A stretch of 64,000 nt of DNA from Nitrosopumilaceae archaeon (GTDB lineage Archaea; Thermoproteota; Nitrososphaeria; Nitrososphaerales; Nitrosopumilaceae). The notes under the pieces were generated by a model. The model worked only from the letters and a program-made list of their open reading frames with translations, had not been told where the DNA came from and did no database searches. The stretch spans positions 736,001 through 800,000 of the forward strand of contig CBDCCK010000002.1 of NCBI GenBank assembly GCA_965214835.1, given 5' to 3'. Position numbers and translations under genes: made by a program. Of the stretch, positions 1 to 64,000 are shown piece by piece (within the stretch, counting starts at the first letter, position 1; each line of letters starts with the position of its first letter).

Positions 1-931
1 GCTCCAGATGTGCCTCGGGCTCCTCTATGATCAATGTACCGCCGTCGTTGACGTGATTCATTCCGGCAGCAATCGGAAACGTCGCAACAGTTCCAGAACC
101 TGCAGATTCCAGATCGGTGACAAATCCGACCGGATCCTCGTACGTTATTTGAGCTAATCCACTTGGCGTTTTTACGGTATCAATCGAGCCAGGAAATATA
201 CCGGAGAACAGTGCTTGCGTGTCCTGAGCCAATCCGTCGGCGTGGGATGAGAGAATGATATCATAAAACTGTTCCAAATATTCTGAAATACCATGCAAAC
301 GCGTAAAGCTTTGAATGCTTTTAGTCGATGGTTTTGTCGCCTTCATTGGTCTGTCTTCACCAGACATGCCCAACAGGTCACCAAGCAGCCTGTTGCGAAC
401 GCGCATGATGCTGGTAAAAAACTGCATAGTGCCAGTCCTGCCAGCTGGAATATAGATACTTGTGCGCGTGTTTCTGGCCACGTGACGGAAATACAGAACC
501 GACAGAAGAGCTAGTTTCTTGTTTGGTAATCGCCGCTTCCTGTGCAGCGTACGGGACAGAGTCTTTGCTCTGAACTTGATCTCAATGTGGCCTTTGTTTT
601 GGCCGTGCGTTATGGCATCCGGATGCGGTAATCCGGCATTTTGCAGGATGGAATCAATGTAAGCGTTTTCAACATCAGCCGCCTTAGGTTGGACTGTCGG
701 ATACCCGTATCGTTTCAGCTGAAGTTTTGCCGACCGCAGGGACGGTGTTGGTGTAGAGTTGATGGTGTGGATCAATCTTGACACTATAGATTTTCCAGAA
801 TTGTTGGGGCCAAAAAAAACATTGATTTTGTTTTGTCGGACAACTCCGTCTTTTATCGGTCCTATGTTCTTGACCGTCAATTCTTGGAGTTTACGTGGTG
901 GCTTTGAATTGCTCTCACTTGCAGAAAGCAT
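1..931 (-). CDS. AAA/ABC-type ATPase (AAA_15/AAA_21-like, often defence-associated); partial, runs off the left edge
   Basis: Own translation: MLSASES...LTVKNIGPIKDG...KINVFFGPNNSGKS (Walker A) and GTLIIEEPEAHLE (Walker B/D-loop) at the window edge; absent from the ORF track because there is no stop in the window. Confidence 0.8.
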   Translation of the reverse strand, partial: MLSASESNSKPPRKLQELTVKNIGPIKDGVVRQNKINVFFGPNNSGKSIVSRLIHTINSTPTPSLRSAKLQLKRYGYPTVQPKAADVENAYIDSILQNAGLPHPDAITHGQNKGHIEIKFRAKTLSRTLHRKRRLPNKKLALLSVLYFRHVARNTRTSIYIPAGRTGTMQFFTSIMRVRNRLLGDLLGMSGEDRPMKATKPSTKSIQSFTRLHGISEYLEQFYDIILSSHADGLAQDTQALFSGIFPGSIDTVKTPSGLAQITYEDPVGFVTDLESAGSGTVATFPIAAGMNHVNDGGTLIIEEPEAHLE

Positions 932-981
932 CACATGACCTACGAGCAAGATATCTATAATCTTTATTAGGATGGGTTCTA

Positions 982-2222
982 GACCTTATGCGTAATCGAC
1001 CGGATTGAAACATTCCGACGGCGGGCCGATCATGCATGCCAAGCCGGCAGACGCCGCGGTGTCCAACATATTTGATCAAATCCGCAACTATTTTCAGGCG
1101 ATTGGTTTAGATCCGGGATCCATTCCCGCAGTAGCGGCATGGCAGAATCCGAGGCCCAACTAGCACGACGGCTGAAAAGTGATCTCAGGCAGTGCAGAAA
1201 GGAGATTACACAGTACGAGAAAAGACACGAGAAGGATCAGAAGAAGATAGAGCAGCTGAGCCGGCAGACGGACACCGAACGCAGGATGTGGCCGGCCTCC
1301 GGAAACGATGACAGGCGTACAACGGAGAACGCCGCGTTCTTTCACAGTCGCGAGGTACTCGAGGACATAATCGGCGGTAAGCTGCTGCGTGCCACGACAT
1401 CTATGGACCGCACCCAGTTTGATTACATATCCGACCGTAGTGCGCACAGTTAAAATGAGATATTTTCTTATTAAAATAGGCACGATATGCCAAAATTATG
1501 TTGCAGTTTTTGATGCCACGGCAACTATTCGACAGTCAGAATTTCCGAGGAACACGATATGCCAAAATTATGTTGCAGTTTTTGATGCGTGTACTACGGT
1601 TCACAAGGCAGGCCCGGAAGCACACACGACATCAGCATGGTAAAGGACAATCCACCCCCTGACATGGGACTGCTGTCGGCTAGGATGCGCAGCAACAGAA
1701 GGCATACCAGAGGCGAGAAGGTAAAGATGTTAGCGAACCTGGGATGTCTTGGAATCAAGAAAATATATCCGGGCGTAATACTCAGGCAGCCCCACAAAAA
1801 GCCAAAGGGGGGCAAGCTTGGGAGCAGCACGCGCAGAACAGGAGGATAAGCGGCAAGAGGGTGACAGTCGAGCACGCCATAGGGCGCATCAAGCAGTACA
1901 GGCTGGTGTGCATCCCGTATGACGGGACTGCCGGCGAGTTTGACCGGGAGTTGGAGGTGATCACCGGGCTTGTCAACTTTAAGTTGCTGTGGGACAGGCG
2001 GCGCAAGAAGCTCAGGCTTGGATTCTGATACCACGATACGGAGTGCATTGCGGTGCCACGCGGTGCCGCACGACACTGCAGTTTTTGTCAGACATGTGGG
2101 TCCGTAACTGCGCGGTATGCGGCCTTTGCCGCCCTTGCATACGTCGCCTGATGCTGTCGGCCCTGCATGCATGATCGGCTTTCAAACATAATATTTCGAT
2201 CAGGTCGATTACACATAAGGTC
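982..2222 (+). mobile_element. Decayed IS5-family (ISL2/PIF-Harbinger-like, DDE_Tnp_4) element with an internal deletion and a nested insertion
   Basis: TIRs GACCTTATGCGTAATCGACC / GGTCGATTACACATAAGGTC flanked by TA; ORF fragments 1139-1453, 1589-1849 and 1744-2028 are homologous to the intact transposase at 15077-16423. Confidence 0.85.
1438..1596. repeat. 159-bp AT-rich insertion (MITE-like) with two identical 36-bp direct repeats
   Basis: CACGATATGCCAAAATTATGTTGCAGTTTTTGATGC at 1481-1516 and 1553-1588; imperfect ends TAGTGCGC/GTGTACTA; CG duplicated on both sides relative to the intact IS copy. Confidence 0.7.
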
Positions 2223-2345
2223 TAATGCAAGGAACGCGTATAGTGGCGATTAAAGTTCTTGAGCACATGCGGGCATGAACTATGCATGGAGAGGCCCTTT
2301 GATGATCAAAGACATTCAACTGCCACCATAGGATCGGTCAACGAC

Positions 2346-3008
2346 TCAGCCTGTCACGGATAGTGGCAGAACATGCCTTGCAAGTCCGTCACGCCTGGAG
2401 ATGAACTTGGCAGAAAGCATGTCTCGCCTTCCCCTCTGGTTGTGGCTCTTGATTTTCATGGTGGTTCGCCTCTCATCAACAAGGTGAAGCTCAAATGCAG
2501 AGCAGTACCTAAGATTGAGCATGGCGCCTATCTCCCTGGCAATCCTCATCTTGCCGTTTCCAACCTTGACTATCTTCCTCTCAGCCCTCAAGCCGCCTAG
2601 TACCTCAATCATGTGAATCACAAGCTGCTCTACTGACGAGAAGACGGAGCTCTCAATTTCACGGCCATAGTATGACACGGACAGCCCGATGTGCTTTCCC
2701 GGGTCGACGCCGAGAACCAGGTTTGGATCCTCGAATCGGTTGTCAAGAATCCGGACAAGCAGTCCCCGGGTGACGGTCGGATGTTGATCAAAGACCTCCT
2801 CACGGATCAGGTGCGCGCTGCAGTCCTGGGGAGACTCCTCCATCGTCGTAAAGACTACGTTTCCGGCATAGCGAGGAATCTCTTGGGGCACTAGGGAGTC
2901 AAAGCGAAGGCCAAGCTGGCTTAGTGCCCTTGAGAACTTAAAGTAGGGCCTCCCATACGCGGTGGCAACTCCGATGCGGATAAGAGAGAGAGGATCCATG
3001 GCTTGCAA
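2346..3008 (-). CDS. Conserved hypothetical protein with an RNase H-like motif (VLGVDPG)
   Basis: 220-aa ORF; GVDPGKHIG and VDERRTT resemble YqgF/RNase H-fold motifs. Confidence 0.6.
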   Translation of the reverse strand: MQAMDPLSLIRIGVATAYGRPYFKFSRALSQLGLRFDSLVPQEIPRYAGNVVFTTMEESPQDCSAHLIREEVFDQHPTVTRGLLVRILDNRFEDPNLVLGVDPGKHIGLSVSYYGREIESSVFSSVEQLVIHMIEVLGGLRAERKIVKVGNGKMRIAREIGAMLNLRYCSAFELHLVDERRTTMKIKSHNQRGRRDMLSAKFISRRDGLARHVLPLSVTG

Positions 3009-3029
3009 GTCACAAGATGTGTTAAAGGT

Positions 3030-3362
3030 CTATGCCTTCAGGACTGTTGACACGACAGTGGCAACTGCCTCGTCAAAACTCGCATCGATTTTAGACTGGG
3101 TCTCGGACAGCCGCGATTGGCCTGCCTGGGCAATCTGTGACGCCTCGGACTCGGCCCTAGATTTTGCTGCGTTGATGATGGATTCGGCTTCCCGGGTCGC
3201 CATATCCCGGGTTTTTTGCCTAAGGGCGGCCAGTTCTGACTGGGTGGCAGAACTGATGGATTTTTGCACCTCAGACACCCTTGCGTTCAAGGAGTCAATG
3301 TCTTCCTCCAGGGACGACAGTGCCTTTACAATGCCTGTAACCTTTGATTCTGCTACGCTCAT
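3030..3362 (-). CDS. Coiled-coil protein, A/V-type ATPase subunit H/G-like
   Basis: 110-aa helical Ala/Glu/Lys-rich ORF (EAESIINAAKSRAESEA). Confidence 0.5.
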   Translation of the reverse strand: MSVAESKVTGIVKALSSLEEDIDSLNARVSEVQKSISSATQSELAALRQKTRDMATREAESIINAAKSRAESEASQIAQAGQSRLSETQSKIDASFDEAVATVVSTVLKA

Positions 3363-3412
3363 CTAGTCAAAATCCTCCCATCCCAATAATTAAACCTTCA
3401 ATCGGTCTTCAG

Positions 3413-3494
3413 GTGAGTTTACCCCTCCCCTGAGATACGGCGTGATCATGAAGGCTCCGGCCAGCAGTGTTGCCCAAGGGGTAAACTCTCTTAC
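3413..3494. mobile_element. 82-bp MITE related to the IS66-like element
   Basis: Ends GTGAGTTTACCCC / GGGGTAAACTCTCTTAC match the TIR of 11948-13570; perfect 8-bp TSD GTCTTCAG (3405-3412, 3495-3502). Confidence 0.85.
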
Positions 3495-3832
3495 GTCTTC
3501 AGACTCATGATCGCCTGGGCCAGATCTCCCTTTGACTCTGTCAGTGCCTCGATTGCCCTCTCCTTGTCGACGTTTGCCTGAAGACACACCAGCTCGATGT
3601 CGTCGTTGCGAAATATAGGCACCTCAAGCTCCCTTTCCTCGTAGCTTTCAGCGGCAACTGTAAAAATTGTACTGTCTTGCGCCTTCATTTCGGTAACGGA
3701 GGGATTTGAGATTATGATCTCCTTTTTGTCAGTCTTTATGATGACCTCCTGGACGTTCGGGAGCTCTTGCAGGTCAAGGCCCATCTTGTCCATCATTCTT
3801 CGCATTTGACGGTTGCCACCACCACGCATCAT
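3491..3832 (-). CDS. nac: Nascent polypeptide-associated complex protein
   Basis: RQMRRMMDKMG N-terminus, VQEVIIK, UBA-like C-terminus (ALTESKGDLAQAIMSL). Confidence 0.9.
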   Translation of the reverse strand: MMRGGGNRQMRRMMDKMGLDLQELPNVQEVIIKTDKKEIIISNPSVTEMKAQDSTIFTVAAESYEERELEVPIFRNDDIELVCLQANVDKERAIEALTESKGDLAQAIMSLKT

Positions 3833-4353
3833 ACTACTTTCTTACCCCCTATCTGACTTTTTAAACTATCCCTGACCCTCACTGCCACGCCCCTGTCAAA
3901 ATCACCCATCATCTCGGCAGACAGAACCGCCCTGCCCACGGCAATCACCCTGCCCCCGTACAAAACGGGAGTGTCGGCTGAAATTCTGACATTTTTGCCG
4001 CACCAGGTCACGTGCTTTGCAAAAACGGAGTATCCGTCCTCAACGAAGGGCCGGGCGTCCTTTGTGATCTCCACACAGTTGTCCCGGAACCTTTTGCTCT
4101 TGAGAAGCATCTGCGCAAGTTTTGGCGTGATTGCCAGGCCGCCGTCGATTCTCAAGGTGCAAAGCAGATCGCCCTTGTGAAACACGCTTTTGATTCGGCC
4201 GGTCTTTCTTGAAAACGTAAGCTCGATGTCCCTTGGCAGCTGTCTTGCTATGCCGTTTCCAAACAGCGCATCAATCGTCTGCCTGAGTTTTTCGACCGGC
4301 TCCAATGGTTTCTGCAGTTCTTCTTTACATATTAGTCCAGTGCAAAGTGGCAA
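3829..4353 (-). CDS. PUA-domain RNA-binding protein (archaeosine TGT C-terminal-like)
   Basis: SRKTGRIK, TLRIDGG, GYSVFAKHV, AVGRAVLS..M..FDRGVAVRVR; true start uncertain. Confidence 0.8.
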   Translation of the reverse strand: MPLCTGLICKEELQKPLEPVEKLRQTIDALFGNGIARQLPRDIELTFSRKTGRIKSVFHKGDLLCTLRIDGGLAITPKLAQMLLKSKRFRDNCVEITKDARPFVEDGYSVFAKHVTWCGKNVRISADTPVLYGGRVIAVGRAVLSAEMMGDFDRGVAVRVRDSLKSQIGGKKVV

Positions 4354-4391
4354 GGATCAATCTATATAGATCATTTCGAGTTCTATAGGAT

Positions 4392-5438
4392 GTGGAAGAA
4401 AGGGAAGAGACAAGAAAAATTCAATTTACCGGCAAGTCATCATACATAGTTTCCTTGCCTAAACAGTGGGTTATGGATTTGGGCCTAAAGCAGGGAGACC
4501 AGATCAGAATGCAGCGGCAGGGCTCTGCGGGGCTGCAGGTATACCCCGTCAAGCACCAGGCCGCGCCGAGGCAAAAGGAGGATGCCACCATTGAGATCGG
4601 GGCAGACGAGGAGACATCGACTGTCATCCGAAAGTTAATCTCGCTTTACTTTCTGGGATTCAAAACAGTCAACGTAAAGCCAAGGGGGGGAAGGCTCGGC
4701 CCCCAGCAAAGGACGGCCGTAAAAAACGCAGTCAAGAGGATGCTCATGGGATCTGAGATCATCGCAGACTCTACCGGCGGGATCACGATCCAGGTCCTGG
4801 TAAACCTCATGGAGCTCTCAATTGACGGCGCATTCAAGAGAATGATTCACCTGGCAAAGTCAATGCTGAGTGACGCCATTTTGGCAGTAAGGGAGGAAAA
4901 CATGGACTTGGCAGAGGAGGTCATCAACACGGATGACGAGGTAGACAGGTTTGGATTCTACATCATCAGGCAGATCAAGATTGCCATCCAAAACGAGCAC
5001 ATGCTAGAGGAGATGGGCCTGGATAGCGCCAGAAACTGCCTGGGATACAGGATTGTGGTAAAAAACATCGAAAGGACCGGAGACCATGCCGCCTTTATTG
5101 CAAGGGACGTGCTGGAGTTCAAAAAGGGCATCAACAATAAGATTCTTGACAGGATTCAGGACATGAACGACTTTGCCATAGGGGTCCTAGACGAGGCATG
5201 CCTGGCCCTGTTCAAGGGGGACTATATCCAGGCAGAGAAAACCATCACTAGGACACAGGACATCTCAAGGTTTGAAGGGAGGATTCTGGATGCGTCCAAG
5301 AACCTCAGGGACGAGGAGGCCCTGTTCAGGGTCAAGAGAATGACTGAAAACATCAAGAGAATCGCAGAATACGCAAGCGATATCGCAGAAATTGTACTCA
5401 ATATCAACATCGAAAAGGCGCTGCTAAAGAAACCCTAA
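4392..5438 (+). CDS. phoU: Archaeal phosphate uptake regulator (AbrB-type N-terminus plus PhoU domains)
   Basis: RKIQFTGKSSYIVSLPKQW; DDEVDRF; NIERTGDHA. Confidence 0.85.
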   Translation: MEEREETRKIQFTGKSSYIVSLPKQWVMDLGLKQGDQIRMQRQGSAGLQVYPVKHQAAPRQKEDATIEIGADEETSTVIRKLISLYFLGFKTVNVKPRGGRLGPQQRTAVKNAVKRMLMGSEIIADSTGGITIQVLVNLMELSIDGAFKRMIHLAKSMLSDAILAVREENMDLAEEVINTDDEVDRFGFYIIRQIKIAIQNEHMLEEMGLDSARNCLGYRIVVKNIERTGDHAAFIARDVLEFKKGINNKILDRIQDMNDFAIGVLDEACLALFKGDYIQAEKTITRTQDISRFEGRILDASKNLRDEEALFRVKRMTENIKRIAEYASDIAEIVLNINIEKALLKKP

Positions 5439-5463
5439 TCTTTGCCCCCTCCAGAGTCAACTC

Positions 5464-6072
5464 ATGACAATAATGGACGCGGGAGGCCTTCCGGACTGGG
5501 ACGCGTACTATAGGGAAAACGAGGTGCAGGCCATGCCTTGGTTTTCAGCAGAGCTTGACCCGGACGTCAGTGGGGCACTGGAGGGCCTGGGCGTCAGTGA
5601 GGGGGATCTTCTTGACCTGGGCTCAGGCCCGGGCACGCAGGCAGTAGAGCTTGCAAGGATGGGATTCAATGTGACGGGCTCGGATGTATCAGAGGCCGCC
5701 ATGAGAAAGGCCGCAGGGCTCGGGGATGCAAGCTTTGTAGTGGATGACATCCTAGATACAGGGCTTCCAGAGGACGGATTTGACCTGGTTTTGGACAGGG
5801 GGTGCTTTCATGTCTTTGGCCCAGACAGGCACGCAGGCTATCTGAACGGCGTAAAAAAAATCCTAAGGCAGGACGGGATTTTGCTCCTAAAGTGCATGAG
5901 CAAAAAGGAGACAAGCCTGCCCGAGGATCGGGGCCCCTACAGGTATGATGAGGAGGAGATCAGGAGGATCTTCTCAGGCTACTTTGACATACAGGATGCA
6001 AGGGATACGGTCTACTACTGTACAGTCGACCCCCTCCCGAGGGCGCTGTTTTTTGTAATGAGAAAAAGATAG
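5464..6072 (+). CDS. Class I SAM-dependent methyltransferase
   Basis: LLDLGSGPG; FDLVLDRGCFH. Confidence 0.85.
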   Translation: MTIMDAGGLPDWDAYYRENEVQAMPWFSAELDPDVSGALEGLGVSEGDLLDLGSGPGTQAVELARMGFNVTGSDVSEAAMRKAAGLGDASFVVDDILDTGLPEDGFDLVLDRGCFHVFGPDRHAGYLNGVKKILRQDGILLLKCMSKKETSLPEDRGPYRYDEEEIRRIFSGYFDIQDARDTVYYCTVDPLPRALFFVMRKR

Positions 6073-6075
6073 AAG

Positions 6076-7200
6076 ATGAAGTCGTCCATTCTTATAACAT
6101 ATGACAACGAGGATGCCATAAACGAGGCGGCCGCACTGTGCGATGCGGCAGGATACAGGGTAGACCACATCATGAGGCAGGATCATCTTCTCAGGCCAAA
6201 GTACGGAATCAGCGAGGCGGTAATGGAGAGGCTCGAGCAGGCGGCACAGAAAATCAGTCCGGACGTAATAGTGTATGACGAGATTCTCAGGCCCAGCCAG
6301 AACTACAACCTGGCATCAAAGCTGCACAGGAACATCCTGGACCGGGAGTCGCTGATTTTGGAGATTTTTGAGAGCAGGGCATCGAGTGCGGAATCAAAGC
6401 TGCAGGTGAGGCTGGCACAGATGAGATACGAGATGGGCCGTGCAAAGGAAAAGGTCAGGCTGGCAAGGATGGGCGAGCAGCCGGGGTTCATGGGGATAGG
6501 AAAGTTCGAGGTTGACGCGTATCACGACGACATCAGGCACAGGATGCAGTCTGTCAAGAAAAAACTGGCAAAGGCAGGAAAGCAGAGGGAGCTTCACAGG
6601 GAGGGGAGGAAGAGGCAGGGATTCAAGACGATATCGCTTGCAGGGTACACGTCTGCAGGAAAGACTACGCTGTTCAACGCACTTACCGGAGAGCAGAAGG
6701 AGGAGGGTGCGGAGCTGTTCACCACGCTGTCCACGACGATACGAAGACTGGAGATCGGAGGTAATGCGTTTTTGGTCTCAGATACGGTGGGCTTTATCAG
6801 CAAGCTTCCCGCATACATGATTGACGCGTTCAGATCGACCCTGGAGGAGCTGCTTTACTCGGACGTTGTAATCGTGGTAATCGATGTAAGCGACACCGTT
6901 ACCCGCCTGAGGGAGAAGTTCCGCAGCTGTAAGAGGACGATAAGTGACCTAGGGGTGGATGGGGGCCGGATAATCCTTGCGCTAAACAAGTCGGATCTGA
7001 CAGACCCGGAGGACATCAGGGACAAGATCGGGGAGCTGGGACTGGACGGGGCAAAAAAATGCATTGCAGTCTCAGCTGAGACCGGGGACAATCTGGAGGA
7101 GCTAAAAACGCTGGTCAGGGATGTGATTCTCACGCAGGATCCCGGTTCCGAAAAGCCGGACGGAAAATCATCCGAGTCAGGGGACGCCTATGGAAATTGA
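6076..7200 (+). CDS. hflX: GTPase HflX
   Basis: [34 protein letters not shown]. Confidence 0.95.
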
Positions 7201-7747
7201 GGTCTTGAGGATAGGGCAGAGGGTGGTCCGGGACGACAGGGTGACCACGCATGTTGCGCTGGTAGCCAGGGCATTTGGCGCATCGCGCATCTACATGAAT
7301 GAGGTCAATCCGGAGATCAAGGACACCATCAAAAAAATCAACGAGACATGGGGGGGTGGCTTTGAGATAATCATGATAAACAGCTGGAGGAGGACCCTCA
7401 AGGAAAAACTCGGGGAGGGATTCATTGCGGTACACCTGACAATGTACGGGGAGCCGGTACACAAGATGGGCAGGAAGATTTCAGTGGAGGACAAAATCCT
7501 AGTCGTCGTAGGTGCAAAAAAGACTCCAAGGGAGGTCTATGAGCTATCAAGATATAACGTCGCAGTTGCAAGCCAGCCCCACTCTGAGATCGGCGCGCTG
7601 GCAGTACTGCTTGACAGGATCCAGGACGGCAGGCAGTTTGAAAAGAGGTTCGGCGGTGCAAAAAGGATTATTGTGCCCACAAACCGCGGCAAAAACGTCA
7701 GGGTAGACCAGTCTTCCCAGAATGCCCCACAGGGCGGCCAAGATTGA
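7190..7747 (+). CDS. trm56: tRNA (cytidine(56)-2'-O)-methyltransferase
   Basis: [30 protein letters not shown]. Confidence 0.93.
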
Positions 7748-7888
7748 CACAATTCGGATTGGGCGGCCTGCAGATCCGCACGCCGCTGCCTGCAGCCACG
7801 AGTCAGGCACGTGTGGGAGGGGGGGATGTATGATTTTGGCTATCATGCACCCTGCCGTTTAGGGCGAGGTGGCCTAGTACGCCGAAAG

Positions 7889-7979
7889 GTAAGAGCTTGC
7901 CCCATATGCGGCACTGCCAGCCAAGGCCTTGATCACCATTCCACCACGCCGTGTATTCGGGGGGACAGACCCCCATCAC
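7889..7979. mobile_element. Degenerate IS66-derived MITE
   Basis: Starts GTAAGAGCTTGCCCC; internal GCGGCACTG..GATCACCAT..CCACGCCG shared with the copies at 3413 and 54325; right end eroded. Confidence 0.6.
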
Positions 7980-8027
7980 TACAAGTGAAAAAAGGGATTA
8001 ATACAGGATGCGGGAAAGGGAGGACAG

Positions 8028-8543
8028 TTGGTTGACAAGTACGAGGATCCCTTTGTGAGGATCTCTGCCATGATTGGGGGCGACGAGTATCTCAAGGTTG
8101 CAAGATCACTGCTAAAGGCGGAGGATGCCACAGACGAGGAGATTGCAAGCTCCACCGGCCTTAGGATCAACATGGTAAGAAAGGTCCTCTACGACCTCTT
8201 TGGCAAGTCGCTGATTACCGGAATCAGGGTAAAAGACGAGCGAAAGGGGTGGTTCGTCTACAGGTGGAGGACCAGGAGGGAGGAGGTCGAGAACTTTATC
8301 GAAAACCAGAAGAAAAAGATCACAGAGAGGCTCCAACAGAGGCTGGACTACGAGGAGTCCTCGGAGTTTTATCACTGCGGGAACGAGGACTGCGCAAGGG
8401 TGACGTTTGAGGCTGCACTGGAGGACATGTTCAAGTGTACCTCGTGCGGAAAGATTCTGAACCTCAAAAAGAATGAAAGGTCCAAAAAGGCGTACCGCAA
8501 AAAGATCGACGAGATCAAAAAGGATATGCAGCAGATATTCTAG
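8028..8543 (+). CDS. tfe: Transcription factor E (TFIIE alpha)
   Basis: TDEEIA..TGLRIN.VRKVLYDL, GWFVYRW, C-terminal Zn ribbon. Confidence 0.92.
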   Translation: MVDKYEDPFVRISAMIGGDEYLKVARSLLKAEDATDEEIASSTGLRINMVRKVLYDLFGKSLITGIRVKDERKGWFVYRWRTRREEVENFIENQKKKITERLQQRLDYEESSEFYHCGNEDCARVTFEAALEDMFKCTSCGKILNLKKNERSKKAYRKKIDEIKKDMQQIF

Positions 8544-8610
8544 CTCTGGGCAAAGGCTGTTTTGCGACTATAATCCCATGCAACAAGCGGCGCAATGGAT
8601 CATATTATTA

Positions 8611-8688
8611 GACTTTATGCGTAATCGACCTGAATGAGATGAATTTATTCCTAATAATCCTGGATCTGAACCGATTACGCATAAAGTC
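8611..8688. mobile_element. 78-bp MITE of the IS5-like family
   Basis: 17-bp TIR GACTTTATGCGTAATCG / CGATTACGCATAAAGTC, TA on both sides, nearly identical to the TIRs of the IS5-like elements. Confidence 0.85.
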
Positions 8689-8715
8689 TAATAAAGCCAA
8701 AGTCTAAAACAAGCC

Positions 8716-9453
8716 ATGACTTCGTTCAAGATGGCTGCAATCAAGGTTCTGAGAAAGTCAAAGGAGCCGCTTCACTATCAAGAAATCACCAAGATGGCAA
8801 TTGATCAAAACCTCATTGAAACATCTGGCGCGACACCCGAGGCCACAATGAATGCCCAGATTGCAGTGGACATAAAGTACAAGAAGGACAGGTCAGCATT
8901 CATTAAAACCAGGCCCGGAATATTCAAACTAAACCCAAAATACACACACGAAGAACAGATGCAGGAAGAAAAGACGGAAATTTTAGATGCTGGAGAAAGA
9001 GAGGCCGAAACAAAACATTCCCAATTTATTGGAAAAGCTGGGGAGCATCTTGTTGTCAGCAAGCTACTCTTCCAAGAGTTTAATGCAAACATCATGAGTG
9101 TTGATGAGGGGATAGACGTCGTAGCCACAAAGGGTGACCGTGTATACAACATTCAAGTAAAGACTGCAAATGAAAAACATGGAAAATACATCACAGACAT
9201 AAGCATCAGCTCGTATCAGAAACACAATAACTCCAATACATTCTACATATTTGTGCTCAGAGGAAAAGAGGAAAAATTTATGATTCTCCCATTTAATGAA
9301 ATTCAAAAAAACATCGACCAGAAAAACATCCTGGTGGTCAACCGTGGAAAAAGATACAGGGTCAATTTTAGGCTAAAAGGCGGCAAAATCTACATCGGGA
9401 ACCTAGATAACGACGCCACGTATTTTGAAAACAACTGGGAGTCAATTAGGTAG
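8716..9453 (+). CDS. HARE-HTH (HB1/ASXL) plus PD-(D/E)XK restriction endonuclease-like protein
   Basis: AAIKVL...PLHYQEIT...TSGATPEATMNAQI N-terminal domain; GKAGEHLV...GIDVVA...IQVKT nuclease motif. Confidence 0.8.
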   Translation: MTSFKMAAIKVLRKSKEPLHYQEITKMAIDQNLIETSGATPEATMNAQIAVDIKYKKDRSAFIKTRPGIFKLNPKYTHEEQMQEEKTEILDAGEREAETKHSQFIGKAGEHLVVSKLLFQEFNANIMSVDEGIDVVATKGDRVYNIQVKTANEKHGKYITDISISSYQKHNNSNTFYIFVLRGKEEKFMILPFNEIQKNIDQKNILVVNRGKRYRVNFRLKGGKIYIGNLDNDATYFENNWESIR

Positions 9454-9520
9454 CTTGTCCTATCCTTTCAGTGTATCTCCAAGGGTATTGCCCGACCCGT
9501 CTGAGGATGGTCCGAAGCAA

Positions 9521-10072
9521 TCAGCGCCCTGAGGCGTGCTTTGCCAGACTGTCTGCCAGCTCCTCGTAATGCCGGCGGGTCTTGCCAATCTCCCCGAGCT
9601 TGGCATCCTCGATCTCATGAAGCTCCCGGTCTACCTGCGATGCGACATGCTGCAGCCGGGCCTCGGCCATCATGAACAGCCGGTTGTTCTCCTTCCACAG
9701 GTGCTCTGTAACGTGCTGGATGTACCGGTCCATTACGGCAATCAGGCCTGTAGCATCGCCGGAATCCAGGTACCGCCTTGCGGCATCTGCCATCTCCCCC
9801 GCAATCTCCCTCTGGCGCTCATGATCCATCAGCATCATTGCAATCGGCCCCATGTTCCTGGGCATCCCGGCCTTTTCCAGCGACGGAAACAGCGATCCCT
9901 CCTCCTTGCCGTGATGGCACACGTCCGTAAAGTTGGTTGAAAAGTCAATCACCTGTGCCAGTATCGGCTCTGGAATCTGTCTTCCATCACGCAGCATCTG
10001 AGCGGTGGACTCCATGGCCCTGAGTACCTTGTCTATCAGATCATGATCCCTTCTCAGCGATGCAGTCGACAT
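9521..10072 (-). CDS. Hemerythrin-like (HHE) cation-binding protein
   Basis: CHHGKEEGSLFP, DHERQR, HLWKENNRLF. Confidence 0.88.
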   Translation of the reverse strand: MSTASLRRDHDLIDKVLRAMESTAQMLRDGRQIPEPILAQVIDFSTNFTDVCHHGKEEGSLFPSLEKAGMPRNMGPIAMMLMDHERQREIAGEMADAARRYLDSGDATGLIAVMDRYIQHVTEHLWKENNRLFMMAEARLQHVASQVDRELHEIEDAKLGEIGKTRRHYEELADSLAKHASGR

Positions 10073-10376
10073 GAGTCAAGTTCCCCGGGTGCTTGGTATA
10101 TGTGATTCGCCTGTACCAACTAAGTGAAATGTGAGTGGAAATTGTTTTTGCCTTGCTGGTGGACATAACTTGAGGCGTCGTCTTCCTACTCACCGTCTGT
10201 TTTTACTTGGTTTTTTGGCACATTTCACTTGGCTAATAACGGCTCATACTCCTACAGCGTTCCAGATCCACGGTTGCATTCAGCAGTTACCTGCCGGTCT
10301 AATTCCACTAGGGCTACTTAGATGACCTTCTGTGTAACAGAGTCCAGTATTTTCTGATAAAACTGTTCTGACGCAG

Positions 10377-10532
10377 TGGGACTGGTAAGTTAACGGGAGT
10401 TGATTTCTCTTGGAAAACATCGGGAGCTGGTATGGGCGTTCTGGATTATCGTCTTCCATTTATTCTCGCCCTGAACCCTGATTCTGGCCCTGTCTGCCGC
10501 TGTGTCGCCGTCAAGACCCTGATGCGGCCTGT
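10377..10532 (-). mobile_element. 3' end remnant of an IS6-like transposase with its element end
   Basis: PHQGLDGDTAADRARI..GENKWKTIIQNA, near-identical to 31514-31737; followed by TTAACTTACCAGT. Confidence 0.75.
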
Positions 10533-10719
10533 GCGGTCGTGTTGCCAGGCAGCACGGAGCGCACCGCCAGGATTCTGGTGTATGCCCTGTTATTCTTCTC
10601 GGCATGCATGGCATCCGTGAGGATTTTCGTCTTGTCCATACCAAGGGGCCGTGGCGGAGATCCATAAACCTTCACAGGGCGTGCAATCAGGCGAAATTTT
10701 CAATGATCGTCAGTATGGA

Positions 10720-11202
10720 TTATCTGATTGTGTTTTGTAATTCAGGAAATATGTCGGCGTACATCATGGTGTATTTGTTACCATCTTCAATTATTTCTGC
10801 CTCTTGAAAGTCAGGTTGCAGATAGAACTCTTTTGCCTCTTTTGTAAATAATACAATGTATCTGCATCCTATCTGTTTGGCAATTTTTCTTGCCAATCCA
10901 CTACACCACAATAAAACATATTCGCCAAAACCGCACCTTCTTGATGGCTTGTCTATGCAAAATTCTTGAATGATCACTGCTGGAAAAAATGAGCCATCTC
11001 TGCTTCTGGGTCTTGCTTTTTTAAATATGTGATTTTTGTGTATGCTTGATGTCGACAGCGTTATGTAACCAATTGGTTTTCTTTTGTACCTTATCACATA
11101 TGTAGTACCGAGATGCTTTTCTTGCATGCCCACTGCATCCTTGTCTATGAATCTTTGAAGTCTCTGAGTATCTTTGCCGTAGTCATCAGTACGTCCAGAC
11201 AT
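10720..11202 (-). CDS. GNAT acetyltransferase, toxin-like (5' end may be frameshifted)
   Basis: IGYITL, FPAVIIQEFCIDKPSRRCGFG, IGCRYIVL, FY. Confidence 0.75.
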   Translation of the reverse strand: MSGRTDDYGKDTQRLQRFIDKDAVGMQEKHLGTTYVIRYKRKPIGYITLSTSSIHKNHIFKKARPRSRDGSFFPAVIIQEFCIDKPSRRCGFGEYVLLWCSGLARKIAKQIGCRYIVLFTKEAKEFYLQPDFQEAEIIEDGNKYTMMYADIFPELQNTIR

Positions 11203-11305
11203 AGTTTATGTCTTTTTGAAAGTTGACTATAATACATCTCGTGTGGATCGACTCTAAACCTAATGCTTTCTGACAACATGTAACTTTAGAGAATTAGATC
11301 TTTAA

Positions 11306-11473
11306 TTATTTTTTTGCAGTTCGTTTCTTTACTACTTTCTTACAGCGATCCTTGTAATATTCGTCTGCTCTTTTGAAGAATTCAATCTCTTTTTTTGTAG
11401 CCTTGCGCCTCATATATTTGTCAAAGTTCTCGGCATTCTTGCCTTCCAGTACGATTGGTTTGTTTGGAATCAT
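11306..11473 (-). CDS. Small basic protein, putative antitoxin of the GNAT
   Basis: Own translation: MIPNKPIVLEGKNAENFDKYMRRKATKKEIEFFKRADEYY..., 55 aa, upstream of the GNAT on the same strand. Confidence 0.55.
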   Translation of the reverse strand: MIPNKPIVLEGKNAENFDKYMRRKATKKEIEFFKRADEYYKDRCKKVVKKRTAKK

Positions 11474-11947
11474 TCTTGACTTTCTCCTCTCACGGATGGA
11501 ATACTGGCAAAACTCCTTATTAACCCAGTCTTAGAATTCCTGCTCGGGTTGCTAAGATTGGCTTTATTGACAAAAACCGATCTACTTTTCCCCATTGCAA
11601 GACATACAGTTGGGAATACTATAAGCATTGCCTAAACTGCACCCTGGCTACGGCGGGGGTGTTTTTATCATGTGTTCAACAAACTAGATTTTTTGCACGG
11701 AAACTTTTGCGTGTTGCTATAGATCATATGCATAGTCAAGGACAAAAAGATCCGACCATTTTCAAACCAAATCCGTGCCTCTGATTGGCTAAAAATGAGC
11801 GGATCATTATGGCCGGCACTACGCGTGTTCAATCGAACTGCCATAATTCCTTACGTCTATTCCATCTGATCCATTTTGGTCGTCAAATTTAACGCAATTT
11901 ACGCGACTGGCCATGCTTATTATTAATATTTTTATTCAATTTAAATT

Positions 11948-13570
11948 GTAAGAGTTTACCCCTCATCCGTATAATTTAGATTGAGCACAAGGCCAATTTT
12001 TGATCACCATCTGGATCCATATGCATCCAGATCACACCTGTATTCATTGCCTGATTCAGAGACCAAGATACTACGCGACGAGTTGGCCCGCACCATAGCC
12101 GAATTAGGCAGGAAGGACAGGATCATCGCAGACAAGGATCAGACGATAACCATGCTTGTCGAACAGATGGCCGAGTCCTCGGTGACAATCGTGATGCAGG
12201 CATCACAGATCAGCTGGTACAGGCAAAAGGGACCAGAGGGGGTAGCAGCATCTGAGGCGCAGACTGCCGAACTGAAAGCAGAAAACCAGCAGCTCAGACA
12301 GCACATCAAATATTACGAAAACCCGCACACCCCATCCTCGCAGAACTCGATTCCGACCAAGCAGAAAAAGACTGCTGCTGCAAAGGCATCAGGCAACGTA
12401 CCGGCATCTGCAAAGGCAAAGCCGGGCCGCAGGCAGGGACACGAGGGGATATCACACAAGAGAATGCCGACCGAATTTGTAAAGCACTGCCCCAAAAAGT
12501 GCGGCAAGTGCGGCAGCACCAACATGAAGAAGCCGAAAAAGATCTTCTCCAAACTTGTGACCGATACCCCCAGGAGGCCCGAGCCGGTCACGACACAGCA
12601 CACCGCATACAGGCGCAAATGCGCCGACTGCGGCAACATGTGCATCGAAGACGACAGGTCATGGAACGTGCCGGGAACCGAGTTTGGACCAAACATCACG
12701 GGGATGATGGCCGCAATACGCGTGGCACCTGCCTCCATACAGGCCACGGCCACACTGTGCTCAGAAATCCTGGGCATGGACGTCTCAGAGGCAGGCGTGC
12801 TGCAGTGCCTGAGGGCCGGTGCCAATGCGATAAAGCCCAGCGTAGAGGGCATCAAGCAGGCCATCAAGGATTCTGATTATCTGCATATTGACGAGACTGC
12901 CATGCCATACAACGGCAGGACGGCCCGCATATGGGTAATAGTAGGCAGGAACAAGGACGGCACCACAACCGGCGTCCACACGCTGGCCGCACCCAGTAGA
13001 GGCAGGGCCGTAGTTGACATGAACTTTCCGTATTATGACAAACCGGTCACAGTCGACGGGTACGGCGTATACGCCGCATTCAAGACCAGGCAGTGGTGCT
13101 GGGCCCACATACTCCGGGAGGCCAGGGAGGCCTGCAAGGCTTCTAGGCAGGCCCACGCGCTGTATGTGGCCCTTAAGAAAAAGTTCATCCATGCCAAGGG
13201 GCTGGGGCCGCCGGAGGAGGGCGCCGCCCGGCACGACATGCTGGTGGCAGAAACGCGCGGGCTGGCCGAGGCATTCGGCATGGAGGCCGGATGCGAGAGC
13301 TTTGCCACAAAGCTTGGGAACGCCTCGGAATACTTGTACACGTTCACATTGCATCCTGGCATGGAGCCCACCAACAACCTGGCCGAGCGCATGCTGAGGC
13401 CGTCCGTAATTGCGCGCAAGGTATTCCAGGGACTCCGTACCATGGAAGGCATGGAGATGTTCACCGTATTGATGACGTGCGCGATGAACTGGCGCGCCCG
13501 GGGGTGCGGCGTGAGGGAAATGCTCGTCAAGACCCTGACTGGCAGCGTCGCCTGAGGGGTAAACTCATAC
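11948..13570 (+). mobile_element. IS66-family (single-ORF, ISBst12-like) insertion sequence
   Basis: TIR GTAAGAGTTTACCCCTCA / TGAGGGGTAAACTCATAC (17/18); direct repeat ATTTAAATT on both flanks. Confidence 0.92.
11981..13555 (+). CDS. IS66-family transposase
   Basis: NPHTPSS, KPGRRQGHEG, Zn ribbon, HIDET, VDGYGVY, CWAHILRE, PTNNLAERMLR. Confidence 0.92.
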   Translation: MSTRPIFDHHLDPYASRSHLYSLPDSETKILRDELARTIAELGRKDRIIADKDQTITMLVEQMAESSVTIVMQASQISWYRQKGPEGVAASEAQTAELKAENQQLRQHIKYYENPHTPSSQNSIPTKQKKTAAAKASGNVPASAKAKPGRRQGHEGISHKRMPTEFVKHCPKKCGKCGSTNMKKPKKIFSKLVTDTPRRPEPVTTQHTAYRRKCADCGNMCIEDDRSWNVPGTEFGPNITGMMAAIRVAPASIQATATLCSEILGMDVSEAGVLQCLRAGANAIKPSVEGIKQAIKDSDYLHIDETAMPYNGRTARIWVIVGRNKDGTTTGVHTLAAPSRGRAVVDMNFPYYDKPVTVDGYGVYAAFKTRQWCWAHILREAREACKASRQAHALYVALKKKFIHAKGLGPPEEGAARHDMLVAETRGLAEAFGMEAGCESFATKLGNASEYLYTFTLHPGMEPTNNLAERMLRPSVIARKVFQGLRTMEGMEMFTVLMTCAMNWRARGCGVREMLVKTLTGSVA

Positions 13571-13618
13571 ATTTAAATTGAAATAATCCATAAAAAATAA
13601 ACTTGGCAGAACTAGGCA

Positions 13619-14203
13619 ATGACTAGAACAACGACAACCATGCTGTTGGGCATCATAGCAGCATTGGCGATAGGTATCACTGCACCGGCATACGCAAATC
13701 ATGGCACGGGTAGCGGGTATTGGTCGGACGGAAGCGTCACGTACCATTGCATGGACTCGTTAGACGATTTGAGCACAACTTCAAACGTCGACCCGTGCAG
13801 CGACATTGCCGAAGCTGTAGAGGCATGGAACGATGTAGATTCCTCGTTCGAATTAAGCGAAGTTCAAAGCAACGGCGAATCGACGTACGGCGCACAGAAC
13901 TTGGCATCATATGTCCGGGGAGTCAACTCAAACACCGTTTCAAACTCGGGCGGTTCAACAATGACGTATGCAGACATATCCTTCAACACGGATCACACGT
14001 GGGCCGACAGGGTCGGCGGCGATTGGTGGAAGGTCTGGCTTTGCCATGACTTCATAAGCGTGGCGACGCACGAATCAGGACATACGGTAAGGCTGACACA
14101 TGATTCAGCCTCAACGCTGATGAAAGGCTCACACAGTTGCGGCGAGGTTTACCGTACACTGTCAGATCACGACGAGGCCGCCGTGGAGGCAAAATACCCA
14201 TGA
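13619..14203 (+). CDS. Secreted matrixin-like (metzincin) metalloprotease
   Basis: Signal peptide (..PAYA), EAVEAWN, ADISFN, VATHESGHTVRLTH, STLM Met-turn. Confidence 0.75.
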   Translation: MTRTTTTMLLGIIAALAIGITAPAYANHGTGSGYWSDGSVTYHCMDSLDDLSTTSNVDPCSDIAEAVEAWNDVDSSFELSEVQSNGESTYGAQNLASYVRGVNSNTVSNSGGSTMTYADISFNTDHTWADRVGGDWWKVWLCHDFISVATHESGHTVRLTHDSASTLMKGSHSCGEVYRTLSDHDEAAVEAKYP

Positions 14204-14766
14204 CTTCCAAAAAGATAGCAATCCCATTACTGGTTGTTGCTGTTTTGATACCGGCAGTTTTGGTGTTTGTCAATTCTGATGCAGGACTACAGGCAAACGA
14301 GACGATCGTCACGACTGTAAGCCTTGACGAGGACACGTTGGATTTTGCCACGCTGACAGGGGGTAGCGACTTGATAATTGAGGGGAACATTTTGCATTCG
14401 CACGTGTTCACGAAACCCGTACACGATGACCAGGCATTCCCTGACATATACACGAAATACGAGATCAAGGTTGCAAACGTTCTGAAAGGCGAGACCGATC
14501 AGGACACAGTCACAATCGTGACCCACGGAGGCGAATTCAACGACCGGATTTCCGTGACGGAGGCGGTGCCGATCAAGGATACCGATACAGTGATCCTGTT
14601 TCTGGAAAAGAACGGAGCCCACTACACAGATACAGAAGACTACAATCCGATTGCACCGATACAAGGCGTGTTTCTCGTAAAAGACGACATCGTGAAATCC
14701 GGCGCATACAGTGACGTCGGCAAGTCAGATCTTATAGACGCAATCGACACAGCCAAACAAAACTAA
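14200..14766 (+). CDS. Secreted or membrane-anchored protein, TIMP/NTR-like OB fold suspected
   Basis: ATGA overlap with the protease stop; N-terminal hydrophobic helix; SDLIIEGNI..YTKYEIKVANVLKG..VILFL. Confidence 0.6.
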   Translation: MTSKKIAIPLLVVAVLIPAVLVFVNSDAGLQANETIVTTVSLDEDTLDFATLTGGSDLIIEGNILHSHVFTKPVHDDQAFPDIYTKYEIKVANVLKGETDQDTVTIVTHGGEFNDRISVTEAVPIKDTDTVILFLEKNGAHYTDTEDYNPIAPIQGVFLVKDDIVKSGAYSDVGKSDLIDAIDTAKQN

Positions 14767-14771
14767 CCACA

Positions 14772-14788
14772 CCCTTTTCTTTTTTTTG
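14772..14788 (+). terminator. Oligo-T archaeal terminator
   Basis: Pyrimidine/T run a few bases after the stop at 14766. Confidence 0.5.
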
Positions 14789-14900
14789 TACCCATGCTTG
14801 TAAAAAATGTCTTGAAAGCTCTATTTCACCCCAGATGTCACGGTGTCATTCCGCTAGATACCACGACGTGCCTGATTGAAAACGACATGAAGCAACACTA

Positions 14901-16616
14901 GACCTTATGCGTAAACGAAATTAGCGGCGATGCCCCCGGCGCACGGGCTACAAATGAGGCAAGTCAGGGCCGGCGCACGCGCGACTGTACCTTACAACGT
15001 TGAAAATATTTGATCAAAACCACAACTATTTTCAGACGATTGATTTAGATCCGGGATCCATTCTCGCATAAGAGTAATGGCAAAGTCCGAGACCGAGCAG
15101 ATACGACTGCTGAAGAAGAGAATCGAGCAGTACGAGAAGGAGAAGGTACAGGACAGGAAGGAGAAGGCGCGGGACAAAAAGAAGATCAAGAAGTATGAGA
15201 AGAGGATCAAGAGGCACGAGAAGAAGAGCAGGCAGGACAGGAAGGAGAAGGCGCGGGACAGGACGGAGAGGATGCAGTACAGGAAGGAGATCAGAGAGTA
15301 CGAGAAGAAGAGCAGGCAGGACGGCAGGAGGCAGGAGCGGGATCAGGAGAGGATAGGGCAGCTGGAACAGCAGCTGGACGCCGAGCGCCGGATGTGGCCC
15401 GCAACCTGGGATGACGACAGGCGCTCCGCGGACAACGCCGCCCTCATGCACAGGCTCGAGGTGCTCGATGACATAATCGGTGGCGGGTCCCTGCAGCCCA
15501 CCACGTCGATGAACCTCCGCCAGTTTGACTACATATATGACCGGTTTACGAAGCTTGCCAAAAAGCACACAGAAGGCCCCCTGTTCTCAGAAGACGAGGA
15601 CAACTTGCCCGGAAACCGGTGCAAGCTGTCCTACCGCCACGCCCTGCTGATGTCGCTGATGCGCAAGTACGGAAACCCGACACAGGAGCAGCTTGCGGCA
15701 TTCTTTGGCATAGACCAGAGCACCGTATGCAGGTACCTCAGGTATTGCGACATGATATTCACCAAGATACTGCCCACGCCGGACGCCGTATCGCGAAAGA
15801 TACGAAACGCCCGCACGATCAAGGAAGTCAAGAAGATCGTCCCGGATCTGACCGTGATTGTAGACGGCACGCACATCGACATACAGCGCCCCACAGACAA
15901 GGAGCCAAGAAAGGAGGCATACTCTGGCAAGAAGAAGAGCTTTACGCGCAACACCCAGGTGATTGCCGACAAGAAGGGACTGGCGATGTATGCAAGCAAG
16001 TCGGCGCCCGGAAGCACGCACGACCTCACCATGATAAAGAACAACCCACCGGATCTGGGAATCCTGACTGCCAGGATGCGCAGCAACAGAAAGCACCCCG
16101 AGGACGAGAAGGTAAAGATGTTCTCTGATCTGGGATACATGGGAATCGAGGAGGTGTATCCCGGGGCCACATCCGTGCAGCCCGACAAGAAGCCAAGGAA
16201 AGGCAAGCTTACAAAGAAACAGAAAGCGCAGAACAGGAGGATAAGCAGCAAGAGGGTGACAGTAGAGCACGCCATAGGACGGATAAAGCAGTACAAGCGG
16301 ATGCGTGATCCGTACGACGGGACCGCCGAGGAGTTCGACAGGGAGTTCCAGGTGACGGCCGGGCTTGCCAACTTTAGGCTGCTGTGGGACAAGCGGAACA
16401 AGAAGCTCATGCATGGGTTCTGATACCACGATACGGAGCGCATTGCGGCGCCACACGATGCCGCACGACATTGTCGTTTTTACCAGCTGTAATGGCTCGT
16501 AGCTACACTATATACGGACTGTGCCGCCCTCATGCACGTCATGTGATGCCGTCAGCCTTGCATGTATGGCCGGTCACCGTCGGAATATTTCGATCCGGTC
16601 GATTACGCATAAGGTC
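14901..16616 (+). mobile_element. Apparently intact IS5-family (ISL2/PIF-like) element
   Basis: TIR GACCTTATGCGTAA / TTACGCATAAGGTC, TA duplication. Confidence 0.9.
15077..16423 (+). CDS. IS5-family DDE_Tnp_4 transposase with a long charged N-terminus
   Basis: HTH (QEQLAAFFGIDQSTVCR), IVDGTH..QRP, YSGKKK, PGSTHD, SDLGY, RVTVEHAIGRIK. Confidence 0.92.
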   Translation: MAKSETEQIRLLKKRIEQYEKEKVQDRKEKARDKKKIKKYEKRIKRHEKKSRQDRKEKARDRTERMQYRKEIREYEKKSRQDGRRQERDQERIGQLEQQLDAERRMWPATWDDDRRSADNAALMHRLEVLDDIIGGGSLQPTTSMNLRQFDYIYDRFTKLAKKHTEGPLFSEDEDNLPGNRCKLSYRHALLMSLMRKYGNPTQEQLAAFFGIDQSTVCRYLRYCDMIFTKILPTPDAVSRKIRNARTIKEVKKIVPDLTVIVDGTHIDIQRPTDKEPRKEAYSGKKKSFTRNTQVIADKKGLAMYASKSAPGSTHDLTMIKNNPPDLGILTARMRSNRKHPEDEKVKMFSDLGYMGIEEVYPGATSVQPDKKPRKGKLTKKQKAQNRRISSKRVTVEHAIGRIKQYKRMRDPYDGTAEEFDREFQVTAGLANFRLLWDKRNKKLMHGF

Positions 16617-16691
16617 TACTGTAAGGAAAACCGCCGACGGCAGACTTGAAAGGCACAACCAAGACGACCCAAATTCACGATCTGTGCATGA

Positions 16692-17231
16692 TCAATTCTT
16701 CTTGCGCGCGTAGATTCTGTCTATTATCACCCCGACTACCACTATTGCCAAACCAACCACCAAGGCACTTGGCAAGTCCAAGATAACGTCAGAATCTGAA
16801 TCCACACCATAATCAGTCTGGACGTTCAATACATGCAACGCTAGCGGCATTAGACCTGTAATGCCGAGCGCCACGAACTTCACACTGCCGCGAAGAATTC
16901 GTTTCAGGAATCTGGCTTCGTCCTTGTTTTGGGTTCCGGGCAGCACCAGCAAACCCTTTGCTATTCTGAAATGCCTGCGCTCTACACCCTTCCTGATAAT
17001 TTTCTTACTGGTGATCTCTAGCAGGCCTATTGATTCCATCTTGTGCAGGTGGTGGACCACCAAGTTGGGGCGAAGTTCAAGATCCCTTGCGATTTCATTG
17101 GCATACATGGTCCGGTCAATCAACGCCTTGATCATTTTGCGACTGGATTCGTTGCCAAGGAGCTCGCCAAGAATCTTCAAGGATTCGTCGGTGGATAAAA
17201 CCTTGATCTCGTCATTTCCTTCTTCGTCCAC
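16692..17231 (-). CDS. ArsR-type winged-helix regulator with two C-terminal TM helices
   Basis: LGNESSRKMIKAL..MYANEIA..L..NLVVHHL.KM...GLL; hydrophobic C-terminus. Confidence 0.8.
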   Translation of the reverse strand: MDEEGNDEIKVLSTDESLKILGELLGNESSRKMIKALIDRTMYANEIARDLELRPNLVVHHLHKMESIGLLEITSKKIIRKGVERRHFRIAKGLLVLPGTQNKDEARFLKRILRGSVKFVALGITGLMPLALHVLNVQTDYGVDSDSDVILDLPSALVVGLAIVVVGVIIDRIYARKKN

Positions 17232-17373
17232 ATCGTTGGGTTGAAACCATGAACCCTAAATACCATTCCACGACCTAATTCAAAGATCGATTGGTCTGGA
17301 GTTGCAGGACTGACCGTCATGACCTGCGAGTTTGAGCAAATTTCAGGCTGTCATGATAACTGATGATGATTTT

Positions 17374-17480
17374 GTGAACTACCAACGACTAAAGCCGTTG
17401 GCTTCCTCGTTCAACGAGCCGGCTTGACCATGGCGATTTGTCATGACCAGAGGCCTTCTCTCCGGAGGCGTGACTTTCCC
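17374..17480 (-). mobile_element. IS200/IS605- or IS607-type right end (TnpB omegaRNA scaffold-like remnant), no tnpB gene
   Basis: Minus strand GGGAAAGTCACGCCT...GGCTCGTTGAACGAGGAAGCCAACGGCTTTAGTCGTTGGTAGTTCAC: terminal hairpin plus TCAC, typical of these ends. Confidence 0.7.
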
Positions 17481-17635
17481 GCGTCCCACAGACAAGGATC
17501 CAAGAAAGGAGGCGTACTCGGGCAAGAAGAAGAGCTTTACGCGCAACGTCCAGGTACTGGCCGACAAGAGGGACCTGACGATGTATGCAAGCGAGTCGGC
17601 TCCCGGAAGCGCGCACGACCTCACCATGATAAGGG
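17481..17635 (+). pseudogene. Internal fragment of the IS5-like transposase
   Basis: RPTDKDPRKEAYSGKKKSFTRN...PGSAHDLTMI, homologous to ~15885-16040. Confidence 0.85.
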
Positions 17636-19044
17636 ACAACTCGCTTTCTACGCTGCCCCTGCGGCAGATAATTCCGGATGATGACGCCAACTGGCTGAAC
17701 CAGACAGACAACGACTTTGATGAATTGGTTCCAGTCATAGATACGGATGGCGGAACTTCGCTGTTTAGGACACTGTTGATGGGATCAACGTCAGGTCGAG
17801 ACGAGTGGGTATGTGACTTTACTAAATCATCACTTCAGAGCAAGATGAAATACTTTGCTAAATTTTACAATGACACAATTAAAAAATATAATGAAGAGAA
17901 ACTAGATGGTGATCTAAAAGACTGGGTGGATAAGAAGATCAAATGGGGTAGGGAAATTATTAAACGATTGAAGCATGGAGATGAAATAGTCTACTCTGAC
18001 ACCAACATCAAAAATCTACTGTATAGACCGTTTGTATTAAAATTTCATTATTTTGATAGGATAATAGTCGATTATCAAAGAAAGTTCCCACAAATTTTTA
18101 AAGATAACAACCCAAACAAAATCATTTGTTTTGTAAACCCGCAAAATAATTCAACATTCCAAACCTTGGCAACTAATCAGATTGCAGAATATCATCTAAC
18201 TGACACGACACAATGTATTCCGCTTCATACATACGATATGGATAATTACAGTTCCAGCAATGTGACAGAATCTGGACTAGAACTATTCCAAAAACATTAC
18301 AAGGACAAAACGATAACTGATGAAGACATATTCTACTACACCTACGCCATCTTCAGCGATCCAAAATACTCTGGCAAATACAAGTTTAACCTGCAGCGCA
18401 AATTTCCGCGAATCCCGCTGGCTGAGAATTTCAGGGAGTGGGTGAGGATAGGTCAGAGGCTGTACATCCTGCATACGGAGTTTGAGGATGCAGAGCCTTA
18501 CGCGTTGCACAGAATAGACAAAAAAACCCGCAAAAATGGCACCAAGCTAAGACTGAAAAAATCCGACGAAAACCAATCTGTGATAATAATAGATGAGCAG
18601 ACCGTCCTTGACGGTGTCCCAAGCCAGGCTTTGGAATACAAGCTCGGTTCAAAGTGTGCACTGGAGTGGATTCTGGAGTTCTACAAGGAATCAAAGAACG
18701 TCATAAAAGAAAAGTCATGCGATGATCCCGCAATACGCGAGAGATTCAACACGTACAGGTTTGCAGACCACAAGGAGCATGTCATAGACCTGCTGCAAAG
18801 GGTTACCACGGTCTCGGTAGAGACAGTGAAGCTGCAGCGAGAACTCGAAAGAATGCCCTGGGGGGAACAGCCAAAACCATACCTTGGAAAATCTGACGTC
18901 AGTGTCGACAAGGCAACGAAAAAACCGCAAATGAGGAAATCCAAACAGCCCAAAAAGCCAAAAGTCGCAAAGAAGAACAGAAGGAAATCCGGGCTCCAGG
19001 ACACGCTTGACGGATCCGGGCAGAAAAGGCTGTTTGGGAACTAG
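17633..19044 (+). pseudogene. Orphan C-terminal (specificity) part of a Type ISP-like methyltransferase, cassette A
   Basis: DNSLSTL..WLNQTDNDF..LYRPF..FPRIP..CALEWILEFYKE..GQKRLF; open frame; paralogue of 27371-30565. Confidence 0.85.
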
Positions 19045-19126
19045 GCCACGGCAGAGTCACATACAGCCCAGCTCCCTAAGTTAACGCCAGAAACCCCTAA
19101 CTTAACACCCCGCTGAAAAGCCCCGA

Positions 19127-19164
19127 AGATTTACCAGAGTACTAAACTGTACTCTGGTAAATCT
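19127..19164. repeat. Perfect 16-bp inverted repeat with a 6-bp spacer (left border site)
   Basis: AGATTTACCAGAGTAC-TAAACT-GTACTCTGGTAAATCT. Confidence 0.95.
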
Positions 19165-19287
19165 CCGAGAGTTTTCAGAGACCTGTTAAATTAGGGTGCT
19201 GGGGTGTTAAATTAGAGTGTTAGAGACGTCGGCAAGAACAAACGATTGATGGCACGCTACAAGCGTTGGCTTCGGGAATGTTGAAGG

Positions 19288-21159
19288 TCAGAACAGCCTT
19301 TTCTGGCCGGTTCCGTCAAGCGTGTCTTGGAGCTTGGATTTCTTTGATTTCTTGGGTTTTTTAGGCTGTTGTCTGGTTTTTTTTGTTTGCAATTTTCTCA
19401 TCGTCTTGTCATTGCCGGCATCAGACTTCTTAAGGTGCAGTTCCGGCTGCTTCCCCCAAGGCATGTTTTCAAGATCCCGCCGCAGATTCATCGTCTCGAC
19501 TGAGATACTGGTGACCTTTTGTAGTAGGCCTATGACATGTTCCTTGTAATCTGCAAACCTGTACGTGTTGAACTTTTCCCGGATTTTGGGATCATCGCAG
19601 GATTTGTCGGATATGACGTTCTTTGATTCCTTGTAGAATTCTAAGATCCATTCCAGTGCGCATTTTGAGCTGAATTTGTATTCCAATGCTTGATCAGGTA
19701 CATCCTCAAGTATGGTCTGCTCATCAATCACTATTTTCAATGACTCGCTTTCTGATTTTTTTAAACTCAATTTGGTGCTGTTCTTGTTTGTTTTCCTGTC
19801 TGTGCGTTTTAACGGAAATGGCTCTGCCTCTTCAAAATGGACATGAAGGTCATAGAGTTTTTTGCCTAGCCGTACCCATTTCGAAAAATTTTCTGCGAGA
19901 GGTATTCTTGGGAACTTGCGCTGGAGATTGAACTTGTATTTTTCTTGGTATTTCGGATCATTGAAAATGGCATAAGTATAGTAGAATACGTCCTCGTCTG
20001 TTATCGTTTTGCTCCCGTAGTGTTTTTGAAATAACTCCAAACCAAAGTCAGTAATGTTGCTGTGACGCTTGCCCTCGTCATCGTATGTGTAAAGCGGGAT
20101 GCACTGAGTGCCAACAACACAATCAAGATCCATGATTTTATCAGTTGCCAATGTCTGAAATAACACATTAGTTTTTGGATTGGCAAAACCAATTAGCCTG
20201 TTTGATCTAGAATTTTTGAAGATGTTAGGAAATTTTCTCTGCCTATGTGTTATTATTTTATCAAAATAATTCTTCTTCAATACAAATGGCCTATACATTA
20301 CGTCTTTGATGTTGGATTTTGAATATGCGATTTTATTTCCACGTTTTATATGCTTAAAGAAATCCTCGGTCCACTTGATTTTTTTATCTGCCCAGTCTTT
20401 TAGACTAACCGCTAGGTTTTCTTCATCATATTTAGAAAGTGTTTTGCTGTAAAAATCAACAAAATATTTTATCTTGTTTTCAAGCGATGTTTGGTCAAAA
20501 TCATACACCCATTCGTTCCTGTTTGATGCCAGTCCCATAGACAGTACTCCAAATATGGAATTTTCTTTATCAGACACGATCGGAACCAGTTTTTTAAAAT
20601 CATTGTCAGTCTGGTTCAGCCAGACCGCATCCTCGTCGGGCACTATCTCCCTTAGCTGCAGGGTAGAAAGCGAGTTGTCCGCAAGCCATTTTAGCTTAGC
20701 TTCACTTTTCATATAGTCTGCAATTTCTGTGTATCTAATCTCAGATTTTTCTTCACCCGTTTTGATAAAAAAGGATATGGTTACACCAACCTTGATGGTG
20801 TCTCGAAACACGTTGCCTTTCTGTTTGCGGCGTTCCTCGCCTGATGTACGAGCATTTCCCTTCAGGTTGACAGTATAGATGTAATCAAACTCTTCAAACA
20901 CCGACCTCCTGAACCCATCGTCTGACTTTGCGTCAAGAAAGGAGTTGTTGCTCACAAATATGACCATGCCGTTGTTCTTGATGCGCTCGCTTGCCCACTT
21001 GAGAAAGCGCTTGTACATGTCATACTGCTTATCCTTGTTCCCTACAGTGGAATTTTTGACGTACGTTTCTTCTATTTTCTTATCAAGGTCAGGATATTTG
21101 TCAGCAGGATTTGCGTCGTTAAAGCTTACCTGGACCGCGTTGTACGGCGGGTTTCCCAA
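19288..21159 (-). pseudogene. 5'-truncated alternative C-terminal half of the Type ISP-like methyltransferase (from GNPPY to stop), cassette B
   Basis: Open frame; homology to the full gene begins abruptly at TTGGGAAACCCGCCGTAC; lacks the SAM-binding motif I. Confidence 0.9.
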
Positions 21160-22330
21160 AACTCGCCTTAGTATGTGTGAGCATATCCAGAACACAGTTA
21201 ATCTGTTGCGGTGTTGCCCGCTCTAAGATCTCCTGTATTTGCTGTTTCGGTTCTGATCTAGAAATTACACCCACCTGATCCAAGTATTCCTCGGATCTTG
21301 CAAAGGCATCACTCATTTCATTTAGCAAAACTTCTGGAAGGATCCCCTTGTTTGTGGTGTATCTTGATTCGATGGTGCCTTTATGCCCCATGAAGAAGAC
21401 TCGGAAATCATGCGCAATCTTTCCTTTAGACTCTGCTATTAGCAGCTGTGTGTCAAAATATGCACGTAGCACATACGGCCTCCACCCAAATTTGGGTCGG
21501 AGCGTATTGCGTATTTTGTCGCTTATTCGTTGTGTTGGAAGGAACGCCTTTTGCGATCTTCTCCAAGCATGTACTTCACTATGATCGTTGGGGGATATTA
21601 CGGGTGAGTTCTCGTCCAGATTCTCCCCAGACGCAAGTCTGTCGTTTAGATACGTCACTAGCTGTTCTGTTGCTTGACATGTGGAGAATGTAAAGTACTG
21701 GTGTCCTGCCTTTGACAATTCACGTCTTACGATGATTCGGTTTGGCGTCCGGATGCATTTTACTGTTCCATGTAAAATCGAAATATCTGGAAGATCCCTC
21801 ATCTGTAACCCATCTGTCCCTCTGTGGTTACCAATTACGCCCGGTCTCATACCTGATTTTGCCATAAGTGATATCAGCACGGATTCTCGCAATCCTGCAT
21901 TGCTGTATATGTCTGTCATTTCATGTGCATCAGGCACCCGTTCATTCTGCAGTGTGGGAGAAAACCCAGCAGATGCAATTCTTATTCGTCGCTTTACCAC
22001 CACATCAAAATGCCTGAACCAGGATTTTACGGTGTTTATATGATCCTCTATGTATCCAGGAGAATAGTTGTTGGACTCCATCATGGTTATGTGATCCTCC
22101 AGCAGGTCTGTTGCAGTCCTCAGATCGTTGACTGCAAGATCTGCAAGCTGGGAGGGAGTCATCTTGTGCATCTCACAGAACCTTCCCAGCTTCCGCAGGC
22201 GTCCCTCGGCGGTAAGAGGACTTCCACGCATCAGATTGTCATACCACCGTTGGACATCCTGATTAGATAGTAATTTTGATTTCTTGGTGTGGTTGGCAAC
22301 GTCTTTTGCACACGCTTTACGGGTTTTCAT
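21119..22330 (-). CDS. Tyrosine recombinase/integrase (archaeal type)
   Basis: SGMRPG (R), ELSK (K), PYVLR (H/YxxR), FMGH (H), RYT (Y). Confidence 0.9.
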   Translation of the reverse strand: MKTRKACAKDVANHTKKSKLLSNQDVQRWYDNLMRGSPLTAEGRLRKLGRFCEMHKMTPSQLADLAVNDLRTATDLLEDHITMMESNNYSPGYIEDHINTVKSWFRHFDVVVKRRIRIASAGFSPTLQNERVPDAHEMTDIYSNAGLRESVLISLMAKSGMRPGVIGNHRGTDGLQMRDLPDISILHGTVKCIRTPNRIIVRRELSKAGHQYFTFSTCQATEQLVTYLNDRLASGENLDENSPVISPNDHSEVHAWRRSQKAFLPTQRISDKIRNTLRPKFGWRPYVLRAYFDTQLLIAESKGKIAHDFRVFFMGHKGTIESRYTTNKGILPEVLLNEMSDAFARSEEYLDQVGVISRSEPKQQIQEILERATPQQINCVLDMLTHTKASFGKPAVQRGPGKL

Positions 22331-22400
22331 ACGGATTGGTTTTAGATGCCTAATCTTATCCTTATGCGTGACAGGGCATCCACTGTTAAAAAATAAGGCA

Positions 22401-23744
22401 TCAGGAAAGCAGTTTCATCCAGCAGCTGTTTTTTCCATTTGACAGCCAGCTGAATCCGTGCAGACGTAGTATATCATTGATTTCCCGCCAGATGTGCTTG
22501 TCAATCCATGCCCTGGGAGATATTTTGATAGAATCCCCCTCGTTCACAATTGAAACTTTGCTAATTCTCTTTCCCAAATTGCTTGTAAAACTCGGTGTCG
22601 TCATCGACTGTTTTATCAGGTCCAAATACTTGTCGTTTCCAAGTCCAAGCTCGATCCCTGATGCCTGAGCCGGAGTCCTGCCGTCAAGCCCCTGATGCGG
22701 TTTTACAAAATTGTGGTTTATTTTCAGCAACTCTGCAAAGTCCTGTGCTGACTCGTCATTGCCAAGGCCGCGTCTTGCCTTTAGGTTCTCTCTGATCTCG
22801 TTGTGATACCTCTCTATGGGCCTGTTTGCAAACCCGTCCCTGATGGATTTTGTTTTGACATGTGCTGTCATTTCTTTGAATTCTTTTCGCATTGCCTCCT
22901 GATACGAGTTTAAGGCATCTGTAATGACATAGTTAGGATACTTGGGTATCAGCTTCTTACCGCTTGCTATGATTCTTCTTGCATCTGCAATCTCGCGTCT
23001 CTTGGAGACTTCGGTAGCAATCAGAAATCGGGTCTTGGGATCAATGATGCTCCACAACCAGTCATAGAATCCCTTTCCAGTCTTCTCTGTGTTTTTTACG
23101 TTCAGCGTCATCTCATCCAAAGACCATACATCACCAAGCGTTGGACAAAATGACTCCACGTATTCTTTGATCAGTTGGGTGTATTTTTTTATCCAATTTC
23201 TAACGGAGACGTAACTGATCTTAATTCCGTGGACGGAATTGATGTGTCTTGAAATGTTTCTGTACGAGACGCCTGACATGACTAGGTTGATTGATTCGGA
23301 TATTATCTTTGGATCAGACGACATCTTTGAAAACCCGCTTTCTCCAAGGTTGAACCTATAGCCGCATTGCTTGCATTTGTATAGTTGTCTCTTTGTATCA
23401 TCCTTGAGAATTCTGAACCCAGACTTGATTATTGTAGTCGAATAACATTTGGGACAGATTCTTGGCTGTTCCGTCTTTTCAATCCTATTTTGGGTCTTGA
23501 TGTTGTCCTTTAGCATTATGCAACATATGATATGCTTGCAATGCTTGTCGTCTTGTGTTCTGAGCCGGTTATGAAAATCCGGACACTCGCATGTCCATAT
23601 GTCTATGTCATGCAGTTTTTTTACGCTATATTCCTTGTCGGAGTTTTGTGATTTTACTACATAGTGGTTCTTTGTTATCTTTCTGACCGAGTTGACCTTT
23701 GAGAGGATCTGGACTGCTTTTTCATCCCTACTTGTATACTTCAT
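22401..23744 (-). CDS. IS6-like DDE transposase/integrase with an N-terminal SWIM finger and Zn ribbon
   Basis: WTCECPDF..CKHI (SWIM), CPKC..CKQC, WSLDEM, IIDPKTRF, ITDAL, NRPIERYH, NFVKPHQGLDGRTPA. Confidence 0.85.
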   Translation of the reverse strand: MKYTSRDEKAVQILSKVNSVRKITKNHYVVKSQNSDKEYSVKKLHDIDIWTCECPDFHNRLRTQDDKHCKHIICCIMLKDNIKTQNRIEKTEQPRICPKCYSTTIIKSGFRILKDDTKRQLYKCKQCGYRFNLGESGFSKMSSDPKIISESINLVMSGVSYRNISRHINSVHGIKISYVSVRNWIKKYTQLIKEYVESFCPTLGDVWSLDEMTLNVKNTEKTGKGFYDWLWSIIDPKTRFLIATEVSKRREIADARRIIASGKKLIPKYPNYVITDALNSYQEAMRKEFKEMTAHVKTKSIRDGFANRPIERYHNEIRENLKARRGLGNDESAQDFAELLKINHNFVKPHQGLDGRTPAQASGIELGLGNDKYLDLIKQSMTTPSFTSNLGKRISKVSIVNEGDSIKISPRAWIDKHIWREINDILRLHGFSWLSNGKNSCWMKLLS

Positions 23745-23829
23745 ATTGTATAGATAACGGTATATCTATAAAACATTATCTGCCTAAAGCCAGATATCCT
23801 TTATATATGTGGATTCACATATTCGAATA

Positions 23830-23988
23830 TTGGCAAGGAAAAAAACAAGTCTCACTTTGGATGAGAAAATCTGGAATAACTTTCAGGCATACGCATTAAA
23901 AAAACACGGAAACACTCGTAACGCCAACACAGAACTGGAGCTTGCCATGTATGAATACATTAAGAATCACCCTGTGGAGAAAAAATAG
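23830..23988 (+). CDS. Small ribbon-helix-helix-like regulator
   Basis: Own translation (TTG start): MARKKTSLTLDEKIWNNFQAYALKKHGNTRNANTELELAMYEYIKNH.., 52 aa, divergent from the transposase and upstream of the RM genes. Confidence 0.65.
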   Translation: MARKKTSLTLDEKIWNNFQAYALKKHGNTRNANTELELAMYEYIKNHPVEKK

Positions 23989-24074
23989 AATGAATGTTAA
24001 CCGCAAATCGTCAAGGATGCCTGTATTGGGCGGTAAAAATCTAAAAATTCAAAAACAAGCCAAACGCGTGATTC

Positions 24075-27000
24075 ATGGGTAACGGTGAACTAATCATGGG
24101 TAGTGAGGATACGGTAATTGACAATGAGAGTGTCGTACTTTTAGATCAACTAAGAGAGATACTGCCAGATACGAACAGGGCAAGCATTGCGGTGGGCTAT
24201 TTCTTCATCTCTGGATTCAGCGCAATAATGGGTAGCTTAAACAAGATAGAGTCAAGCAGCGACCCAAACCACGTTATACGGCTGTTGATCTCACCGACTA
24301 CAAACCGGGCCACGGCAGAGGCGTTACTTGCAAGCAACGAGTCTTATGAAACAGCAAGAATGAGGGGCAAACAAACCGGTTCTGAGGAAAGAGGAAAAAA
24401 GACCGCAAAAGAAGAGGTCAAAAAAACGCTTGAGTACATGTCGCAAACAAACGAGGATCAAAAGGCTACAGCGAAACTTGCCGAACTGATCAAAAAGAAA
24501 AAAGTGCAGGTGAAGGTATATACAAAGGATCAACTTCATGCAAAGGCGTATATTTTCGAGCTTGACAACAGACAGCTTTCAAAGATGGCAATAGTAGGTT
24601 CCAGCAACCTCTCAATGTCGGGGATAAAGGAGCATACTGAGCTTAATCTGAGAACAAATCACTCAGGCGACTCTGGCAAACTGCTAGAATGGTTTGATCG
24701 ACATTGGAACGATCCCAGCTGCCAGGAATTCACGCGGGAGATAGCTGACATCATAGATGAATCCTGGATTGCCAAACACTCGCCAAATGACGTGTACGAC
24801 AAGGCGGTTCTTCATGAGCATGAAGAACTTTTTGAAGAGCCCGACGGAGTAGATGAAAAAACACGAGAGTTGTTTGACTTTCAAAAGACGGCAGTAAGCA
24901 ACGCCATAAAAAAACTCGACAGGTATGGGGGTGTCATGATTGCCGATGTGGTGGGTACAGGCAAATCCTACATTGGTAGTGCCATTCTAAAGCATCTCAA
25001 GGAGAACAACCGCTCAAAACCACTGATAATATGCCCACCCCACCTCAAGGAGATGTGGCAGGAATACATGAAAGATTTTGACATTTACTGCCAGATAGAA
25101 TCAAGATACAAGATAGGCATGGAGGATAACATACTCTCACGCTACACAAACTGCGACGCGGTGTTGATAGACGAGAGTCACAACTTTCGCAATTCAAGCA
25201 CAAACGCATACAGGGCACTGCTTGCATTCATGGAGGAAAAGACAGAAGAGGCCAAGATAATCATGCTGTCTGCCACCCCGATATCAAACCGCATCACGGA
25301 TCTAAAGAACCAGCTAAGGCTTTTCCCAAGAGAGATGCTCTTGCAGATACCTCCCCTGAACAACACAACACTTGATGAATACTTTAAGGGATTAGACGGC
25401 CCAAAAGACGAGCTCAGAGAGGAGGCCGACACCAAGATACGGGAACTTCTCAAGTATATTCTAATCCGACGTACCCGCAAGCAGATCATGAAAAAGTATG
25501 CCAAAAAAGACGGCAAACGGTACTATCTTGAAAAGGACGGGCAACGAAAGTACTTTCCAAGAAGAGAGTTACAGAATCCAAAGGAGTACAATGTTGACAA
25601 GGTGTACAACAACTCCTTTGACATGATCCAAAGCGCGATTGAGGATCTTACCCTTGCGAGGTTTGCCCCGGGAAACTACATCAAGAAAGAATATCTGAAC
25701 GACTCTAACCCGGACCACAAAAAATATGTCGATTTGAACAGTACGACAAAGCCACTGGTTGGCATAGTTCGGACATCGCTACTCAAGAGGATGGAAAGTA
25801 GCATCATGGCGTTTGCATCCAGCGTAAAGCACTATCAGGAAGGGTACAAGGAGTTCAGAAAGCAGCTTGACAAGGGCAAGGTTCCCATCGGAAAGGACTT
25901 TCATGATGAGATATACAAGAAGATCGCATACGAGGGGGAAGACTATGACGACGAGGAGTACGAGCAGAAAATGGCAAAGATCTCATCTCAGTACGACATA
26001 GAGGCGTTTGACGTGGAACGTTGGAAGAGGGACATAGCAGAGGACATTAACCGTTTTTCAAGCATCAAGGGGAATCTGGTGTCAAAGTCCGAGTATACCA
26101 AATATGATGACAAGCTCCACACGCTGGTAAAACTGGTCAACGGAATGGACAGGGAAAAGATTCTGATCTTTTCTGAATCTGCCGTAACCGCAAAATACGT
26201 CTACGAATACATGAAAAAGGAACTAAATCCGCCTCGTCGTATTGCGCAGATTGACTCTAAACAGGGAAACAGGGAGAAAAATGTCTTGATCAGGAAGTTT
26301 GATCCGAAGAACAACAACGCTACTGCTGATGTTCCAAAAAGCGAGGAGATTGACGTGTTGATAAGCACGGACGTACTGTCTGAGGGAGTGAACTTGCAAG
26401 CTGGCAAGACGGTAATCAACTATGACTTTCACTGGAATCCCGTCAGGCTCATACAGAGAGTAGGAAGGATAGACAGGATAGGCACGCAACACGAAACTGT
26501 CGACGTGATCAATTTCCTTCCTACGGCAAAGATTGACGCGACTCTCTCGCTCAAAGAAAGGGTTGCAAACAAGATTGAGACCATCCGCAGGATAATAGGA
26601 CATGATCAGCAGATACTAGAGTCAACAGAAGTATTGGACGAAAAGGGCGTGCTTGACATTTATGCTGGTAACGAGGACGTACTGGATTCTGATGTTGCAA
26701 GCATCATTGATATGGGCGAATCAAAGTCAGAACAAGACGCAGACAATATAAAAAGAGATGAGACAAGAAGACAACATATCGAGCAGATGCCCTTTGGCAT
26801 AAGAAGCGTTTCAGGCACGGGTAAGCTTCTGATAGCGTGCGAGGCACGGGAGATTGTAATGGATCAGCGTGGCCGCCACATGTCTGAACGTCCGTTTAGA
26901 AGACACTACGAAATAACGAAGGACAGCATTACTCAGATCTGGCAGTCATCCTTCCTGAACGAGTTGGGGAAAAACCAAGGAAACCTATCCGGCACGGAGG

Positions 27001-27374
27001 ATTCCACATATAACGAGCTTGTGGCTGAAGCGTGGAAAAAGTTCGATAAGGACATGAAAAATTCCAGTGCAAAAAAGACCATGCTAAAGCACCAGCAATA
27101 CTTTGATAAAAAATTAAGACAGATGTCCGAAAGTCAGGACTTGGGCCGTCGCGCAATGTCCATGCTGCCGTTCGTAGGACAGAGAATGCTTACAAATCTC
27201 CAGCCGTACAAGAGGCTAACCGAGCTTCGCAAGGAGATTGACAGGAATCCCGACACTGATGACAAGATGATAATCGAGGGGTTGGAAACGATCAGGGATA
27301 AATACGGACAGACGGAATATGAAAAGACGATAAGCAAGCCTCGTATACTGTATAGCATGATGGTGGCCAAATGA
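24075..27374 (+). CDS. PLD-family nuclease plus SF2 (SNF2-like) helicase, putative restriction subunit
   Basis: AVGYFF, LHAKAYIF..IVGSSNLS..ELN (PLD); ADVVGTGKS, DESH, SATP, TDVLSEGVNLQ, WNPVRLIQRVGRIDR. Confidence 0.9.
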   Translation: MGNGELIMGSEDTVIDNESVVLLDQLREILPDTNRASIAVGYFFISGFSAIMGSLNKIESSSDPNHVIRLLISPTTNRATAEALLASNESYETARMRGKQTGSEERGKKTAKEEVKKTLEYMSQTNEDQKATAKLAELIKKKKVQVKVYTKDQLHAKAYIFELDNRQLSKMAIVGSSNLSMSGIKEHTELNLRTNHSGDSGKLLEWFDRHWNDPSCQEFTREIADIIDESWIAKHSPNDVYDKAVLHEHEELFEEPDGVDEKTRELFDFQKTAVSNAIKKLDRYGGVMIADVVGTGKSYIGSAILKHLKENNRSKPLIICPPHLKEMWQEYMKDFDIYCQIESRYKIGMEDNILSRYTNCDAVLIDESHNFRNSSTNAYRALLAFMEEKTEEAKIIMLSATPISNRITDLKNQLRLFPREMLLQIPPLNNTTLDEYFKGLDGPKDELREEADTKIRELLKYILIRRTRKQIMKKYAKKDGKRYYLEKDGQRKYFPRRELQNPKEYNVDKVYNNSFDMIQSAIEDLTLARFAPGNYIKKEYLNDSNPDHKKYVDLNSTTKPLVGIVRTSLLKRMESSIMAFASSVKHYQEGYKEFRKQLDKGKVPIGKDFHDEIYKKIAYEGEDYDDEEYEQKMAKISSQYDIEAFDVERWKRDIAEDINRFSSIKGNLVSKSEYTKYDDKLHTLVKLVNGMDREKILIFSESAVTAKYVYEYMKKELNPPRRIAQIDSKQGNREKNVLIRKFDPKNNNATADVPKSEEIDVLISTDVLSEGVNLQAGKTVINYDFHWNPVRLIQRVGRIDRIGTQHETVDVINFLPTAKIDATLSLKERVANKIETIRRIIGHDQQILESTEVLDEKGVLDIYAGNEDVLDSDVASIIDMGESKSEQDADNIKRDETRRQHIEQMPFGIRSVSGTGKLLIACEAREIVMDQRGRHMSERPFRRHYEITKDSITQIWQSSFLNELGKNQGNLSGTEDSTYNELVAEAWKKFDKDMKNSSAKKTMLKHQQYFDKKLRQMSESQDLGRRAMSMLPFVGQRMLTNLQPYKRLTELRKEIDRNPDTDDKMIIEGLETIRDKYGQTEYEKTISKPRILYSMMVAK

Positions 27375-30300
27375 GTTTTGAGGATCGCCTGGAATCCCTT
27401 CAAAGGACGCTGAAATTAAGCGGATATGAGAATATACGCCATTTCGTTGACATAAGCGCGCTAGTAAGGGACGAATCAGTAAGCGACTGTGAGATAATAG
27501 CGCGCAAGGATTTCTACAACATCTTATATCTGGAGGCAAAGTCAAACTGGCGCGGCATTGCCACCGACGTGGCCAAAAAGCAGTCAAAGCCATGCCTTGT
27601 CATCACTGGCTACGGGGAATCACACCTGATCCTATCCACCATCAAGGATTACTTTACAAATCCAAGACCGCGCCATGTCATCATCGACACAAGATCCAAG
27701 ACACATTCTTTTGACGGATTTGCAAAGCTGATCAAGGTAAGGCCGGAGGACGATTTTGTATCTATAGATGAGCAAGTACACCATGCGTTTGATGAATTTG
27801 CGGCGTACGAGGAGGCGCTTGACGAATTCGGCGAGAACCTCAAAAACGCAATAAAAAACACACGGGAAATCATAGTAAAGGCATCAAAAAACAACAAGAG
27901 ATACGACGCAGAGTCTGAACAGTTTCTGGAGATGTGTCACAAGGTGATAAGCAACAAGCTCAAATCAGACGACATTACAGAGATGATTCTTCAGCATGTC
28001 CTGACATACAAGATCTTCTCCCTGATATACGACGAGCACGAACTCCACAGCACCAATGCAATAGCACGGTCACTTGAGGGCATAATAGATACGCTTGGAG
28101 TCGATATGGAGCAGATTAGTACCGGCTACCAGACGACAAAACTGGTAGCCGAATCGCTTACAGATTTTGCCGAAAAGCAGGACTTTCTCAAACGCGTGTA
28201 TGAGACGTTTTATGCAGAGTATGACCCAAAAAACAAGGACAGTTGGGGAATAGCATACACCCCATCAGAGGTTGTGGATTTCATGGTAAGGTCGACCGAC
28301 CAGCTGCTTGAAAAACACTTTGGAAAATCAATGTCCGATGATTGTGTTACCCTACTTGATCCGGCCACCGGTACGGGAACATTCATTACACAGATCCTGA
28401 GGCACCTGAAGCACAACTCTGTCAAAACCAAATACGAAAATGACATATTTGCAAACGACATATCGTTACTGGCATACTACATTGCTGCGCTGAACATAGA
28501 GAATACATACCAAGAGATAACAGGGCAAGTCAAAGAGTTTGAGAACATATGCTGGATGGATACCCTTGCTACTGGCACAAAGGACTTTGGGAAGGTAAGC
28601 ACGTATTTTGATGAGCAGGACAATGTAAAGAGGATCTCAAAGCAGCAAGTAAAGGACATATGTGTGGTCTTGGGAAACCCGCCGTACAACGCGGTCCAGG
28701 TAAGCTTTAACGACGCAAATCCTGCTGACAAATATCCTGACCTTGATAAGAAAATAGAAGAAACGTACGTCAAAAATTCCACTGTAGGGAACAAGGATAA
28801 GCAGTATGACATGTACAAGCGCTTTCTCAAGTGGGCAAGCGAGCGCATCAAGAACAACGGCATGGTCATATTTGTGAGCAACAACTCCTTTCTTGACGCA
28901 AAGTCAGACGATGGGTTCAGGAGGTCGGTGTTTGAAGAGTTTGATTACATCTATACTGTCAACCTGAAGGGAAATGCAAGACTGTCTGGTGATGCATGGA
29001 GACGCGAGGGGGATAAAATATTTGGCCAGAGTGCGCGTGTTGGCATATCCATATCTTTTTTTATAAAAACGGGAGAAAATCATTCAGAGATACGATACGT
29101 GGAAATAGACGATTATTTGAAGAGGGAAGATAAGCTAAAATGGCTTGCGGACAACTCGCTTTCTACCCTGCAGCTAAGGGAGATAGTGCCCGACGAGGAT
29201 GCGGTCTGGCTGAACCAGACTGACAATGATTTTAAAAAACTGGTTCCGATCGTGTCTGATAAAGAAAAATCTGTCTTTGAATTGCTTTCAATGGGTTTAA
29301 CATCTAATAGAGACGAATGGGTGTATGATCTAGGCCGGAAATCACTTGAAAACAAAATGAGGTATTTCGTTGATTTTTACAACAAATCAGTCGCACAATA
29401 TCAGAATGAACATCCTAAGGATACAGAATTCAAAGACTGGGCAGATAAAAAAATCAAGTGGACCGAGGATTTCTTTAAGCATATAAAACGTGGAAATAAA
29501 ATCGCATATTCAAAATCCAACATCAAAGACGTAATGTATAGGCCATTTGTATTGAAGAAGAATTATTTTGATAAAATAATAACACATAGGCAGAGAAAAT
29601 TTCCTAACATCTTCAAAAATTCAAGCCGTAATAGACTGATTAATTTTACAAATCCTACACCAAAAAGCCGATTTCATGCGCTTGTGTCAGACAAGATCGT
29701 TGATCTTCATTATGTTATTGACACTCAATGCATTCCGCTTTACACATATGATGATGGGGGCAAGCGTCACAGCAACGTCACTGACTTTGGTTTGGAGTTA
29801 TTTCAAAAACACTATAGGAACAAAGCGATAGCAGACGAGGACATATTCTACTACACCTATGCCATTTTCAATGATCCGAAATACCAAGAAAAATACAAGT
29901 ACGATCTGCAGCGCAAATTCCCAAGAATTCCGCTGGCTGAGAATTTTGGTGATTGGGTGAAAATAGGCAGGAAACTGTATGATCTCCATGTCAACTTTGA
30001 ATGTGTCAAAAAGTATCCATTGAAGCGAACAGACAAAAAGACTGCAAAAAATCAAACCCGACTCCTGCTGAAAAAACCGAAAGAGGAAGACAACTCTCAG
30101 GATTTTACCATAATGATTGATGATAATACGATGCTTGAAGGAGTGCCAAAAGAAACGTTGCAATACAAATTCAGCTCAAAATGCGCACTGGAGTGGATCT
30201 TAGAATTCTACAAGGAATCAAAGAACGTCATATCCGACAAATCCTGCGATGATCCCAAAATCCGGGAAAAGTTCAACACGTACAGGTTTGCAGATTACAA

Positions 30301-30565
30301 GGAACATGTCATAGGCCTACTACAAAAGGTCACCAGTATCTCAGTCGAGACGATGAAGCTGCGGCGGGATCTTGAAAACATGCCTTGGGGGAAGCAGCCG
30401 GAACTGCACCTTAAGAAGTCTGATGCCGGCAATGACAAGACGATGAGAAAATTGCAAACAAAAAAAACCAGACAACAGCCTAAAAAACCTAAAAAACCCA
30501 AGAAATCAAAGAAATCCAAGCTCCAAGACACGCTTGACGGAACCGGCCAGAAAAGGCTGTTCTGA
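27371..30565 (+). CDS. N6-adenine DNA methyltransferase with a Type ISP-like C-terminal specificity domain
   Basis: GIAYTP..VVDFMVRS, LDPATGTGTF, GNPPY, NLKGN, RDEWVY, YRPF, FPRIP, ALEWI; ATGA overlap with the helicase stop. Confidence 0.92.
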   Translation: MSFEDRLESLQRTLKLSGYENIRHFVDISALVRDESVSDCEIIARKDFYNILYLEAKSNWRGIATDVAKKQSKPCLVITGYGESHLILSTIKDYFTNPRPRHVIIDTRSKTHSFDGFAKLIKVRPEDDFVSIDEQVHHAFDEFAAYEEALDEFGENLKNAIKNTREIIVKASKNNKRYDAESEQFLEMCHKVISNKLKSDDITEMILQHVLTYKIFSLIYDEHELHSTNAIARSLEGIIDTLGVDMEQISTGYQTTKLVAESLTDFAEKQDFLKRVYETFYAEYDPKNKDSWGIAYTPSEVVDFMVRSTDQLLEKHFGKSMSDDCVTLLDPATGTGTFITQILRHLKHNSVKTKYENDIFANDISLLAYYIAALNIENTYQEITGQVKEFENICWMDTLATGTKDFGKVSTYFDEQDNVKRISKQQVKDICVVLGNPPYNAVQVSFNDANPADKYPDLDKKIEETYVKNSTVGNKDKQYDMYKRFLKWASERIKNNGMVIFVSNNSFLDAKSDDGFRRSVFEEFDYIYTVNLKGNARLSGDAWRREGDKIFGQSARVGISISFFIKTGENHSEIRYVEIDDYLKREDKLKWLADNSLSTLQLREIVPDEDAVWLNQTDNDFKKLVPIVSDKEKSVFELLSMGLTSNRDEWVYDLGRKSLENKMRYFVDFYNKSVAQYQNEHPKDTEFKDWADKKIKWTEDFFKHIKRGNKIAYSKSNIKDVMYRPFVLKKNYFDKIITHRQRKFPNIFKNSSRNRLINFTNPTPKSRFHALVSDKIVDLHYVIDTQCIPLYTYDDGGKRHSNVTDFGLELFQKHYRNKAIADEDIFYYTYAIFNDPKYQEKYKYDLQRKFPRIPLAENFGDWVKIGRKLYDLHVNFECVKKYPLKRTDKKTAKNQTRLLLKKPKEEDNSQDFTIMIDDNTMLEGVPKETLQYKFSSKCALEWILEFYKESKNVISDKSCDDPKIREKFNTYRFADYKEHVIGLLQKVTSISVETMKLRRDLENMPWGKQPELHLKKSDAGNDKTMRKLQTKKTRQQPKKPKKPKKSKKSKLQDTLDGTGQKRLF

Positions 30566-30688
30566 CCTTCAACATTCCCGAAGCCAACGCTTGTAGCGTG
30601 CCATCAATCGTTTGTTCTTGCCGACGTCTCTAACACTCTAATTTAACACCCCAGCACCCTAATTTAACAGGTCTCTGAAAACTCTCGG

Positions 30689-30724
30689 AGATTTACCAGA
30701 GTACTAAACTGTACACTGGTAAGT
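30689..30724. repeat. Right border site (arm-TAAACT-imperfect arm)
   Basis: AGATTTACCAGAGTAC-TAAACT-GTACACTGGTAAGT. Confidence 0.9.
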
Positions 30725-30765
30725 TAACGGGAGCTGATTTCTCCTGGAAGGCGTCGGGAGCCGGA
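30711..30765 (-). mobile_element. End remnant of the IS6-like element
   Basis: CTGGTAAGTTAACGGGAGCTGATTTCTC matches 10382-10410 and the reverse complement of 31700-31733. Confidence 0.75.
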
Positions 30766-30918
30766 ACCGGTGGCTATCCCTCATGCTAACGGCCGGGTGA
30801 TGTCGGAGGAGGTGACCTAGTACAAAAGAAGGCTTCTTGGTTTTGTCTGGATTTGGCTCAGCGTCTCATTTGGCATCTTGGGTTGGCCGGTTGATGCTAG
30901 TCACGCACAGAATATACG

Positions 30919-31200
30919 CTAGTCTAGAATGACTGGTCTCCAGTCAGACAGATTACGGGAGTTATAATTGCACTCATCCTGATCGTTGTACATCCATTCG
31001 TTATTGTCTAATATCACAACGCCGCCAAAGAGGCTCTTGGAGTTCTTTATGTATCGCGTAAGCGCTTCGGCCTTGTATTTGGCCTCTTTTGCAGTAAATC
31101 CTTCCTTGGTATCGAACAGCCCTACCTTGCCATTCTCCATGCGGATTATAAAATCAAGCCGGAGCAAATCCGGATGAGTATTTCCTGACGAAGGTATCAA
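30919..31200 (-). pseudogene. C-terminal fragment of a Type III-like restriction (Res) endonuclease
   Basis: DFIIRMENGKVGLFDTKEGFTA...KAEAL..Y...GGVV; PD-(D/E)xK-like; truncated. Confidence 0.55.
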
Positions 31201-31228
31201 AAACTCACTGTATTTCTTCCGCGCTAGC

Positions 31229-31737
31229 TGGATTCCGAGACACGGTTCTGGCTGGCCCAGACGGTCTCAGAACACAAGGGAAACGACGACGTGTCCCCGA
31301 TGTTCAGGGATGCCAAGAGGAAGGCAAGCAAAATCCCAAAGATGCTGATATCGGACAGGGCTGCAAACTTTCACCATGCATGGAGGGAGCAGTACCGATC
31401 CAAGAACTTCCTCCACAAGGACACCGAACATCACAGGAACATCCATCTCTCCGGCGACATGAACAACAACCAGATGGAGTCATTCAACGGCAACACACAG
31501 GGCCTGCGAGAAGGTGATCCGTGGGATTAAGAGGGACGATTCTGCCATACTCAGGGGGATGCAGATCCACCACAACTACATCAGGCCCCATCAGGGTCTT
31601 GACGGCGACATGCCGGCAGACAGGGCCGGAATCAGAATAATGGGAGAAAACAAGTGGAAGACCATAATCCAGAACGCCCATACCAGCTCCCGACGCTTTC
31701 CGGGAGAAATCAGCTCCCGTTAGCTTACCAGTCCCCA
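31229..31737 (+). pseudogene. Frameshifted IS6-like transposase 3' half with its element end
   Basis: DSETRFWLA, LISDRAANF, NNNQMESFNG, HNYIRPHQGLDG; ends TTACCAGTCCCCA. Confidence 0.8.
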
Positions 31738-32076
31738 TGAGCAATATGCCTGAAATAGAAAGCGAATATTCTCCGACGTACAAACGCATACCTGTGGCGG
31801 GGATTTTTGGAGGCATACGGCCATTTGGCGTCGAAGTCGTCCTGTATTCTGAAAGCATGGACATAAAAAACATTGGAAACCCATCCTCCGTCAAACAGTA
31901 GAACATCAATCAAGCGTACCGCCAAATGCGAACTCCTCATCGATCCAATGCAGATGAGGAGTATACACAAGTGGCTGGAAAATAAAATCAAAGAGTATGA
32001 GGAAACGTTCAGTACAATCCCCTCACCAGAAGAAGTAGAAGGTAGAGCAAAAAGAAGCAAGGATCCCCGCCGATAG
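31737..32076 (+). pseudogene. Frameshifted hypothetical protein
   Basis: MSNMPEIESEYSPTYKRIPVAGIFGG.. continues in another frame (..CELLIDPMQMRSIHKWLENKIKEYE) across an A6 run. Confidence 0.5.
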
Positions 32077-32361
32077 CCCCGGCGTCATGCAGTGCCACCT
32101 GCATGATGCAGGACAACCCCGCACAGGCGGCGTTCGTGGTGCTGGCTGAAAGACCTTCAAGTTCGGGATCCGCTCCCGATGTACTACACGATACCGTGAA
32201 GCTGGCAGTCCCCCCCGGTATCCTGGGGGCTGCCGCCTGATTTACTAGGATTTTTGAAGCCATGTGGTGTCGTCCAGATCGGGTGTGAAAGAGATTGGAG
32301 TCCAAAAGACGTGCGGGTCGATCCCGGCAGGGGGAATCACGCGAGTCCTCCATCTGGGCCC

Positions 32362-33018
32362 CTAGCACCTCGAGTAATAGAGTACGAGCTCGTCTCCAAT
32401 CCTGCCCGTCCTCTCTAGGCGCAGCCTGGGCGAGTCCCCGACCCTTGCAAACCCGGCGCCCTGCACCAGGGAGACCGCATCGGTGCCGCCGATGATCCTC
32501 GGCGATACCGTGACTATGAGCCTGTCAAACAGGCCGTTTTTGACAAAATCCCAGTTTACGGCTCCGCCGCCCTCCACAAGCAGGGTCCTGATTTTTTGCG
32601 AGGCAAGCCTTCTCAGGAGCTGCCGTATGCTGACCTGCCTGTCCCCGCAGACAATCACCGTGACCGGGAGTCTTTCCAGCCTCCTCAGGTTCTTCTGGGT
32701 GGCAGACTTTGAGACTGCAATGATCGTGGGAACCTGCCCCGCGGTTCTGATGATCCTTGATCCAGATGGGATGGTTCCCCCCGAGTCAAGCACTATGCGC
32801 GTGGGATTTTTTCCCCTTGCGTGCCGCACCGTAAGGAGGGGATCGTCCCGCCGCAGCGTATTGCCACCTATCAGGATTGCGTCTGCCCTGGAGCGAAGCC
32901 TGTGTACCCTTGCCAGATCCCGCTTGGAGGAGATCCCCGAGGCCCCGCTCCTAGTCGCAATCTTTCCATCCACCGACATTGCAGCCGTGATGATCACGGT
33001 GGGCCTAGATCCTGCCAT
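32362..33018 (-). CDS. arfC: 2,5-diamino-6-ribosylamino-4(3H)-pyrimidinone 5'-phosphate reductase (RibD C-terminal/ArfC)
   Basis: AAMSVDGKIA, VHRLRS..DAILIG, DDPLLTVR, LLVEGGG. Confidence 0.92.
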   Translation of the reverse strand: MAGSRPTVIITAAMSVDGKIATRSGASGISSKRDLARVHRLRSRADAILIGGNTLRRDDPLLTVRHARGKNPTRIVLDSGGTIPSGSRIIRTAGQVPTIIAVSKSATQKNLRRLERLPVTVIVCGDRQVSIRQLLRRLASQKIRTLLVEGGGAVNWDFVKNGLFDRLIVTVSPRIIGGTDAVSLVQGAGFARVGDSPRLRLERTGRIGDELVLYYSRC

Positions 33019-34195
33019 GGACGATCTCCCCCCCGATCATCACCGCGCGGATTGCGGTCTCCGAGGCCCTGTGGACTATTGATGCGTGCGGGCTGTGCAT
33101 CGGTTCTAGATCAATCGCATGCTTGTCTAGGAACACCGCGTCTGCAAGCATCCCCCGGCCTATGGCCCCGAGGTTCCTGCGCAGGAGGTGCCCCGCGTTT
33201 ACGGTCGCCATCTGCAGGATTGTTTTAGGGTCAACCCTCCGTCTTTTCAGGCCCATCGTGACCTTCCAGAGATAGTCCATCTCGCGGAACATGTCAGGCG
33301 GATTGATCATGACATTGTCTGTTCCCAGGGCGAGGTTTGCGCCAGCCCTGCGCATCGACTCGATGTCCGGTATTCCTTCGGCCAGGGAGGCGTTTGCCCT
33401 GGGGCACACGACGATTCCGCGGGTTTTCTCGGCCGCCATCCTGAGCTCCCTCGGGCCGGCATAGGTCATGTGGACCATAAAGTGGGGCTTGAGGGCAAGC
33501 GCACGGACGACCTCGGACCTTTTTGTCATTCTCCGGGATGCGGCCGTGCTCTGCCTTGTCTCGGCCGCGTGTATGGCGCGCATCTTTTTTGTCCTGGAGT
33601 AAAGGCCAAGCTGCGAGTCGCTGTTCTCGTTTGCGCCGCTGATGCCCAGTCCGTCGCACTCCCTGAGCAGGGCCCTCAGCTCCCCTGTCCTGGATCCTGG
33701 AAATCCCTCGTTTGCGCGGATCTGTCCTGCGTCATGGTACTGGGCCATCCTGCCCAGCACTATCGGGCGGATGGGCAGGCCCGATACGGCCTCCCTCAGC
33801 AGCGCAATCCCGTCCAGCCCGTCCTCGCGAAAGTCGACAAACGTGGTGATTCCCTTTTGCAGCATCGACTGGCAGGCGCCCCTCATGAAGGCGGCCAGGT
33901 GTCTCGGATCGGTGGCAGAGAGGATTCTTGACTTTGCGCCAGAGACTGGATGGATCCTCCCCTCGACTGATCTGTCAAGCGTCACGTCCTTTCCGATAGA
34001 GTCGCCGATGTGGGTATGGCAGTTTACCAGGCCGGGAATCACCAGCAGGCCCTCGCAGTCCAGGACCTCCTCCCCCCGGCCGGGGCGCAGGCCGGCCCGC
34101 ACTCTGTAGAACTTTTGATCCCTTATCTGGAGGCTTGTCCTCGGGGAGTACTTGAGATCCCTTCCCAAAAGCACGCTTGCGTTTTTTATCAGCAT
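33005..34195 (-). CDS. Metal-dependent amidohydrolase
   Basis: PGLVNCHTHIGD, IHAAE, VHMT, VVCPRAN, LGTDN. Confidence 0.88.
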   Translation of the reverse strand: MLIKNASVLLGRDLKYSPRTSLQIRDQKFYRVRAGLRPGRGEEVLDCEGLLVIPGLVNCHTHIGDSIGKDVTLDRSVEGRIHPVSGAKSRILSATDPRHLAAFMRGACQSMLQKGITTFVDFREDGLDGIALLREAVSGLPIRPIVLGRMAQYHDAGQIRANEGFPGSRTGELRALLRECDGLGISGANENSDSQLGLYSRTKKMRAIHAAETRQSTAASRRMTKRSEVVRALALKPHFMVHMTYAGPRELRMAAEKTRGIVVCPRANASLAEGIPDIESMRRAGANLALGTDNVMINPPDMFREMDYLWKVTMGLKRRRVDPKTILQMATVNAGHLLRRNLGAIGRGMLADAVFLDKHAIDLEPMHSPHASIVHRASETAIRAVMIGGEIVHGRI

Positions 34196-34938
34196 GACAG
34201 CTCGTAAATTGCCGGCTTTTGCCCTCCTTCGTCCCGTATCTGGCGTATGGTGTCCAGGGATTTCGTTGCAAGCCTTGCGGCGTCCCTGGACGTGCCTGCA
34301 TGGCCGATTCCGCAGTTTAGTGTCATGTTGCCCTCCCTCTGCACTAGGTCGATGAACTCCTGCGCCGACGGCCTGGGATCCCCGTGGGATACAACCATGA
34401 AGTTGTCCCCCCCCAGGAAGAACGCCAGGGATTTTTTCTCCATAAAGAACGCGGACATTTTTGCCAAAAGCCAGAACATGGAGCTTGAGACTTCATAGGG
34501 GGATTTTGTCCTTTGTGAGGAGGTGAGATCCTCCACGTCCATGTGCATGATTGTGGCCTGTTTTTCGGACTCGTCAATATGGCCGTAGATGGCGTGCCGC
34601 TCGCTCAGAAGCGCCCCGGATTTTCGTGCATCAAACGCATCAAGGTTTGCCTCATAGGGGGTATCTGCACATCCGATCGACATTGCAAGGCGCAAGTCAA
34701 ACCTTGACTCGAGGTGCTCCTGTATGGAAATGTGGTCCCCAAGTGCAAGGCCGTTGGTTACTGCAAAGCACTCGTCGCCGCGGTTGAGGAAGACAAGGCT
34801 GCCTCTTTGGGAGAACTGATCCTGAAGCTCCCTGTACAGCGAGGCCTGGAGCATCTGCAGCTCGTGCTCCCTGTCGCTTCCCAGGGTAAGCGTCCAGGGG
34901 CCGTATCCGGTGATCTTCATTATGGTCAGCTGGATCAT
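34189..34938 (-). CDS. gch3: GTP cyclohydrolase III (IIa)
   Basis: YGPWTLTLGSDREHELQMLQA, FFLGGDNFM. Confidence 0.92.
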   Translation of the reverse strand: MIQLTIMKITGYGPWTLTLGSDREHELQMLQASLYRELQDQFSQRGSLVFLNRGDECFAVTNGLALGDHISIQEHLESRFDLRLAMSIGCADTPYEANLDAFDARKSGALLSERHAIYGHIDESEKQATIMHMDVEDLTSSQRTKSPYEVSSSMFWLLAKMSAFFMEKKSLAFFLGGDNFMVVSHGDPRPSAQEFIDLVQREGNMTLNCGIGHAGTSRDAARLATKSLDTIRQIRDEGGQKPAIYELSC

Positions 34939-35351
34939 TTTGTGATTTTTTTCAGCTCCCTTGAAATTTTCAGCACCGCCTCCACTGCGCGCTCGGCTAC
35001 CGGACGGATTCGGGCATATGCGTGTCTTTGCTGCATTCCGGGGCCCGATATTCCCAGTGATACTGGCTTTTTGTGCCTGACGGACAGCTCGGATAGCGCC
35101 TGTGCTGCCGCATGCGATATCACCTCGTCATGCTTGGTCTGGCCCCGGATTATGGCGCCCAGTGTGACTACTGCATCGATGTCCTTTCTCTGCAGCAGTG
35201 CATCCACGATTATCGGCATGTCGTAGGATCCCGGAACGTGCGCGATGTGCCTTACCTTGAGATTCAGCTGCTCTGCCCTCTCCTCGGCTACTGCCTGCAT
35301 GCGGGAGGTTACCTCCCCGTTGAACTCCGCGACCACCAAGGCAATGTTCAA
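34935..35351 (-). CDS. ribH: 6,7-dimethyl-8-ribityllumazine synthase
   Basis: VVAEFN, VPGSYDMP, LGAIIRGQTKHD, KPVSLG. Confidence 0.95.
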   Translation of the reverse strand: MNIALVVAEFNGEVTSRMQAVAEERAEQLNLKVRHIAHVPGSYDMPIIVDALLQRKDIDAVVTLGAIIRGQTKHDEVISHAAAQALSELSVRHKKPVSLGISGPGMQQRHAYARIRPVAERAVEAVLKISRELKKITK

Positions 35352-35353
35352 AA

Positions 35354-36022
35354 TCAGTGCACCCGGGAGTATTCCAGCAGCTCCCTACCGTCCAGGAAGG
35401 GAATCGCGTTGTGCCTGGCGTACTTTTGCGCCTTTTCAACGGATAGTGCAGAGTAGGTCTGGGCATCCATCATCTCACAGATGGCAGTGACCGGTACAAG
35501 TCCCGCGATTTTGCCCAGATAGACGGACATCTCCGTATGGCCCTGGCGCTTTGAGAGCAGCCCCTCGGATGCTATCAGCAGCGGGACGTGTCCGGGGGTC
35601 TTAAACGAGGACACGAACTTCTTTCGGGGGCCATCCACGCCGTAGAGCCTTGCCATCTCCTGCACGGTGACTGCCCGGTCCTTGTCGGTAATGCCGGTGT
35701 ATGTCCTGTAATGGTTGACGCTGATTGAAAAGGTGGGGTGATCCCCGTAGGGGGCCAGTCCCATGATCATCTCCCTGTCCTCCCCGGACAGCGAGCGGCC
35801 CAGGATTTCATGCATGTATCGGAGTCCAAGCCTGTCTGCAAACGGCCTGCCGACTGCAAGACAGAGCAGCCCGCCTGCATGCTGCCGCATCCTGGCGATG
35901 TGCTCCGGCGTTACAAACTGTGCGGCTACTGCCATGTCGACCTCGTTTTCCCTGCCCTCGGAGTCGTAAAGCAGGACAAACTCCCCGCGCCTGAGCGAAT
36001 CAACGGCAGCCTCTATACCCAT
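35354..36022 (-). CDS. ribB: 3,4-dihydroxy-2-butanone-4-phosphate synthase
   Basis: DSEGRENEVD, TGITDKDRA, PGHVPLL, RQGHTE, CEMMD. Confidence 0.95.
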   Translation of the reverse strand: MGIEAAVDSLRRGEFVLLYDSEGRENEVDMAVAAQFVTPEHIARMRQHAGGLLCLAVGRPFADRLGLRYMHEILGRSLSGEDREMIMGLAPYGDHPTFSISVNHYRTYTGITDKDRAVTVQEMARLYGVDGPRKKFVSSFKTPGHVPLLIASEGLLSKRQGHTEMSVYLGKIAGLVPVTAICEMMDAQTYSALSVEKAQKYARHNAIPFLDGRELLEYSRVH

Positions 36023-36094
36023 GTGGAAAATCGCCGCCGTTCTGGTTATAAGGATTACTAAAAAAATGGTAACTACCACTGGAGTTGTAAATGG

Positions 36095-36685
36095 CTATCT
36101 TCGTGCCAGGATGTACTTGCCAAGTATGTCGGTTTCAATATTGACCCTGTCGCCTGCCCTTCGTGTCTTGAAGTTTGTAACATCGACTGTATGTGGAATA
36201 AGGCAGACTGATGCGATCCCGTCTTTTGCATCGACAACCGTCAGGCTGATGCCGTCGATTGCAATGGAGCCCTTTTTGACGACGTACCTTGCCAGGCTTT
36301 TTGGAAGCTCTACCCAGACCCGGATCTCCTTTGGTCTTTTCTGGATTTTCTTGATGGTGGCAGTCCCATCCACGTGGCCCAGCACAAAGTGTCCCTCCAG
36401 GCGGTCGCCTGCCCTCAGGCTCCGTTCAATGTTTACCATGCTGCCCTTTCTGAGGTTTCCAAGGTCGGTCTTTTTTGTGGTCTCCTCTATCATCTCAAAA
36501 CTGCACCTGTTTTTTAGCAGTCTTGTGACAGTAAGGCACGCCCCGTTGAGGGCTACGCTCTGCCCGATTTTGAGTCCCTTGGTGTTTTTTCCGAGATCGA
36601 CGGTCACCTCGACTGCGCTGCGGTTCTTTGTGCTTTTGGAGATTTTTTCCACCCTTCCAACCCCCTCGACTATTCCGGTAAACAT
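36095..36685 (-). CDS. ribE: Riboflavin synthase (bacterial alpha-type)
   Basis: MFTGIVE start, GACLTV, GHFVLGHVDG, KGSIAIDGISLT. Confidence 0.95.
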   Translation of the reverse strand: MFTGIVEGVGRVEKISKSTKNRSAVEVTVDLGKNTKGLKIGQSVALNGACLTVTRLLKNRCSFEMIEETTKKTDLGNLRKGSMVNIERSLRAGDRLEGHFVLGHVDGTATIKKIQKRPKEIRVWVELPKSLARYVVKKGSIAIDGISLTVVDAKDGIASVCLIPHTVDVTNFKTRRAGDRVNIETDILGKYILARR

Positions 36686-36725
36686 GATCACGGTTCCGCC
36701 CCTTGTTTTATAAAACAAGCTGCAG

Positions 36726-37442
36726 TCATTTCTGGTTTTTTGACCGCTCCATCGAGTCAAACTCCTCGCTGCAAAACTGGTGAAACACCGAGCACCTGTT
36801 TTCTCTTGCAGCGTCCTTGAACTTTTGCATCCTCTCAATCAGAACCCCCTGGGCTGCAAGAAACGACTCGTCCTCCCTTCCCAGCCTGGAGAACATGTCG
36901 GACTTGGCCCCGGACACGCCCTCGACCGTGGAATCCACCTGCTGGACCAGATCATAGGTCTGGGCCGCCTTTTCGAACTCCCCCAAGAGACCCAGGGAGT
37001 TTGCCTTGTTGAGCAGTGCGGTGACATTCTTTGGATCCAGTCCTATGGCCCGGTCATAGAGTGCCAGGGCGTCTTTGTGCCTGTCAAGCTCGTTTAGTGC
37101 AAGCCCCTTGGTGTTCAGAGCCCACACGTCCCGGGGGTCTGCGGCCAGGAGGTTGTCGGCGCACTCGACTACCTTGTCGAACTGCCGCATTCCCTCCAGG
37201 CTTAGGATTTTGTTGTGCAGTGCATGCTCGTCGGTCGGGCTTTTTTCCAGGGTGATGTTGCAGTAGACCAGTGCCTCCTCATATTCTCGAATCTGCAAGA
37301 ATGCGGTGGATATGTTTTGCAATGCCAGCAGGTCATTGGGATCCTGGTTCAAGAGTTTCTTGCAAAATACGATGAGATCCTCGAACTTTTCGGCCTCAAA
37401 CATTCTGGTCATCACGGTCAGGGGATCAAGCAGGTCAACCAA
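36726..37442 (-). CDS. Tetratricopeptide repeat protein
   Basis: Repeated ALxNKGxAL...A...YD.A...DP. Confidence 0.85.
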   Translation of the reverse strand: MVDLLDPLTVMTRMFEAEKFEDLIVFCKKLLNQDPNDLLALQNISTAFLQIREYEEALVYCNITLEKSPTDEHALHNKILSLEGMRQFDKVVECADNLLAADPRDVWALNTKGLALNELDRHKDALALYDRAIGLDPKNVTALLNKANSLGLLGEFEKAAQTYDLVQQVDSTVEGVSGAKSDMFSRLGREDESFLAAQGVLIERMQKFKDAARENRCSVFHQFCSEEFDSMERSKNQK

Positions 37443-37543
37443 GTATACCAGGGATACTCGTACATCGTAGCCTTTATGGTTTGTCTAAAAAGGGGAGTGT
37501 TTTTACATCTGACGGGGTTTGTGGGTGACAGCCTGCAATACTA

Positions 37544-37620
37544 GGCCTTATGCGTAGTCGGTTCAAATCAAAAAAAATCAGGCAGCTTTTACGTCATTTT
37601 TGGTAGTTACGCATAAGGAC
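37544..37620. mobile_element. Degenerate ~77-bp IS5-family MITE
   Basis: CCTTATGCGTA ... TACGCATAAGG ends; same size as 8611-8688. Confidence 0.7.
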
Positions 37621-37655
37621 TGCTGTGTACAAGCTTCCCAAGCGTTGCATAGTAC

Positions 37656-38345
37656 TCAGACGAGGATGTCTCTTTTTGCCCGGTGCCGGTATTTTTCCAT
37701 GCCGCTGAGCTCCAAGGTGGCCGCCGGCAGGCACCTGGCCCTTACGGTGTCTCCATTGCCTTCCACGAATTTCTTTACATCCTTACCTGTTTTGACACAA
37801 AATGATTGGTTTTCAATCATAGGCACTACGCAGGCGCCTCCCGACGTATCAATACCTGGAAACTGTACAGGCTTTGCTTCGAGCAACCTGCGGGGAACCT
37901 GATCGGTGATGTCCGTACTGTATTGTCGACATTGTTTTTCACGATACCTTTATGCGAGCCAGTAGAGATCCCCACGACTTGGATCACTCCGACCTCGACT
38001 GTGATTCCAGAATCGATATAATGTTGGACTATCTCGTCGGCGGCCATATCCAACTCGTTCATGGAACCGCCCCAACTACGCAGCCCGTTTGTCATGTCCG
38101 GAAATGAGAGCCCGCCATCACTAGTCTCGATGGAATCCCTCTTCATGTATCCCAGCAGCACCGAATGCTCCAGTTTCCATGCTTTCCACTCGGCAGGCGT
38201 GGTCGGATCCGCCGATGATACCGTTTCATTCATGTCGCCCATTACATCGGCCTTGATATTGAACTTCTTGATAAGATCTGTCCGGTTCTGCCCCATAAAA
38301 TACACAATCTGCCGGCACTTTGCTGTCTGCGGTCATCACCATGCA
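37656..38345 (-). pseudogene. Fragmented hypothetical repeat-module protein
   Basis: ORFs 37826-38305 and 37656-37886; module YFM.Q..DLIKKFNIKAD.M.DMNE is also found at 39330-39800. Confidence 0.5.
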
Positions 38346-38411
38346 GATTAGAAATTTTTCAACAATAGGAAGCATCTCCCTGCGTGGTTTATACCCACAT
38401 GTGTTGAAAAA

Positions 38412-38502
38412 GTAAGAGTTTACCCCCTCCCGAAAATGTGGCGTGGTAGGCACGGTGATCAAGGTTCTGGTCGGTAACGTCGCCTATGGGATAAACTCTT
38501 GA
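38412..38502. mobile_element. ~90-bp IS66-derived MITE
   Basis: GTAAGAGTTTACCCC ... GGGATAAACTCTT. Confidence 0.75.
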
Positions 38503-38509
38503 GAAATTT

Positions 38510-38884
38510 TCAATCGTCACTGTGGATCTTTTCTCTGATTCTCTTTTTTGCAATCTCAAGGGCAAGCTTGCCTATAGATTTTGCCTGTGCCGAGTCCGGG
38601 TTCAGCTTGTATAATATGGCATTTCCAACCTTCCTTGTTCTCTTTAAGACTCCCTGATCCTCCAGCTTGTGTATGATGTTCAGAGTTGTCTTGAAACCCA
38701 CTCCTGAGATTTTAGATATGTCTGAGATTGAGTAATCAAAGCTTTTCATCGTAACCATATGATCCAAAATTTTAGATTCTGAACATGGAAAGGTACTTGC
38801 CAGAGGCCCAATCTCTGTTTTTTTAGTTGTTGTTTTTTTTCTGGAAGGAGATCTAGCTCCAAATCTTTTCTGTAGGCTTGTCAC
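38510..38884 (-). CDS. Winged-helix DNA-binding protein
   Basis: KILDHM..FDYSISDISKISGVGFKT...L...GVLKRTRKVGNAILYKLN. Confidence 0.75.
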   Translation of the reverse strand: MTSLQKRFGARSPSRKKTTTKKTEIGPLASTFPCSESKILDHMVTMKSFDYSISDISKISGVGFKTTLNIIHKLEDQGVLKRTRKVGNAILYKLNPDSAQAKSIGKLALEIAKKRIREKIHSDD

Positions 38885-38980
38885 ACTCGATTATAGCGGT
38901 ATTATTTATTTAAATATTTACCTGTTAGTGTGTAATTTATTACATAATATTAATACGTCATCTGTATAATATGTTACATA

Positions 38981-39227
38981 ATGAAGCTGGATTCCCTTGC
39001 CATCAACACGCTAAGAAAGATGTACTTTTATGGATACATCGGTGGCAAACACACGTCCATTGATAATCTTCAGAAAAGTTTTCCAAAACACGAGAGGCAA
39101 TCTCAAAGGAGCAGTCAAGGCCCTCATCAAAGCTAATCTAATTATTCCAAAGTCTACGGGCTATGGGAAACATTGCTCGCTTAATCCAAGAATGATCAAT
39201 GAAATAGAAAAATTGATTGAGAAATGA
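38981..39227 (+). pseudogene. Frameshifted small archaeal protein (GGKHT...YG.H.SLNP type)
   Basis: MKLDSLAINTLRKMYFYGYIGGKHTSIDNLQKSFPKHE, shifting frame to RGNLKGAVKALIK..YGKHCSLNP. Confidence 0.55.
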
Positions 39228-39329
39228 TCTTACGCCGGCCAAGTTGCAGCATGATCAGGCCATCATTGTCCAGTATGTGACGGATTCTCTCATCTGTCAC
39301 TGGAATGGCAGATGATGACACTCTAGCTC

Positions 39330-39920
39330 ATGTCTTTTATCTCGTCGACCTTGATATTGAACTTCTTGGCAAGATCTGCCCAGCTTGCCTCATCAAATAC
39401 ACGAGTTGTCGGTACTCTGGCTGTCCGCTATCATGTAGAGATCGTGCCCAAACTTCGTACCGGTCTTTACCAGTACGCCCATATCGATGTACTTTTGGAC
39501 CAGTTCCTCCTGGGTCATGCCGCCCATGTCGTATGATGCCCAGCTGCGCAGCCAACCGGTCATCTCCCCGATGAGAAGGCCCTTGACCTCGCCGTAGCCC
39601 TTTACATCCCTTACAAAGTCGAGCAGACTTTTGCCGTCTGGGGGCATGTCTTGAAGCATGTCTTGTGTGTCCACCTGTGATGCCTTCGATGTAATTTCGT
39701 TCATGCTTTTCATCTCACCGGCCTTGGTATTAAGACTCGAGGCAATATCTGCCCAGCTCTGCACCATAAAGCACACGAGTTGCCGGTACGCATTGTCTCC
39801 ATGCCAACCCCCGCGATAATGACCCGGGGGAGATGGGTTACTGGTAAAGCCAGCAAGTGAGTCTATCAAAAAGAGGGCAAGTCGCACTTTGGATTTGAGA
39901 GGGGATCGTTCAAAAAACAT
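39330..39920 (-). pseudogene. Fragmented hypothetical repeat-module protein
   Basis: Two YRQLV.(F/L)M modules; WLRSW...EELVQKYIDMG parallels GLRSW...DEIVQHYIDSG in 37826-38305. Confidence 0.5.
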
Positions 39921-39961
39921 GGATGTAATGGGCGGTAGAATCCGAGTACCGGTCTGCGGTG

Positions 39962-40825
39962 CTAGGGCTGGCCGACCAGATCAAGCAGCGCCCTTGCCTG
40001 CTTGTAGTGCACCTCGTCGATCATCTTGCCCTCGACTGCGGTCGCACCCCTCCCCTTTTCGGTGGATTTCAGGTACGCATCACACACCTTCCTTGCCCAT
40101 TCGATTTCCGTCTTGTTGGGATGAAATATTCTGTGGACGGTCCTGATCTGGTCGGGATGAATTATGCTCTTTCCGGCATATCCAAGGCCCCTTCCGATCC
40201 TACAGTCACTAGCAAGCCCCCTGCTGTCTCCGATGTCCTGCCAGATTGCGTCGATTGCGGGCACTCCGGCGGCCCGGGAATCAACCGGGATCTTTGCGCG
40301 GGAGTATGCGGCCCCCTGCGGCTGTTTTGCATACTCTATTCCCAGGTCATTGAGCAGATCAAACACACCAAAGACGACGGCACAGACCCTTTTGCCATGT
40401 GCAGAGATTTCGTATGCGTTGACCACCCCCTCGGCAGACTCGATTGAGGGAATGATCTGGACGGGTCCGAGCCCTGCCTTTTTCTCGGCTGCCCCGAGGG
40501 CCCTCTCTACTTCTCTTAGATCCCCCGCCCTGCTGACCTTGGGTACCACGATTCCATCGATTCCCTTTCGTACTATTTCTCTGAGATCGTCTGGAATCAT
40601 GCCGGATGCGGGCGCGTTGGTCCGCACAAAGACAGACGCCCTGTACTGGGAGTGGGATCCTAGCGCGGCACGGACAAGCCTGCGTGCGGCCTTTTTTTCA
40701 GACGGGGGGACAGAGTCCTCCAGATCAAGGCAGACGATGTCTGCCTCCAGTGACTTGGCCTTTTCTAAGAATCTGGGGTTGTTGCCAGGAACAAAAATGA
40801 GGCTTCTGAAGAGCCGGGCCATCAA
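39962..40825 (-). CDS. CitE/HpcH-HpaI family CoA-ester lyase
   Basis: RSLIFVPG, DLEDSV, VPKV, IESAEG, GKSIIHPDQI, GKMIDE. Confidence 0.9.
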   Translation of the reverse strand: MMARLFRSLIFVPGNNPRFLEKAKSLEADIVCLDLEDSVPPSEKKAARRLVRAALGSHSQYRASVFVRTNAPASGMIPDDLREIVRKGIDGIVVPKVSRAGDLREVERALGAAEKKAGLGPVQIIPSIESAEGVVNAYEISAHGKRVCAVVFGVFDLLNDLGIEYAKQPQGAAYSRAKIPVDSRAAGVPAIDAIWQDIGDSRGLASDCRIGRGLGYAGKSIIHPDQIRTVHRIFHPNKTEIEWARKVCDAYLKSTEKGRGATAVEGKMIDEVHYKQARALLDLVGQP

Positions 40826-40829
40826 ATGA

Positions 40830-41906
40830 CTAGGCGCCCTCAGGCTTCATTAAGATTTTGCCGAAAAAGGCGCCCTTTAGCATCTTCGTGTGGGCCTCTG
40901 CTGCCTGCTCGAAGGTATGTACAGAGTCAACGACGGATCTTATCCTTCCCTGGCCCATCCAGTACAGTGCCTGGTCAAGCTCGGCCTTGGTTCCCTGCGT
41001 CGAGCCCAGGACGTTGATTCCCTTGAAGAATATGTGCCTGAGGTCTATCTGTGCGTCATAGCCAGTTGTTGCCCCGCACGACACAAGGGATGCGCCATAC
41101 TTGAGCAGGGTAAGCTGCTTGTTAAAGTGGGTCTGGCCAATGTGGTCAAAGGCAATGTCAATTCCGGGCGCCTCGCCCTTTGTCTTTGCGATCTCCTTTG
41201 ATATCCTAAAGACCTCCTTGCTCCAGTCGTCCTTTCTGTGGTCCACTGCGTAATCTGCACCAAGCTCCCTGCACTTTTCCAGCTTGTCCGGACTGGCAGT
41301 TGCAATCACGTCGCAGTTGTACAGCTTGGCGATCTGAATCCCAAAGCTTCCGACGCCGGAGCCGCCTCCCATGATGAGTACGGTCTGGCCCGGGGTTATT
41401 TTGGCCCTTCCGACCAGCATGTGCCACGAGGTAAGAATGGTCATTGAGGCGGCCGCCGCATCCTCGTATGAGACCCCGTCGGGAATCTTTGAGACGTTGA
41501 CTTCTGGCAGGTGAATCTGCTCGGAATAGGCCCCCCAGAGTGGTCCGGTCTGAAAGCCCCAGACCTGTCTCTTGGTACAGTCAAACTCCCTTCCGTCCGT
41601 GCATGCCTTGCATACTCTGCAGGCAAGGTTGGAGTGAGATACCACCCTGTCTCCGACCTTGAAGTTCTTGACGTCCTCCCCGACCGCAATCACGTCGCCG
41701 GCCACGTCAGAGCCCGATACGTGTGGAAGGGGCACTGCCACCGGGACTCCCCTCATTCCCCAAATGTCGTTATAGTTCAAGGCAGATGCCTTGTTTGTAA
41801 AAATAACCTCGTCGGGCTTTGGTTTTGGCTCGTCTATATCCTGGACTTTGAGGATCTTGGCATAATTATCATCTGGTGCGTATTCATTGTATACTACGGC
41901 TTTCAT
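40830..41906 (-). CDS. Zinc-binding medium-chain dehydrogenase/reductase
   Basis: PHVSGSDVAG, CxxCxxC..C, GGGSGVG, GATTG. Confidence 0.9.
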   Translation of the reverse strand: MKAVVYNEYAPDDNYAKILKVQDIDEPKPKPDEVIFTNKASALNYNDIWGMRGVPVAVPLPHVSGSDVAGDVIAVGEDVKNFKVGDRVVSHSNLACRVCKACTDGREFDCTKRQVWGFQTGPLWGAYSEQIHLPEVNVSKIPDGVSYEDAAAASMTILTSWHMLVGRAKITPGQTVLIMGGGSGVGSFGIQIAKLYNCDVIATASPDKLEKCRELGADYAVDHRKDDWSKEVFRISKEIAKTKGEAPGIDIAFDHIGQTHFNKQLTLLKYGASLVSCGATTGYDAQIDLRHIFFKGINVLGSTQGTKAELDQALYWMGQGRIRSVVDSVHTFEQAAEAHTKMLKGAFFGKILMKPEGA

Positions 41907-42068
41907 GAGTAAGAGCCTGCAAGCCCCATAATTATAGTTTTTTAGGATTCCAGTCCCCCAGGTGTGCCCTGCTCGTGGAGGTGCGGGCGGCCATGTAAGG
42001 ATCGGCTGGCCTGTCTGAGCTGTTACGTTTGGAGCCGTCTTACGTGGATCCCTTTGGAAGGCCGGGTT

Positions 42069-42374
42069 CTATATCCGGTTTATTTTAAAATCGCGTTTTG
42101 GCTGTTGTGCAGACAGCAGGATCTGTTTGAGCTGCGCATCCGTGATGGGTGCGGGCAGCTTTCCCTGCGCCCCGATGCCGATGAGATAGTTCTCCACGGC
42201 ATTTGCCAGCTCCGGTTTGACCATTCTGACGTTGCCGAGTCTGGCCCTTGCTGCAGGCTCTAGAATCTGCCTGAGAACCGCCTCCTTTTGTGTCTCCACC
42301 TCCCTTTGTGAGCCAGGATCGGCCCCGGGGACGCTGCCCTGGGTGCCAAATTCATCCGGATTCGTGTAGCTCAT
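42069..42374 (-). CDS. PDCD5/TFAR19-like dsDNA-binding protein
   Basis: LRQILEPAARARL.NVRMVKPE.A..VE..LI. Confidence 0.9.
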   Translation of the reverse strand: MSYTNPDEFGTQGSVPGADPGSQREVETQKEAVLRQILEPAARARLGNVRMVKPELANAVENYLIGIGAQGKLPAPITDAQLKQILLSAQQPKRDFKINRI

Positions 42375-42381
42375 TTTATTT

Positions 42382-42834
42382 CTAAGAGTATACCTTCAGC
42401 TTTGGGTTTTCTGCGGCAAGTCTTTGGAGAATCTCGGTTGCAAGCCTGTCTACTTTTTGCATCCCCTGCTTGGATAGGATCCTGCCCTTCTTCTCGGCTT
42501 TTTCCACATAGCCCAGCTTTTCTAGCTCATGAACGGCGTTTCTGATGATTGCGCCGCCTGCATCCCTGTGCTTTGCCGCGCCGTATCCACGCGGTTTTCC
42601 GCCGCCGTACTCCTTTCTTAGCTCGTTAATTCCAATTGGACCGCGAAGGTAAATTTTTCTTAAAAGCGACGCACACCTAGTATGCCACCAGTCGCTCTCA
42701 TGCGGGGGCTTGTCTGCATGAACCCCGGTCTTTACAAACGAGGCCCAGCTTGGGACGGCAATGTCCTCGCCCTTCAATATCCCGGTAAGCTCCGAGATGA
42801 AGACGTCTGCCGGCACATCGTAGACCTTTGCCAT
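42382..42834 (-). CDS. rps19e: 30S ribosomal protein S19e
   Basis: VYDVPAD, FVKTG, WWHTRCASLLRKIY. Confidence 0.95.
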   Translation of the reverse strand: MAKVYDVPADVFISELTGILKGEDIAVPSWASFVKTGVHADKPPHESDWWHTRCASLLRKIYLRGPIGINELRKEYGGGKPRGYGAAKHRDAGGAIIRNAVHELEKLGYVEKAEKKGRILSKQGMQKVDRLATEILQRLAAENPKLKVYS

Positions 42835-42865
42835 GAAGACAAAAACTTGTGAGTCGCCTTATAAA

Positions 42866-43168
42866 TCATTGAGGCAGTATCTTGCGGTAGACGTGCCCGC
42901 AGTAGCCGCAGGTTATGCGTATCGACCTGGTTGCAGAGCCGCCCACCCTTATCCGTGCATGGACGCCGGGCGCGATGAAGCTCTTGCACTTTTTGCAGAA
43001 TGTCATCCTGATCTCGTACGGCATCCGTATCCTGTATTTAGTGCTGATCCTTCTTGCAAGGCAGGCCTGACGCTGAGACAGTGCAGGATTGCCCCTTGCA
43101 TTGGATACCGCATTATCAATTAGGATCCTCATCCTTTCAAGCGCGATCTGTCTTGCCGCAGGCCTCAT
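42866..43168 (-). CDS. rnp4: RNase P protein component 4 (Rpp21)
   Basis: IALERMRIL, FCKKC, ITCGYCG. Confidence 0.9.
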   Translation of the reverse strand: MRPAARQIALERMRILIDNAVSNARGNPALSQRQACLARRISTKYRIRMPYEIRMTFCKKCKSFIAPGVHARIRVGGSATRSIRITCGYCGHVYRKILPQ

Positions 43169-43215
43169 GTGCTCCAGTCAGGGTTCTCATAAAAATTTGT
43201 TCCAGTCACAAGGCA

Positions 43216-43289
43216 TGCAGTCAGCGGGACTTGAACCCGCGTCACAGGGTTGGAAACCCCGAATACTAACCAGGCTATACTATGACTGC
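43216..43289 (-). tRNA. tRNA-Gly(TCC)
   Basis: GCAGTCA acceptor stem, anticodon arm CGGGG-TTTCCAA-CCCTG, GGTTCAAGTCC T-loop. Confidence 0.95.
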
Positions 43290-43311
43290 ACAAAATAGCA
43301 GGCCAGGCAGC

Positions 43312-43980
43312 CTACATAAAAATGGTTTTTTCATACTCGTAAAGAATCCTGGCAGTCACGACATGGGACTCTAGGGGGGAATCACCAATGCGGTACAGTC
43401 CGTCAATGGATTTTTTTGTGGACTCGGCAAAGTGGCCCTTCTGGAACCCCCCGACTACCAGGCACGCGTCCTCGTCAAGCAGGTCTGCAACGCCAGAACA
43501 GGAGCTGAGCGCCCCCTCCGTGGTCAGCCCGATCACCTGGGAGGGCGCAATCTCCCGCACAAGCTCCGAAAACGTCATGCTTGCCATCTCAAGTAGCGGT
43601 CGTGCGCCGTCCCCGACCTTTTTTTCCCCGAATAGCTTCTCAAGCACCCCCCGGAACCTGTGATAGCTCTTCGGAAGGCTTGCGCCCCTTCCCACGCTGA
43701 TCACCTTGTCTCCTATGGTGTGAACATAGACTTGGATTTTGTTTTCACGATACAGCGGGATGGACGTTGCCTCCAGCAGGCTGAAATGAACGATGTCGGG
43801 CCTGCCGCGCTTGATCTCGTTTTCCAGTCCCTTCATTGCAGCGTAATGCCACGAGTTGTCAAGGAGGGTCTCAGACGGCAGCTTGCCTGACCTGCGTGCA
43901 TGTGCCCTTACGGAGCTGTGATGCTGCAGTTCCACGGGAACGGTCTCCAGTGAGGACTCTGCAAGGATCAGCGAGGCCAC
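43312..43980 (-). CDS. nep1: Nep1/Emg1 rRNA pseudouridine methyltransferase
   Basis: LAESSLE, LLDNSWH, RGRPDIVH, VGGFQKGHF. Confidence 0.92.
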   Translation of the reverse strand: MASLILAESSLETVPVELQHHSSVRAHARRSGKLPSETLLDNSWHYAAMKGLENEIKRGRPDIVHFSLLEATSIPLYRENKIQVYVHTIGDKVISVGRGASLPKSYHRFRGVLEKLFGEKKVGDGARPLLEMASMTFSELVREIAPSQVIGLTTEGALSSCSGVADLLDEDACLVVGGFQKGHFAESTKKSIDGLYRIGDSPLESHVVTARILYEYEKTIFM

Positions 43981-43983
43981 AGT

Positions 43984-45102
43984 CTAGGAGCTCCTTGAGA
44001 CCTGGCTGGCAAACTCGTCCCAGCCTGCCTTTGGGTTGCCATCGGCGTCAATCAGGCCGGCACTGCAGACATAGCTGCCCAGGCGCTCGGCTACATGCTC
44101 GCTGCCGCCAAGTCCGGAGCCGCCGCCCACGGTGGCCTTGTCCGAGTCCGGACCTGCATCAAACGAGCATGCCCCGTCGGGCCTGTCATACTGGCGGTAC
44201 CACGTCAGAAACTCAATGTCCTCGTGGTTTTGGTTGTAAAAGTCAAACGCATTTGCAATGAACCTGCTCTGATCCTGGGCGTTTCCGTTTACAAGGTCAG
44301 ACGTACTCCAGCTTACCTCAAAGAATGCCACCTTTTTGCCGCCTGCAAGATCCATTGCATGCCGCAGGTCGCCTACTGCCTCGTCGGGGGTCTTTATAAT
44401 GTCGTTTAGGGAGTCGACCGGAAAGTACGTAAATCCCACAAAGTCGCCTACGTCCAGGCCGCCTACGATGTGATCAAGATCCTTGTTGATTATGCCGTGC
44501 AGCGAGTACGTGTTGCCAAACCGCACGTCCGGGTGCCTGGGCTTTAGCTCGGAGTATACCTCCTCGAACAGATCCCTGTAGGCCGGGATGTCCTGCTCGT
44601 TGTATCTAAAGTGCTCGTCTGTCTCCCCCGAGATGACCACATAATCGACAATGTGGTACCTAGCAAGGATCGCGTCCAGCGTGGAGGCGACCTGGGAGGA
44701 GTCCATCGAGGCCAGATCCGGCCTTCCCATCCAGTCTGGGAGGGGGCCTACCGTTTTCCCGTTGATCAGCGAAAAGTAGAGCGTGACCTTGAGGTTGTTG
44801 TTCTTGTTCAGGCTCATCAGGATGTCAGACTGGCCCCAGTCGTACCTGCCCTGCTCCGGCTCTATTATATTCCAGAACATGTAGACGTTGCTGCGCCCTA
44901 TGCCAGTGGAGGATGCCTGCTCGTAGATGTCGCTGATCAGCCTGACGTCCGGCGTGGCAGTCGGGGAGTTGACCACGAGGCCGATCTTTTGGTTGTTGAC
45001 TGCGGTGTTGAGCGCGGCATCAAACGTCTGAAGCGTCAGCGTCATCGAGGCGCCGATTGCGACGGCAATCACTGCAATGCCCACCATGGCCTTCCTGTCC
45101 AC
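43984..45102 (-). CDS. Membrane-anchored glycoside-hydrolase-like TIM-barrel protein
   Basis: N-terminal TM; W..IEPEQGRYDW, FEVSWST, GLIDADGNPK. Confidence 0.6.
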   Translation of the reverse strand: MDRKAMVGIAVIAVAIGASMTLTLQTFDAALNTAVNNQKIGLVVNSPTATPDVRLISDIYEQASSTGIGRSNVYMFWNIIEPEQGRYDWGQSDILMSLNKNNNLKVTLYFSLINGKTVGPLPDWMGRPDLASMDSSQVASTLDAILARYHIVDYVVISGETDEHFRYNEQDIPAYRDLFEEVYSELKPRHPDVRFGNTYSLHGIINKDLDHIVGGLDVGDFVGFTYFPVDSLNDIIKTPDEAVGDLRHAMDLAGGKKVAFFEVSWSTSDLVNGNAQDQSRFIANAFDFYNQNHEDIEFLTWYRQYDRPDGACSFDAGPDSDKATVGGGSGLGGSEHVAERLGSYVCSAGLIDADGNPKAGWDEFASQVSRSS

Positions 45103-45146
45103 CCGGATCGGAAATTAAAAAGGGGGTAAAAAAGTTGTGGTGGCAG

Positions 45147-47804
45147 TTATCCGGACGTGCATCCGGTGTATCCGCAGTCGATGCAGATGCTGCATCCCTC
45201 CACGAAGACAAGGGTGTTCTTGCATGTGGGACAGAGGCTTTCCTCCGGAACGTCCTCGATTGCGGCAAGCTGCTCGCTGGCGATGACCTCTGCAGACGGG
45301 ATCTTCAGGCGCAGCGCGTTGTCCACCTGGGAGCGGATGTAGGAGTTCCCAATGTTGCGAGTCACAAAGTCGGTGACATACCGGGTCGGAACAACGTCAA
45401 ACGTCTTGGTTGCATTCTCGCTGGTCATGTGGAGGACCTGCTTGTGCCTCGAGCCGTCGCGGTACACGGTGATTCCCTTGAGGCCCAGCTCGTGTGCCAG
45501 CAGGTAGGATGCCTTGACGTCGTCTGCGGTCACGTCATACGGCATGTTGATTGTCTTTGCGATTGCGTTTCCAATCCACTGCTGCCATACGGACTGCGCC
45601 ATCAGGTGGTCGGCCCAGTGGATGTCCATCGCGGTGACGAATACTTTTTTGATCCAGTCGGGAATCTCGTCGATTCCCTGCACGGAGCCGTAGTTGTCTG
45701 CAATCTTTGCCAGCAGCTCCTCGCTGTACAGGCCGTTGTCGCGCAGTACCTGCTCGAAGATCTTGTTTGTGTAAAAGAACCTCCCGACGGTCACGCGCTT
45801 TTCAAAGACCAGTGCAAAGGTAGGCTCCATCCCGTTGGTACAGTCCGCAATCATGGAAAGCGTCCCGGTCGGCGCAACAGTCGTGGTCAGGACGTTTCGG
45901 ATTCCGTGCCTTTTGATCTTCTCAATCAGCGCGTCCCACTCAAACGAGTGCGCCTCCTTGGGGTTCTCATAGTATCCGGCGACGGGGATCTTTCCCTCCG
46001 GGAACTCGGTCTTGGGACAGAGTGGGAACTCCCCCCTGGACTTTGACAGTGCGACGCTTTCCTCCATTGAGTAATATGTCAGCGCCTCGGAGAGCTTTGA
46101 CTGCAGCTCGTATCCCTCCTTTGAGTTGTACGGAATCCTCAGCTTGTAGAGAAGATCTGCGACCCCCATGACTCCCAGCCCGATTCTTCGGGAGTCCTTT
46201 GATGCCACGTCGATTTCATCGACAGGATAGTAGTTGACGTCGATTACGTTGTCCAGGAACCGCGTGGTCTTTCGGATTGTCTCCTCGCACCTCTGCCAGT
46301 CAAACTCGTACTCCCCGTCTGCCTTGCGCTTTACAAGGTTTGCAACGTTGATCGAGCCCAGGTTGCATGACTCGTACGGGTAGAGGCTCTGCTCGCCGCA
46401 CGGGTTCGTCGCGCGCAGGGGGGCGCCGCGCGCCTTTGCAAACACGTTGTACTTGTTGATTTGATCAAAGAAGATCAGGCCCGGCTCGGCGCTCTTCCAT
46501 GCGGACAGGGCAATCAGGTCGATTATCTGGTGTGCGTTTACCTCCTTTACGGGCGACATGTCGCGCGCGCTCCTCAGCATGTACTTGCCGTCATCGGTGT
46601 TGACAAGCGCGTTCCAAAAGTCCTCCCAGATTCCAACGCTGACGTTAAAGTTCTCCAGGACCCCGGGCTCTGTCTTGTTCGTGATGAACCTCTCGACGTC
46701 GGGATGCCATGCCTCGATGATTCCCATGTTTGCACCCCTGCGCTTGCCGCCCTGCTTGACTACCTCGGTGACGGTATTGATGATGTTCATAAAGGAGACC
46801 GGACCGGATGCGACTCCCGACGTCGAGGCCACAATGTCTCCCTCGTGTCGCAGGTCAGAGTAGTTGATTCCAACCCCGCCGCCTGACTTGAAGATCAGCG
46901 CCGCATCAGACGTCGACTTCATTATTCCGCCCATGTCGTCAGGCATGTCCAGTACAAAGCATGCGGACAGCTGTCCCAGACGGCCGCCGGCATTCATCAT
47001 TGTCGGCGAGTTTGGCAGAAAGTCCTGCGATACCATCAGCTCAAAGTATTCTGCTACCTTGTCTGCGTGGCTGTCAAGTTTTTTTGCCGCAAGCAGTGTC
47101 AGGACATCCTTAAAGCTTACCTTCATCAGTCCCTTGCCTGCAAGGGCGATGTAGTGATTGATCAGTGACCTGAAATGATACTTGTTCAGGTAGTGGTCTC
47201 CTATCTTGAACTTGTAGTCAAACCTGTCCAGCTTTTCAAGATAGGATCTTGCCTCGTCGACGTTCTGGGAATAGTTGCCGTCCTTTGCAAATATCTGCGG
47301 ATCATACATCAGGTCGCCGATTCCGACCAGGAGCGCGACGCGCTCGAACATCTGCGTCGGCGTCTCGGTGATCTCGTTTTTGTTGTTTCGCAAAAGATAC
47401 CTCGATGCCAGGACGCGCAGGCAGTTCAGATCGAACTTTTTCGACACGGGATCAAGCTGCTTTGTGTTGATGACCTTCATCTTCTCGTCGCGGACCTTGC
47501 GCCTCTCATGCCTGTACAGGATGTAGGCCTTGGCAATCTCGCTCAGGCCGTTATCGATCAGGGTGGATTCTACCATGTCCTGAATATCCTCGACGCTGGG
47601 AGGATGGGATGCAGAAAATCCCTGCTTGTGCAGTTTTTCTAGCACGCCGTCCGTCAGTCGGTCTGCTAGGCCACGATCGGCTTCAGATGTGGCCGCCAAT
47701 GCCTTAAAGATGGCATTGGAAATCTTATCTTTGTTAAAGGTGGTAACCTTTCCGTTTCTCTTGCGGATCTCCCCGATAGAGCTTTCTATTTGTGAATTAT
47801 CCAA
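45147..47804 (-). CDS. nrdJ: Class II (B12-dependent) ribonucleotide reductase with ATP cone
   Basis: PNSPTMMNAG, QLSACFV, QGGKRRGANM, TNPCGEQ, VAPTGT, KGITVYRDGSR. Confidence 0.95.
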   Translation of the reverse strand: MDNSQIESSIGEIRKRNGKVTTFNKDKISNAIFKALAATSEADRGLADRLTDGVLEKLHKQGFSASHPPSVEDIQDMVESTLIDNGLSEIAKAYILYRHERRKVRDEKMKVINTKQLDPVSKKFDLNCLRVLASRYLLRNNKNEITETPTQMFERVALLVGIGDLMYDPQIFAKDGNYSQNVDEARSYLEKLDRFDYKFKIGDHYLNKYHFRSLINHYIALAGKGLMKVSFKDVLTLLAAKKLDSHADKVAEYFELMVSQDFLPNSPTMMNAGGRLGQLSACFVLDMPDDMGGIMKSTSDAALIFKSGGGVGINYSDLRHEGDIVASTSGVASGPVSFMNIINTVTEVVKQGGKRRGANMGIIEAWHPDVERFITNKTEPGVLENFNVSVGIWEDFWNALVNTDDGKYMLRSARDMSPVKEVNAHQIIDLIALSAWKSAEPGLIFFDQINKYNVFAKARGAPLRATNPCGEQSLYPYESCNLGSINVANLVKRKADGEYEFDWQRCEETIRKTTRFLDNVIDVNYYPVDEIDVASKDSRRIGLGVMGVADLLYKLRIPYNSKEGYELQSKLSEALTYYSMEESVALSKSRGEFPLCPKTEFPEGKIPVAGYYENPKEAHSFEWDALIEKIKRHGIRNVLTTTVAPTGTLSMIADCTNGMEPTFALVFEKRVTVGRFFYTNKIFEQVLRDNGLYSEELLAKIADNYGSVQGIDEIPDWIKKVFVTAMDIHWADHLMAQSVWQQWIGNAIAKTINMPYDVTADDVKASYLLAHELGLKGITVYRDGSRHKQVLHMTSENATKTFDVVPTRYVTDFVTRNIGNSYIRSQVDNALRLKIPSAEVIASEQLAAIEDVPEESLCPTCKNTLVFVEGCSICIDCGYTGCTSG

Positions 47805-48037
47805 TTATAATCTCCCCATTGGGGGTAAATCAGATTGGCATATTAAATATTATTGAGAAAATCAGGTCATACCCAGCTCAACTTTTTTTGTACCAATCCA
47901 ACGGAATTCGAGCCAGATATCGGAGGCCATGCAGCGATGATCGCCTGCTGCCCCACACGGATTTGGGGGTCATAAACCTCACAATTTGCAACGTCTGGGC
48001 TGGCAGTGGAGATCGGCCGCGGATGGCCGGTGCGGGC

Positions 48038-50164
48038 TCAGAGTGACGAATTTCGGAGTATATACGGCGACTTGCAGTCTGGACACTTGCCGGATAGCTT
48101 TTCGCCCTTAAAGCCGCACTGCCCGCAGATGGGTACAGGCTTGATCGGGGTAAAGGACGGTGTCAGGGCCGCGGCCTTTTCAATGGCCGCCTTGATGTCG
48201 GCAGTAGACGCATCCCCCTCAATGTCCAGCCTTACCGCAAGTCCCCCGTTGAGCGCCTTGGCAAGCCTGTTACACTGGGAGATCTCGTCGCTTTTTGCGG
48301 TGAGGCCGGCAACCCCTGCTGCAGGCAACGCCACGCCCTGGCTGTACGAGTCCGAGTCGGCCTCGCCAAGAATGGTGTTCTTGCCATATTTCTCGCCGTC
48401 CATGGCGGCAAACCTGGCGGCGCTCTCGCTGCCGATCATGCAGACTTTGACCTCGTCGCCCAGCTCCTTGCCCTTCTTGGCGGCCACGTCCACGGCCGTC
48501 TCGATTACCTTGTAGAGCACGCCGCGCCCGGCCCTGTCGTTTTGGTAGCCTAGGATGCTGAAGATGGCCTCCCTTAGGCCGACAAGATTGATGATCATGG
48601 ATACGGAACTCCTTTGCATGTATTGCGAGTTCTTGGCCAGGATCGGATTTAGTCCGCGCCTGGTCAGATCAGAGATGTCCTTCTTTCTCAAAGCCATCGA
48701 AGCCAGTGCCGGCTTCATCAGCAGCGCCAGTCTTGCCCTAAAGTAGGTCTCGTCCTTGTTTGACTCAAATGCAAGTCTTGGCAGGTTGATTGAAATGGAA
48801 TGCAGTTTGATTGACGAGGATGCTGCATGCCTTGACGAGTTGGTGATCCCCTTGCAGGATAGCTGCCCCTTTCCAAAGGTTACAATCCCTCCAAGTGAAA
48901 CGATTTCGGCCAGTTTCTCAGATACATCCGATACCCTGCCTTTGTCATGGTCTACTACCAGCCCGATCTTTGGCATTGGCGTCATCCTTGCATAGCTGCG
49001 ATATGCGTTCAGTATTGCGCCAATTGTCTTGTTTTCGGTTCCAAGCTGTAGGCGGACTGAGACGGTCGTTCCGGACTTGCTGTACTTTGAAGTTGTCGAT
49101 GCAGCTGCAAATGCGTTTACCAGCCTGTCTTCCAGCTCGGAGGCGTTTTTTGCATACTTTGAGAGTACCTGTGGCAGGCCGTCGATTACGACCTCCTGCG
49201 ATGCCTCCTTGGCAATCAACGAGATTGTAATGGACAGTGCGGTCGTAAGATCGCCCAGTGTCTTTGTTGCTGCTATCCTTGAAACGTCAAGGTATTTTCC
49301 GCCCAGATCCACGCCGTCATCAAGCAGATCCCTTGCGTTGATGAAGATGGTATCTGGAAGCAGTGACCAGACGCCGGGATTTTCGACATGCAGGTCGCCG
49401 GACAGGTGTGAGTCTACAACGTCCTTTGGCAGCGTATTGATCAAAAGATGCTCGCTGAAGATCCTCTGCCCTGTTTTGAACAGCAGTCCTTCGGCGCCAT
49501 TGTCGATATTGTCGACGTTTGAGACCATTTCCTGGACATCAAAGACGGGCATGCCCAGGCGTACAAGCTTGTTGCGGTACTCCTCGTGTCCGTGCTCAAG
49601 CAGGACGGAGTTTACCATCTCGCGGATCAGCGAGCCCGTAAGATAGGTTGTCTGATACTTGTAGATTCTGTTCTCGACCTCCTCGGTGATTTTTTGCGCC
49701 AGCTCCAGCGGAAGACTTCCCTCCCGGACAAGCGACTGGATGATTTTGTGTGAGTTGAATTCCTCGATTGACTCGTTTGATGATCTGACATACATCTTGC
49801 CGCTCTCAATGATCGATCTTTCCTCAACCTGCCTGGCAAGGCTCAGGACGAGCTTTCCGAGGTTTGTAATGGTGTACCTTCTCTCCGACTTGTTTAATGA
49901 GACAAGGGACTGCCTTAGGAGCTTTCGAAGGTGGTATGCAAACTTTCCGCTCTCCTTTTTGGACTTGAATCCCGCAAGGGATTTCAGCTCCGAGTACGTA
50001 AGGGGGCCTTTTGAGTTGAGAATTCTGAGGATGTCTATCCTGTTTGGGCTTGCCATCACAGAAAAGATCATTCTTACACGCTTTGACGTGGACTGTAGGA
50101 TGCTACCCCTCTTAGGCTCCGCTACCCCCTCGCTCAGTTCCATGCCTACACTAAAAAATTCCAC
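48038..50164 (-). CDS. ArsR-HTH plus ATP-cone plus NrdD-like barrel protein
   Basis: N-terminal wHTH (GKFAYHLRKL), ATP cone, HLSGDLHV, ISINLPRLA, INLVGLREA, C-terminal CxxC..CxxC. Confidence 0.75.
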   Translation of the reverse strand: MEFFSVGMELSEGVAEPKRGSILQSTSKRVRMIFSVMASPNRIDILRILNSKGPLTYSELKSLAGFKSKKESGKFAYHLRKLLRQSLVSLNKSERRYTITNLGKLVLSLARQVEERSIIESGKMYVRSSNESIEEFNSHKIIQSLVREGSLPLELAQKITEEVENRIYKYQTTYLTGSLIREMVNSVLLEHGHEEYRNKLVRLGMPVFDVQEMVSNVDNIDNGAEGLLFKTGQRIFSEHLLINTLPKDVVDSHLSGDLHVENPGVWSLLPDTIFINARDLLDDGVDLGGKYLDVSRIAATKTLGDLTTALSITISLIAKEASQEVVIDGLPQVLSKYAKNASELEDRLVNAFAAASTTSKYSKSGTTVSVRLQLGTENKTIGAILNAYRSYARMTPMPKIGLVVDHDKGRVSDVSEKLAEIVSLGGIVTFGKGQLSCKGITNSSRHAASSSIKLHSISINLPRLAFESNKDETYFRARLALLMKPALASMALRKKDISDLTRRGLNPILAKNSQYMQRSSVSMIINLVGLREAIFSILGYQNDRAGRGVLYKVIETAVDVAAKKGKELGDEVKVCMIGSESAARFAAMDGEKYGKNTILGEADSDSYSQGVALPAAGVAGLTAKSDEISQCNRLAKALNGGLAVRLDIEGDASTADIKAAIEKAAALTPSFTPIKPVPICGQCGFKGEKLSGKCPDCKSPYILRNSSL

Positions 50165-50206
50165 TAAATAAGAATTGTGAATTCCAAATGATGCGGGTGC
50201 ATTTGA

Positions 50207-50422
50207 TCAGCTCTCCTGCACATCAAGTGTGAACTCCGATGTGGACAGTGCTTGTCCGCAGGACGGACACTTTCCATTGTATGCACCGATCACGTCCTTT
50301 AATGACTTTAGCATTTTCATGCTGGTGATTTTTTCGCCGCATTTGCCGCATGCTACTTCTACCGACATAAGTGGGGGTGGTTTGACGGGATAATTAAGAA
50401 TCCGCTTGGATTTTTTTGGCAA
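50207..50422 (-). CDS. Small Zn-finger protein
   Basis: CGKC..CPSC. Confidence 0.65.
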   Translation of the reverse strand: MPKKSKRILNYPVKPPPLMSVEVACGKCGEKITSMKMLKSLKDVIGAYNGKCPSCGQALSTSEFTLDVQES

Positions 50423-50437
50423 TTACAGCAAATTATT

Positions 50438-50803
50438 TTACTGCTTTTCGATGAGGATTCCCCTGTTATCGAATCCGGTGATTTTCGCTCTGGCTCCAAC
50501 GGGAAGGTCCTCAGGGGAGCCGATTCCGGCCATAAAGCCAGAAACCCTCAAATCGACGCCGTCTAGCTTGAGCACGACCCAAGCATAGGGGGTATACTCC
50601 TCAAATCCCGCCGGAGGCACGGTTATTATGGTATAGGTTGCAACGCTTCCAACTCCCCTTACCGGATGGTTTTCAAACCCCTTGCTTCCGCAACCCCTGC
50701 AAAAGTATACGGTTGAGAGGTGCAGCTCCCCGCACCTTGTGCACTTGCGGGCTAGGACATTGCCTGCCTTGGCCTCGTCAACGAACTCTTGTTTTGCAGA
50801 CAT
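50438..50803 (-). CDS. DUF35 Zn-ribbon/OB-fold thiolase partner
   Basis: KCTRCG..CRGC, G.VATYT, PY; adjacent to the thiolase. Confidence 0.88.
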   Translation of the reverse strand: MSAKQEFVDEAKAGNVLARKCTRCGELHLSTVYFCRGCGSKGFENHPVRGVGSVATYTIITVPPAGFEEYTPYAWVVLKLDGVDLRVSGFMAGIGSPEDLPVGARAKITGFDNRGILIEKQ

Positions 50804-50805
50804 TT

Positions 50806-51960
50806 CTATACGCTTTCAAATACATGTACGGCGCAGCTTGCGCCCGTTGCGCCAAAGTTATGAGTCAGTCCGACGTGTGCGTCTTTAACGGCCCGCTCGC
50901 CTGCCTTGCCGGTCAGCTGATCGAAGACCTCGGCGACCTGGCCTACGCCTGTCGCGCCAATGGGATGGCCCTTTGACTTTAGCCCGCCGGAGGGATTGAT
51001 GGAGATTTCAGAGTTTAGCCTTGTTCTGCCCTCCGTTGCAGCCTTGGCACCCTCGCCCTTTTCAAAGAATCCCAGATCCTCGGTGTCGACTATCTCCGCA
51101 ATTGTAAAGCAGTCGTGAACCTCTGCAAAGTCAATGTCCTTTGCGGTGATGCCTGCCATCCTGTACGCCTTTTCGGCCGCAATCTTGGTGCTCGGGATTG
51201 TCGTCATGTGCTCCCTTCCCTGCAGCGCCGCAGGAGAGCCGCCGCGTCCCGAGCCGGTCACTCTGACATAGTCCTTGGAGTGCTCCCTTGCAAATTTTTC
51301 ATTGCACAGTATTACGGAGCTTGCGCCATCCGAAAACGGACAGCAGTCATAAAGTTTCAGGGGGCTCGCCACAACTGCGGAGCTGAGTACATCATCAACT
51401 GAGATTCTTTTTCTCAGATGTGCCTTTGGATTCAAGGCTCCGTTTTCGTGGTTTTTAACTGCTACGTTTGCAAAGTCCTCCTCGGTGGTTTTGAACTCGG
51501 TCAGGTACGCCCTGGCCATGGATGCAAACAGCCCGGGGAACGAGGCGCCTGCCTGTCCCTCGTAGAAGAAATCAGAGCAATATGAAAAGTAGGTCGTGGT
51601 CCATTCGGTACCCGTATGGGTCACCTTCTCGACGCCGGTTACCAAGACTGCGTCATAAAATCCCGCCGCGACGTTTGCAAACGCCTCCCTGAACGATACC
51701 GAGCCGCTTCCACACGCGGACTCGATGGACAGTGACGGCTTGTCGGGAATGCCCAGATTGCTCATCACCACGGGGCCCAGGTGGACCTGCCTGTCTGCAA
51801 TCCCAAACACGTTGGATATGTAGCCTGCCTCAATCTCCTTTGGATCGATTCCCGCGCCCTCAATGGCATCAACGGATGCCTGAACCGTGATGTCTGAAAT
51901 GCTGTCCTCTAATTTGCCGTATTTTGTGCTGCCTGCACCAAGAACGCAAACACTTTCCAC
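50806..51960 (-). CDS. Acetyl-CoA acetyltransferase (thiolase)
   Basis: ESACGSG, DCCPFSDG, EVHDCF, GHPIGATG. Confidence 0.93.
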   Translation of the reverse strand: MESVCVLGAGSTKYGKLEDSISDITVQASVDAIEGAGIDPKEIEAGYISNVFGIADRQVHLGPVVMSNLGIPDKPSLSIESACGSGSVSFREAFANVAAGFYDAVLVTGVEKVTHTGTEWTTTYFSYCSDFFYEGQAGASFPGLFASMARAYLTEFKTTEEDFANVAVKNHENGALNPKAHLRKRISVDDVLSSAVVASPLKLYDCCPFSDGASSVILCNEKFAREHSKDYVRVTGSGRGGSPAALQGREHMTTIPSTKIAAEKAYRMAGITAKDIDFAEVHDCFTIAEIVDTEDLGFFEKGEGAKAATEGRTRLNSEISINPSGGLKSKGHPIGATGVGQVAEVFDQLTGKAGERAVKDAHVGLTHNFGATGASCAVHVFESV

Positions 51961-52013
51961 AAATGTTGTTGACCGAGGTCCCTATAAAAATTCTTCAAAA
52001 ACATAATCAGGGT

Positions 52014-52469
52014 ATGGCCGGACACTCCAAGACAAAGACTGAAAGGACTGCAGGATCCAGGGCCGGATCCCGCCATGCCGTAAAGGCCACAAAGTCCGGC
52101 GTCAGGGATCTAAAGGCGGAGATCACGCAGTATTTTGATTCAGACGGCTATCTTTCATGGTCTGCAAAAAAGAAAAAATATCAGATCCTGGGCACCAACG
52201 CTCCAAAGGACGGACTAGCAGAGTGTCCCGAGTGCAAAATCGGCCAGCTGGTGGTAATCAGGTCCCCCAAGACAAAAAAGCGGTTCATAGGCTGCTCAAA
52301 CTATGGCAACGGCTGCAGGGCCTCGTCGCCGCTACTGCAAAAGGCAATGCTCAGGGTCACAAAGGCCAAGTGCAAGATCTGTGCGTGGCCGGTCGTTGTT
52401 TTCCGCTATTCCAGAAAGCAGGCGTGGACGAGGCGGTGCTCCAACATCAACTGCAGGCACCAGGGCTAG
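52014..52469 (+). CDS. Topoisomerase I-type C4 Zn-finger protein
   Basis: CPEC..G.L..IRS..RFIGCSNY..C. Confidence 0.75.
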   Translation: MAGHSKTKTERTAGSRAGSRHAVKATKSGVRDLKAEITQYFDSDGYLSWSAKKKKYQILGTNAPKDGLAECPECKIGQLVVIRSPKTKKRFIGCSNYGNGCRASSPLLQKAMLRVTKAKCKICAWPVVVFRYSRKQAWTRRCSNINCRHQG

Positions 52470-53275
52470 TCTTCAAAGTCGGCATAAAGATCGGTCCTGC
52501 GGTTCTCAAGCAGCGGCAGGGCCCTTCTCACCCTCTTGATCTGGGATCCGTCTATCTTGACAACTGCAAGGCCACGCCTCTTCCTCATGTCCAGGAGAAC
52601 CTTTCCATACGGATCAACGACGATGCTGCGCCCGCAGTAGATGTTTCCGACCTGATCAGGGGAGATGACAAAGCATCCGTTCTCGATTGCGCGCGTCCTG
52701 TTGATGGCAATCCAGTGCTCCTCCTTCATCTTGCCGCGCACCCATGCAGACGGGGCGACTAGGACCTCGGTTCCCGCGGCAGCCAGCTTTCTTGACATCT
52801 CCGGAAAGCGCAGGTCGTAGCAGATCATCATTCCGATTTTTCCGATTCTAGACGCCTGCGGCCCGGGAATCTGTGAGCCGGCTGCCAGTTTTTTTGATTC
52901 CCTGAATCCCAGCGCGTCGTAAAGGTGCACCTTGCGGTACTTGGAAACTAGCCTCCCCGAGGAGTCCATGAGAAAGGCAGTGTCAAAGACCTGTTTTTTT
53001 GACTCGCCTTTTTCATAAAGCGTTCCTACGACCTCGATGGAGCTTTCTTTGGCGGCCCGGGCGATCTCTTGTACAAAGGTCCCGGTGACCGGCTCTGCCA
53101 GCCTTGCCAACTCGGCAGGGGACTGCGTGGAGGGGGTGTAAAACATCATAAACTCCGGAAATGCGCAAAGTGAGGCCCCCCTTTTTGCAGCGTCCCTGAT
53201 GTACGCAATAATTTTTTCGAGGTTGGCCTCCTTGTCTGTGGATGCCCTGAGCTGCACCACTGCTACCTTTCTCAT
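52466..53275 (-). CDS. Carbon-nitrogen hydrolase (Nit-like)
   Basis: FPE, YRKVHLYD, ICYDLRFPE, RAIENG. Confidence 0.92.
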   Translation of the reverse strand: MRKVAVVQLRASTDKEANLEKIIAYIRDAAKRGASLCAFPEFMMFYTPSTQSPAELARLAEPVTGTFVQEIARAAKESSIEVVGTLYEKGESKKQVFDTAFLMDSSGRLVSKYRKVHLYDALGFRESKKLAAGSQIPGPQASRIGKIGMMICYDLRFPEMSRKLAAAGTEVLVAPSAWVRGKMKEEHWIAINRTRAIENGCFVISPDQVGNIYCGRSIVVDPYGKVLLDMRKRRGLAVVKIDGSQIKRVRRALPLLENRRTDLYADFED

Positions 53276-53309
53276 GGTGTCTGCATACAGGCCGGAAATA
53301 AAAATATGG

Positions 53310-53486
53310 TTAAAGCTGCCTGCCTGCAAGAAACCAGTTTTCCTTTGGGTTCTCGTCAAAGACAACTATGACGTGCTCCTCCCTTGTCTTTAGGATCTCG
53401 ACGGCCGACTTTGTTATGGCCCTGGCATAGTCTTCCTTCTGCTGCCGGGTTCTGCCCGGATACATTGAGACTGTGACTAGTGGCAT
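53310..53486 (-). CDS. 4-oxalocrotonate tautomerase family protein
   Basis: Pro-1 (MPLVTV), GRT..QK, ENW. Confidence 0.85.
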   Translation of the reverse strand: MPLVTVSMYPGRTRQQKEDYARAITKSAVEILKTREEHVIVVFDENPKENWFLAGRQL

Positions 53487-53520
53487 GGATGACATCCGGG
53501 CGGGGGGAATTTATTTTGAG

Positions 53521-54270
53521 CTAGTCCCCCTTCCACCCGTATCGCGTGCCGTATGTAAACTCGTTTCTGTGCATTTTCTTGTATGCAAGGCCCGTGGCGA
53601 CGCCGATTGCAAACCCGCCTATGTGTGCCATGAAGGCAACCCCGCCGCCCGCTACGCCGAATCCCCCGATCATAAACGGGATCAGGTTTTGGAAGATCAG
53701 CCAGAACGGCAGGAACCACCTGGCCTGGACATGGATGAAAAAGTAGAACATCAGCGTCAGGATTTTCGCGCGCGGGAAGATCACCAGGTAGGCGCCCAGT
53801 ATCCCGGAGATTGCGCCCGATGCGCCGACTGCCGGAATTATGCTGTTGGGATCAACGGCCATGTGGGCAAGTCCTGCGACGATCCCCCACATCAGATAGA
53901 TTGCAAGGAACTTTGCGCGTCCGAGCTTTAGCTCTATGTTGTCGCCAAATATCCACAGATACAGCATGTTTCCACCAAAGTGCATCAGGCCGCCGTGCAT
54001 GAACATGGAGCTAAGCAGGGTGGCATACTGCATGTCGGGGCACGGAATCCGGTACGGCCCGTTGCTGATGAAATCGGCACCGTTGATGCACGCGGGAACC
54101 GCGCCCCACTCGTAAAACAGCAGGGCGGCATTCTGGTTGGTAAAGTCAAAGAACTGTCCGGTTGCTGCCACCTCGTAAAAGAAGACGACTGCATTTGCGA
54201 TGATCAGCCCTATGGTCACCTTGGGCCGGTATCCCGGAGGGTGTGGGTTCTCATCGCGTAATGGGAGCAT
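53521..54270 (-). CDS. Rhomboid intramembrane serine protease
   Basis: SMFMHGG..H..GNMLYLWIFGDNIE, GASGA, AHIGG. Confidence 0.93.
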   Translation of the reverse strand: MLPLRDENPHPPGYRPKVTIGLIIANAVVFFYEVAATGQFFDFTNQNAALLFYEWGAVPACINGADFISNGPYRIPCPDMQYATLLSSMFMHGGLMHFGGNMLYLWIFGDNIELKLGRAKFLAIYLMWGIVAGLAHMAVDPNSIIPAVGASGAISGILGAYLVIFPRAKILTLMFYFFIHVQARWFLPFWLIFQNLIPFMIGGFGVAGGGVAFMAHIGGFAIGVATGLAYKKMHRNEFTYGTRYGWKGD

Positions 54271-54324
54271 GGGTTGTTCAGCTGAGTGGAAAAATCGTAT
54301 AATAGTTTTTGTCGGAGCCTCGTC

Positions 54325-54413
54325 GTAGGAGCTTGCCCCTGGGCGGCACTGCAGGCCGGAACCCCGATCACCATGCCCGCCACGCCGCATCCCCTAGAGG
54401 GGCAAACTCATGC
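54325..54413. mobile_element. IS66-derived MITE
   Basis: GTAGGAGCTTGCCCC ... GGGGCAAACTCATGC. Confidence 0.7.
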
Positions 54414-54497
54414 AGTAGGCGTCAGGGACGGTGCGGCCGTCGGCGCACACGTGATGGCGACTACCAGCAGGGGAAGTACGTACTGGATGGGCGCTCT

Positions 54498-54845
54498 TCA
54501 CACGTGCCCGGGATCGGGTGACCGACGGATGTTTCCCGGTGTGAGAGGTTCTTCTACAGGAATAGGCAGCTGTGCCGGCCCGCATGATCCCGGATGGAGG
54601 GGATGCCAGAGCGAAAAGGGATCCGAGACGGAGAGGGGGATATCAGTGACTAGCGAACATGACTCTAACATAACACCGCAGATAAGCTCCTGCAGGGCGC
54701 CCTCCTGTAGGCCATACTGCGACTGGATTTGGTAATATTCTGTAAATTCAGGATCCGAGGACTCGAATGTTTTATCTATCGGATCAGTATATCCGAGCCG
54801 TTCAAGCTCCACATCAGCTGCATCAAGGCTCATCTTTGCAGTCAA
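54498..54845 (-). pseudogene. Possible truncated GNAT-toxin-like gene
   Basis: N-terminus (..TFESSDPEFTEYY..) loosely resembles GNAT toxin starts; the rest looks non-coding. Confidence 0.3.
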
Positions 54846-54853
54846 AAGAGAAA

Positions 54854-54997
54854 TCAGTAGTTCCTCTTGATTTTTGAGGCGCGTTCCAGAGCTTTCTTTA
54901 CAGTGGCAATTGATTCATCGGTTGGGCCAGTTTTCAACATGTCTTGAACTTGGGCCCATTGTTTCTTATCCAGTGGCTTGACTTTTCTTAATGCCAA
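54854..54997 (-). CDS. Small basic protein, possible antitoxin
   Basis: Own translation (TTG start): MALRKVKPLDKKQWAQVQDMLKTGPTDESIATVKKALERASKIKRNY. Confidence 0.45.
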   Translation of the reverse strand: MALRKVKPLDKKQWAQVQDMLKTGPTDESIATVKKALERASKIKRNY

Positions 54998-55046
54998 GTT
55001 ATGACGATAACGGAATCATTATTTAAAACTGACACTTTTTGCAGTC

Positions 55047-55135
55047 ATAAGAGCTTGCCTCTCCCGAAGATACGGCCAGAGGGGCATGGTCATGAAGGCC
55101 CTGATCGAGTGCCGCCCAGGTGGTAAAGCCCTTAC
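55047..55135. mobile_element. Degenerate IS66-derived MITE
   Basis: ATAAGAGCTTGCCTC ... GGTAAAGCCCTTAC; interior resembles 3413-3494. Confidence 0.65.
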
Positions 55136-55260
55136 GGCATCATCCTGCACTGAACCTGACATTGCAGGCAGGGCAGAACCAGGACTCGCCTTCGCCCTGC
55201 TCTCGGAACATGAACCCCCTGCATCTGGGGCAGGGCCGGATCTCCTCGCTCAAAGGACGC

Positions 55261-55476
55261 CTAGGTCCATGACTTTGGGCCTTTTTTCCAGATTAGCTTG
55301 TCATCGATGTAGACCTTGTCTTTTTCCTCGAATACCGTGTGCCACTTGCCGTTGTGTGGAAACAGGCTGTTCATTTCCTCGACCTTGTCATGGGTGGGAG
55401 GCCTGTTCATTAGTGCGCCCCACTTCATGTCAGGGATCTTTGGCATGATATCATTGATGTCCTTCATCAGGCACAC
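55261..55476 (-). CDS. Small hypothetical protein
   Basis: 71-aa ORF abutting the upstream gene. Confidence 0.6.
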   Translation of the reverse strand: MCLMKDINDIMPKIPDMKWGALMNRPPTHDKVEEMNSLFPHNGKWHTVFEEKDKVYIDDKLIWKKGPKSWT

Positions 55477-57144
55477 CTAGACGGTAATTACTCCGTTTTC
55501 AATCAGCCATGCAATTCCGCTTACAAAGGCCTCATCGCCAATGATTCCCGCAGACCAAGCCCCTGCGGTGTCCTTTACCCAGCTTGGAACGGAGCTGGCC
55601 GCATCTCCTGCCACCTCGGCCGGAGGAATCACTATGACGCCGTTGTCGATCAGCCATTCAATTCCCAGGATAAAGGTAGAGTCGTCGATCACTCCCTGAG
55701 ACCAAGCTTGTGCGCTGGTTTTAATCCAGCCCGGAAGCCTGACCTCTGTTTCCTGTGTGGCGGTCTCTTTTACCATGCCAGATGACGGCCCCACCTCGAT
55801 CATGGCAGAGCCGACCCCGGAATACGTAGGATCAAAGTCCAGTCCCTGACCCAGAATCCAGACATCAATGCGGTAGGTATCCTGTGTCGGAATTGTAATC
55901 CTCTGAACATCGATTCCCTCTGATGCCTCAATTCCAAGACTGCCTGCATCGGTGCCGGCAGACATGATGGTCTCGTTGGTATCGTCGTTAATTACATAAT
56001 ATGCATACCTTACATCCCTGAGCAGGTTTTCCGACTCGTCAAAGAAGGCAAAGTCAAACGGAATCTCGTCGTTTACACCGTAGGCGCTGTCCCACGAGAT
56101 GTTTACAGTCGAGTTCACTCGTGCGCCGTCATCTAGATTGACCAGATAAAACTCTGCAGAGTTTCTTACGACCTCGCCCTGCGGGACTATCTCAAAGGAC
56201 ATCTTTTTACTGGCGTGGTTGTCAGGGCCAAGCTGCTGGTTTATTCTTTCCAGCTCAGGGCCGGTCACCAGAAAGTGAAGTATGTTGGTATCATTAAAGG
56301 AATATGGATCCAACAGCAGTACCCGGTTATCAACCTCTATGCCGTTTACATATCCCTTGAAGCTGGTTCCGTTTGCATAGGGATCAAAGGTTTTTGGGAA
56401 TCTGATTTCCTCGTGTACAACCTGCACCTGCGAGATGTATTCGGGATCCCAGTCAAATGGCATCTCAAACGTAACCGAGTCATCCTCACCAGAATAATCA
56501 AACGAGGTGATATCGTCATAGTATGTCTTGACAATTACCGGAACCTCCTGGGCCTGTGCGGTCTGTATTAGAAAGTCCTGCTCTTGGGCCACGCTTACAA
56601 AGGTCTCAAACTCCAATGGATCGGCTACTAGGGTCTTTGGGCTGGAGGCGCTCTCAATGATTGTCTTGATATTGTACAGTCCGCCCTTGTCAAATATCGG
56701 CCCCTTGATGACGGGTCGTCCCTCGCCCCTTGCAAACAGTCCGCCTGCAATGGTATGTTTCTCGCCAAAGTAGTCGGTGCACTCCCAAAGTTTGACTTCA
56801 CCGCATGAAAATACGGGCCTGACCTCCACATCAAGAGTCCCATCAACATCATAGAAGGTATTGCGTGCCAGCAGGTCGCCGCTGCGCCAAATCTCGATTC
56901 TGTACAACACGTCGTTTAGGGTGGCATTGGTAAGGGTGTCAAAGAACTTTATCTGCACGTTTGCATCATCTATCTCTCCAACAGTAATATCAGAAGGCGA
57001 AAGCTCGGTTCTGACCGTGACATCCATTCCCTCAAAGCTGATTGGAAGGGCCTGATCTGCGCCCAGTCCGTGACCATAGGCATCGGCGGCATACGGAATG
57101 GCAATGAATCCCAGCAGTGAAAAAACGAGTACGATCCTGTACAA
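55477..57144 (-). CDS. Secreted protein with two C-terminal (I/L)PxW(I/V)K..A..W surface-anchoring repeats
   Basis: Signal peptide, His at the mature N-terminus (AYGHG), repeats typical of Nitrosopumilaceae surface proteins. Confidence 0.75.
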   Translation of the reverse strand: MYRIVLVFSLLGFIAIPYAADAYGHGLGADQALPISFEGMDVTVRTELSPSDITVGEIDDANVQIKFFDTLTNATLNDVLYRIEIWRSGDLLARNTFYDVDGTLDVEVRPVFSCGEVKLWECTDYFGEKHTIAGGLFARGEGRPVIKGPIFDKGGLYNIKTIIESASSPKTLVADPLEFETFVSVAQEQDFLIQTAQAQEVPVIVKTYYDDITSFDYSGEDDSVTFEMPFDWDPEYISQVQVVHEEIRFPKTFDPYANGTSFKGYVNGIEVDNRVLLLDPYSFNDTNILHFLVTGPELERINQQLGPDNHASKKMSFEIVPQGEVVRNSAEFYLVNLDDGARVNSTVNISWDSAYGVNDEIPFDFAFFDESENLLRDVRYAYYVINDDTNETIMSAGTDAGSLGIEASEGIDVQRITIPTQDTYRIDVWILGQGLDFDPTYSGVGSAMIEVGPSSGMVKETATQETEVRLPGWIKTSAQAWSQGVIDDSTFILGIEWLIDNGVIVIPPAEVAGDAASSVPSWVKDTAGAWSAGIIGDEAFVSGIAWLIENGVITV

Positions 57145-57261
57145 GTATTGTAATTTGGTGTTTTTCCTTATTTAAGTATACGACTGAATTCCCACCGGTG
57201 CAAGGTCTGCCGGCACGGCAGATTTCATAATTTTTATTACTGGTTCTGGAAAATCCAAGGT

Positions 57262-58083
57262 GTGAGAATTCTTGCAGTCTTGTTGCTGGTACCGCTAATG
57301 ACAGTTCCTGCGTTTGCAGAAACGCTGCCCACAGATATAGGCAGCCTAGATGTGGAGTTTACAACGACGCCGGAAGACTTTGCGGCAGGAGAGGAGATCC
57401 GCATGAACTTGAACTTTATCAATCCGGTAACACAGACTACGCAGATTCACATCGACTACTATGTCACGGTACTTGAGGACGGAAAAGAGATTTTTGGCCC
57501 GACAAACAGGCTTCATACTGCAACAGGTGAGATAAGCATACCCATTCAATTCCAAAGGGACGGCCAGTATGAAGTCAGGGCGGAGGTGGACGGGATTTTG
57601 TGGAACAACATGCCGACAGAGACGGTCTCCTTCAGTGTCGCAGTCGGCCAGGAATCCGATGGTGCCGTTCCCCCGGAAACGAACGGGGACGACAACGGCT
57701 GTCTGATTGCGACGGCAGCATATGGCTCGGAGCTATCCGACGAGGTGCAGATGCTGCGGGAAATCAGGGATAACTCCCTGCTTGCGACAGATTCAGGCTC
57801 GGCATTTATGGCGGGATTCAACCAGATGTACTACTCGTTTTCTCCGGCAATTGCCGACTTGGAAAGGCAAAGTCCGGCATTCAGGGAATTGGTAAGGGCC
57901 GCCATAACTCCGCTACTTGCATCACTGTCCATACTGAACCATGTAAGCATGGATTCCGAAGGGGAGGTACTTGGATATGGCATCGGGGTGATAGTCCTTA
58001 ACCTGGGGATGTACATCGTACTGCCCCTAGCTGGAGTTCTAAAGCTGTGCCAGGTTCGCAAAAACCGTACAGGTCTGCCTTGA
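57262..58083 (+). CDS. CFI-box-CTERM domain surface protein
   Basis: Signal peptide; GCLIATAAYGS..VQMLREIRD..YYSFSP. Confidence 0.85.
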   Translation: MRILAVLLLVPLMTVPAFAETLPTDIGSLDVEFTTTPEDFAAGEEIRMNLNFINPVTQTTQIHIDYYVTVLEDGKEIFGPTNRLHTATGEISIPIQFQRDGQYEVRAEVDGILWNNMPTETVSFSVAVGQESDGAVPPETNGDDNGCLIATAAYGSELSDEVQMLREIRDNSLLATDSGSAFMAGFNQMYYSFSPAIADLERQSPAFRELVRAAITPLLASLSILNHVSMDSEGEVLGYGIGVIVLNLGMYIVLPLAGVLKLCQVRKNRTGLP

Positions 58084-58136
58084 TCCCATGCCATGCCGGA
58101 TAGCCCCGAACCCTTTGGTAGCATTGTTTATACCGC

Positions 58137-58502
58137 ATGATCCGATCATGGATCTCGTTGGTCGAGTATACCAGAATACAAAAGATCATAGAATCCTCAA
58201 GATCCCACAAGATACACTATATTTCCAAAAACCCCAACTTTGACTTTCCGGCGGTGTATCTGATCTCCAACTCCAGGGTCATCTATGTCGGCGAGACAAA
58301 CTCCCTGTACCACAGGATGGGGGAGCACCAGCACGGCATAGGACGCTACAGCCTTCTACCAAAGCTAGAAAAGTACGGGCTGTCCGTCGACATGTCCGCA
58401 TATCACGTGCAGTACATCAAGGTCGAGGAGTACAGGGAGAGAAAGTTTACAGAGGACATGCTAAAGTCCATGTACAGGCCGTATCTGAACTACCGCAGGT
58501 GA
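58137..58502 (+). CDS. GIY-YIG nuclease family protein
   Basis: PAVYLI..IYVGET.SL.HR..EH...E. Confidence 0.7.
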   Translation: MIRSWISLVEYTRIQKIIESSRSHKIHYISKNPNFDFPAVYLISNSRVIYVGETNSLYHRMGEHQHGIGRYSLLPKLEKYGLSVDMSAYHVQYIKVEEYRERKFTEDMLKSMYRPYLNYRR

Positions 58503-58632
58503 CGGTGCGAAAAAAACCAAGTGCGAGACAAGCAGTTGCTGGCCGAGTCCGGAGTGAAACGTGATGTCAGAAGGGGACAAACTGCTTGCTGGATCCCACA
58601 AGTTTTTATTTACCCAGACGGGGTTTTCAGTA

Positions 58633-59682
58633 ATGAAGACAATAGCAATAGGATCTCTATTTGTTCTATTTGCTGCAGTTGCAGGAATCAACGCGGTTCC
58701 ATCAGCATTCGCAGATCATCCAACGGCCGGGGTCGGATTCAAGGAGGGTTCCGGATTCTCACAGGAATGTGTAGAAACAGACGATTGTTTTACACCGGCA
58801 ACCGTTACCGTTGACGTTGGAGGGGAAGTCGTGTGGACCAACGAAGACTCTCAAATTCATAACGTGGTGTCCGGCGGACTTGATGATATGAAAGCAGACA
58901 CTGTTGGCACTAATTGGCCAAATGGTGAAGGCGCTGAAGGAAACATAGGATTCGATAGCTCATTTATGATGCAGGGAGATGTGTTCAAACACAAGTTTGA
59001 TGCTCCCGGAGAATACCCATACGTTTGCACCCTTCATCCTTGGATGATGGGCACTGTCATTGTAGAAGATGCAGCGAACGGCGACAAAGACATGCATGTG
59101 GACGGCGATGCAATGGACGGCGATGCAATGGACGGCGATGCAATGGACGGCGATGCAATGGACGGCGATGCAATGGACGGCGATGCAATGGACGGCGATG
59201 CAATGGACGGCGATGCAATGGACGGCGATGCAATGGACGGCGATGCAATGCACCCAATGTCAATTGAAGACGTGATGGCCGAGATCACCACCGGAGAAGG
59301 CATGATGGGAAGCCCGCTGACTATCGATGTGACCATCACCGATATGGAGGGCAAAGCACTTGAACATGTCAACTTCAAGGTGACTGCAATGCAAGGCGAC
59401 AAGGTTGTTTATCAAACAACAGACAAAGAACACTCGCATACGGGCATAGCAGACCAGATTACAACTGCTCCACTGCCGGCAGATCCTTCTGAGGCAATGC
59501 CTGTCGACATTACTGTCGAGTTGTTAGGATTCGGCATTAATGAGATCGAGGGCCCGTCAGGTGAACTAGCTACGGCGCAAGTGGTTCCAGAATTCGGAAC
59601 AATTGCAATGATGATTCTTGGCATAGCCATAGTAAGCATTATTGCAGTGACTGCAAAATCCAGAGTAATTCCAAGAATTTAG
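58633..59682 (+). CDS. Blue-copper (cupredoxin) PEFG-CTERM surface protein with a Met-rich repeat
   Basis: HNV, YVCTLHPWM type-1 Cu ligands; VVPEFG plus TM tail. Confidence 0.9.
   Translation: MKTIAIGSLFVLFAAVAGINAVPSAFADHPTAGVGFKEGSGFSQECVETDDCFTPATVTVDVGGEVVWTNEDSQIHNVVSGGLDDMKADTVGTNWPNGEGAEGNIGFDSSFMMQGDVFKHKFDAPGEYPYVCTLHPWMMGTVIVEDAANGDKDMHVDGDAMDGDAMDGDAMDGDAMDGDAMDGDAMDGDAMDGDAMDGDAMDGDAMHPMSIEDVMAEITTGEGMMGSPLTIDVTITDMEGKALEHVNFKVTAMQGDKVVYQTTDKEHSHTGIADQITTAPLPADPSEAMPVDITVELLGFGINEIEGPSGELATAQVVPEFGTIAMMILGIAIVSIIAVTAKSRVIPRI
59101..59250 (+). repeat. 10 perfect tandem copies of the 15-bp unit GACGGCGATGCAATG (DGDAM)
   Basis: Directly visible. Confidence 0.97.
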
Positions 59683-59695
59683 GAATCTCTCTTTC

Positions 59696-60388
59696 TTACT
59701 TTCTTTTTAACATAGAGACAACGGCCAGGATTACGCCGGCTGCTCCCAGAGACAGGCCAAATACCGCAAAGTCATAGGCAGCACCGGTATCGGACGGCCC
59801 GGCAGAGATGCCGCCGGCCTTCAGGTCGGCTACATCCCTTTGTAGGGATGAGAGTGCCTGCTTTAGAGGCCCCAGGTCCTCAGAACCCGCGGTCTTTGGG
59901 GGAAAGTCCAGTATTGCAGTGGACTCGGCATCCTCTATCGGTACATCGACTGAGACCGGAACCCCGTTTATCTCCCCTGTCAGTTCTACCGAATAGCTTC
60001 CGGTCCTTGTAGGAATGATGTCTGCAGCATAGTGTCCTACCCGGAGGTTCGTATGTACGTCCAGCTGCTTGCTTGCGCCGCCGAATTTTACCACCGCATC
60101 AAGATTCTGAAACGCGTTTTTCACGCCGGAGGACGTGCCGGGCGAGTCCCCCTGCTCAGAAACATGCAGTACAATAGTGTTGCGATAGCTCACGACGGGG
60201 GGCTCAATGCCCCAGCCCACCTCAATGGAGTAGGGGGCTACCTCAACGGTGGTATGTGCAGACGCGTATGAGATAAAGCCAAAAAACAGTAGCATGATAA
60301 AGGCAGCAAGCATTCCCCTCATGTTGGTACTTGGGATTCGAACGGATTTTAACATTACTGGAAGTGGTACAAATTTCAAATGTGTCAA
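59696..60388 (-). CDS. Membrane-anchored hypothetical protein (His at the mature N-terminus)
   Basis: Signal peptide ..ASAHT, C-terminal TM; real start probably near 60321. Confidence 0.7.
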   Translation of the reverse strand: MTHLKFVPLPVMLKSVRIPSTNMRGMLAAFIMLLFFGFISYASAHTTVEVAPYSIEVGWGIEPPVVSYRNTIVLHVSEQGDSPGTSSGVKNAFQNLDAVVKFGGASKQLDVHTNLRVGHYAADIIPTRTGSYSVELTGEINGVPVSVDVPIEDAESTAILDFPPKTAGSEDLGPLKQALSSLQRDVADLKAGGISAGPSDTGAAYDFAVFGLSLGAAGVILAVVSMLKRK

Positions 60389-60420
60389 CTGTTTAAATTA
60401 TCAGGCAATGAAAGGAGGTT

Positions 60421-63186
60421 GTGAAAAAGTCCATCCCGGTACTGCTTGTAATCGTTTTTGGCATGATCCCATTTGCCGGTGCCCATCCGTTCACGGAGGA
60501 TACGATTCCTGCAAAGCTGTCCAGTGGGCCGGTAGGCACCACCCAGGTGGTTGTCTTTTATTCGGAGGCCTTGGAGGTGGAGTTCAGCTCGCTCAAGGTC
60601 TTTGACAGCAGCGGCGACCAGATCGACAACAGGGATACAAGCTACTACCAGGGGGAGGAGTCCCTCATAGTAACCACGCCGCCGCTTGAGGAGGGGGCGT
60701 ATACCGTGACAAGCAAGGTGCTCTCAAAGGTCGACGGCCACCTGGTTCCAGACGCATTCGTGTTTGGCATAGGGAACGTGGTCGTTGAGGATACTACCGG
60801 ATCCCCGGCAGAACTAATCTTCTATCCGGAGGCTGCAGCAAGGTTTCCGGGACTGGTCGGACAGACGGTTGTCCTGGGATCTGCAATTGCCTCGATTCTG
60901 ATCTGGGCAACGCAGAGAAAGGACGTCATACGCCCCAGCCTAGGGCAGGTGGAATCCGCATTTCAAGGGAGGTTTTTGTCGGTAACAGGGGTGGGAATCA
61001 TCACGGTTTTTGCCTCAAACGTCCTGATGCTTGCAGTCCACACGTGGAGGCTGGAGGTCCCGGCGCTCCAGGCACTAGAGACATCGTTTGGAACGACCTG
61101 GCTGGTCAGAATGGGAATCACGACTGTATTGATTGCCGCATGGTTTGCGCTGTATCGAAGGGGTGCAAAGTCTGCCAGGTCCCGCATTCCAATCCTAGCA
61201 ATCTCGCTGGTTCTCATCTCAACTACGACAATGGTCGGCCACGGGGCGGCAAGCGAGCAGCCAGGGGCGGTTCTTCTGGACTATGTACACAGTCTGGTCG
61301 CAGCTGCCTGGATCGGCGGGGTGGTCTTCTTTGCCTTTGCAATGCTGCCGGCACTTGCAGGCCTCAGGGACGACATGAGGGGGAAAATGTCCCTAGTACT
61401 GATTCCAAGGTTTTCAATAATGATAACAGTCTCGCTGGGAATCGTAATAATCTCGGGGCCGATTCTGATGTGGTTCCTTGAAAGCGATGTGGGTACGATT
61501 GTCGAGTCGACCTATGGAAAGCTCATCATGGCAAAGATCCTCATTGCCTCCATAATGATAGGGGTTGGCGGATACCACCAGTTTGGGATTCAAAGGGGGG
61601 CCGAGAAAAACATCGGCTCATCCAATGTACATAAAAGACTGGGGCGCGCCCTGAAGGTCGAGTCCGTCCTAGGTATAGCCCTTCTCGGCGTGGTTGCACT
61701 GCTGGTAAACGGGACGCTTCCGGCAGGAGAGGTTCAGCCGGCAGACGCCCGGTCTGCAGCCTATGGGTTCTCCTCAACAGAGTTTGCAGAGACGGCCAGG
61801 TTTGAAACGGAGATCTTTCCGTTTACGACGGGGAGCAACGAGATCCTGGTCAGGGTGTCCGATTCCCAAGGAAACAGGATAGGGGATCTGGAGTCGCTGA
61901 GGATCAAGGTATCAAACCCAGAGAGAAACATCACGCCTATCGTGATTGACATGGCCAGGACGGAGAATGAAAATGCCGACGAGTTTGTCGGCGAGCCCAC
62001 GTTTGGCTTTTCTGGAAACTGGCTGGTGGAGATCGAGGCACAGAAAACCCAGACGGCCAACGAGGCCGTATCGCTGAACCTGCTGGTAAAGCCGCATCTG
62101 GAGAACCTGCAGACCGAGATCACAGAGTATGACCTGCCGGTGGCCGGCAAGCCGCTGTATCCGGTCTTTGACGGCACCGATACAATCTGGATAAGCGATA
62201 CGGCACAGCCCCGAATATGGGAGTATGCCATAAGCAGCGGGGAGTTCAGGTCGCATGACTTTGACGGGCAGGCAGCCCAGACACTGGCATTGGACGGGGA
62301 TGGAAGGGTCTGGTTTACGGATATCGCAGAGGAGAAAATCGGGTTCCTGGAGCCGTCCACCGGGGAGACAGAGACGGTCGCGCTGCCTGAGATATTTCCC
62401 AATAACTTTAGAAGCATCCCCGCATCGCTGGAGGCAGACATGAAAGGCAACATCTGGATTTCAATCCTTACAAAGGGCGTCATCCTGAAGTTTGATCAGA
62501 GGCTGCAGGAGTTTGAGGAGTACAGGCTGGCAGACCAGCAGGGGGGGCCGTTTGACGTGATGGAGGGCGTGGACGGAAGCATCTGGTTTACAGAGTCAGG
62601 CTCTGGGAAAATAGGGGCGATCAATCCGGATACCGGGGAGATCAGGGAGGTCCCCCAATCCCTAAAGCTGGAGGGCCCGGAGGCCTTCATCCTTGACGGG
62701 TCAGGCGACATCTGGATCACCGAGCACGCGGGCACGGGCATAGTAAGGTACAGCCCGGTCCTGGATGCGTTTGAGAGGTTCCCGGTGTCAAATCCCGACT
62801 CGCTGCCGTTTGGAATGGCCCTTGACAGGTATGGAAACATCTGGTTTGCCCAGCACCAGATAGACTTTCTTGGCGTCTATGATCCGCAGAACAACGACAT
62901 GATGGACGTCCCAATTCCGACCGAGACGTCGTTTGTCCAGTTTGTCACGGCAGACGGCAACGGGGACATCTGGTTTGCCGAGCAGGAGGGCGGCAAGATT
63001 GGCGTGCTGAAGATTACCGAAAGGCCGGTGTCCGGGGCAGTCACGAGGCAGGGCGGCGCCGGCCCGTCACTGCAGTATACGGAGCTTGCATCGCCTCTGA
63101 TTGCGATGGGAATCATTGCAACGGCGCTGTTCTTTGTAAAAGGCGTCAATGACAAGCGAAGGCTGAACGAGAAGGTGCTTGGCTAG
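60421..63186 (+). CDS. CopC-CopD-(Ig)-Vgb/NHL beta-propeller fusion, copper uptake/resistance
   Basis: AHP..SKVDGH (CopC), GHGA..H..AAAWIGG..RFS (CopD), repeated GxIWF(T/A)E blades. Confidence 0.88.
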   Translation: MKKSIPVLLVIVFGMIPFAGAHPFTEDTIPAKLSSGPVGTTQVVVFYSEALEVEFSSLKVFDSSGDQIDNRDTSYYQGEESLIVTTPPLEEGAYTVTSKVLSKVDGHLVPDAFVFGIGNVVVEDTTGSPAELIFYPEAAARFPGLVGQTVVLGSAIASILIWATQRKDVIRPSLGQVESAFQGRFLSVTGVGIITVFASNVLMLAVHTWRLEVPALQALETSFGTTWLVRMGITTVLIAAWFALYRRGAKSARSRIPILAISLVLISTTTMVGHGAASEQPGAVLLDYVHSLVAAAWIGGVVFFAFAMLPALAGLRDDMRGKMSLVLIPRFSIMITVSLGIVIISGPILMWFLESDVGTIVESTYGKLIMAKILIASIMIGVGGYHQFGIQRGAEKNIGSSNVHKRLGRALKVESVLGIALLGVVALLVNGTLPAGEVQPADARSAAYGFSSTEFAETARFETEIFPFTTGSNEILVRVSDSQGNRIGDLESLRIKVSNPERNITPIVIDMARTENENADEFVGEPTFGFSGNWLVEIEAQKTQTANEAVSLNLLVKPHLENLQTEITEYDLPVAGKPLYPVFDGTDTIWISDTAQPRIWEYAISSGEFRSHDFDGQAAQTLALDGDGRVWFTDIAEEKIGFLEPSTGETETVALPEIFPNNFRSIPASLEADMKGNIWISILTKGVILKFDQRLQEFEEYRLADQQGGPFDVMEGVDGSIWFTESGSGKIGAINPDTGEIREVPQSLKLEGPEAFILDGSGDIWITEHAGTGIVRYSPVLDAFERFPVSNPDSLPFGMALDRYGNIWFAQHQIDFLGVYDPQNNDMMDVPIPTETSFVQFVTADGNGDIWFAEQEGGKIGVLKITERPVSGAVTRQGGAGPSLQYTELASPLIAMGIIATALFFVKGVNDKRRLNEKVLG

Positions 63187-63239
63187 TCGCATCGGGAGAC
63201 TGCCGGTCAGGGTGGCAGGCGTCTCGCCTCAAGCCGGGG

Positions 63240-64000
63240 CTATTTGACGGCCTGCGGCTCGCCTGTAGCAACCCTTGATATCAGTCCTGCGGATTTTGCC
63301 AAGAGTACACCGATCAGGATTGCAACTGCAATCATTACGATGGTGCCCGACGGCGCGATATTGTAATAGTATGACAGGAGGATTCCGGTGACTACGGATA
63401 TGACCGAGATGGACATCGATATCCCGATTGTCTTTTTGAATCCCTTTCCAAACATCATTGCAGATATGTTTGGAATGACGACGAGTGCAGATATCAGCAG
63501 AATCCCCACCAGCCTCATCGAGGTTACGACCGTCACAGACGCAAGTATGACAAACGCGTAGTTCATCAGGGTCACCGGTACCCCTGCAAGCCTGGCCTGC
63601 TCCTCGTTGAAGGTCAGCTGGAGAAACTGCCTCTGCAGGAGGGTCAGGGTGGCAATTATCCCCGCGCTGATTGCAAGGATCATTACCATGTCCTCGTCAC
63701 TTATCAGCAGGATGCTGCCGAACAGGAAGCTGAACAGATCAACTGAAAAGCCGCCCGACGAGCTGACCAGAATCACGCCCACTGCCAGCCCGGAGACCAG
63801 AACCACGGCTACTGCCGCATCACCTGATATCTTTGTGCTCTGCCTCAGCTTTTGCAGTCCCAGCCCCCCAAAAATGGATACAATGAATGCAGTCCAGAGT
63901 GGAAACACGCCCAGGAACAGGCCTACCGAGATTCCACCGAACGCGACATGCGCGATGCCGTCTCCAAACAACGAATACCGTCTGAGCACCAAAAACGCGC
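63240..64000 (-). CDS. Zn/Mn ABC transporter permease (ZnuB-like), 5' end beyond the window
   Basis: LRRYSLFGDGIAH, LFGSIL, VGILLISAL. Confidence 0.9.
   Translation of the reverse strand, partial: AFLVLRRYSLFGDGIAHVAFGGISVGLFLGVFPLWTAFIVSIFGGLGLQKLRQSTKISGDAAVAVVLVSGLAVGVILVSSSGGFSVDLFSFLFGSILLISDEDMVMILAISAGIIATLTLLQRQFLQLTFNEEQARLAGVPVTLMNYAFVILASVTVVTSMRLVGILLISALVVIPNISAMMFGKGFKKTIGISMSISVISVVTGILLSYYYNIAPSGTIVMIAVAILIGVLLAKSAGLISRVATGEPQAVK

Follow-up and report, generated by a model that had tools for sequence, protein, structure and literature searches.

The question raised by this locus is whether two palindromic sites that bracket a set of restriction-modification (R-M) genes are the core sites of a tyrosine recombinase or the ends of a transposon. 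The locus lies in a stretch of 64,000 nucleotides, referred to here as the window, from an IS-rich archaeon of the Nitrosopumilaceae kind. A perfect 16-6-16 palindrome with the spacer TAAACT was found at 19127-19164, together with a near copy at 30689-30724, both just as an earlier reading made from the letters alone (the sequence-only reading) had described. In the arm of the near copy a single letter is mismatched (A for T at 30715), and the sequence diverges beyond it. That reading had also placed TAAACT in the same orientation at both sites despite the inversion of the adjoining DNA, which we confirmed: the spacer is direct at 19143-19148 and 30705-30710, while 19122-19734 and 30110-30731 are inverted copies with 94-95% identity. 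The inverted copy runs on to 21162 and 28667, with identities by stretch of 100% (311 nt), 83-86% and 94-95%, and its outermost 217 nt (19149-19365 and 30488-30704) are perfect.

We also analyzed the short repeats around the two sites. The sequence CTAANTTAAC has six matches in the window against 0.30 expected, a number reached in none of 100 shuffles, and TTACCAGWGTAC, with at most one mismatch, has four against 0.19 expected, again reached in none of 100 shuffles. The CTAANTTAAC matches lie at 19076 and 19097 (+), 19185 and 19206 (-), and 30638 and 30659 (+). They are always paired, 21 bp from start to start, and at both sites the palindrome arm begins 21 bp past the point where the second repeat ends, so that the claim of such pairs following the methyltransferase 3' ends also held. 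The view of the near copy as a symmetrical site needs correction: the palindrome is present, but most of its right arm, from 30715 on, belongs to a degenerate IS6-like element as its terminal repeat, and only GTAC at 30711-30714 is not IS-derived.

We consider it likely that the two palindromic sites mark the inverted ends of a DDE transposon of 11.6 kb, which carries R-M genes and inserted exactly between two older transposon ends. The element occupies 19149-30704 (11,556 bp), with perfect 217-bp ends and TAAACT on each side. The features of the locus are as follows.

17443 to 19044, + strand: remnant specificity cassette (A), left from the 3' portion of an older gene for a Type ISP methyltransferase (Pfam Type_ISP_C, E 1.2e-74)
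19055 to 19142, + strand: terminal repeat of the older element A, with subterminal repeats at 19076-19085 and 19097-19106 and the terminal 16-mer at 19127-19142 (nhmmer E 4.7e-22)
19143 to 19148: TAAACT, left copy of the putative target duplication, present once at the empty site (runs X1 and X2)
19149 to 19236, - strand: left terminal inverted repeat (end B), whose outermost 217 nt equal those of the right end
19288 to 21195, - strand: silent inverted specificity cassette B, a methylase tail plus Type_ISP_C (Pfam E 4.2e-76), the inverted copy of 28667-30704
20852 to 21162: inner arm, a 100% identical inverted repeat of 311 nt with its partner at 28667-28977, the likely inversion switch region
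21119 to 22330, - strand: predicted divergent tyrosine recombinase (integrase) of 403 aa, from conserved residues and homolog names
22401 to 23744, - strand: predicted transposase of 447 aa with N-terminal zinc ribbons and a DDE domain of the IS240/IS6 type
24075 to 27374, + strand: PLD-nuclease and SNF2-type helicase subunit of the R-M system (Pfam PLDc_2, SNF2-rel_dom, Helicase_C)
27371 to 30565, + strand: methyltransferase with Type ISP coupler and specificity domain (cassette C), the predicted expressed copy (Pfam ISP_coupler, N6_Mtase, Eco57I, Type_ISP_C)
30617 to 30704, + strand: right terminal inverted repeat (end C), with subterminal repeats at 30638 and 30659 and the terminal 16-mer at 30689-30704
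30705 to 30710: TAAACT, right copy of the putative target duplication, from the sequence
30711 to 31732: GTAC and a degenerate IS6-like element, the putative second older end, with 50-nt terminal repeats at 30715-30764 and 31683-31732

Cassette A shares 59-62% identity with cassettes B and C. It is truncated 5' by IS fragments, and Pfam detected a DDE_Tnp_4 fragment at residues 11-71. Cassette B has no N-terminal methyltransferase part. Each end is a terminal inverted repeat of about 80 nt whose three sites are presumably bound by the transposase, and we propose that the segment 19149-30704 inserted into the 6 bp TAAACT between two older ends, one belonging to A, a sister element now decayed, and the other an IS6-like repeat capped with GTAC. 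Such an insertion would have duplicated TAAACT with a 6-bp stagger, and the duplication between facing ends would explain why the left junction is a perfect palindrome and why the two spacers are direct. The cargo would consist of a split Type ISP R-M system, a silent inverted cassette and a tyrosine recombinase, which probably form an inversion switch.

To characterize the ends, we compared the copies of the terminal unit. Its layout consists of two subterminal repeats of 10-12 bp, about 21 bp apart (about two helical turns), a GAAAA box and a terminal 15-mer that is related to the subterminal repeats. Eight copies occur in the archaeon's own genome, of which five sit 3' of Type ISP methyltransferase genes or their remnants (A, B, C, C2:854552 and C2:2242429), one is cut short where it meets the 3' end of a tRNA-Met gene and adjoins a Type III R-M operon, and one lies among IS fragments. 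BLAST matches to the unit were obtained in 16 of 401 family genomes, the own genome counted. Conservation ends at a GTAC-like tip in all copies, and the layout is retained throughout an alignment of 15 ends, in which the terminal and subterminal sites co-vary, as judged by eye: TGACCA is found in genomes G398 and G065, TGAACA in G200 and TTAAC/TTTACC in the window. Co-variation of this kind would be expected of repeated binding sites for one protein.

Some of the copies have peculiar surroundings. At G000:C2:854480-854582, next to a specificity cassette in decay, a partial tandem duplication has produced two copies of an end's terminal 31 nt at a distance of 72 nt, and each copy is followed by CCAAG. 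Two copies of tRNA-Met (CAT), at G000:C2:65290-65400 and 1136305-1136405, differ from the plain copy at 1610594-1610671 by some 33 nt inserted in the D region, and the first of them abuts the truncated transposon end. A metagenome scan with a 29-nt degenerate pattern gave two matches, both of which were free of subterminal repeats and of similarity to the genome and were set aside as chance.

The position of the unit 3' of five methyltransferase ends in the own genome, and of one more in G395, would also suit a transcription terminator or RNA element, since the palindrome would fold into a 16-bp stem; its symmetry would then be a by-product of a tail-to-tail duplication of the cassette. We regard this explanation as scarcely credible. 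Of the eight copies in the own genome, six are without a palindromic partner, whether perfect or nearly so, and the unit also occurs beside a tRNA gene, in plain intergenic DNA and as inverted pairs around unrelated R-M cargo. In addition, a search of the window region and five further loci against Rfam returned nothing at the gathering score except tRNAs in three of the loci; the hairpin itself gave only sub-threshold, miRNA-like matches.

If the sites are transposon ends, as we prefer, then the question is which protein they belong to. The sequence-only reading had called the product of 22401-23744 a SWIM-DDE protein. The DDE part of this name stands, as Pfam matched DDE_Tnp_IS240 (E 5.8e-14); the SWIM part does not, no SWIM match being obtained and zinc-ribbon models being matched instead. 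The NCBIfam IS6 model NF033587 scored 99.2 bits, below its cut-off of 125 bits. The frame is intact, with 454 aa open and no stops. Of 401 family genomes, the own one among them, 65 contain homologs of this transposase at E <= 1e-60, some of them in several copies. In G007, a 65% identical homolog lies just upstream of a copy of the unit. We analyzed 29 transposase loci and found the unit 170-530 nt downstream of the transposase gene and in the same orientation at nine of them (eight of 26 when three unpublished genomes are left aside), and in inverted orientation at one. At the other 19 the unit went undetected with a profile built from the own genome's copies, which may reflect a limit to the sensitivity of that profile.

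Next, nine of the transposase loci were extended (L058 and L093-L100). At six of them (L058, L094, L095, L098, L099 and L100), inverted pairs of the unit bound elements of 4.4-8.0 kb. The transposase, 65-76% identical to that of the window, adjoins one end in all six, and all six carry R-M genes: Type III mod and res in two, DNA methylases in two, a methylase with an S subunit in one and a SNF2 helicase set in one. G065 holds two copies of one 4,976-bp element that are 99.98% identical and have related 55-nt ends, which shows recent mobility. For distant IS6-like copies, 29% identical to the window transposase, a simple script found terminal repeats at none of seven. The linkage between ends and transposase in six genomes fits best with the ends being those of a cargo-carrying DDE transposon family in Nitrosopumilaceae.

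These elements also bear on the other reading that had been offered, in which the palindromes are core sites of a tyrosine recombinase (of the loxP, dif or att kind), CTAANTTAAC marks sites of the arm type, and the segment of 11.56 kb moves in and out of the chromosome as a circle. The 16-bp inverted arms, the asymmetric 6-bp spacer, direct at both borders, and the recombinase gene inside the segment are all as this reading would have them, and a weak GGT(T)AA some 7-10 nt past the spacer at several solitary ends could be a degenerate half site. The junction of an excised circle would be the same as the left border. However, tblastn detected the integrase in none of the six bounded relatives and in none of 21 regions, each about 3 kb long, that surround further copies of the unit. 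Conversely, the module of Nitrosopumilus genome L025 contains a 78% identical integrase and an inverted cassette, but no such unit. Ends that stand alone are without a palindromic counterpart, which is present only where they adjoin a second transposon end, and the counterpart at 30715 is an IS6-like repeat. The claim of recombinase core sites is thus unsupported, and we judge it very improbable. The related idea that an integrative element uses the unit as its attachment site, with the integrase acting on it, was dropped after transposase-linked inverted pairs without integrase had been found.

The transposon reading predicts a site of the form arm-TAAACT-arm from which the element is absent, and this site is present in contigs of the public sequencing runs X1 and X2. 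Contigs of these runs cover 16500-19152 at depths of about 86 and 44, and the right flank similarly, while the depth over 19170-29315 is only 0-5. In each run, one contig matches 17592-19152 with a single other letter and continues with 30-35 nt of IS6-like terminal repeat, joining 19152 to 31732 on the opposite strand. Given that the copies of this repeat differ at only two of 35 positions, the joint shows the repeat and not necessarily an inverted IS. The empty site accordingly reads end A, one TAAACT, GTAC and IS repeat, and the occupied site is longer by 11,562 bp, which is the element plus one TAAACT. Low-depth contigs in X1 are identical to the element, so that a minority there carries it, and runs X3 and X4 hold it (contig 21130-28699). 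The empty site is a result from assembled contigs of two runs of one study, and it would equally be expected from excision by a recombinase.

We also looked for target duplications elsewhere. Among nine elements with both ends defined, a clear 6-bp duplication was found at two, namely the window element (TAAACT) and L099, which is flanked by the direct repeat AAAAGT; none was seen at L058, L094, L095, L097, L098 and L100, and L096 is doubtful. The flank of L099 was sought as a second empty site among 40 relatives of G200, with no match.

The element in the window is flanked by identical direct repeats of 26 bp, its flanks mimicking its ends. This makes the boundary of the insertion and the direction of the change (insertion or deletion) ambiguous, since a deletion mediated by the repeats leaves the same 'empty' site. 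It could accordingly be argued that the ends are transposon relics, that X1 and X2 differ by a deletion (by recombination between the 26-bp repeats, slippage or a loss resembling precise excision) and that the element is no longer mobile. The element is single-copy in its genome, and the transposase is atypically placed, with the integrase and cassette B between it and the end, unlike in the relatives. On the other hand, the right junction, which consists of end C, TAAACT, GTAC and the IS repeat, arises most simply from insertion into a site of the X1/X2 type, and the open transposase frame and the ends, perfect for 217 nt, speak against a relic. We regard loss of this kind as unlikely, and it would leave the identity of the sites undisputed. 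Of the two readings first offered, that of transposon ends with arrayed sites, a putative TAAACT duplication and insertion between two older ends is supported in nearly every detail by what is observed: the end architecture, its link to the transposase in the six elements that it bounds elsewhere, the flanking 6-bp repeat, seen again at L099, and the empty site of X1 and X2.

Ends that face other ends were also analyzed. Among 43 distinct ends, all five that are followed by an inverted copy of their own tip (at least nine of 12 matches) have it at an offset of 6, and by reading of the rows for each end, 6 was the best offset in 11 of the 43, with about two expected. Independent 6-nt cases occur in G010 (spacer CCTACA) and in G118 (AAAATA), the latter in a different subfamily of ends. 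G067 and G022 also show 6 nt, and the facing sequence there looks, by reading of the flanks, like an IS6-type repeat; C2:65240 is a degenerate 6-nt case. The tip of the unit resembles that of the IS6-like repeat of its own genome, CTGGTAA being common to both. The recurrent spacing suggests end-targeted insertion beside resident ends. With regard to the older right-hand end in the window, 14 genomic copies of the IS6-like repeat were compared: the letters before the tip ACTGG are normally GGG, GGA or the like, and GTAC stands there only at 30715. As this GTAC is not IS-derived, the right-hand end is a chimera with a unit-like tip.

What, then, is the role of the integrase? The protein had no sequence match in Pfam, NCBIfam or PDB. 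It has more than 2000 homologs, and among 120 listed, three are named site-specific integrase of Nitrososphaerota by their sources. The residues R162, K207, R289, H316 and Y324 are invariant across 20 homologs. The best Foldseek matches were XerA and Cre, which is only a hint in view of the poor AlphaFold model (mean pLDDT 59.7), and TAL-repeat matches from a PDB profile search were discarded as spurious. The 403-aa protein is probably a tyrosine recombinase. About ten paralogs occur in the genome, including those at C2:544121, 527471, 481528, 1271100, 2007889, 3206004, 1373436 and 658751, and the family is without a Pfam or NCBIfam model despite the number of its homologs.

The L025 module has the same composition as that of the window, with a silent inverted cassette, the integrase, a helicase-nuclease and a methyltransferase, and it contains neither a transposase gene nor a copy of the unit. 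The inner edge of its inverted cassette is a 307-nt repeat of 100% identity, as compared with 311 nt in the window, and both perfect repeats begin at about codon 432-433 of the methyltransferase. At the repeat edge, a stretch of 42 nt is identical across the two genera (window 28652-28695; L025 about 11282-11325). It covers the region of the methylase NPPY motif, while the methyltransferases themselves are 64% identical. Based on these comparisons, the integrase is evidently cargo and belongs to the Type ISP R-M module, with the 42-nt stretch as a candidate crossover site. The recombinase most likely inverts the segment between the 311-nt repeats (21163-28666) and thereby exchanges the specificity domain; it would act only on the cargo. 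The contigs end at the 311-nt repeat, the X3/X4 contig being a case in point, and the orientation of the segment is not visible in them.

Phase-variable R-M loci such as the hsdS shufflons and the pglX inversion combine an inverted silent specificity cassette with an adjacent recombinase. The same silent inverted cassette, adjacent tyrosine recombinase and identical repeat of about 310 nt were found here and in L025, and are thus conserved in two genera. Unlike those loci, the present one is a split Type ISP system, its whole module lies, in this genome, inside a transposon, and its inversion is predicted from the sequence. The Type ISP-like system at 24075-30565 consists of two overlapping genes and has a PLD-type nuclease domain; to our knowledge, the Type ISP enzymes characterized so far consist of one chain and have a nuclease of the Mrr type. 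In L025, direct repeats of a tRNA-Asp 3' end (2651-2688 and 17084-17121) bracket 14.4 kb with the integrase-bearing Type ISP module, which may lie in a tRNA-integrated island.

We also compared the proposed transposon with known families. IS26 inserts preferentially beside a resident copy, and the target duplication of IS6 elements is 8 bp, as against a flanking repeat of 6 bp here. The window transposase shares a DDE domain of the IS240/IS6 type with IS6/IS26 but scores 99 bits against the family cut-off, and the 3-9 kb of cargo within a single unit are a further difference. The ends of 55-90 nt with subterminal repeats differ from the 14-bp inverted repeats described in the sections of the IS6 review drawn on here (PMC7986276), which also mention a zinc finger in some longer members and a passenger gene in one member. 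In its mode of working, the element is like a unit transposon with structured ends.

Insertion sequences of the IS30 type, which target ends, form abutted inverted-repeat junctions. Two ends across a short fixed spacer, and new insertions beside resident ends, are points of likeness. Here, however, the spacer is 6 nt, the junctions join different elements, and targeting is deduced from genome patterns alone. The element also resembles unit transposons that carry defence genes, in that R-M or defence genes lie inside inverted repeats with several, here putative, transposase-binding sites. Defence cargo is described for Tn7-like transposons in the part of PMC8649781 used here, and mobile R-M units bounded by repeats have been proposed earlier for prokaryotes, according to the portion of PMC2853133 used here. 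In contrast to Tn7-like elements, a single IS6-like protein takes the place of TnsABC, the hosts are archaeal, and the cargo is R-M in six of six relatives. The portion of a thaumarchaeal survey used here reports IS-like transposons of one or two genes (PMC6563490), and neither in it nor in the sections of the IS6 review cited above is an IS6-like transposon family carrying R-M genes described.

A wider reading of these results is possible, though we put it forward tentatively and would sooner doubt it than rely on it. There may be an undescribed family of IS6-like unit transposons in Nitrosopumilaceae that is specialized in R-M cargo and homes to the 6 bp beside resident ends, so that defence islands would grow by nesting (end, 6 bp, end). 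In the window, the terminal repeat would have extended inward over the whole specificity cassette, giving a symmetrical transposon in which an internal recombinase swaps specificity without touching the ends. 

Mobile elements of ammonia-oxidizing archaea have been little studied. A transposon family with whole R-M systems as cargo would offer these abundant archaea a concrete way to spread and stack defence genes; the systems carried include a Type ISP system that probably switches specificity, and homologs of the transposase occur in 64 of the 400 other family genomes sampled. The fixed 6-nt spacing from end to end offers a testable rule of target choice, and the structured ends, whose three sites co-vary, lend themselves directly to biochemical study.

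Other repeats of the window were also noted. A MITE-like repeat of 96 nt with CTATAG-tipped inverted ends (window 2239-2332; L012 1347-1443) has about 35 BLAST matches in the genome, and one copy of it abuts a transposon end in G002. The segment 14895-16622 is an IS that encodes a DDE_Tnp_4 transposase (gene 15077-16423) and has terminal repeats of 24 nt; the genome contains at least 16 copies of it with 97.8-100% identity, along with many fragments.

Follow-up and report, generated by a model that had tools for sequence, protein, structure and literature searches.

The ends of Mu and Tn7 carry several direct copies of a binding motif, at the tip and subterminally, with helical-repeat spacing. 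In IS30 and IS911 the junctions between ends have a spacing of 2-3 bp and are unstable intermediates, and a spacer as long as the target duplication is the circle-junction signature of IS3-type elements. Type I hsdS shufflons are inverting specificity-gene switches of restriction-modification (R-M) systems.

Elements of the IS6 family make target duplications of 8 bp, and their terminal inverted repeats (TIRs) are described as 14-20 nt long with a GG start. The published TIR features are 'cTGTt ... caaa' (PMC7986276) and GGTTCTGTTGCAAA (PMC6807381). According to the text of PMC7986276, IS26 carries out targeted transposition and lands beside a resident copy, while IS6-type enzymes form cointegrates and not circles; the same text cites the IR-targeted insertion and the abutted-end junctions of IS30 and IS911. 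Harmer & Hall stated that archaeal "IS6" elements need a separate family (PMC6807381). The IS of thaumarchaea are treated as elements of one or two genes in passages of two surveys of thaumarchaeal and archaeal IS (PMC6563490, section 14 among them; PMC13343696), and these passages describe neither the transposon family reported here nor its end-abutting habit.

We analysed a window of 64,000 nt (this means the whole stretch of DNA that was studied) from a Nitrosopumilaceae archaeon, in which two palindromic sites with one and the same 6-bp spacer stand at the borders of a gene cluster. It is highly probable in our view that these palindromes are junctions of the TIRs of a cargo-carrying transposon, which made a 6-bp duplication and was inserted against an older end. 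The sites are similar to loxP, dif and att sites in their inverted arms, their 6-bp asymmetric spacer and the tyrosine recombinase nearby; they differ in that the spacer varies, the recombinase does not co-occur with the sites, and the arms are predicted tips of a DDE transposon. They are also similar to the junctions of IS30 and IS911, where incoming ends at a fixed short spacing from a resident inverted repeat give a palindromic end-spacer-end structure, but those elements have other transposase families, and here the 6-bp junctions persist in the genomes of several genera.

The element resembles IS6/IS26 in the IS240/IS6-type DDE domain of its transposase, in its tip (CTGTTcAA, compared with cTGTt..caaa) and, for IS26, in the landing beside a resident copy (PMC7986276). 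It differs from them in several points. The duplication is 6 bp and none with 8 bp was found; the TIRs are about 70 nt long, with two subterminal repeats and without the GG tip; the transposase has 447 aa with an N-terminal CxC..CxH motif and zinc ribbon, and its score is under the NCBIfam cut-off for IS6; and a single pair of ends encloses 1-9 kb of cargo, which is not placed between two IS copies. Insertion is 6 bp outside the resident tip, whereas the IS26-type cointegrate shares the IS. The multiple direct predicted sites in each end, with 21-bp spacing, are reminiscent of Mu and Tn7, although the transposase family is unrelated, no accessory targeting proteins were seen and the sites are putative.

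The palindromic junctions and the limits of the element

The palindrome at 19127-19164 is perfect, with 16+6+16 nt (AGATTTACCAGAGTAC-TAAACT-GTACTCTGGTAAATCT), and 30689-30724 is its near copy (AGATTTACCAGAGTAC-TAAACT-GTACaCTGGTAAgT), with a right arm that matches at 14 of 16 positions. The TAAACT spacer has one orientation at both sites, though the adjoining DNA is inverted. Before each arm there is a pair of CTAANTTAAC motifs with a 21-bp period (CTAAGTTAAC/CTAACTTAAC at 19076/19097, and CTAATTTAAC twice at 30638/30659), and at each site the arm starts 21 nt past the second motif. These features had been described in a sequence-only reading of the window, and they were confirmed. Reverse-complement copies of the motif lie at 19185/19206. 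With one mismatch at most, TTACCAGWGTAC occurred four times in the window against 0.19 expected, and none of 100 shuffles reached four. In the whole genome, CTAANTTAAC was found at 12 places, six of them at the three ends of the window locus. A search with TTACCAG[AT]GTAC, proposed in the same reading, gave seven places in the genome, and homologous ends were also located in relatives.

The inverted flank had been taken as about 540 bp, which was too short. The inverted homology extends over 2,059 nt with 86% identity (19131-21162 versus 28667-30722). Perfect blocks in it (28670-28977, 29131-29268, 29432-29622 and 30194-30704) are interspersed with divergent ones, and the outermost 139 nt before each terminus are 100% identical. 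It counts against the transposon explanation that ends without any difference have to be accounted for separately, by gene conversion or by inversion within the R-M repeats; for the perfect outermost block, which takes in the 72-nt spacer and the TIR, gene conversion between the cassettes at both ends is the best explanation. The right half of the second palindrome consists of GTAC and then the end of a degenerate IS (30715-31732); the same arm is not present there a second time.

Because profile-paired ends with 6-bp direct repeats were found across the family, the window element is predicted to be 19149-30704 (11,556 bp), with TAAACT as the target duplication. The features of the locus are as follows.

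17443..19044, plus strand: TRD3, what is left of the C-terminal part of the older element's MTase, cut off on the upstream side by a DDE_Tnp_4 IS
19070..19142, minus strand: older decayed end of the same family, after the TRD3 MTase remnant, which the new element abuts (nhmmer E=2.3e-19)
19143..19148, plus strand: predicted target-site duplication copy 1, TAAACT, which as the 6-bp spacer separates the new left end from the older one
19149..30704, no strand: predicted transposon, 11,556 bp, with inverted ends and TAAACT on both flanks
19149..19220, plus strand: left TIR, with tip site GTACTCTGGTAAATCT and two subterminal TGTTAAATTAG sites at 19184-19194 and 19205-19215 (nhmmer E=1.8e-16; 33-end alignment)
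19288..21195, minus strand: silent 5'-truncated inverted MTase copy with the alternative Type_ISP_C specificity domain TRD2
21119..22330, minus strand: cargo-encoded tyrosine recombinase P0001, proposed to invert the specificity cassettes
22401..23744, minus strand: transposase P0002, with CxC...CxH zinc motif, IS1-type Zn ribbon and IS240/IS6-type DDE domain
24075..27374, plus strand: PLD-nuclease/SNF2-helicase subunit of a Type ISP-like R-M system (Pfam)
27371..30565, plus strand: expressed MTase, with ISP_coupler, N6_Mtase, Eco57I and the Type_ISP_C specificity domain TRD1 (Pfam)
28667..28977, plus strand: innermost perfect inverted-repeat block, with its partner at 20852-21162 and a counterpart of about 308 nt in locus L106
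30633..30704, minus strand: right TIR, 100% identical to the left TIR over 139 nt (nhmmer)
30705..30710, plus strand: predicted target-site duplication copy 2, TAAACT
30715..31732, plus strand: degenerate sister-family IS, whose end ACTGGTAAGTTAACGGGAGCTG is homologous to the transposon end

As judged from these alignments, an older end of the same family, that of the TRD3 copy, is present on the left side only, and the right neighbour is GTAC with a related but degenerate IS end. The IS at 30715-31732 belongs to a sister family; the transposases of that family share 27-29% identity with P0002 along their whole length. The end of this IS can be seen to be related to that of the transposon, and most of the right "arm" at the second palindrome comes from it. 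The likeness of this arm is only partly explained by the homology of the two IS families, which counts against the transposon explanation. One of two readings offered earlier was that of transposon ends with arrayed transposase-binding sites and with TAAACT as a duplication made by insertion exactly between two older ends. The transposon ends, the duplication and the insertion against an older end held up with the paired ends and 6-bp repeats, but the second older end has to be given up for the sister-IS end.

The sister IS family has a dozen or more copies and fragments in the genome, and the comparison of their left and right sides yielded nothing usable on its TIRs and duplications. The copy at 30715-31732 has no flanking duplication, and unrelated sequence, with a 93-aa minus-strand ORF, has taken the place of its left half.

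The family of ends and its transposase

The two CTAANTTAAC motifs and the arm recur in the genome at C2:854480/854552, 65240, 2465380 and 2242428. These copies of the end module stop at the identical base (..CAGAGTAC) with unrelated DNA beyond, and there is an MTase remnant in front of some of them and not of others. The module was present in 4 of 31 genomes, G000 counted. The alignment of 33 distinct ends demonstrated homology over about 70 nt, with the consensus.tACaCTGtTcAATcTt.GgggctTTTCaac.gg.TGTTaAaTTaGgG...T...gtGtTaAgTTaGgg, and subterminal motif 1 was seen in 30 of the 33, motif 2 in 23 and both in 22.

Each end of about 70 nt has three direct TGKTMAAT-type sites, one at the tip and two subterminal ones about 30 and 51 nt inward. 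TGKTMAA is common to the tip and the subterminal sites, which co-vary (e.g. TGGTCA three times in L070 and L064), and this co-variation argues that a single protein reads all three. From the co-occurrence with the ends and the likeness of the tip to IS6-family TIRs, we infer that P0002 is this protein, its binding being putative.

P0002 (447 aa) matched Pfam DDE_Tnp_IS240 above the cut-off (E=5.8e-14), and its N-terminus has the CxC...CxH motif and an IS1-type zinc ribbon. The best NCBIfam model was transpos_IS6, with 99.2 bits against a curated cut-off of 125 (IS1, 65 against 100). The family consensus tACaCTGtTcAATcT resembles the published TIR features of IS6, with CTGTT..AA kept.

Using the nhmmer end profile, we identified 12 elements, that of the window among them, in which inverted ends are paired round a P0002 orthologue; their sizes are 2.3-11.6 kb. 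The further 11, with sizes of 2.3-8 kb, come from other genera, and the integrase is absent from all of them. These elements demonstrate the pairing of homologous ends round the DDE gene. In genome G017, an orthologue with 76% identity has a homologous end about 400 nt downstream with the tip outward, and no integrase was found within 10 kb of this locus. Matches to the arm and/or the CTAANTTAAC motif lie beside the P0002 orthologue at L034, L035, L042 and L059. Genome G053 has two copies of a 4,976-bp element (99.98% identical), in which the orthologue lies at one end and the cargo consists of broken Type I MTase/S genes; its TIRs of about 58 nt align base for base with the arm and first motif of the window.

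Of the 401 family genomes, 65 have P0002 orthologues (E<=1e-60), often in several copies, as in G053, G188, G230 and G386. This tally and the counts of abutted ends given below take in the unpublished genomes G217, G269, G090, G271, G239 and G104. As in DDE transposons in general, we found paired ends round the transposase gene, variable direct repeats and multiple copies. On these sequence comparisons, the ends are assigned to a Nitrososphaerota transposon family that encodes a predicted 447-aa zinc-finger/IS6-like DDE protein. It counts against the transposon explanation that the transposase gene of the window does not adjoin an end, unlike that of the other elements, with the integrase and the silent cassette lying between.

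It could instead be that an inverted duplication of the MTase 3' part, made for or by the R-M switch, simply ends at the palindromes, with the TAAACT pair coincidental and nothing mobile. The repeat is indeed unbroken from the MTase domain to the arms, and its outermost perfect block stops exactly at the arms. However, the module of about 70 nt, with the identical end base, occurs without an MTase after the tRNA-Met gene, at C2:2465380 and in G002, G017 and G053, while the R-M repeat of L106 is without the module. The 6-bp coincidence has a chance of 1 in 4096, yet the pattern recurs in 4-5 other elements. We therefore give this explanation hardly any credence and keep to transposon ends.

P0002 is 70-76% identical to the orthologues of other genera (22401-23744 versus L020:10207-11547), while the best relative of the MTase has 64%. 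The surroundings of the G017 orthologue look A+T-rich by eye, compared with 52.6% G+C in the window's genome. These identities and this impression of composition suggest a possible recent transfer between genera. Family ends lie beside tRNA genes in two genera, after tRNA-Met (C2:65240-65370, L002) and on both sides of a tRNA in G053 (L064:12323-12470), which may be a target preference or chance.

The tyrosine recombinase and the restriction-modification cargo

No Pfam, NCBIfam or PDB sequence match was obtained for P0001. Its homologues form a large family, named site-specific integrase by some sources, and R162, K207, Y286, R289, H316 and Y324 are invariant. The structure model, of moderate confidence (pLDDT 66.5), has a fold which matches only the tyrosine recombinases XerA, Cre, IntI and XerH.

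The other reading offered earlier makes the palindromes core sites of P0001 and the CTAANTTAAC motifs arm-type sites, so that recombination between the direct TAAACT overlaps would excise a circle of 11.56 kb. The form of the sites agrees with it, having 16-bp inverted arms and an asymmetric 6-bp spacer that is identical and direct at both; a tyrosine recombinase, recognised by fold and invariant residues, is encoded inside the element, and a solo end lies directly after the tRNA-Met gene (C2:65240). But when 17 loci with ends or remnants were searched by tblastn with the integrase there was no match, and 15 of them are other loci that hold a P0002 orthologue. Conversely, ten loci round integrase orthologues (64-71% identical) in other genomes had no end, no Type ISP MTase and no DDE gene, and the integrase of L106 also comes without ends. 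The nine full-length integrase loci in the genome (eight paralogues and P0001) showed no such sites save at the window locus. Finally, the spacer differs at every junction, and the flanking 6-mers behave as target duplications at unrelated loci. The ends occur independently of the integrase, and core sites with an excised circle are very improbable. By the same comparisons P0001 is placed in the R-M unit and not with the borders.

Two further candidates were rejected. The solo end after tRNA-Met (C2:65240) was considered as an att site at a tRNA, but no integrase is near, G053-family ends are also tRNA-adjacent (L064) and duplications are made. Weak second arms after solo ends (GGT(T)AAAT, 12-14 nt past the tip) were considered as attB half-sites, and decayed abutting ends (G002) fit them better.

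The final 44 nt of the recombinase ORF (21119-21162) are inside the perfect repeat block from the MTase gene, and the alignment of the integrase orthologues ends at about residue 385-390 of 403. Among the ten integrase-orthologue loci, the sole long inverted repeat is that of L103 in genome G057 (169-1433 and 7027-8296; 1,273 nt, 77%), 4.4 kb from the integrase orthologue. It may be another inverting locus.

By Pfam, the cargo is a split Type ISP-like system, in which the PLD nuclease and SNF2 helicase (24075-27374) are followed by an overlapping MTase (27371-30565). It has two overlapping ORFs, whereas the Type ISP enzyme is a single nuclease-helicase-coupler-MTase-specificity polypeptide. 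The genes of P0001 and P0002 lie between the inverted MTase copies. The protein identity of TRD3 with TRD1 is 59%.

The same R-M unit was found in a Nitrosopumilus MAG (L106:3374-13159), in the order truncated MTase, integrase (78%), helicase and MTase. Its inverted repeat is 1.8 kb long, and neither a DDE gene nor an end was found in it. The window and L106 have in common a perfect block of about 308 nt (307 nt in L106) at the inner repeat edge, followed by alternating variable and perfect blocks. In the protein searches, the closer integrase orthologues (65-84%) and the pairs of one full-length and one about 600-aa MTase gave matching longest-contig values (13722, 164739, 314800, 709138, 33594, 54532, 22305 and 138425). 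Among the assembled contigs of runs X3-X5, the unitig covering 21130-28699 ends inside the perfect repeat.

The unit thus has the parts of a switch, namely an expressed gene and an inverted truncated copy with perfect blocks in common, and a recombinase adjoining them. We consider the cargo unit likely to be an inverting specificity switch of a split Type ISP-like enzyme in archaea, and the cassettes would actually be inverted. It is similar to hsdS shufflons in the inverted 5'-truncated copy, the mosaic of perfect and variable blocks and the adjoining tyrosine recombinase. Unlike in them, what would be switched here is the Type_ISP_C domain belonging to a split archaeal MTase, with inversion putative. 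The inverted homology reaches 2 kb, far beyond a normal TIR, because this cargo places an expressed and an inverted silent specificity cassette by the two ends.

Upstream of the locus, the DDE_Tnp_4/HTH_Tnp_4 IS at 14895-16622 has 24-nt inverted ends (92%). A partial second copy of a DDE_Tnp_4 IS at 17481-17640 (89% over 160 nt) cuts the TRD3 remnant. In the 5' part of the DDE_Tnp_4 transposase ORF there is a direct repeat array with a 21-nt period (15114-15344), with five overlapping 105-nt copies which are 60-72% identical to the reference copy.

Target duplications and abutted ends

Exact 6-bp direct repeats were found at the profile-defined tips of 5 of the 12 elements (TAAACT, TTGATA, AAAAGT, TAGATT and AAAATA), and a sixth element has a TATTTT repeat after a 1-nt shift; the chance expectation for a 6-bp repeat is about 12/4096. 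Six of the 12 had no target duplication at profile-defined tips, which counts against the transposon explanation. We attribute these to putative recombination between copies, which they would fit, and they prove nothing on cointegrates.

In the window, the new left tip (19149) faces the tip of the older TRD3 element (19142) across the 6-bp duplication. The same arrangement was seen in other genomes. In G106, an inserted 2.35-kb element with the duplication AAAATA abuts another end across AAAATA, and a pair of facing ends is separated by CCTACA in G010 and by AAAATT in G370. A search for inverted tips 6 bp apart (<=3 mismatches) gave 11 of 401 family genomes and 6 of 27 genera, against one genome for the reversed-pattern control. 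When the gap was left free from 0 to 30 and an exact match was required, the spacing was 6 bp at 7 of 9 places and 7 bp at the other two, which are one sequence in two genomes; the control pattern matched in four genomes in the free-gap search. The spacers of the abutted ends vary (TAAACT, CCTACA, TATTTT, AAAATT, CAAAAT, ACAAAC, GGATAT and others), with at least 10 different 6-mers, and the GAAATA junction comes solely from the unpublished genome G217. Metagenome contigs scanned for abutted ends gave no match.

Because 6-bp abutments recur elsewhere with different spacers, the palindrome is read as a habit of the family and not as a conserved crossover core. From these sequences we conclude that the family apparently tends to use the 6 bp immediately beyond a resident tip as its insertion site.

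The ends could also be TIRs whose abutment is the junction of an integrated circle or tandem dimer, formed by a copy-out-paste-in route as in IS3, IS30 and IS256. It speaks for this that the spacer has the length of the duplication, that the 6-bp spacing is sharp and that the older and new elements of the window are head-to-tail, as in a dimer. The abutted elements are different, however, with TRD3 having 59% identity to TRD1, and the 2.35-kb element of G106, which is without transposase, abuts a different element. In the window and G106 the spacer is repeated beyond one element only, as in simple insertion, and the products described for IS6-type enzymes are cointegrates and not circles (PMC7986276). 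This alternative fits less well than insertion beside a resident tip, and we judge it improbable.

At C2:854480-854625 (L001:9480-9625), after an MTase remnant, there is a 72-bp direct duplication of the last 32 nt of the end with CCAAG. It looks like a decayed 66-nt mini-element inserted against a resident tip (CCAAGC / CCAAGA). A "mini-element" of about 80 nt in G010, with a 4/6 duplication, was dropped as a candidate; a second G010 locus has the same left flank, and its limits are uncertain.

An empty site, with arm and arm joined by TAAACT, was also looked for as the sequence-only reading had proposed, and no bridging contig was found among public assembled contigs. In the assembled contigs of run X1, which is from a different study, 17592-19152 had a depth of 86, with 30 further contig letters that do not fit the window; the depth was 57-72 from 30720 onward and 0-7 in the interior (19170-29300). 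No contig listed for this run joins 19152 to 30711. The depth pattern is a hint of an empty site and not evidence of one.

Insertion beside a resident tip may proceed as follows. P0002 would recognise the tip and the subterminal CTAANTTAAC sites, and transposition with a 6-bp staggered cut would leave TAAACT on both sides. The spacer keeps its orientation though the flanks are inverted because TAAACT would be the target duplication. The insertion would have taken place in the 6 bp directly outside the older tip of the TRD3 copy; therefore the two tips stand opposite one another, 6 bp apart, and look like a loxP/dif core. Transposase bound on the resident end might steer the target capture to the adjacent 6 bp.

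We suggest, tentatively and with somewhat less than even confidence, that the end-6 bp-end junctions may be a working target by which defence transposons stack into R-M/defence islands in ammonia-oxidising archaea, or else integrated circle/dimer junctions of a copy-out-paste-in route undescribed for IS6-like enzymes; either way a phase-variable R-M unit with its invertase would be spread between genera as cargo. A tempting att/dif-like site with a giant palindromic circle junction is replaced by a defined transposon family in Nitrososphaerota, characterised by three sites in each long end, duplications of 6 bp, zinc modules in an IS6-like transposase, and an R-M system as cargo. In this cargo there is also a likely inverting specificity switch of a Type ISP-like enzyme in archaea, and a sharp preference for insertion 6 bp from a resident tip would explain why defence genes pile up at one place.

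Follow-up and report, generated by a model that had tools for sequence, protein, structure and literature searches.

The window, by which we mean the whole 64,000-nucleotide stretch of DNA analysed here, carries two palindromic sites with five genes lying between them; the core genes near the region are archaeal. The first palindrome (19127-19164) is perfect, with 16-nt arms on either side of a 6-nt spacer (AGATTTACCAGAGTAC-TAAACT-GTACTCTGGTAAATCT), and the second (30689-30723) is a near copy (AGATTTACCAGAGTAC-TAAACT-GTACACTGGTAAG), the right arm of which has one mismatch and diverges after 13 nt. Both sites, read directly from the sequence, are as given in the preliminary description, as are the pairs of CTAAnTTAAC repeats with a 21-bp period starting at 19076/19097 and 30638/30659, the start of every arm 21 nt past the end of the second subterminal repeat, and the direct orientation of the asymmetric spacer TAAACT at both palindromes. 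The subterminal repeats are CTAAGTTAAC and CTAACTTAAC at 19076 and 19097, respectively, and CTAATTTAAC at both 30638 and 30659, with a mirror pair of GTTAAATTAG at 19185 and 19206. The inverted homology beside the sites, earlier put at ~540 bp, is present but measures about 2.04 kb (19122-21162 versus 28667-30731) at about 87% identity, including 311 nt at 100%. The core TTACCAGWGTAC occurs four times in the window with at most one mismatch, against an expectation of 0.19 (none of 100 shuffles reached four), and seven times exactly genome-wide, where a control pattern gave no match.

Genes and ends at the locus

The segment 19150-30703 (11,554 bp; with a further 8 bp, the 11.56 kb of the earlier account), hereafter E2, is preceded on the forward strand by cassette A (17443..19044), the 3' portion of a Type ISP-like methylase gene of another, older element, E1 (Pfam Type_ISP_C, 1.2e-74). 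Pfam also identifies a piece of a DDE_Tnp_4 insertion sequence (IS) fused to its N-terminus, and the cassette shares 59-61% amino acid identity with cassettes B and C of E2. A DDE_Tnp_4 IS at 15077-16423 of the window has 15 genomic copies with at least 99% protein identity, and its transposase gene holds a run of 21-nt tandem repeats (15114-15344). Within E2, cassette B (19288..21195, reverse strand) is a silent part of a methylase gene, inverted and endowed with an alternative target-recognition domain (TRD; Pfam Type_ISP_C, 4.2e-76, plus an Eco57I end), showing 80% amino acid identity to residues 433-1064 of the active gene. On the same strand lie the genes for a tyrosine recombinase of 403 aa (21119..22330) and a transposase of 447 aa with SWIM-like and IS6-like DDE regions (22401..23744). 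Two cargo genes occupy the forward strand: one codes for a PLD nuclease fused to an SNF2 helicase, the restriction subunit (24075..27374; Pfam PLDc_2, SNF2-rel_dom, Helicase_C), and the other is the active gene with cassette C, which combines a coupler, an N6-methylase and a Type ISP C-terminal specificity domain (27371..30565; Pfam ISP_coupler, N6_Mtase, Eco57I and, at 2.5e-76, Type_ISP_C). The cargo of E2 comprises a two-gene Type ISP-like restriction-modification (RM) system, a spare inverted specificity cassette and the tyrosine recombinase.

A full methylase gene and a silent inverted 3' cassette with a common repeat and an adjacent recombinase present the layout of a shufflon. The repeat, 311 nt long and 100% identical in inverted orientation, has its inner arm at 20852..21162 and its partner at 28667-28977, and is a candidate crossover region for TRD switching; cassettes B and C likely constitute an inverting specificity switch for the two-gene ISP-like system. 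One contig of 7,570 nt coincides with the segment that the 311-nt repeats enclose and fits either orientation. The inner edge of the repeat extends over the final 44 nt of the gene for the tyrosine recombinase, and because the gene abuts the repeat a role for its product in cassette switching is plausible from position alone. The 403-aa protein has no match in Pfam, NCBIfam, PHROG or the PDB sequences. Its family, a large thaumarchaeal one, numbers 2,000 proteins or more, the few with a name being annotated as site-specific integrase, and its structural model (pLDDT 67, falling below 50 in the catalytic region) has XerA, IntI and Cre as the best fold matches. We found orthologs in 33 of 201 genomes, including the unpublished G077, and a tRNA gene adjoins the integrase gene in five of 11 ortholog loci.

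Comparison of copies resolves the palindromes into the tips of abutted ends. On the left, the right end of E1 (19045..19141, forward strand), placed by an alignment of eight genomic copies in which homology stops at the terminus, has its subterminal repeats at 19076-19085 and 19097-19106 and its 15-nt terminus AGATTTACCAGAGTA at 19127-19141. The left copy of the 8-bp target duplication, CTAAACTG, occupies 19142..19149; the identical 8-mer stands at 30704..30711 as the right copy, in a register seen at six other insertions. The left end of E2 (19150..19215, reverse strand; repeat search and copy alignment) includes the terminus TACTCTGGTAAATCT at 19150-19164 and subterminal repeats at 19185-19194 and 19206-19215, and its right end (30566..30703, forward strand; sequence reading, repeat search and copy alignment) has the subterminal repeats at 30638-30647 and 30659-30668 and the terminus AGATTTACCAGAGTA at 30689-30703. 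Beyond the right copy of the 8-mer lies an older neighbour (30712..31732), composed of a hybrid end and a degenerate, short IS6-like IS of ~1 kb with 50-nt inverted repeats. The first four bases of the hybrid end, TACA, are E-type; a shared CTGGTAA follows, and then the inverted repeat of the short IS, of which 10 of the 11 other genomic copies starting ACT begin G[GA]ACTGGTAAG... (G[GA]ACTGG). Inside this IS, at 31511-31687 of the window, is a weak transposase remnant. It is the hybrid end that supplies the right arm of the second palindrome, and its composition suggests a deletion or exchange between the ends of a cargo transposon and a short IS.

A shared end module and the elements it bounds

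A 16-mer search of the genome (G000) recovered the arm together with its upstream repeats at eight places. In the alignment of these eight copies similarity always ends at the terminus, with unrelated DNA beyond it. As five of the eight follow a Type ISP specificity cassette, the palindrome and repeats might be taken for a conserved downstream regulatory or terminator region of methylase genes, placed tail to tail by gene duplication. We hold this to be vanishingly improbable: in other genera the module comes after the transposase gene or after unrelated cargo, and it bounds elements devoid of methylases, its homology stops at a fixed base before unrelated DNA, and the hairpin has no T-run after it. 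One module copy in the genome (G000:C2:65240-65382) comprises only the last 53 nt, directly 3' of a 90-nt tRNA gene, and 8 bp after the module end there is a degenerate arm-like stretch. At G000:C2:854480-854567 a terminus is present in two identical copies, directly oriented and separated by 72 bp, with CCCAAG after both; this is a local duplication of the end with its flank.

Each end module spans ~65-75 bp and consists of two subterminal 10-mers (consensus CTAAnT[TG]AAC, with starts 20-21 bp apart) and a 15-nt terminus (consensus AGATT[TG]A[AC]CAG[AT]GT plus one tip base). In sequence the terminus is similar to the subterminal repeat (AGATTTAAC versus CTAATTTAAC), giving a third copy of a related motif per end. 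Among 41 distinct ends, selected by a pattern allowing at most two mismatches per motif, the start-to-start spacing of the subterminal repeats is 21 bp in 31 and 20 bp in 10, and a stretch of 20 nt (17 ends) or 29 nt (21 ends) leads on to the terminus; the base counts of these ends are circular because the pattern selected them, and the spacings are not. These spacings keep the three sites in roughly equal helical phase, which fits one protein that would bind along a single face of the DNA.

In 200 genomes of the family the 16-mer, with at most one mismatch allowed, was matched 22 times outside G000 and a control pattern 15 times, so that raw counts in the relatives barely exceed the control; true ends are told from chance matches by their sequence context, and 10 of the 22 carry subterminal repeats. 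Further copies of the module were found around transposase genes. The end module is present across genera of the host family. In one 3.3-kb contig binned with a Dehalococcoidia bacterium (L090) a transposase 72% identical to that of the window accompanies a typical end module, reflecting either mis-binning or transfer between domains of life.

The transposase combines a SWIM-like CxCx14CxH motif, a zinc ribbon (CxxC...CxxC), an IS6-like DDE domain and a conserved C-terminal domain. It is recognized by Pfam DDE_Tnp_IS240 (5.8e-14; 52.8 bits against a cut-off of 27) and scores 99.2 bits with NCBIfam transpos_IS6, below the cut-off of 125; a comparison with PDB sequences returned only zinc-finger noise. 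In 10 of 10 orthologs D210, D276, E311 and R318 are invariant, and all 10 keep CxCx14CxH, the two CxxC pairs and the tryptophan-rich C-terminal domain. The protein search, whose tally is 73 of 201 genomes (including the unpublished G077, G092 and G093), recovered full-length orthologs (46-76% identity) from several genera, along with a separate group of shorter, multi-copy IS at 30-37% identity.

Pairs of inverted modules in 20-kb regions around transposase orthologs delimit complete elements of 5.9 kb (L079), 4.4 kb (L080), 5.3 kb (L083) and 13.4 kb (L087). These four and E2 have one transposase ortholog each, at 58-76% identity, and the DDE ortholog is the only gene common to all five. The complete transposase-bearing elements measure 4.4-13.4 kb and carry two to nine further genes, which include RM genes in all five cases: ISP-like; Type III-like; an MvaI/BcnI enzyme with a methylase; a methylase with HsdS; and a Type I hsdRMS set. 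Of 11 additional loci, five have, immediately upstream of the transposase, a methylase together with a nuclease, helicase or specificity (HsdS) gene. Homologs of the window's own methylase and helicase were found neither in the 14 loci of the comparison nor in 36 further public-genome loci. Overall, elements bounded by the module span 0.2-13.4 kb, those with two ends and no transposase measuring 212 bp, 1.15 kb, 2.35 kb and 2.6 kb. At one locus a sequence homologous to the C-terminal end of the DDE protein in the window lies 2.3 kb inward from an end module. The 212-bp case is a miniature element in G019 (L039 16149-16364) with little beyond its two end modules.

Two further observations concern near-identical copies. 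G038 has two 100% identical copies of a 4,973-bp element 190 kb apart (L098 and L104 6439-11411), with a divergent end (TACACTGTTCCAAAC...), one subterminal repeat and no flanking repeats; the end search pattern did not match these elements, and this divergent end subfamily was found by comparing its two copies. The same 5.9-kb transposon with a Type III-like RM system is present in two different assemblies (L094 and L107 5863-11778), 99.93% identical, with a common right flank and different left flanks.

Target duplications, empty sites and abutted ends

We compared 66 bases of flank at every two-ended element. Seven of 14 insertion sites have a perfect direct repeat of 8 bp, always in one register and each with its own sequence: CTAAACTG at E2, AAAAAGTG at L080/L097, CGATTTAT at L087, CAAAATAC at the 2.35-kb element in L082, CTTTTTTG at an rps6e site in L041 and L043, CAAATCTT at L094/L095 and TTTGATAG at L099. 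These repeats sit one base outside the conserved 14-mer, and the tip bases of the two ends are complementary in all seven sites with the repeat; therefore the terminus is 15 nt long and the duplication 8 bp. The arm of the preliminary description is indeed terminal, with its boundary moved one base inward by the comparison of copies. The 212-bp miniature element is flanked by a 7-nt repeat that is shifted by one base relative to this register. At the remaining six of the 14 sites (L107, L083 of G003, L100, L105 and the two identical G038 copies) the 8-bp repeat is absent. As the right flank of L107 is the same as that of L094, its lack of a repeat can be attributed to a later rearrangement, and the loss at the six sites as a group is compatible with cointegrate transposition without being evidence of it.

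In 23 of 200 relatives (three unpublished genomes among them) the insertion target at the 3' end of rps6e is intact and has a single copy of the repeat; a control pattern gave no match. In genus g26 the site is occupied in G026, G050 and G158 and uninterrupted in seven of the 11 genomes searched. The empty site carries no arm. In G057 the empty (C23:7756-7783) and occupied (C83:98-113) forms of the site are found in one assembly, suggesting a polymorphic, recently mobile insertion. As to the window, the contigs from one study span both sites in their assembled form (17611-19178, and 30675-31019 or 30675-31126), and contigs of other module copies diverge immediately after 19141, the proposed terminus. 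Among the assembled contigs none joins across E2 or represents an empty allele of the window's own site. Run X1 has a depth of 0-7 in the interior of E2 against 57-86 in the flanks, and one contig departs at 19152; these values hint at a strain devoid of E2 and are not countable as evidence.

These data bear directly on the idea, one of two put forward at the outset, that the palindromes are loxP-, dif- or att-like cores at which the tyrosine recombinase (21119..22330) integrates or excises the 11.56-kb segment. In its favour, inverted arms surround an asymmetric overlap of 6-8 bp, in direct orientation at both sites, the 403-aa protein is a tyrosine recombinase by predicted fold, one module copy comes right after a tRNA gene, and tRNA genes, a common target of integrases, adjoin some of its orthologs as noted above. 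However, the overlap is not constant, the seven insertions having seven different 8-mers, and the empty rps6e target is devoid of arm-like half sites. Moreover, no homolog of the integrase is present in the 14 and 36 related loci (50 in all) that carry the ends or the transposase family, and G003 and G013, in which elements or ends are present, have no integrase match at E<=1e-120. Nor do the relatives of the integrase occur near such sites: nine paralog regions in the genome show no window-like repeat pattern (two have unrelated repeats), and the four closest orthologs have no RM gene nearby. Being missing from the related loci and a member of a widespread family, it is thus an ordinary integrase riding as cargo and not tied to the ends. 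The palindromes are most likely not recombinase crossover sites, and we judge the whole proposal very unlikely.

We instead consider it highly probable that the arms are the 15-nt termini of a family of IS6-related DDE transposons, whose ends have come to abut across an 8-bp target duplication. In this regard the other initial suggestion, that of transposon ends with arrayed binding sites and an insertion between two older ends, finds support in outline, with the terminus set at 15 nt and with TAAACT as only the centre of the duplicated 8-mer CTAAACTG. The transposase would bind the sites in the ends, cut at the tips and join them to the target with an 8-bp stagger, which would leave the flanking CTAAACTG. 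E2 would have inserted into the 8 bp between the right end of E1, which is older and now truncated, and another older end. Of these steps, we infer the binding of domains to sites, the reaction chemistry and the reason why resident ends attract insertions. The older ends flanking E2 are the right end of E1, next to cassette A, on the left and the hybrid end on the right. The palindromes arise because E2 sits exactly 8 bp from them, each copy of the duplication being faced by two inward-pointing termini.

The arrangement of two ends separated by 8 bp recurs in seven junctions; it is seen again at L050/L082, L089, L106, L101 and L042, and L092 has a degenerate version of it. Nine of 65 distinct ends have, at the offset expected for such a junction, a 14-mer resembling the arm in 10 or more of 14 bases, against three for the other 39 offsets together; at a threshold of at least 11 of 14 the figures are seven ends versus none at all other offsets. 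This excess implies that new insertions favour the 8 bp beside a resident end, with the qualification that the frequency of such insertions is not an unbiased one because the loci were chosen around transposase genes.

One could alternatively accept the ends as those of transposons and attribute the junctions to a transposase-driven conservative exchange at a resident end, as in IS26, with 19142-30703 behaving as a circular translocatable unit that has a palindromic junction. The identity of the right termini of E1 and E2, in direct orientation and each followed by the same 8 bp, agrees with this, as do the seven junctions with exactly 8 bp between ends and the about 100-fold targeting next to resident copies with exchange of the 8-bp flanks that is reported for IS6 elements in the accessible part of a review (PMC7986276). 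Against it, insertions away from resident ends are plain duplications of a single-copy target, no circle or empty junction is seen among the contigs, and the IS26 reaction makes no new duplication and takes place between whole IS copies rather than bare ends. We therefore think such an exchange improbable as the origin of the junctions, the release of an 11.56-kb circle by a transposase-driven conservative reaction being formally possible, and prefer insertion with duplication of the target.

A more far-reaching possibility, which we offer tentatively and hold to be somewhat doubtful, is that resident ends act as landing beacons. Transposase bound to them might place new members of the family in the adjacent 8 bp, or exchange them conservatively, so that RM transposons would stack into a defence island; each junction, with its six transposase sites, might then be reactive and allow a neighbour to leave as a circle. 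If true, this would represent an IS26-like targeted pathway operating on the bare ends of archaeal cargo transposons.

Relationship to known elements and implications

The family has several points in common with IS6/IS26. It has a DDE domain with an arginine seven residues after the glutamate, passes the threshold of the Pfam IS240 model, and shows the 8-bp target duplication and the placement of new DNA beside resident copies. The cTGTt...caa signature of IS6 termini is matched by ACACTGTTCAATCT, which carries both cTGTt and caa, and the terminus in the window is a variant at this motif (CTGGTAAA). In the portion of the IS6 review consulted, the inverted repeats are 15-20 bp with GG tips and cTGTt and caaa motifs, the flanking repeats are 8 bp, and long transposases are described with a zinc finger (clade h) or with a zinc finger and a further N-terminal domain, at about 450 aa (clade i) (PMC7986276); the transposase described here is like those of clades h and i in its length of about 450 aa, its zinc finger and its extra N-terminal domain. 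There are also clear differences: the family here spans 2-13 kb with cargo, unlike the IS6 elements of ~0.8 kb in which the transposase is the sole gene, and only one IS6 member that carries a passenger gene is named in the same portion of the review (PMC7986276). Further, each 65-75-bp end has two subterminal repeats and a tip of T, G or C in place of GG, and the transposase has an extra conserved C-terminal domain and falls below the NCBIfam IS6 cut-off. On these features the family would appear to be a cargo-carrying variant of the IS6 kind.

Several better-known systems offer partial parallels. In loxP, dif and att sites inverted protein-binding arms surround a short asymmetric spacer whose orientation sets the outcome; unlike in those sites, the spacer here is not conserved between insertions, there is no linked cognate recombinase, and the arms belong to the inserted DNA. 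The ends of Tn7 and Mu have several spaced copies of one binding motif, as do the ends described here, but the transposases are unrelated, each end here has three copies, and there are no conserved accessory transposition genes. Abutted ends in the IS30 and IS3 families likewise place related ends back to back across a spacer of target-duplication length. Those families have other transposases, and the neighbours here are different elements rather than dimers, their junctions being known from sequence alone; the accessible text of the IS6 review refers both to (IS30)2 junctions and to IS30 and IS3-family elements that insert into terminal inverted repeats (PMC7986276).

The closest precedent for the cargo comes from transposon-like RM units of Xanthomonas oryzae, for which the available part of the source gives inverted repeats of about 65 bp and an 8-bp duplication confirmed against an empty site (PMC2853133). 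They share with the present elements the RM genes between long terminal inverted repeats and the 8-bp duplication. As far as that text goes, they differ in being bacterial single cases with no linked transposase, as opposed to a transposase-bearing family with many RM types, and the survey of transposon-like RM units retained no archaeal case (PMC2853133). A full-text literature search, including the consulted portions of PMC6563490, PMC7986276, PMC13343696 and PMC2853133, yielded no description of this transposon family; in the parts of the literature so covered, thaumarchaeal IS are described as one- or two-gene elements and an archaeal transposon-like RM unit is not named.

Finally, the family is of interest for the biology of its hosts. 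Ammonia-oxidising archaea rank among the most abundant of microbes, and little has been described of how their defence genes move. One transposase with defined 75-bp ends moving Type I, II, III and ISP-like systems would offer a route for the spread of RM systems and the growth of defence islands in these organisms. Additionally, ammonia-oxidising archaea, to our knowledge, lack genetic systems, and the transposon family could seed a native transposon tool.

Follow-up and report, generated by a model that had tools for sequence, protein, structure and literature searches.

The window (the whole stretch of 64,000 nucleotides of Nitrosopumilaceae DNA analysed here) contains a two-gene restriction-modification (R-M) locus with further copies of the specificity half of its MTase gene. 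The features, in window coordinates, are:

17443..19044, plus strand: cassette C, a third TRD copy recognised by Pfam, tail-to-tail with cassette B
19076..19215, no strand: tail-to-tail junction of the 3' flanks of C and B, around a shared hairpin
19288..21162, minus strand: silent cassette B, an in-frame copy of MTase residues 433-1064
20852..21159, no strand: left arm of the inverted repeat, exact over 308 nt
21119..22330, minus strand: predicted divergent tyrosine recombinase (P0001), 403 aa
21160..28669, no strand: the 7510 nt expected to invert after a crossover in the 308-nt repeat
22401..23744, minus strand: DDE transposase (IS6/IS1-like), 447 aa, between recombinase and helicase
24075..27374, plus strand: PLD (HKD) nuclease-SNF2-type helicase fusion, 1099 aa, its stop overlapping the MTase start
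27371..30565, plus strand: MTase-TRD gene, the expressed copy, 1064 aa; cassette A is the part from 28667 onward
28670..28977, no strand: right arm of the inverted repeat, exact over 308 nt, starting at codon L434 of LGNPPY
29131..30704, no strand: eight more blocks identical between A and B, alternating with variable segments V1-V5; on the A side 29131-29254, 29432-29622, 29780-29814, 29858-29900, 30162-30192, 30194-30357, 30359-30478 and 30509-30704

The MTase gene was found where the original prediction had placed it. Its product consists of an N-terminal 145 amino acids without known family, an ISP coupler, a gamma-class N6-adenine MTase (NPPY at residues 436-439) and a Type_ISP_C specificity domain, in that order (Pfam: PF22240, PF02384, PF07669, PF18135; PADLOC: REase_MTase_IIG, 7e-187). 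The nearest solved chains are 7lo5 (5e-190), then LlaGI (3e-130) and LlaBIII (7e-112). Residues 1-150 gave no significant match, the best being PAP2 (E 0.088). The preceding gene has Pfam matches to PLDc_2, SNF2-rel_dom, ResIII and Helicase_C and a PADLOC match to C3a139 “HKD+Snf2” (2e-72). Because its stop overlaps the MTase start, the PLD/SNF2 protein is presumed to be the motor/nuclease partner of the MTase, and in eight of nine relatives' loci a helicase homologue lies immediately 5' of the MTase homologue. Relatives also carry true single-chain ISP genes (L270, L273).

Cassette B is a 5'-truncated, open copy of the MTase gene on the minus strand. It lacks the AdoMet-binding N-terminal part and has Pfam matches to the Eco57I tail and Type_ISP_C. 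The ORF as called (19288-21195, minus strand, 635 aa) runs 11 codons beyond 21162. B is open across 624 codons and 83% identical to A at the amino acid level, with indels of 1, 4, and 3 amino acids that all keep the frame. The full inverted repeat spans 311 nt (20852-21162 / 28667-28977), 308 nt of them exact. Both the truncated copy and the shared 308-bp block had been reported in the original prediction, and we find 28670-28977 to be the reverse complement of 20852-21159, as it said; the A/B identity extends exactly to the outer bounds it gave (19149 and 30704). The eight further exact blocks (124, 191, 35, 43, 31, 164, 120, and 54+142 nt), whose B-side partners run from 20575-20698 down to 19149-19344, had been missed, as had the third TRD cassette (17443-19044).

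Are such blocks expected by chance? The A/B alignment has 289 differing columns out of 1914. Spread at random, these would leave a longest exact run of 37.5 nt on average, and none of 2000 permutations gave an exact run above 72 nt, versus the 308 nt observed. No synonymous change between A and B falls in the 25-codon bins that lie wholly within exact blocks, while outside the blocks pS is 0.67 (dS ~1.67) and dN/dS is 0.17. The variable segments are old and selected, and both cassettes are under purifying selection. No short core site common to the exact blocks was found.

We computed the products of a crossover at each of the nine blocks. Every one yields an intact ORF of 1056-1064 amino acids and an open reciprocal cassette. 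In the 308-nt repeat, the crossover flips the 7510-nt segment and creates an in-frame hybrid of 1056 amino acids, in agreement with the predicted inversion of a ~7.5-kb middle. Within it lie the recombinase, transposase and helicase genes together with the 5' part of the MTase gene, all of which had been named as lying between the arms. An RHH regulator, also named, was not recovered: the sole candidate is a 59-aa ORF (23809-23988) with no Pfam match at E<=10 and no 59-aa counterpart among the ORFs in the spacer of L082, a second genome described below. The locus combines three hallmarks of a programmed inversion, namely one full gene with an inverted partial copy (B) that lacks the MTase N-terminal part, frame-keeping inverted repeats within the coding sequence (the nine exact blocks), and a recombinase gene abutting the repeat, for which a catalytic role is predicted.

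The ORF that adjoins the repeat has no match in Pfam (E<=0.01), NCBIfam, PADLOC or PHROG. In an hhalign profile comparison with 14 PF00589-bearing ORFs, it scores a probability of 98.4% (E 5e-15). Residues R162, K207, Y286xxR289, H316, and Y324 are invariant across 26 homologues and line up with the matching boxes of the PF00589-bearing ORFs. From the profile comparison and this invariant R-K-YxxR-H-Y set we infer a divergent tyrosine recombinase, as had been proposed; for one homologue (P0072), the language-model neighbours are PF00589 clusters with scores of 0.97-0.99. Compared with L082 the gene is shifted by 1 nt, which gives it a tail of 17 extra codons and places its 3'-terminal 41 nt within the left repeat arm. 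In both loci verified at the DNA level (the window and L082), the gene ends inside the repeat or within ~10 nt of its outer edge. Its family is a large one: this genome alone yields 16 matches. In a FastTree phylogeny of 62 recombinase rows, 10 of the 11 R-M-linked recombinases fall into one 23-row clade (support 99), and none of 500 label shuffles was as clustered. Among 80 metagenome loci with relatives of 50-60% identity, none has an R-M system of this kind beside the recombinase, so most members of the family are ordinary integrases.

Cassette C is 61% identical to A in amino acids across residues 589-1064, with a dS of ~1.8 to both A and B and no exact match to either longer than 27 nt. 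Its 5' end has been replaced by a DDE_Tnp_4 fragment, and it is probably a decayed relic. The hairpin of the C/B junction recurs 3' of A (30680-30715). The surrounding region is rich in IS elements, and the DDE transposase gene (22401-23744) occurs once in this genome and is not found in L082. One may ask whether the whole locus is a static relic, left by an ancient inverted duplication or by the decay of two element copies, with a pseudogene cassette, one recent gene conversion and no switching today. The decay of a TRD copy in C (an IS fragment at the 5' end, exact matches of at most 27 nt) would fit such a history, and so would an IS-like gene inserted between recombinase and helicase in an IS-rich region. 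Cassette B would not, being open over 624 codons with a dN/dS of 0.17 in its variable parts, and we regard a relic as distinctly improbable.

The original prediction had suggested a search for the same layout in related Nitrosopumilaceae, and it is present in L082, a Nitrosopumilus MAG chromosome that differs from the window in composition at the level of genera. The GC content of that locus is 37% versus 51% in the window, the flanking genes differ, and the proteins share 78%, 57%, and 64% identity with those of the window (tblastn best segments; the MTase is at 64%). The gene order is the same, cassette(-)-Int(-)-Hel(+)-MTase(+). The exact repeat of L082 is 307 nt long and starts at the same LGNPPY codon as the repeat of the window; it is followed by a variable segment of ~150 nt and an exact block of 127 nt. 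Two genomes with MTases at only 64% identity have thus retained one block plan (307/308 nt exact, ~150 nt variable, 124/127 nt exact); for this, homogenisation must have recurred in both lineages, which again speaks against a static relic. The outer repeat edge falls inside the longest stretch of codons identical in the two MTase genes (14 codons, residues 428-441). At this edge 24 nt are identical in the window and L082; six homologues without a cassette match at only 13-18 of the 24.

Among 12 other archaeal Hel+MTase loci examined at the DNA level, one has the inverted cassette (L082) and two have the recombinase (L082 and G117b). In G117b, the recombinase adjoins Hel-MTase and there is no cassette. 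Conversely, at L273, which is another of the family's ISP genes, a TRD cassette lies inverted with repeats of 486 and 770 nt and no recombinase match nearby, so long repeats can exist without a recombinase. These two loci would be expected if general homologous recombination or gene conversion of the host switched the segments, the recombinase being the integrase of a mobile island that carries the R-M system. Exact blocks of 120-308 nt with no common short core motif are good substrates for general recombination, and the module neighbourhoods differ between the window and L082, as expected of a mobile island. In addition, recombination at spnIII is, according to the title of the report, independent of all known pneumococcal site-specific recombinases (PMC6620402). 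On the other hand, a general mechanism does not account for R-M-linked recombinases that form one clade, for a recombinase gene that ends at or inside the outer repeat edge in both DNA-verified loci, or for the unusual nucleotide conservation at this edge. Neither direct repeats nor a tRNA target of an integrated element were found around the window locus or the L082 locus, which argues against the island. On balance we consider host recombination unlikely, if less so than a relic.

The four public sequencing runs that we used are all Logan k-mer contigs, which end at the repeat edges. Because k-mer contigs break at repeats, no read or contig shows the alternative junction; a static relic would look the same. 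The middle (21160..28669) is a single contig of 7570 nt in runs X3-X5. The word depth of the repeat block relative to this single-copy middle is 2.1x in X4, 1.9x in X5, and 4.0x in X3. Since the depth in X4 and X5 is about twice that of the middle, the repeat is truly present twice. The A-type and B-type variable pieces are similar in depth (e.g., 10.6 and 15.7 in X4), which is what a genome with both copies should give. In X3, the depths of cassette and repeat exceed the expected ratios. If the genome is metagenome-derived, as it may be, the identical blocks could in principle be a collapse or chimera of two strains' alleles, and the X3 depths would be in line with that; given the depths in X4 and X5, the similar depths of the A-type and B-type pieces, and a layout assembled independently in L082, an assembly artefact is scarcely credible.

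Cassette-sized ORFs (~580-635 aa), full-length ORFs and close homologues of the recombinase are also found in a protein database on contigs of equal size, e.g., 13722, 164739, and 314800. Judged by these equal contig sizes rather than by coordinates, the whole layout seems to recur on several metagenome contigs. Eight pairs were compared; in four of them (V)LGNPPY marks the cassette start and opens an exact block of 100-104 amino acids, followed by a variable segment and a second exact block. Expressed and silent V1 alleles are interchanged between the window and contig 88006 on one side and contig 13722 on the other: the allele expressed in the former is silent in the latter, and vice versa. 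Moreover, the full-length gene of contig 88006 combines a V1 of the window's A type with V2 and V3 of its B type, a mix that a crossover in block 2 would produce. Alleles of the variable segments therefore occupy the expressed copy at some loci and the silent copy at others. Such differences in allele position are not expected of a static relic.

The proposal of an invertible specificity switch is in accord with the open, selected cassettes, the in-frame crossovers, the recombinase, the conserved layout and the allele exchange. We therefore favor, as probable, a two-gene R-M system whose specificity half is switched by programmed inversion, with the adjacent recombinase as the likely catalyst. 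Gene 1 encodes the PLD nuclease/SNF2 helicase and gene 2 the coupler-MTase-TRD protein. The chromosome has two alternative C-terminal halves in opposite orientation, A joined to the gene and B silent. Recombination at any of the nine exact block pairs would flip the segment between them, and whichever pair is used, the recombinase, the helicase and the 5' part of the MTase gene lie within that segment. The flip would fuse the MTase N-terminus, in frame, with segments from B and leave those displaced from A as the silent cassette. Crossovers at different blocks would mix the five variable segments, giving perhaps up to 32 combinations. The divergent tyrosine recombinase next to the repeat, which belongs to a clade that travels with the module, probably catalyses the flip. 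As no short core motif is common to the blocks, it may be guided by homology, in the way described for the integrase of pTN3. Inversion presumably takes place in living populations, the recombinase presumably catalyses it, and the A and B variants are expected to recognise different motifs. It is tempting to go further and speculate, tentatively, that a dedicated archaeal tyrosine recombinase clade invisible to Pfam drives homology-guided, multi-site inversions of a mobile cassette-recombinase-helicase-MTase module, so that populations would contain up to 32 restriction/methylation specificities encoded at a single locus. If true, multi-site inversion would be an archaeal phasevarion and a bet-hedging defence of Nitrosopumilaceae against viruses.

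Phase-variable restriction systems alter virus resistance and genome-wide methylation in clonal bacterial populations. Specificity switching by inversion, familiar from bacteria, has hardly been documented for archaea; the window locus and its conserved copy in L082 provide a concrete, testable case in Nitrosopumilaceae, with a candidate recombinase clade missed by domain databases. If switching is confirmed, methylation-based binning, strain typing and models of virus-host dynamics in these archaea must allow several methylation motifs per genome.

Among the closest known systems are bacterial Type II R-M genes of the Cj0031-like kind that adjoin a PLD + SNF helicase gene and for which programmed inversions have been confirmed with long reads, e.g., in Bacteroides ovatus CP083813.1 (Milman et al. 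2023, NAR 51:553, PMC9881135). By the description of those loci, the window shares with them the target (the part of a large MTase-TRD gene that sets specificity), the PLD + SNF helicase partner, and inverted repeats in the coding sequence that give alternative alleles. The locus is an archaeal member of a system type already published for bacteria. The view in the original prediction that such a system had not been described therefore holds for archaea only; the scan of Milman et al. is described as limited to bacteria, with archaea left out. The recombinase of the window belongs to a thaumarchaeal clade undetected by Pfam.

The Type I hsdS invertons, SpnIII (ivr) of Streptococcus pneumoniae among them (PMC4948785, PMC7672463), likewise have a silent inverted specificity cassette, several repeat pairs and an adjacent tyrosine recombinase, and they switch methylation specificity. 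They shuffle a separate HsdS subunit of a Type I system, whereas in the window the C-terminal half of the MTase polypeptide itself would be exchanged, with the remainder of the R-M system on the segment that flips. In BREX type 1 PglX (Lacticaseibacillus rhamnosus), according to the account of Milman et al. (2023), inversions also occur in a large gamma-class MTase gene with a recombinase beside the cassette, but only the middle part is swapped, via two nested inversions. Over the coupler, N6-MTase and TRD, an end-to-end alignment is obtained with 7lo5 (residues 145-998), identified as DrdV in bioRxiv 10.1101/2024.04.12.589305, and with 5ffj and 4xqk (LlaGI/LlaBIII). The window MTase has the coupler, the gamma-class N6-adenine MTase with NPPY and the Type_ISP_C domain of Type ISP enzymes; in place of their single chain with an Mrr-type nuclease and an SF2, RecA-type helicase there are two genes, with the PLD/HKD nuclease and SNF2-like motor on a separate protein. 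Type IIL (MmeI/DrdV-like) enzymes join an N-terminal PD-(D/E)XK nuclease to the MTase-TRD and use no motor; the window MTase is closest to DrdV in its MTase-TRD part, its residues 1-150 match nothing significantly, and DrdV has no helicase partner, while the window MTase has a presumed one. Finally, the pTN3 integrase of Thermococcus nautili is described as recombining identical segments down to 104 bp and causing inversions (PMC8371274). It is, by that description, also an archaeal tyrosine recombinase, and its use of homology would fit a locus that has long stretches of identity and lacks a core site; the inversions it causes are accidental and affect large parts of the chromosome, whereas a gene switch is proposed for the window.

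The locus lies in a genome of 3.22 Mb, in two contigs, with archaeal SSU and LSU rRNA. Its expressed MTase-TRD gene has a 3' half (cassette A) that is repeated in inverted orientation as a silent copy (B), and a third TRD copy (C) lies further left.

Features of the locus in the window (coordinates, strand, description)
17443-19044, +, cassette C: residues 589-1064 at 61% identity, with the 5' end replaced by a DDE_Tnp_4 fragment
21162-19288, -, copy B: residues 433-1064 only; open frame 19288-21195, 635 amino acids
20852-21162 and 28667-28977, inverted repeat: 311 nt by repeat search
21119-22330, -, recombinase P0001: divergent tyrosine recombinase by profile comparison and catalytic residues
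22401-23744, DDE transposase gene, between the recombinase and helicase genes
24075-27374, +, helicase gene: fusion of a PLD/HKD nuclease with an SNF2-type helicase (PADLOC "HKD+Snf2", 2e-72)
27371-30565, +, MTase-TRD gene: 1064 amino acids; ISP_coupler, N6_Mtase/Eco57I and Type_ISP_C domains

The top PADLOC model for the MTase-TRD gene is a Type IIG enzyme. The closest solved chain is 7lo5 (E 5e-190, residues 145-998), reported to be the Type IIL enzyme DrdV (bioRxiv 10.1101/2024.04.12.589305), followed by LlaGI and LlaBIII; no family match was found for residues 1-150. The helicase gene, upstream, overlaps the start of the MTase gene. Eight relatives contribute nine loci with an MTase homologue, and in 8 of the 9 a helicase immediately precedes it. 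The pair forms a conserved operon. Because a separate PLD/SNF2 gene precedes the coupler-MTase-TRD gene, we classify the predicted restriction-modification (R-M) system as a split relative of Type ISP/IIL enzymes with a PLD nuclease, and not as Type ISP proper. For the transposase gene, we found no terminal repeats and no second copy in the genome. The original prediction had also placed an RHH regulator between the cassettes; no support for it emerged on checking, and it was dropped from the locus. An Rfam search of window positions 15000-33000 matched no family.

The full MTase gene and the truncated open copy do lie on opposite strands as predicted, with open reading frames of 1064 and 635 amino acids. 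Since B lacks the AdoMet-binding part, it cannot be an MTase by itself. The predicted identical block of 308 bp also proved exact (28670-28977 is the reverse complement of 20852-21159), and its first residue is the L of LGNPPY. When the 289 differing columns of the 1914 in the alignment were placed randomly (n = 2000), the longest exact run averaged 37.5 nt and never exceeded 72 nt, so the repeat is far beyond chance.

The 308-nt repeat is the first of nine exact blocks shared by A and B (308, 124, 191, 35, 43, 31, 164, 120 and 196 nt), which are separated by variable segments (V1-V5 below); the last block extends 142 nt beyond the stop codon. Outside the blocks, pS is 0.67 (dS about 1.67) and dN/dS is 0.17, an A-B divergence as old at synonymous sites as that from cassette C (dS about 1.8). 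By contrast, 25-codon bins wholly inside blocks have zero synonymous changes, and every A/B indel is in frame. Together, the high dS, the low dN/dS, the in-frame indels and the unchanged blocks indicate that the variable segments are old alleles maintained as working protein sequence, and that the blocks are held identical by recurrent recombination. An in-silico crossover at each of the nine blocks yields an intact hybrid of 1056-1064 amino acids and an open reciprocal cassette; the expected in-frame joining of the MTase N-terminus to the other half thus holds for all nine. No short core site common to the blocks was found.

Cassette C, which shares no exact match longer than 27 nt with A or B, is read as a probable decayed relic. 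To the left of the locus are IS66-family (11981-13555) and IS5-type DDE_Tnp_4 (15077-16423) transposase genes; the region of the latter contains a 160-nt piece (15886-16045) of which a second copy, at 17481-17640, lies where the open reading frame of cassette C begins. A possibly MITE-like repeat, dispersed and about 150 nt long, occurs in the window at 31582-31735, 10378-10531 and 30715-30764 and has 34 matches in the genome. One of its fragments abuts the end of the 3' flank common to A and B, and another (G000:C2:2241913-2241963, on the contig that carries the window) abuts a stray TRD fragment at 2241974-2242327. The latter and a pair at G000:C2:854707-855575 are further TRD fragments outside the locus (86%, 71% and 66% amino acid identity); a stop codon lies inside one of the pair and inside the last fragment.

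Is this layout found elsewhere? Among 80 loci that a search with an MTase alignment retrieved from species-representative genomes, an inverted C-terminal copy, besides that of the window's kind, was found only in L082, a locus on a Nitrosopumilus MAG chromosome.

Features of locus L082 (coordinates, strand, description)
3260-5107, -, cassette
5116-6279, -, recombinase, 78% identical to that of the window
6630-10001, +, helicase, 57% identical to that of the window
10001-13162, +, MTase, 64% identical to that of the window

The gene order is cassette, recombinase, helicase and MTase, without a transposase. GC content is 37%, versus 51% in the window, and the flanking genes are unlike. The block plan is similar: 307 nt exact, about 150 nt variable and 127 nt exact, versus 308, about 153 and 124 nt in the window, and the first exact block begins at the equivalent LGNPPY codon. 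The layout sought in related genomes is thus present in a second one. The 24 nt at the outer repeat edge (TTGGG...ACGCG) are the same in the window and L082, versus 13-18 of 24 matching in six homologues without a cassette. The longest run of identical codons between the two MTase genes (14 codons, residues 428-441) spans this edge; further ones are found at residues 286, 524 and 590. This hints at nucleotide-level constraint at block edges, which we regard only as a lead. As for possible island borders, we found no tRNA adjoining the window locus; the L082 locus has two tRNAs at a distance of 4 kb, and no convincing direct repeats were found there.

Three further loci in relatives were also noted. 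In L270 (G149:C1:1058000-1077000, at 7687-12840), a single-chain Type ISP gene without a TRD (- strand; 1185-amino acid open reading frame with Mrr, helicase, coupler and MTase domains) has a TRD-only open reading frame (503 amino acids, Type_ISP_C) just upstream on the opposite strand, and a 20-nt imperfect inverted repeat (7824-7843 / 11283-11302) lies at both break points. This locus has the appearance of an ON/OFF inversion in its OFF state. L273 (G153:C1:2074000-2093000, at 8768-16852) has a single-chain Type ISP gene, split by a DDE_Tnp_1 insertion, together with an inverted TRD-only cassette (15249-16661), a 486-nt repeat (100%) and a 770-nt repeat (99.2%). Among same-family MTase homologues of the class sample, the closest (53% amino acid identity) is that of L055/L056 (G344:C1, merged 20429-25052); the MTase match contains a TAG stop, and the helicase gene is interrupted by a 1370-nt element present again further along the region.

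Candidate pairs of full and cassette genes also occur in a collection of 5.8 billion proteins, where homologues of cassette B fall into two size classes, full (about 1040-1070 amino acids) and cassette (about 580-635 amino acids). Three exact contig sizes are common to close recombinase homologues and cassette B homologues, namely 13722 (P0003, P0124, P0126), 164739 (P0006, P0132, P0130) and 314800 (P0021, P0133, P0143); size 88006 is common to P0123 and P0127, and 22305, 709138, 138425, 54532 and 33594 each have one recombinase and one MTase or cassette. That such entries share a contig is suggested by their equal sizes, not by coordinates. Eight full/cassette pairs were compared. In four of them (window, 13722, 164739, L082), an exact block of 100-104 amino acids, beginning with (V)LGNPPY, opens the cassette and is followed by a variable stretch and a second exact block. 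The 88006 pair has the equivalent start and is less homogenised; three pairs differ. For the expressed V1 of the window, the nearest match in 88006 is the expressed copy (78%), whereas in 13722 it is the silent one (70%). For the silent V1, it is the silent copy in 88006 (74%) and the expressed one in 13722 (74%). In the expressed gene of 88006, V1 is of the window A type (78% vs 42%), whereas V2 and V3 are of the B type (78% vs 59%; 82% vs 65%), the product expected of a crossover in block 2.

The predicted tyrosine recombinase between the cassettes (P0001) has no match in Pfam, NCBIfam or PADLOC, and PHROGs gave nothing below E 0.28. When its profile was searched against PDB sequences, the only matches were TAL-effector repeats, assembled from many sub-threshold stretches, which we took as spurious. 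P0001 has more than 2000 homologues; a few, attributed to Nitrososphaeria, are named "site-specific integrase" at source. Among 26 aligned homologues, R162, K207, Y286xxR289, H316 and Y324 are invariant. Using hhalign, the family aligns with 14 PF00589-bearing open reading frames of relatives (probability 98.4%, E 5e-15, 260 columns) so that the catalytic boxes coincide, and the language-model neighbours of the homologue P0072 are PF00589 clusters (scores 0.97-0.99). On these three lines of evidence, P0001 is assigned as a putative divergent tyrosine recombinase. Relative to L082, its gene has a 1-nt shift before the stop codon (window 21119-21170), adding 17 codons that run into the inverted repeat. 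The family has 16 matches in the genome, some of them clustered near 478-545 kb and others near 1250-1272 kb; a PF00589 search of the genome gave nothing at E<=1e-10.

We consider a programmed inversion switch to be the best-supported reading of the locus, as originally proposed, given the in-frame hybrids, the signs of selection, the L082 layout and the allele exchange. Cassettes A and B would stay fixed, facing each other across a flippable core of recombinase, helicase and MTase 5' part. Whichever block the crossover used, the N-terminus of the MTase would be joined to another combination of variable segments. P0001 is the presumed catalyst. Alternatively, general homologous recombination might catalyze the switching, as the long blocks without a common core suggest, and as does the inverted cassette of L273, near which no tyrosine recombinase match was found. 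Against this, in a tree of 62 recombinase rows built with FastTree (P0001-P0060 and those of L082 and locus L155; P0061-P0120 left out), 10 of the 11 rows labelled R-M-linked fall in one 23-row clade (support 99), and each of 500 label shuffles required more changes than observed. The 13 unlabelled rows of the clade come from contigs of at most 11.4 kb, bar one of 27 kb. This clade-level linkage, and a recombinase gene that tightly abuts the outer repeat edge, lead us to favour the recombinase. A homology-guided tyrosine recombinase, like that reported for Int-pTN3 (review PMC8371274), would reconcile both views. Other counts speak against a general rule: among 80 metagenome loci with recombinases at 50-60% identity (35 of them at least 8 kb), none had a helicase or MTase match alongside. 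Of 12 other archaeal helicase-MTase loci compared at the DNA level, only L082 has a cassette, and only L082 and G117b have a recombinase.

All seven public runs are Logan k-mer contigs; X1, X3, X4 and X5 were compared with window 21170-30800, the left arm of the repeat being omitted to avoid a repeated reference. A single 7570-nt contig covers the middle between the arms and reaches only 30 nt into either of them, so that orientation is unreadable and the runs speak neither for nor against switching. A joint on opposite strands (21170/28670) was rejected as an inversion, being the 30-nt overlap of this contig with the arms. The depth of the repeat versus the middle (25.7 vs 12 in X4; 24 vs 12.7 in X5) shows two copies of the repeat per genome in these runs. 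In X3 (window 28576-30800), the repeat is at 4.0 times the middle (356 vs 89) and A-specific pieces at 1.6-1.9 times, versus about 2 and about 1 in X4 and X5. The small second contig of the genome was also rejected as an alternative form of the locus, since the intergenic/transposase stretch 22331-24074 and the MTase match C2 only.

Invertible specificity genes are established in bacteria, for Type I hsdS (PMC4948785, PMC7672463) and BREX PglX (Milman et al. 2023, PMC9881135). The latter study, whose scan is described as limited to bacteria, also reports inversions confirmed by long reads in Cj0031-like Type II R-M genes, each next to a gene for a phospholipase D domain and an SNF helicase domain; as described there, this appears to be the same kind of system as the window locus. 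For archaea, in which Chanin et al. describe the topic as minimally investigated, these authors report 12 putative invertons from 42 data sets, and the word "inversion" has 0 occurrences in a survey of thaumarchaeal iMGEs (PMC6563490). We found no paper on archaeal invertible R-M of the ISP/IIG type; related loci may be listed in supplements (the Milman tables and the archaeal invertons of Chanin Data S2). The suggestion that such a system was undescribed therefore stands for archaea and falls for bacteria, and the window locus is best regarded as an archaeal instance of a bacterially known system, to which it adds a conserved block plan and a candidate recombinase clade.
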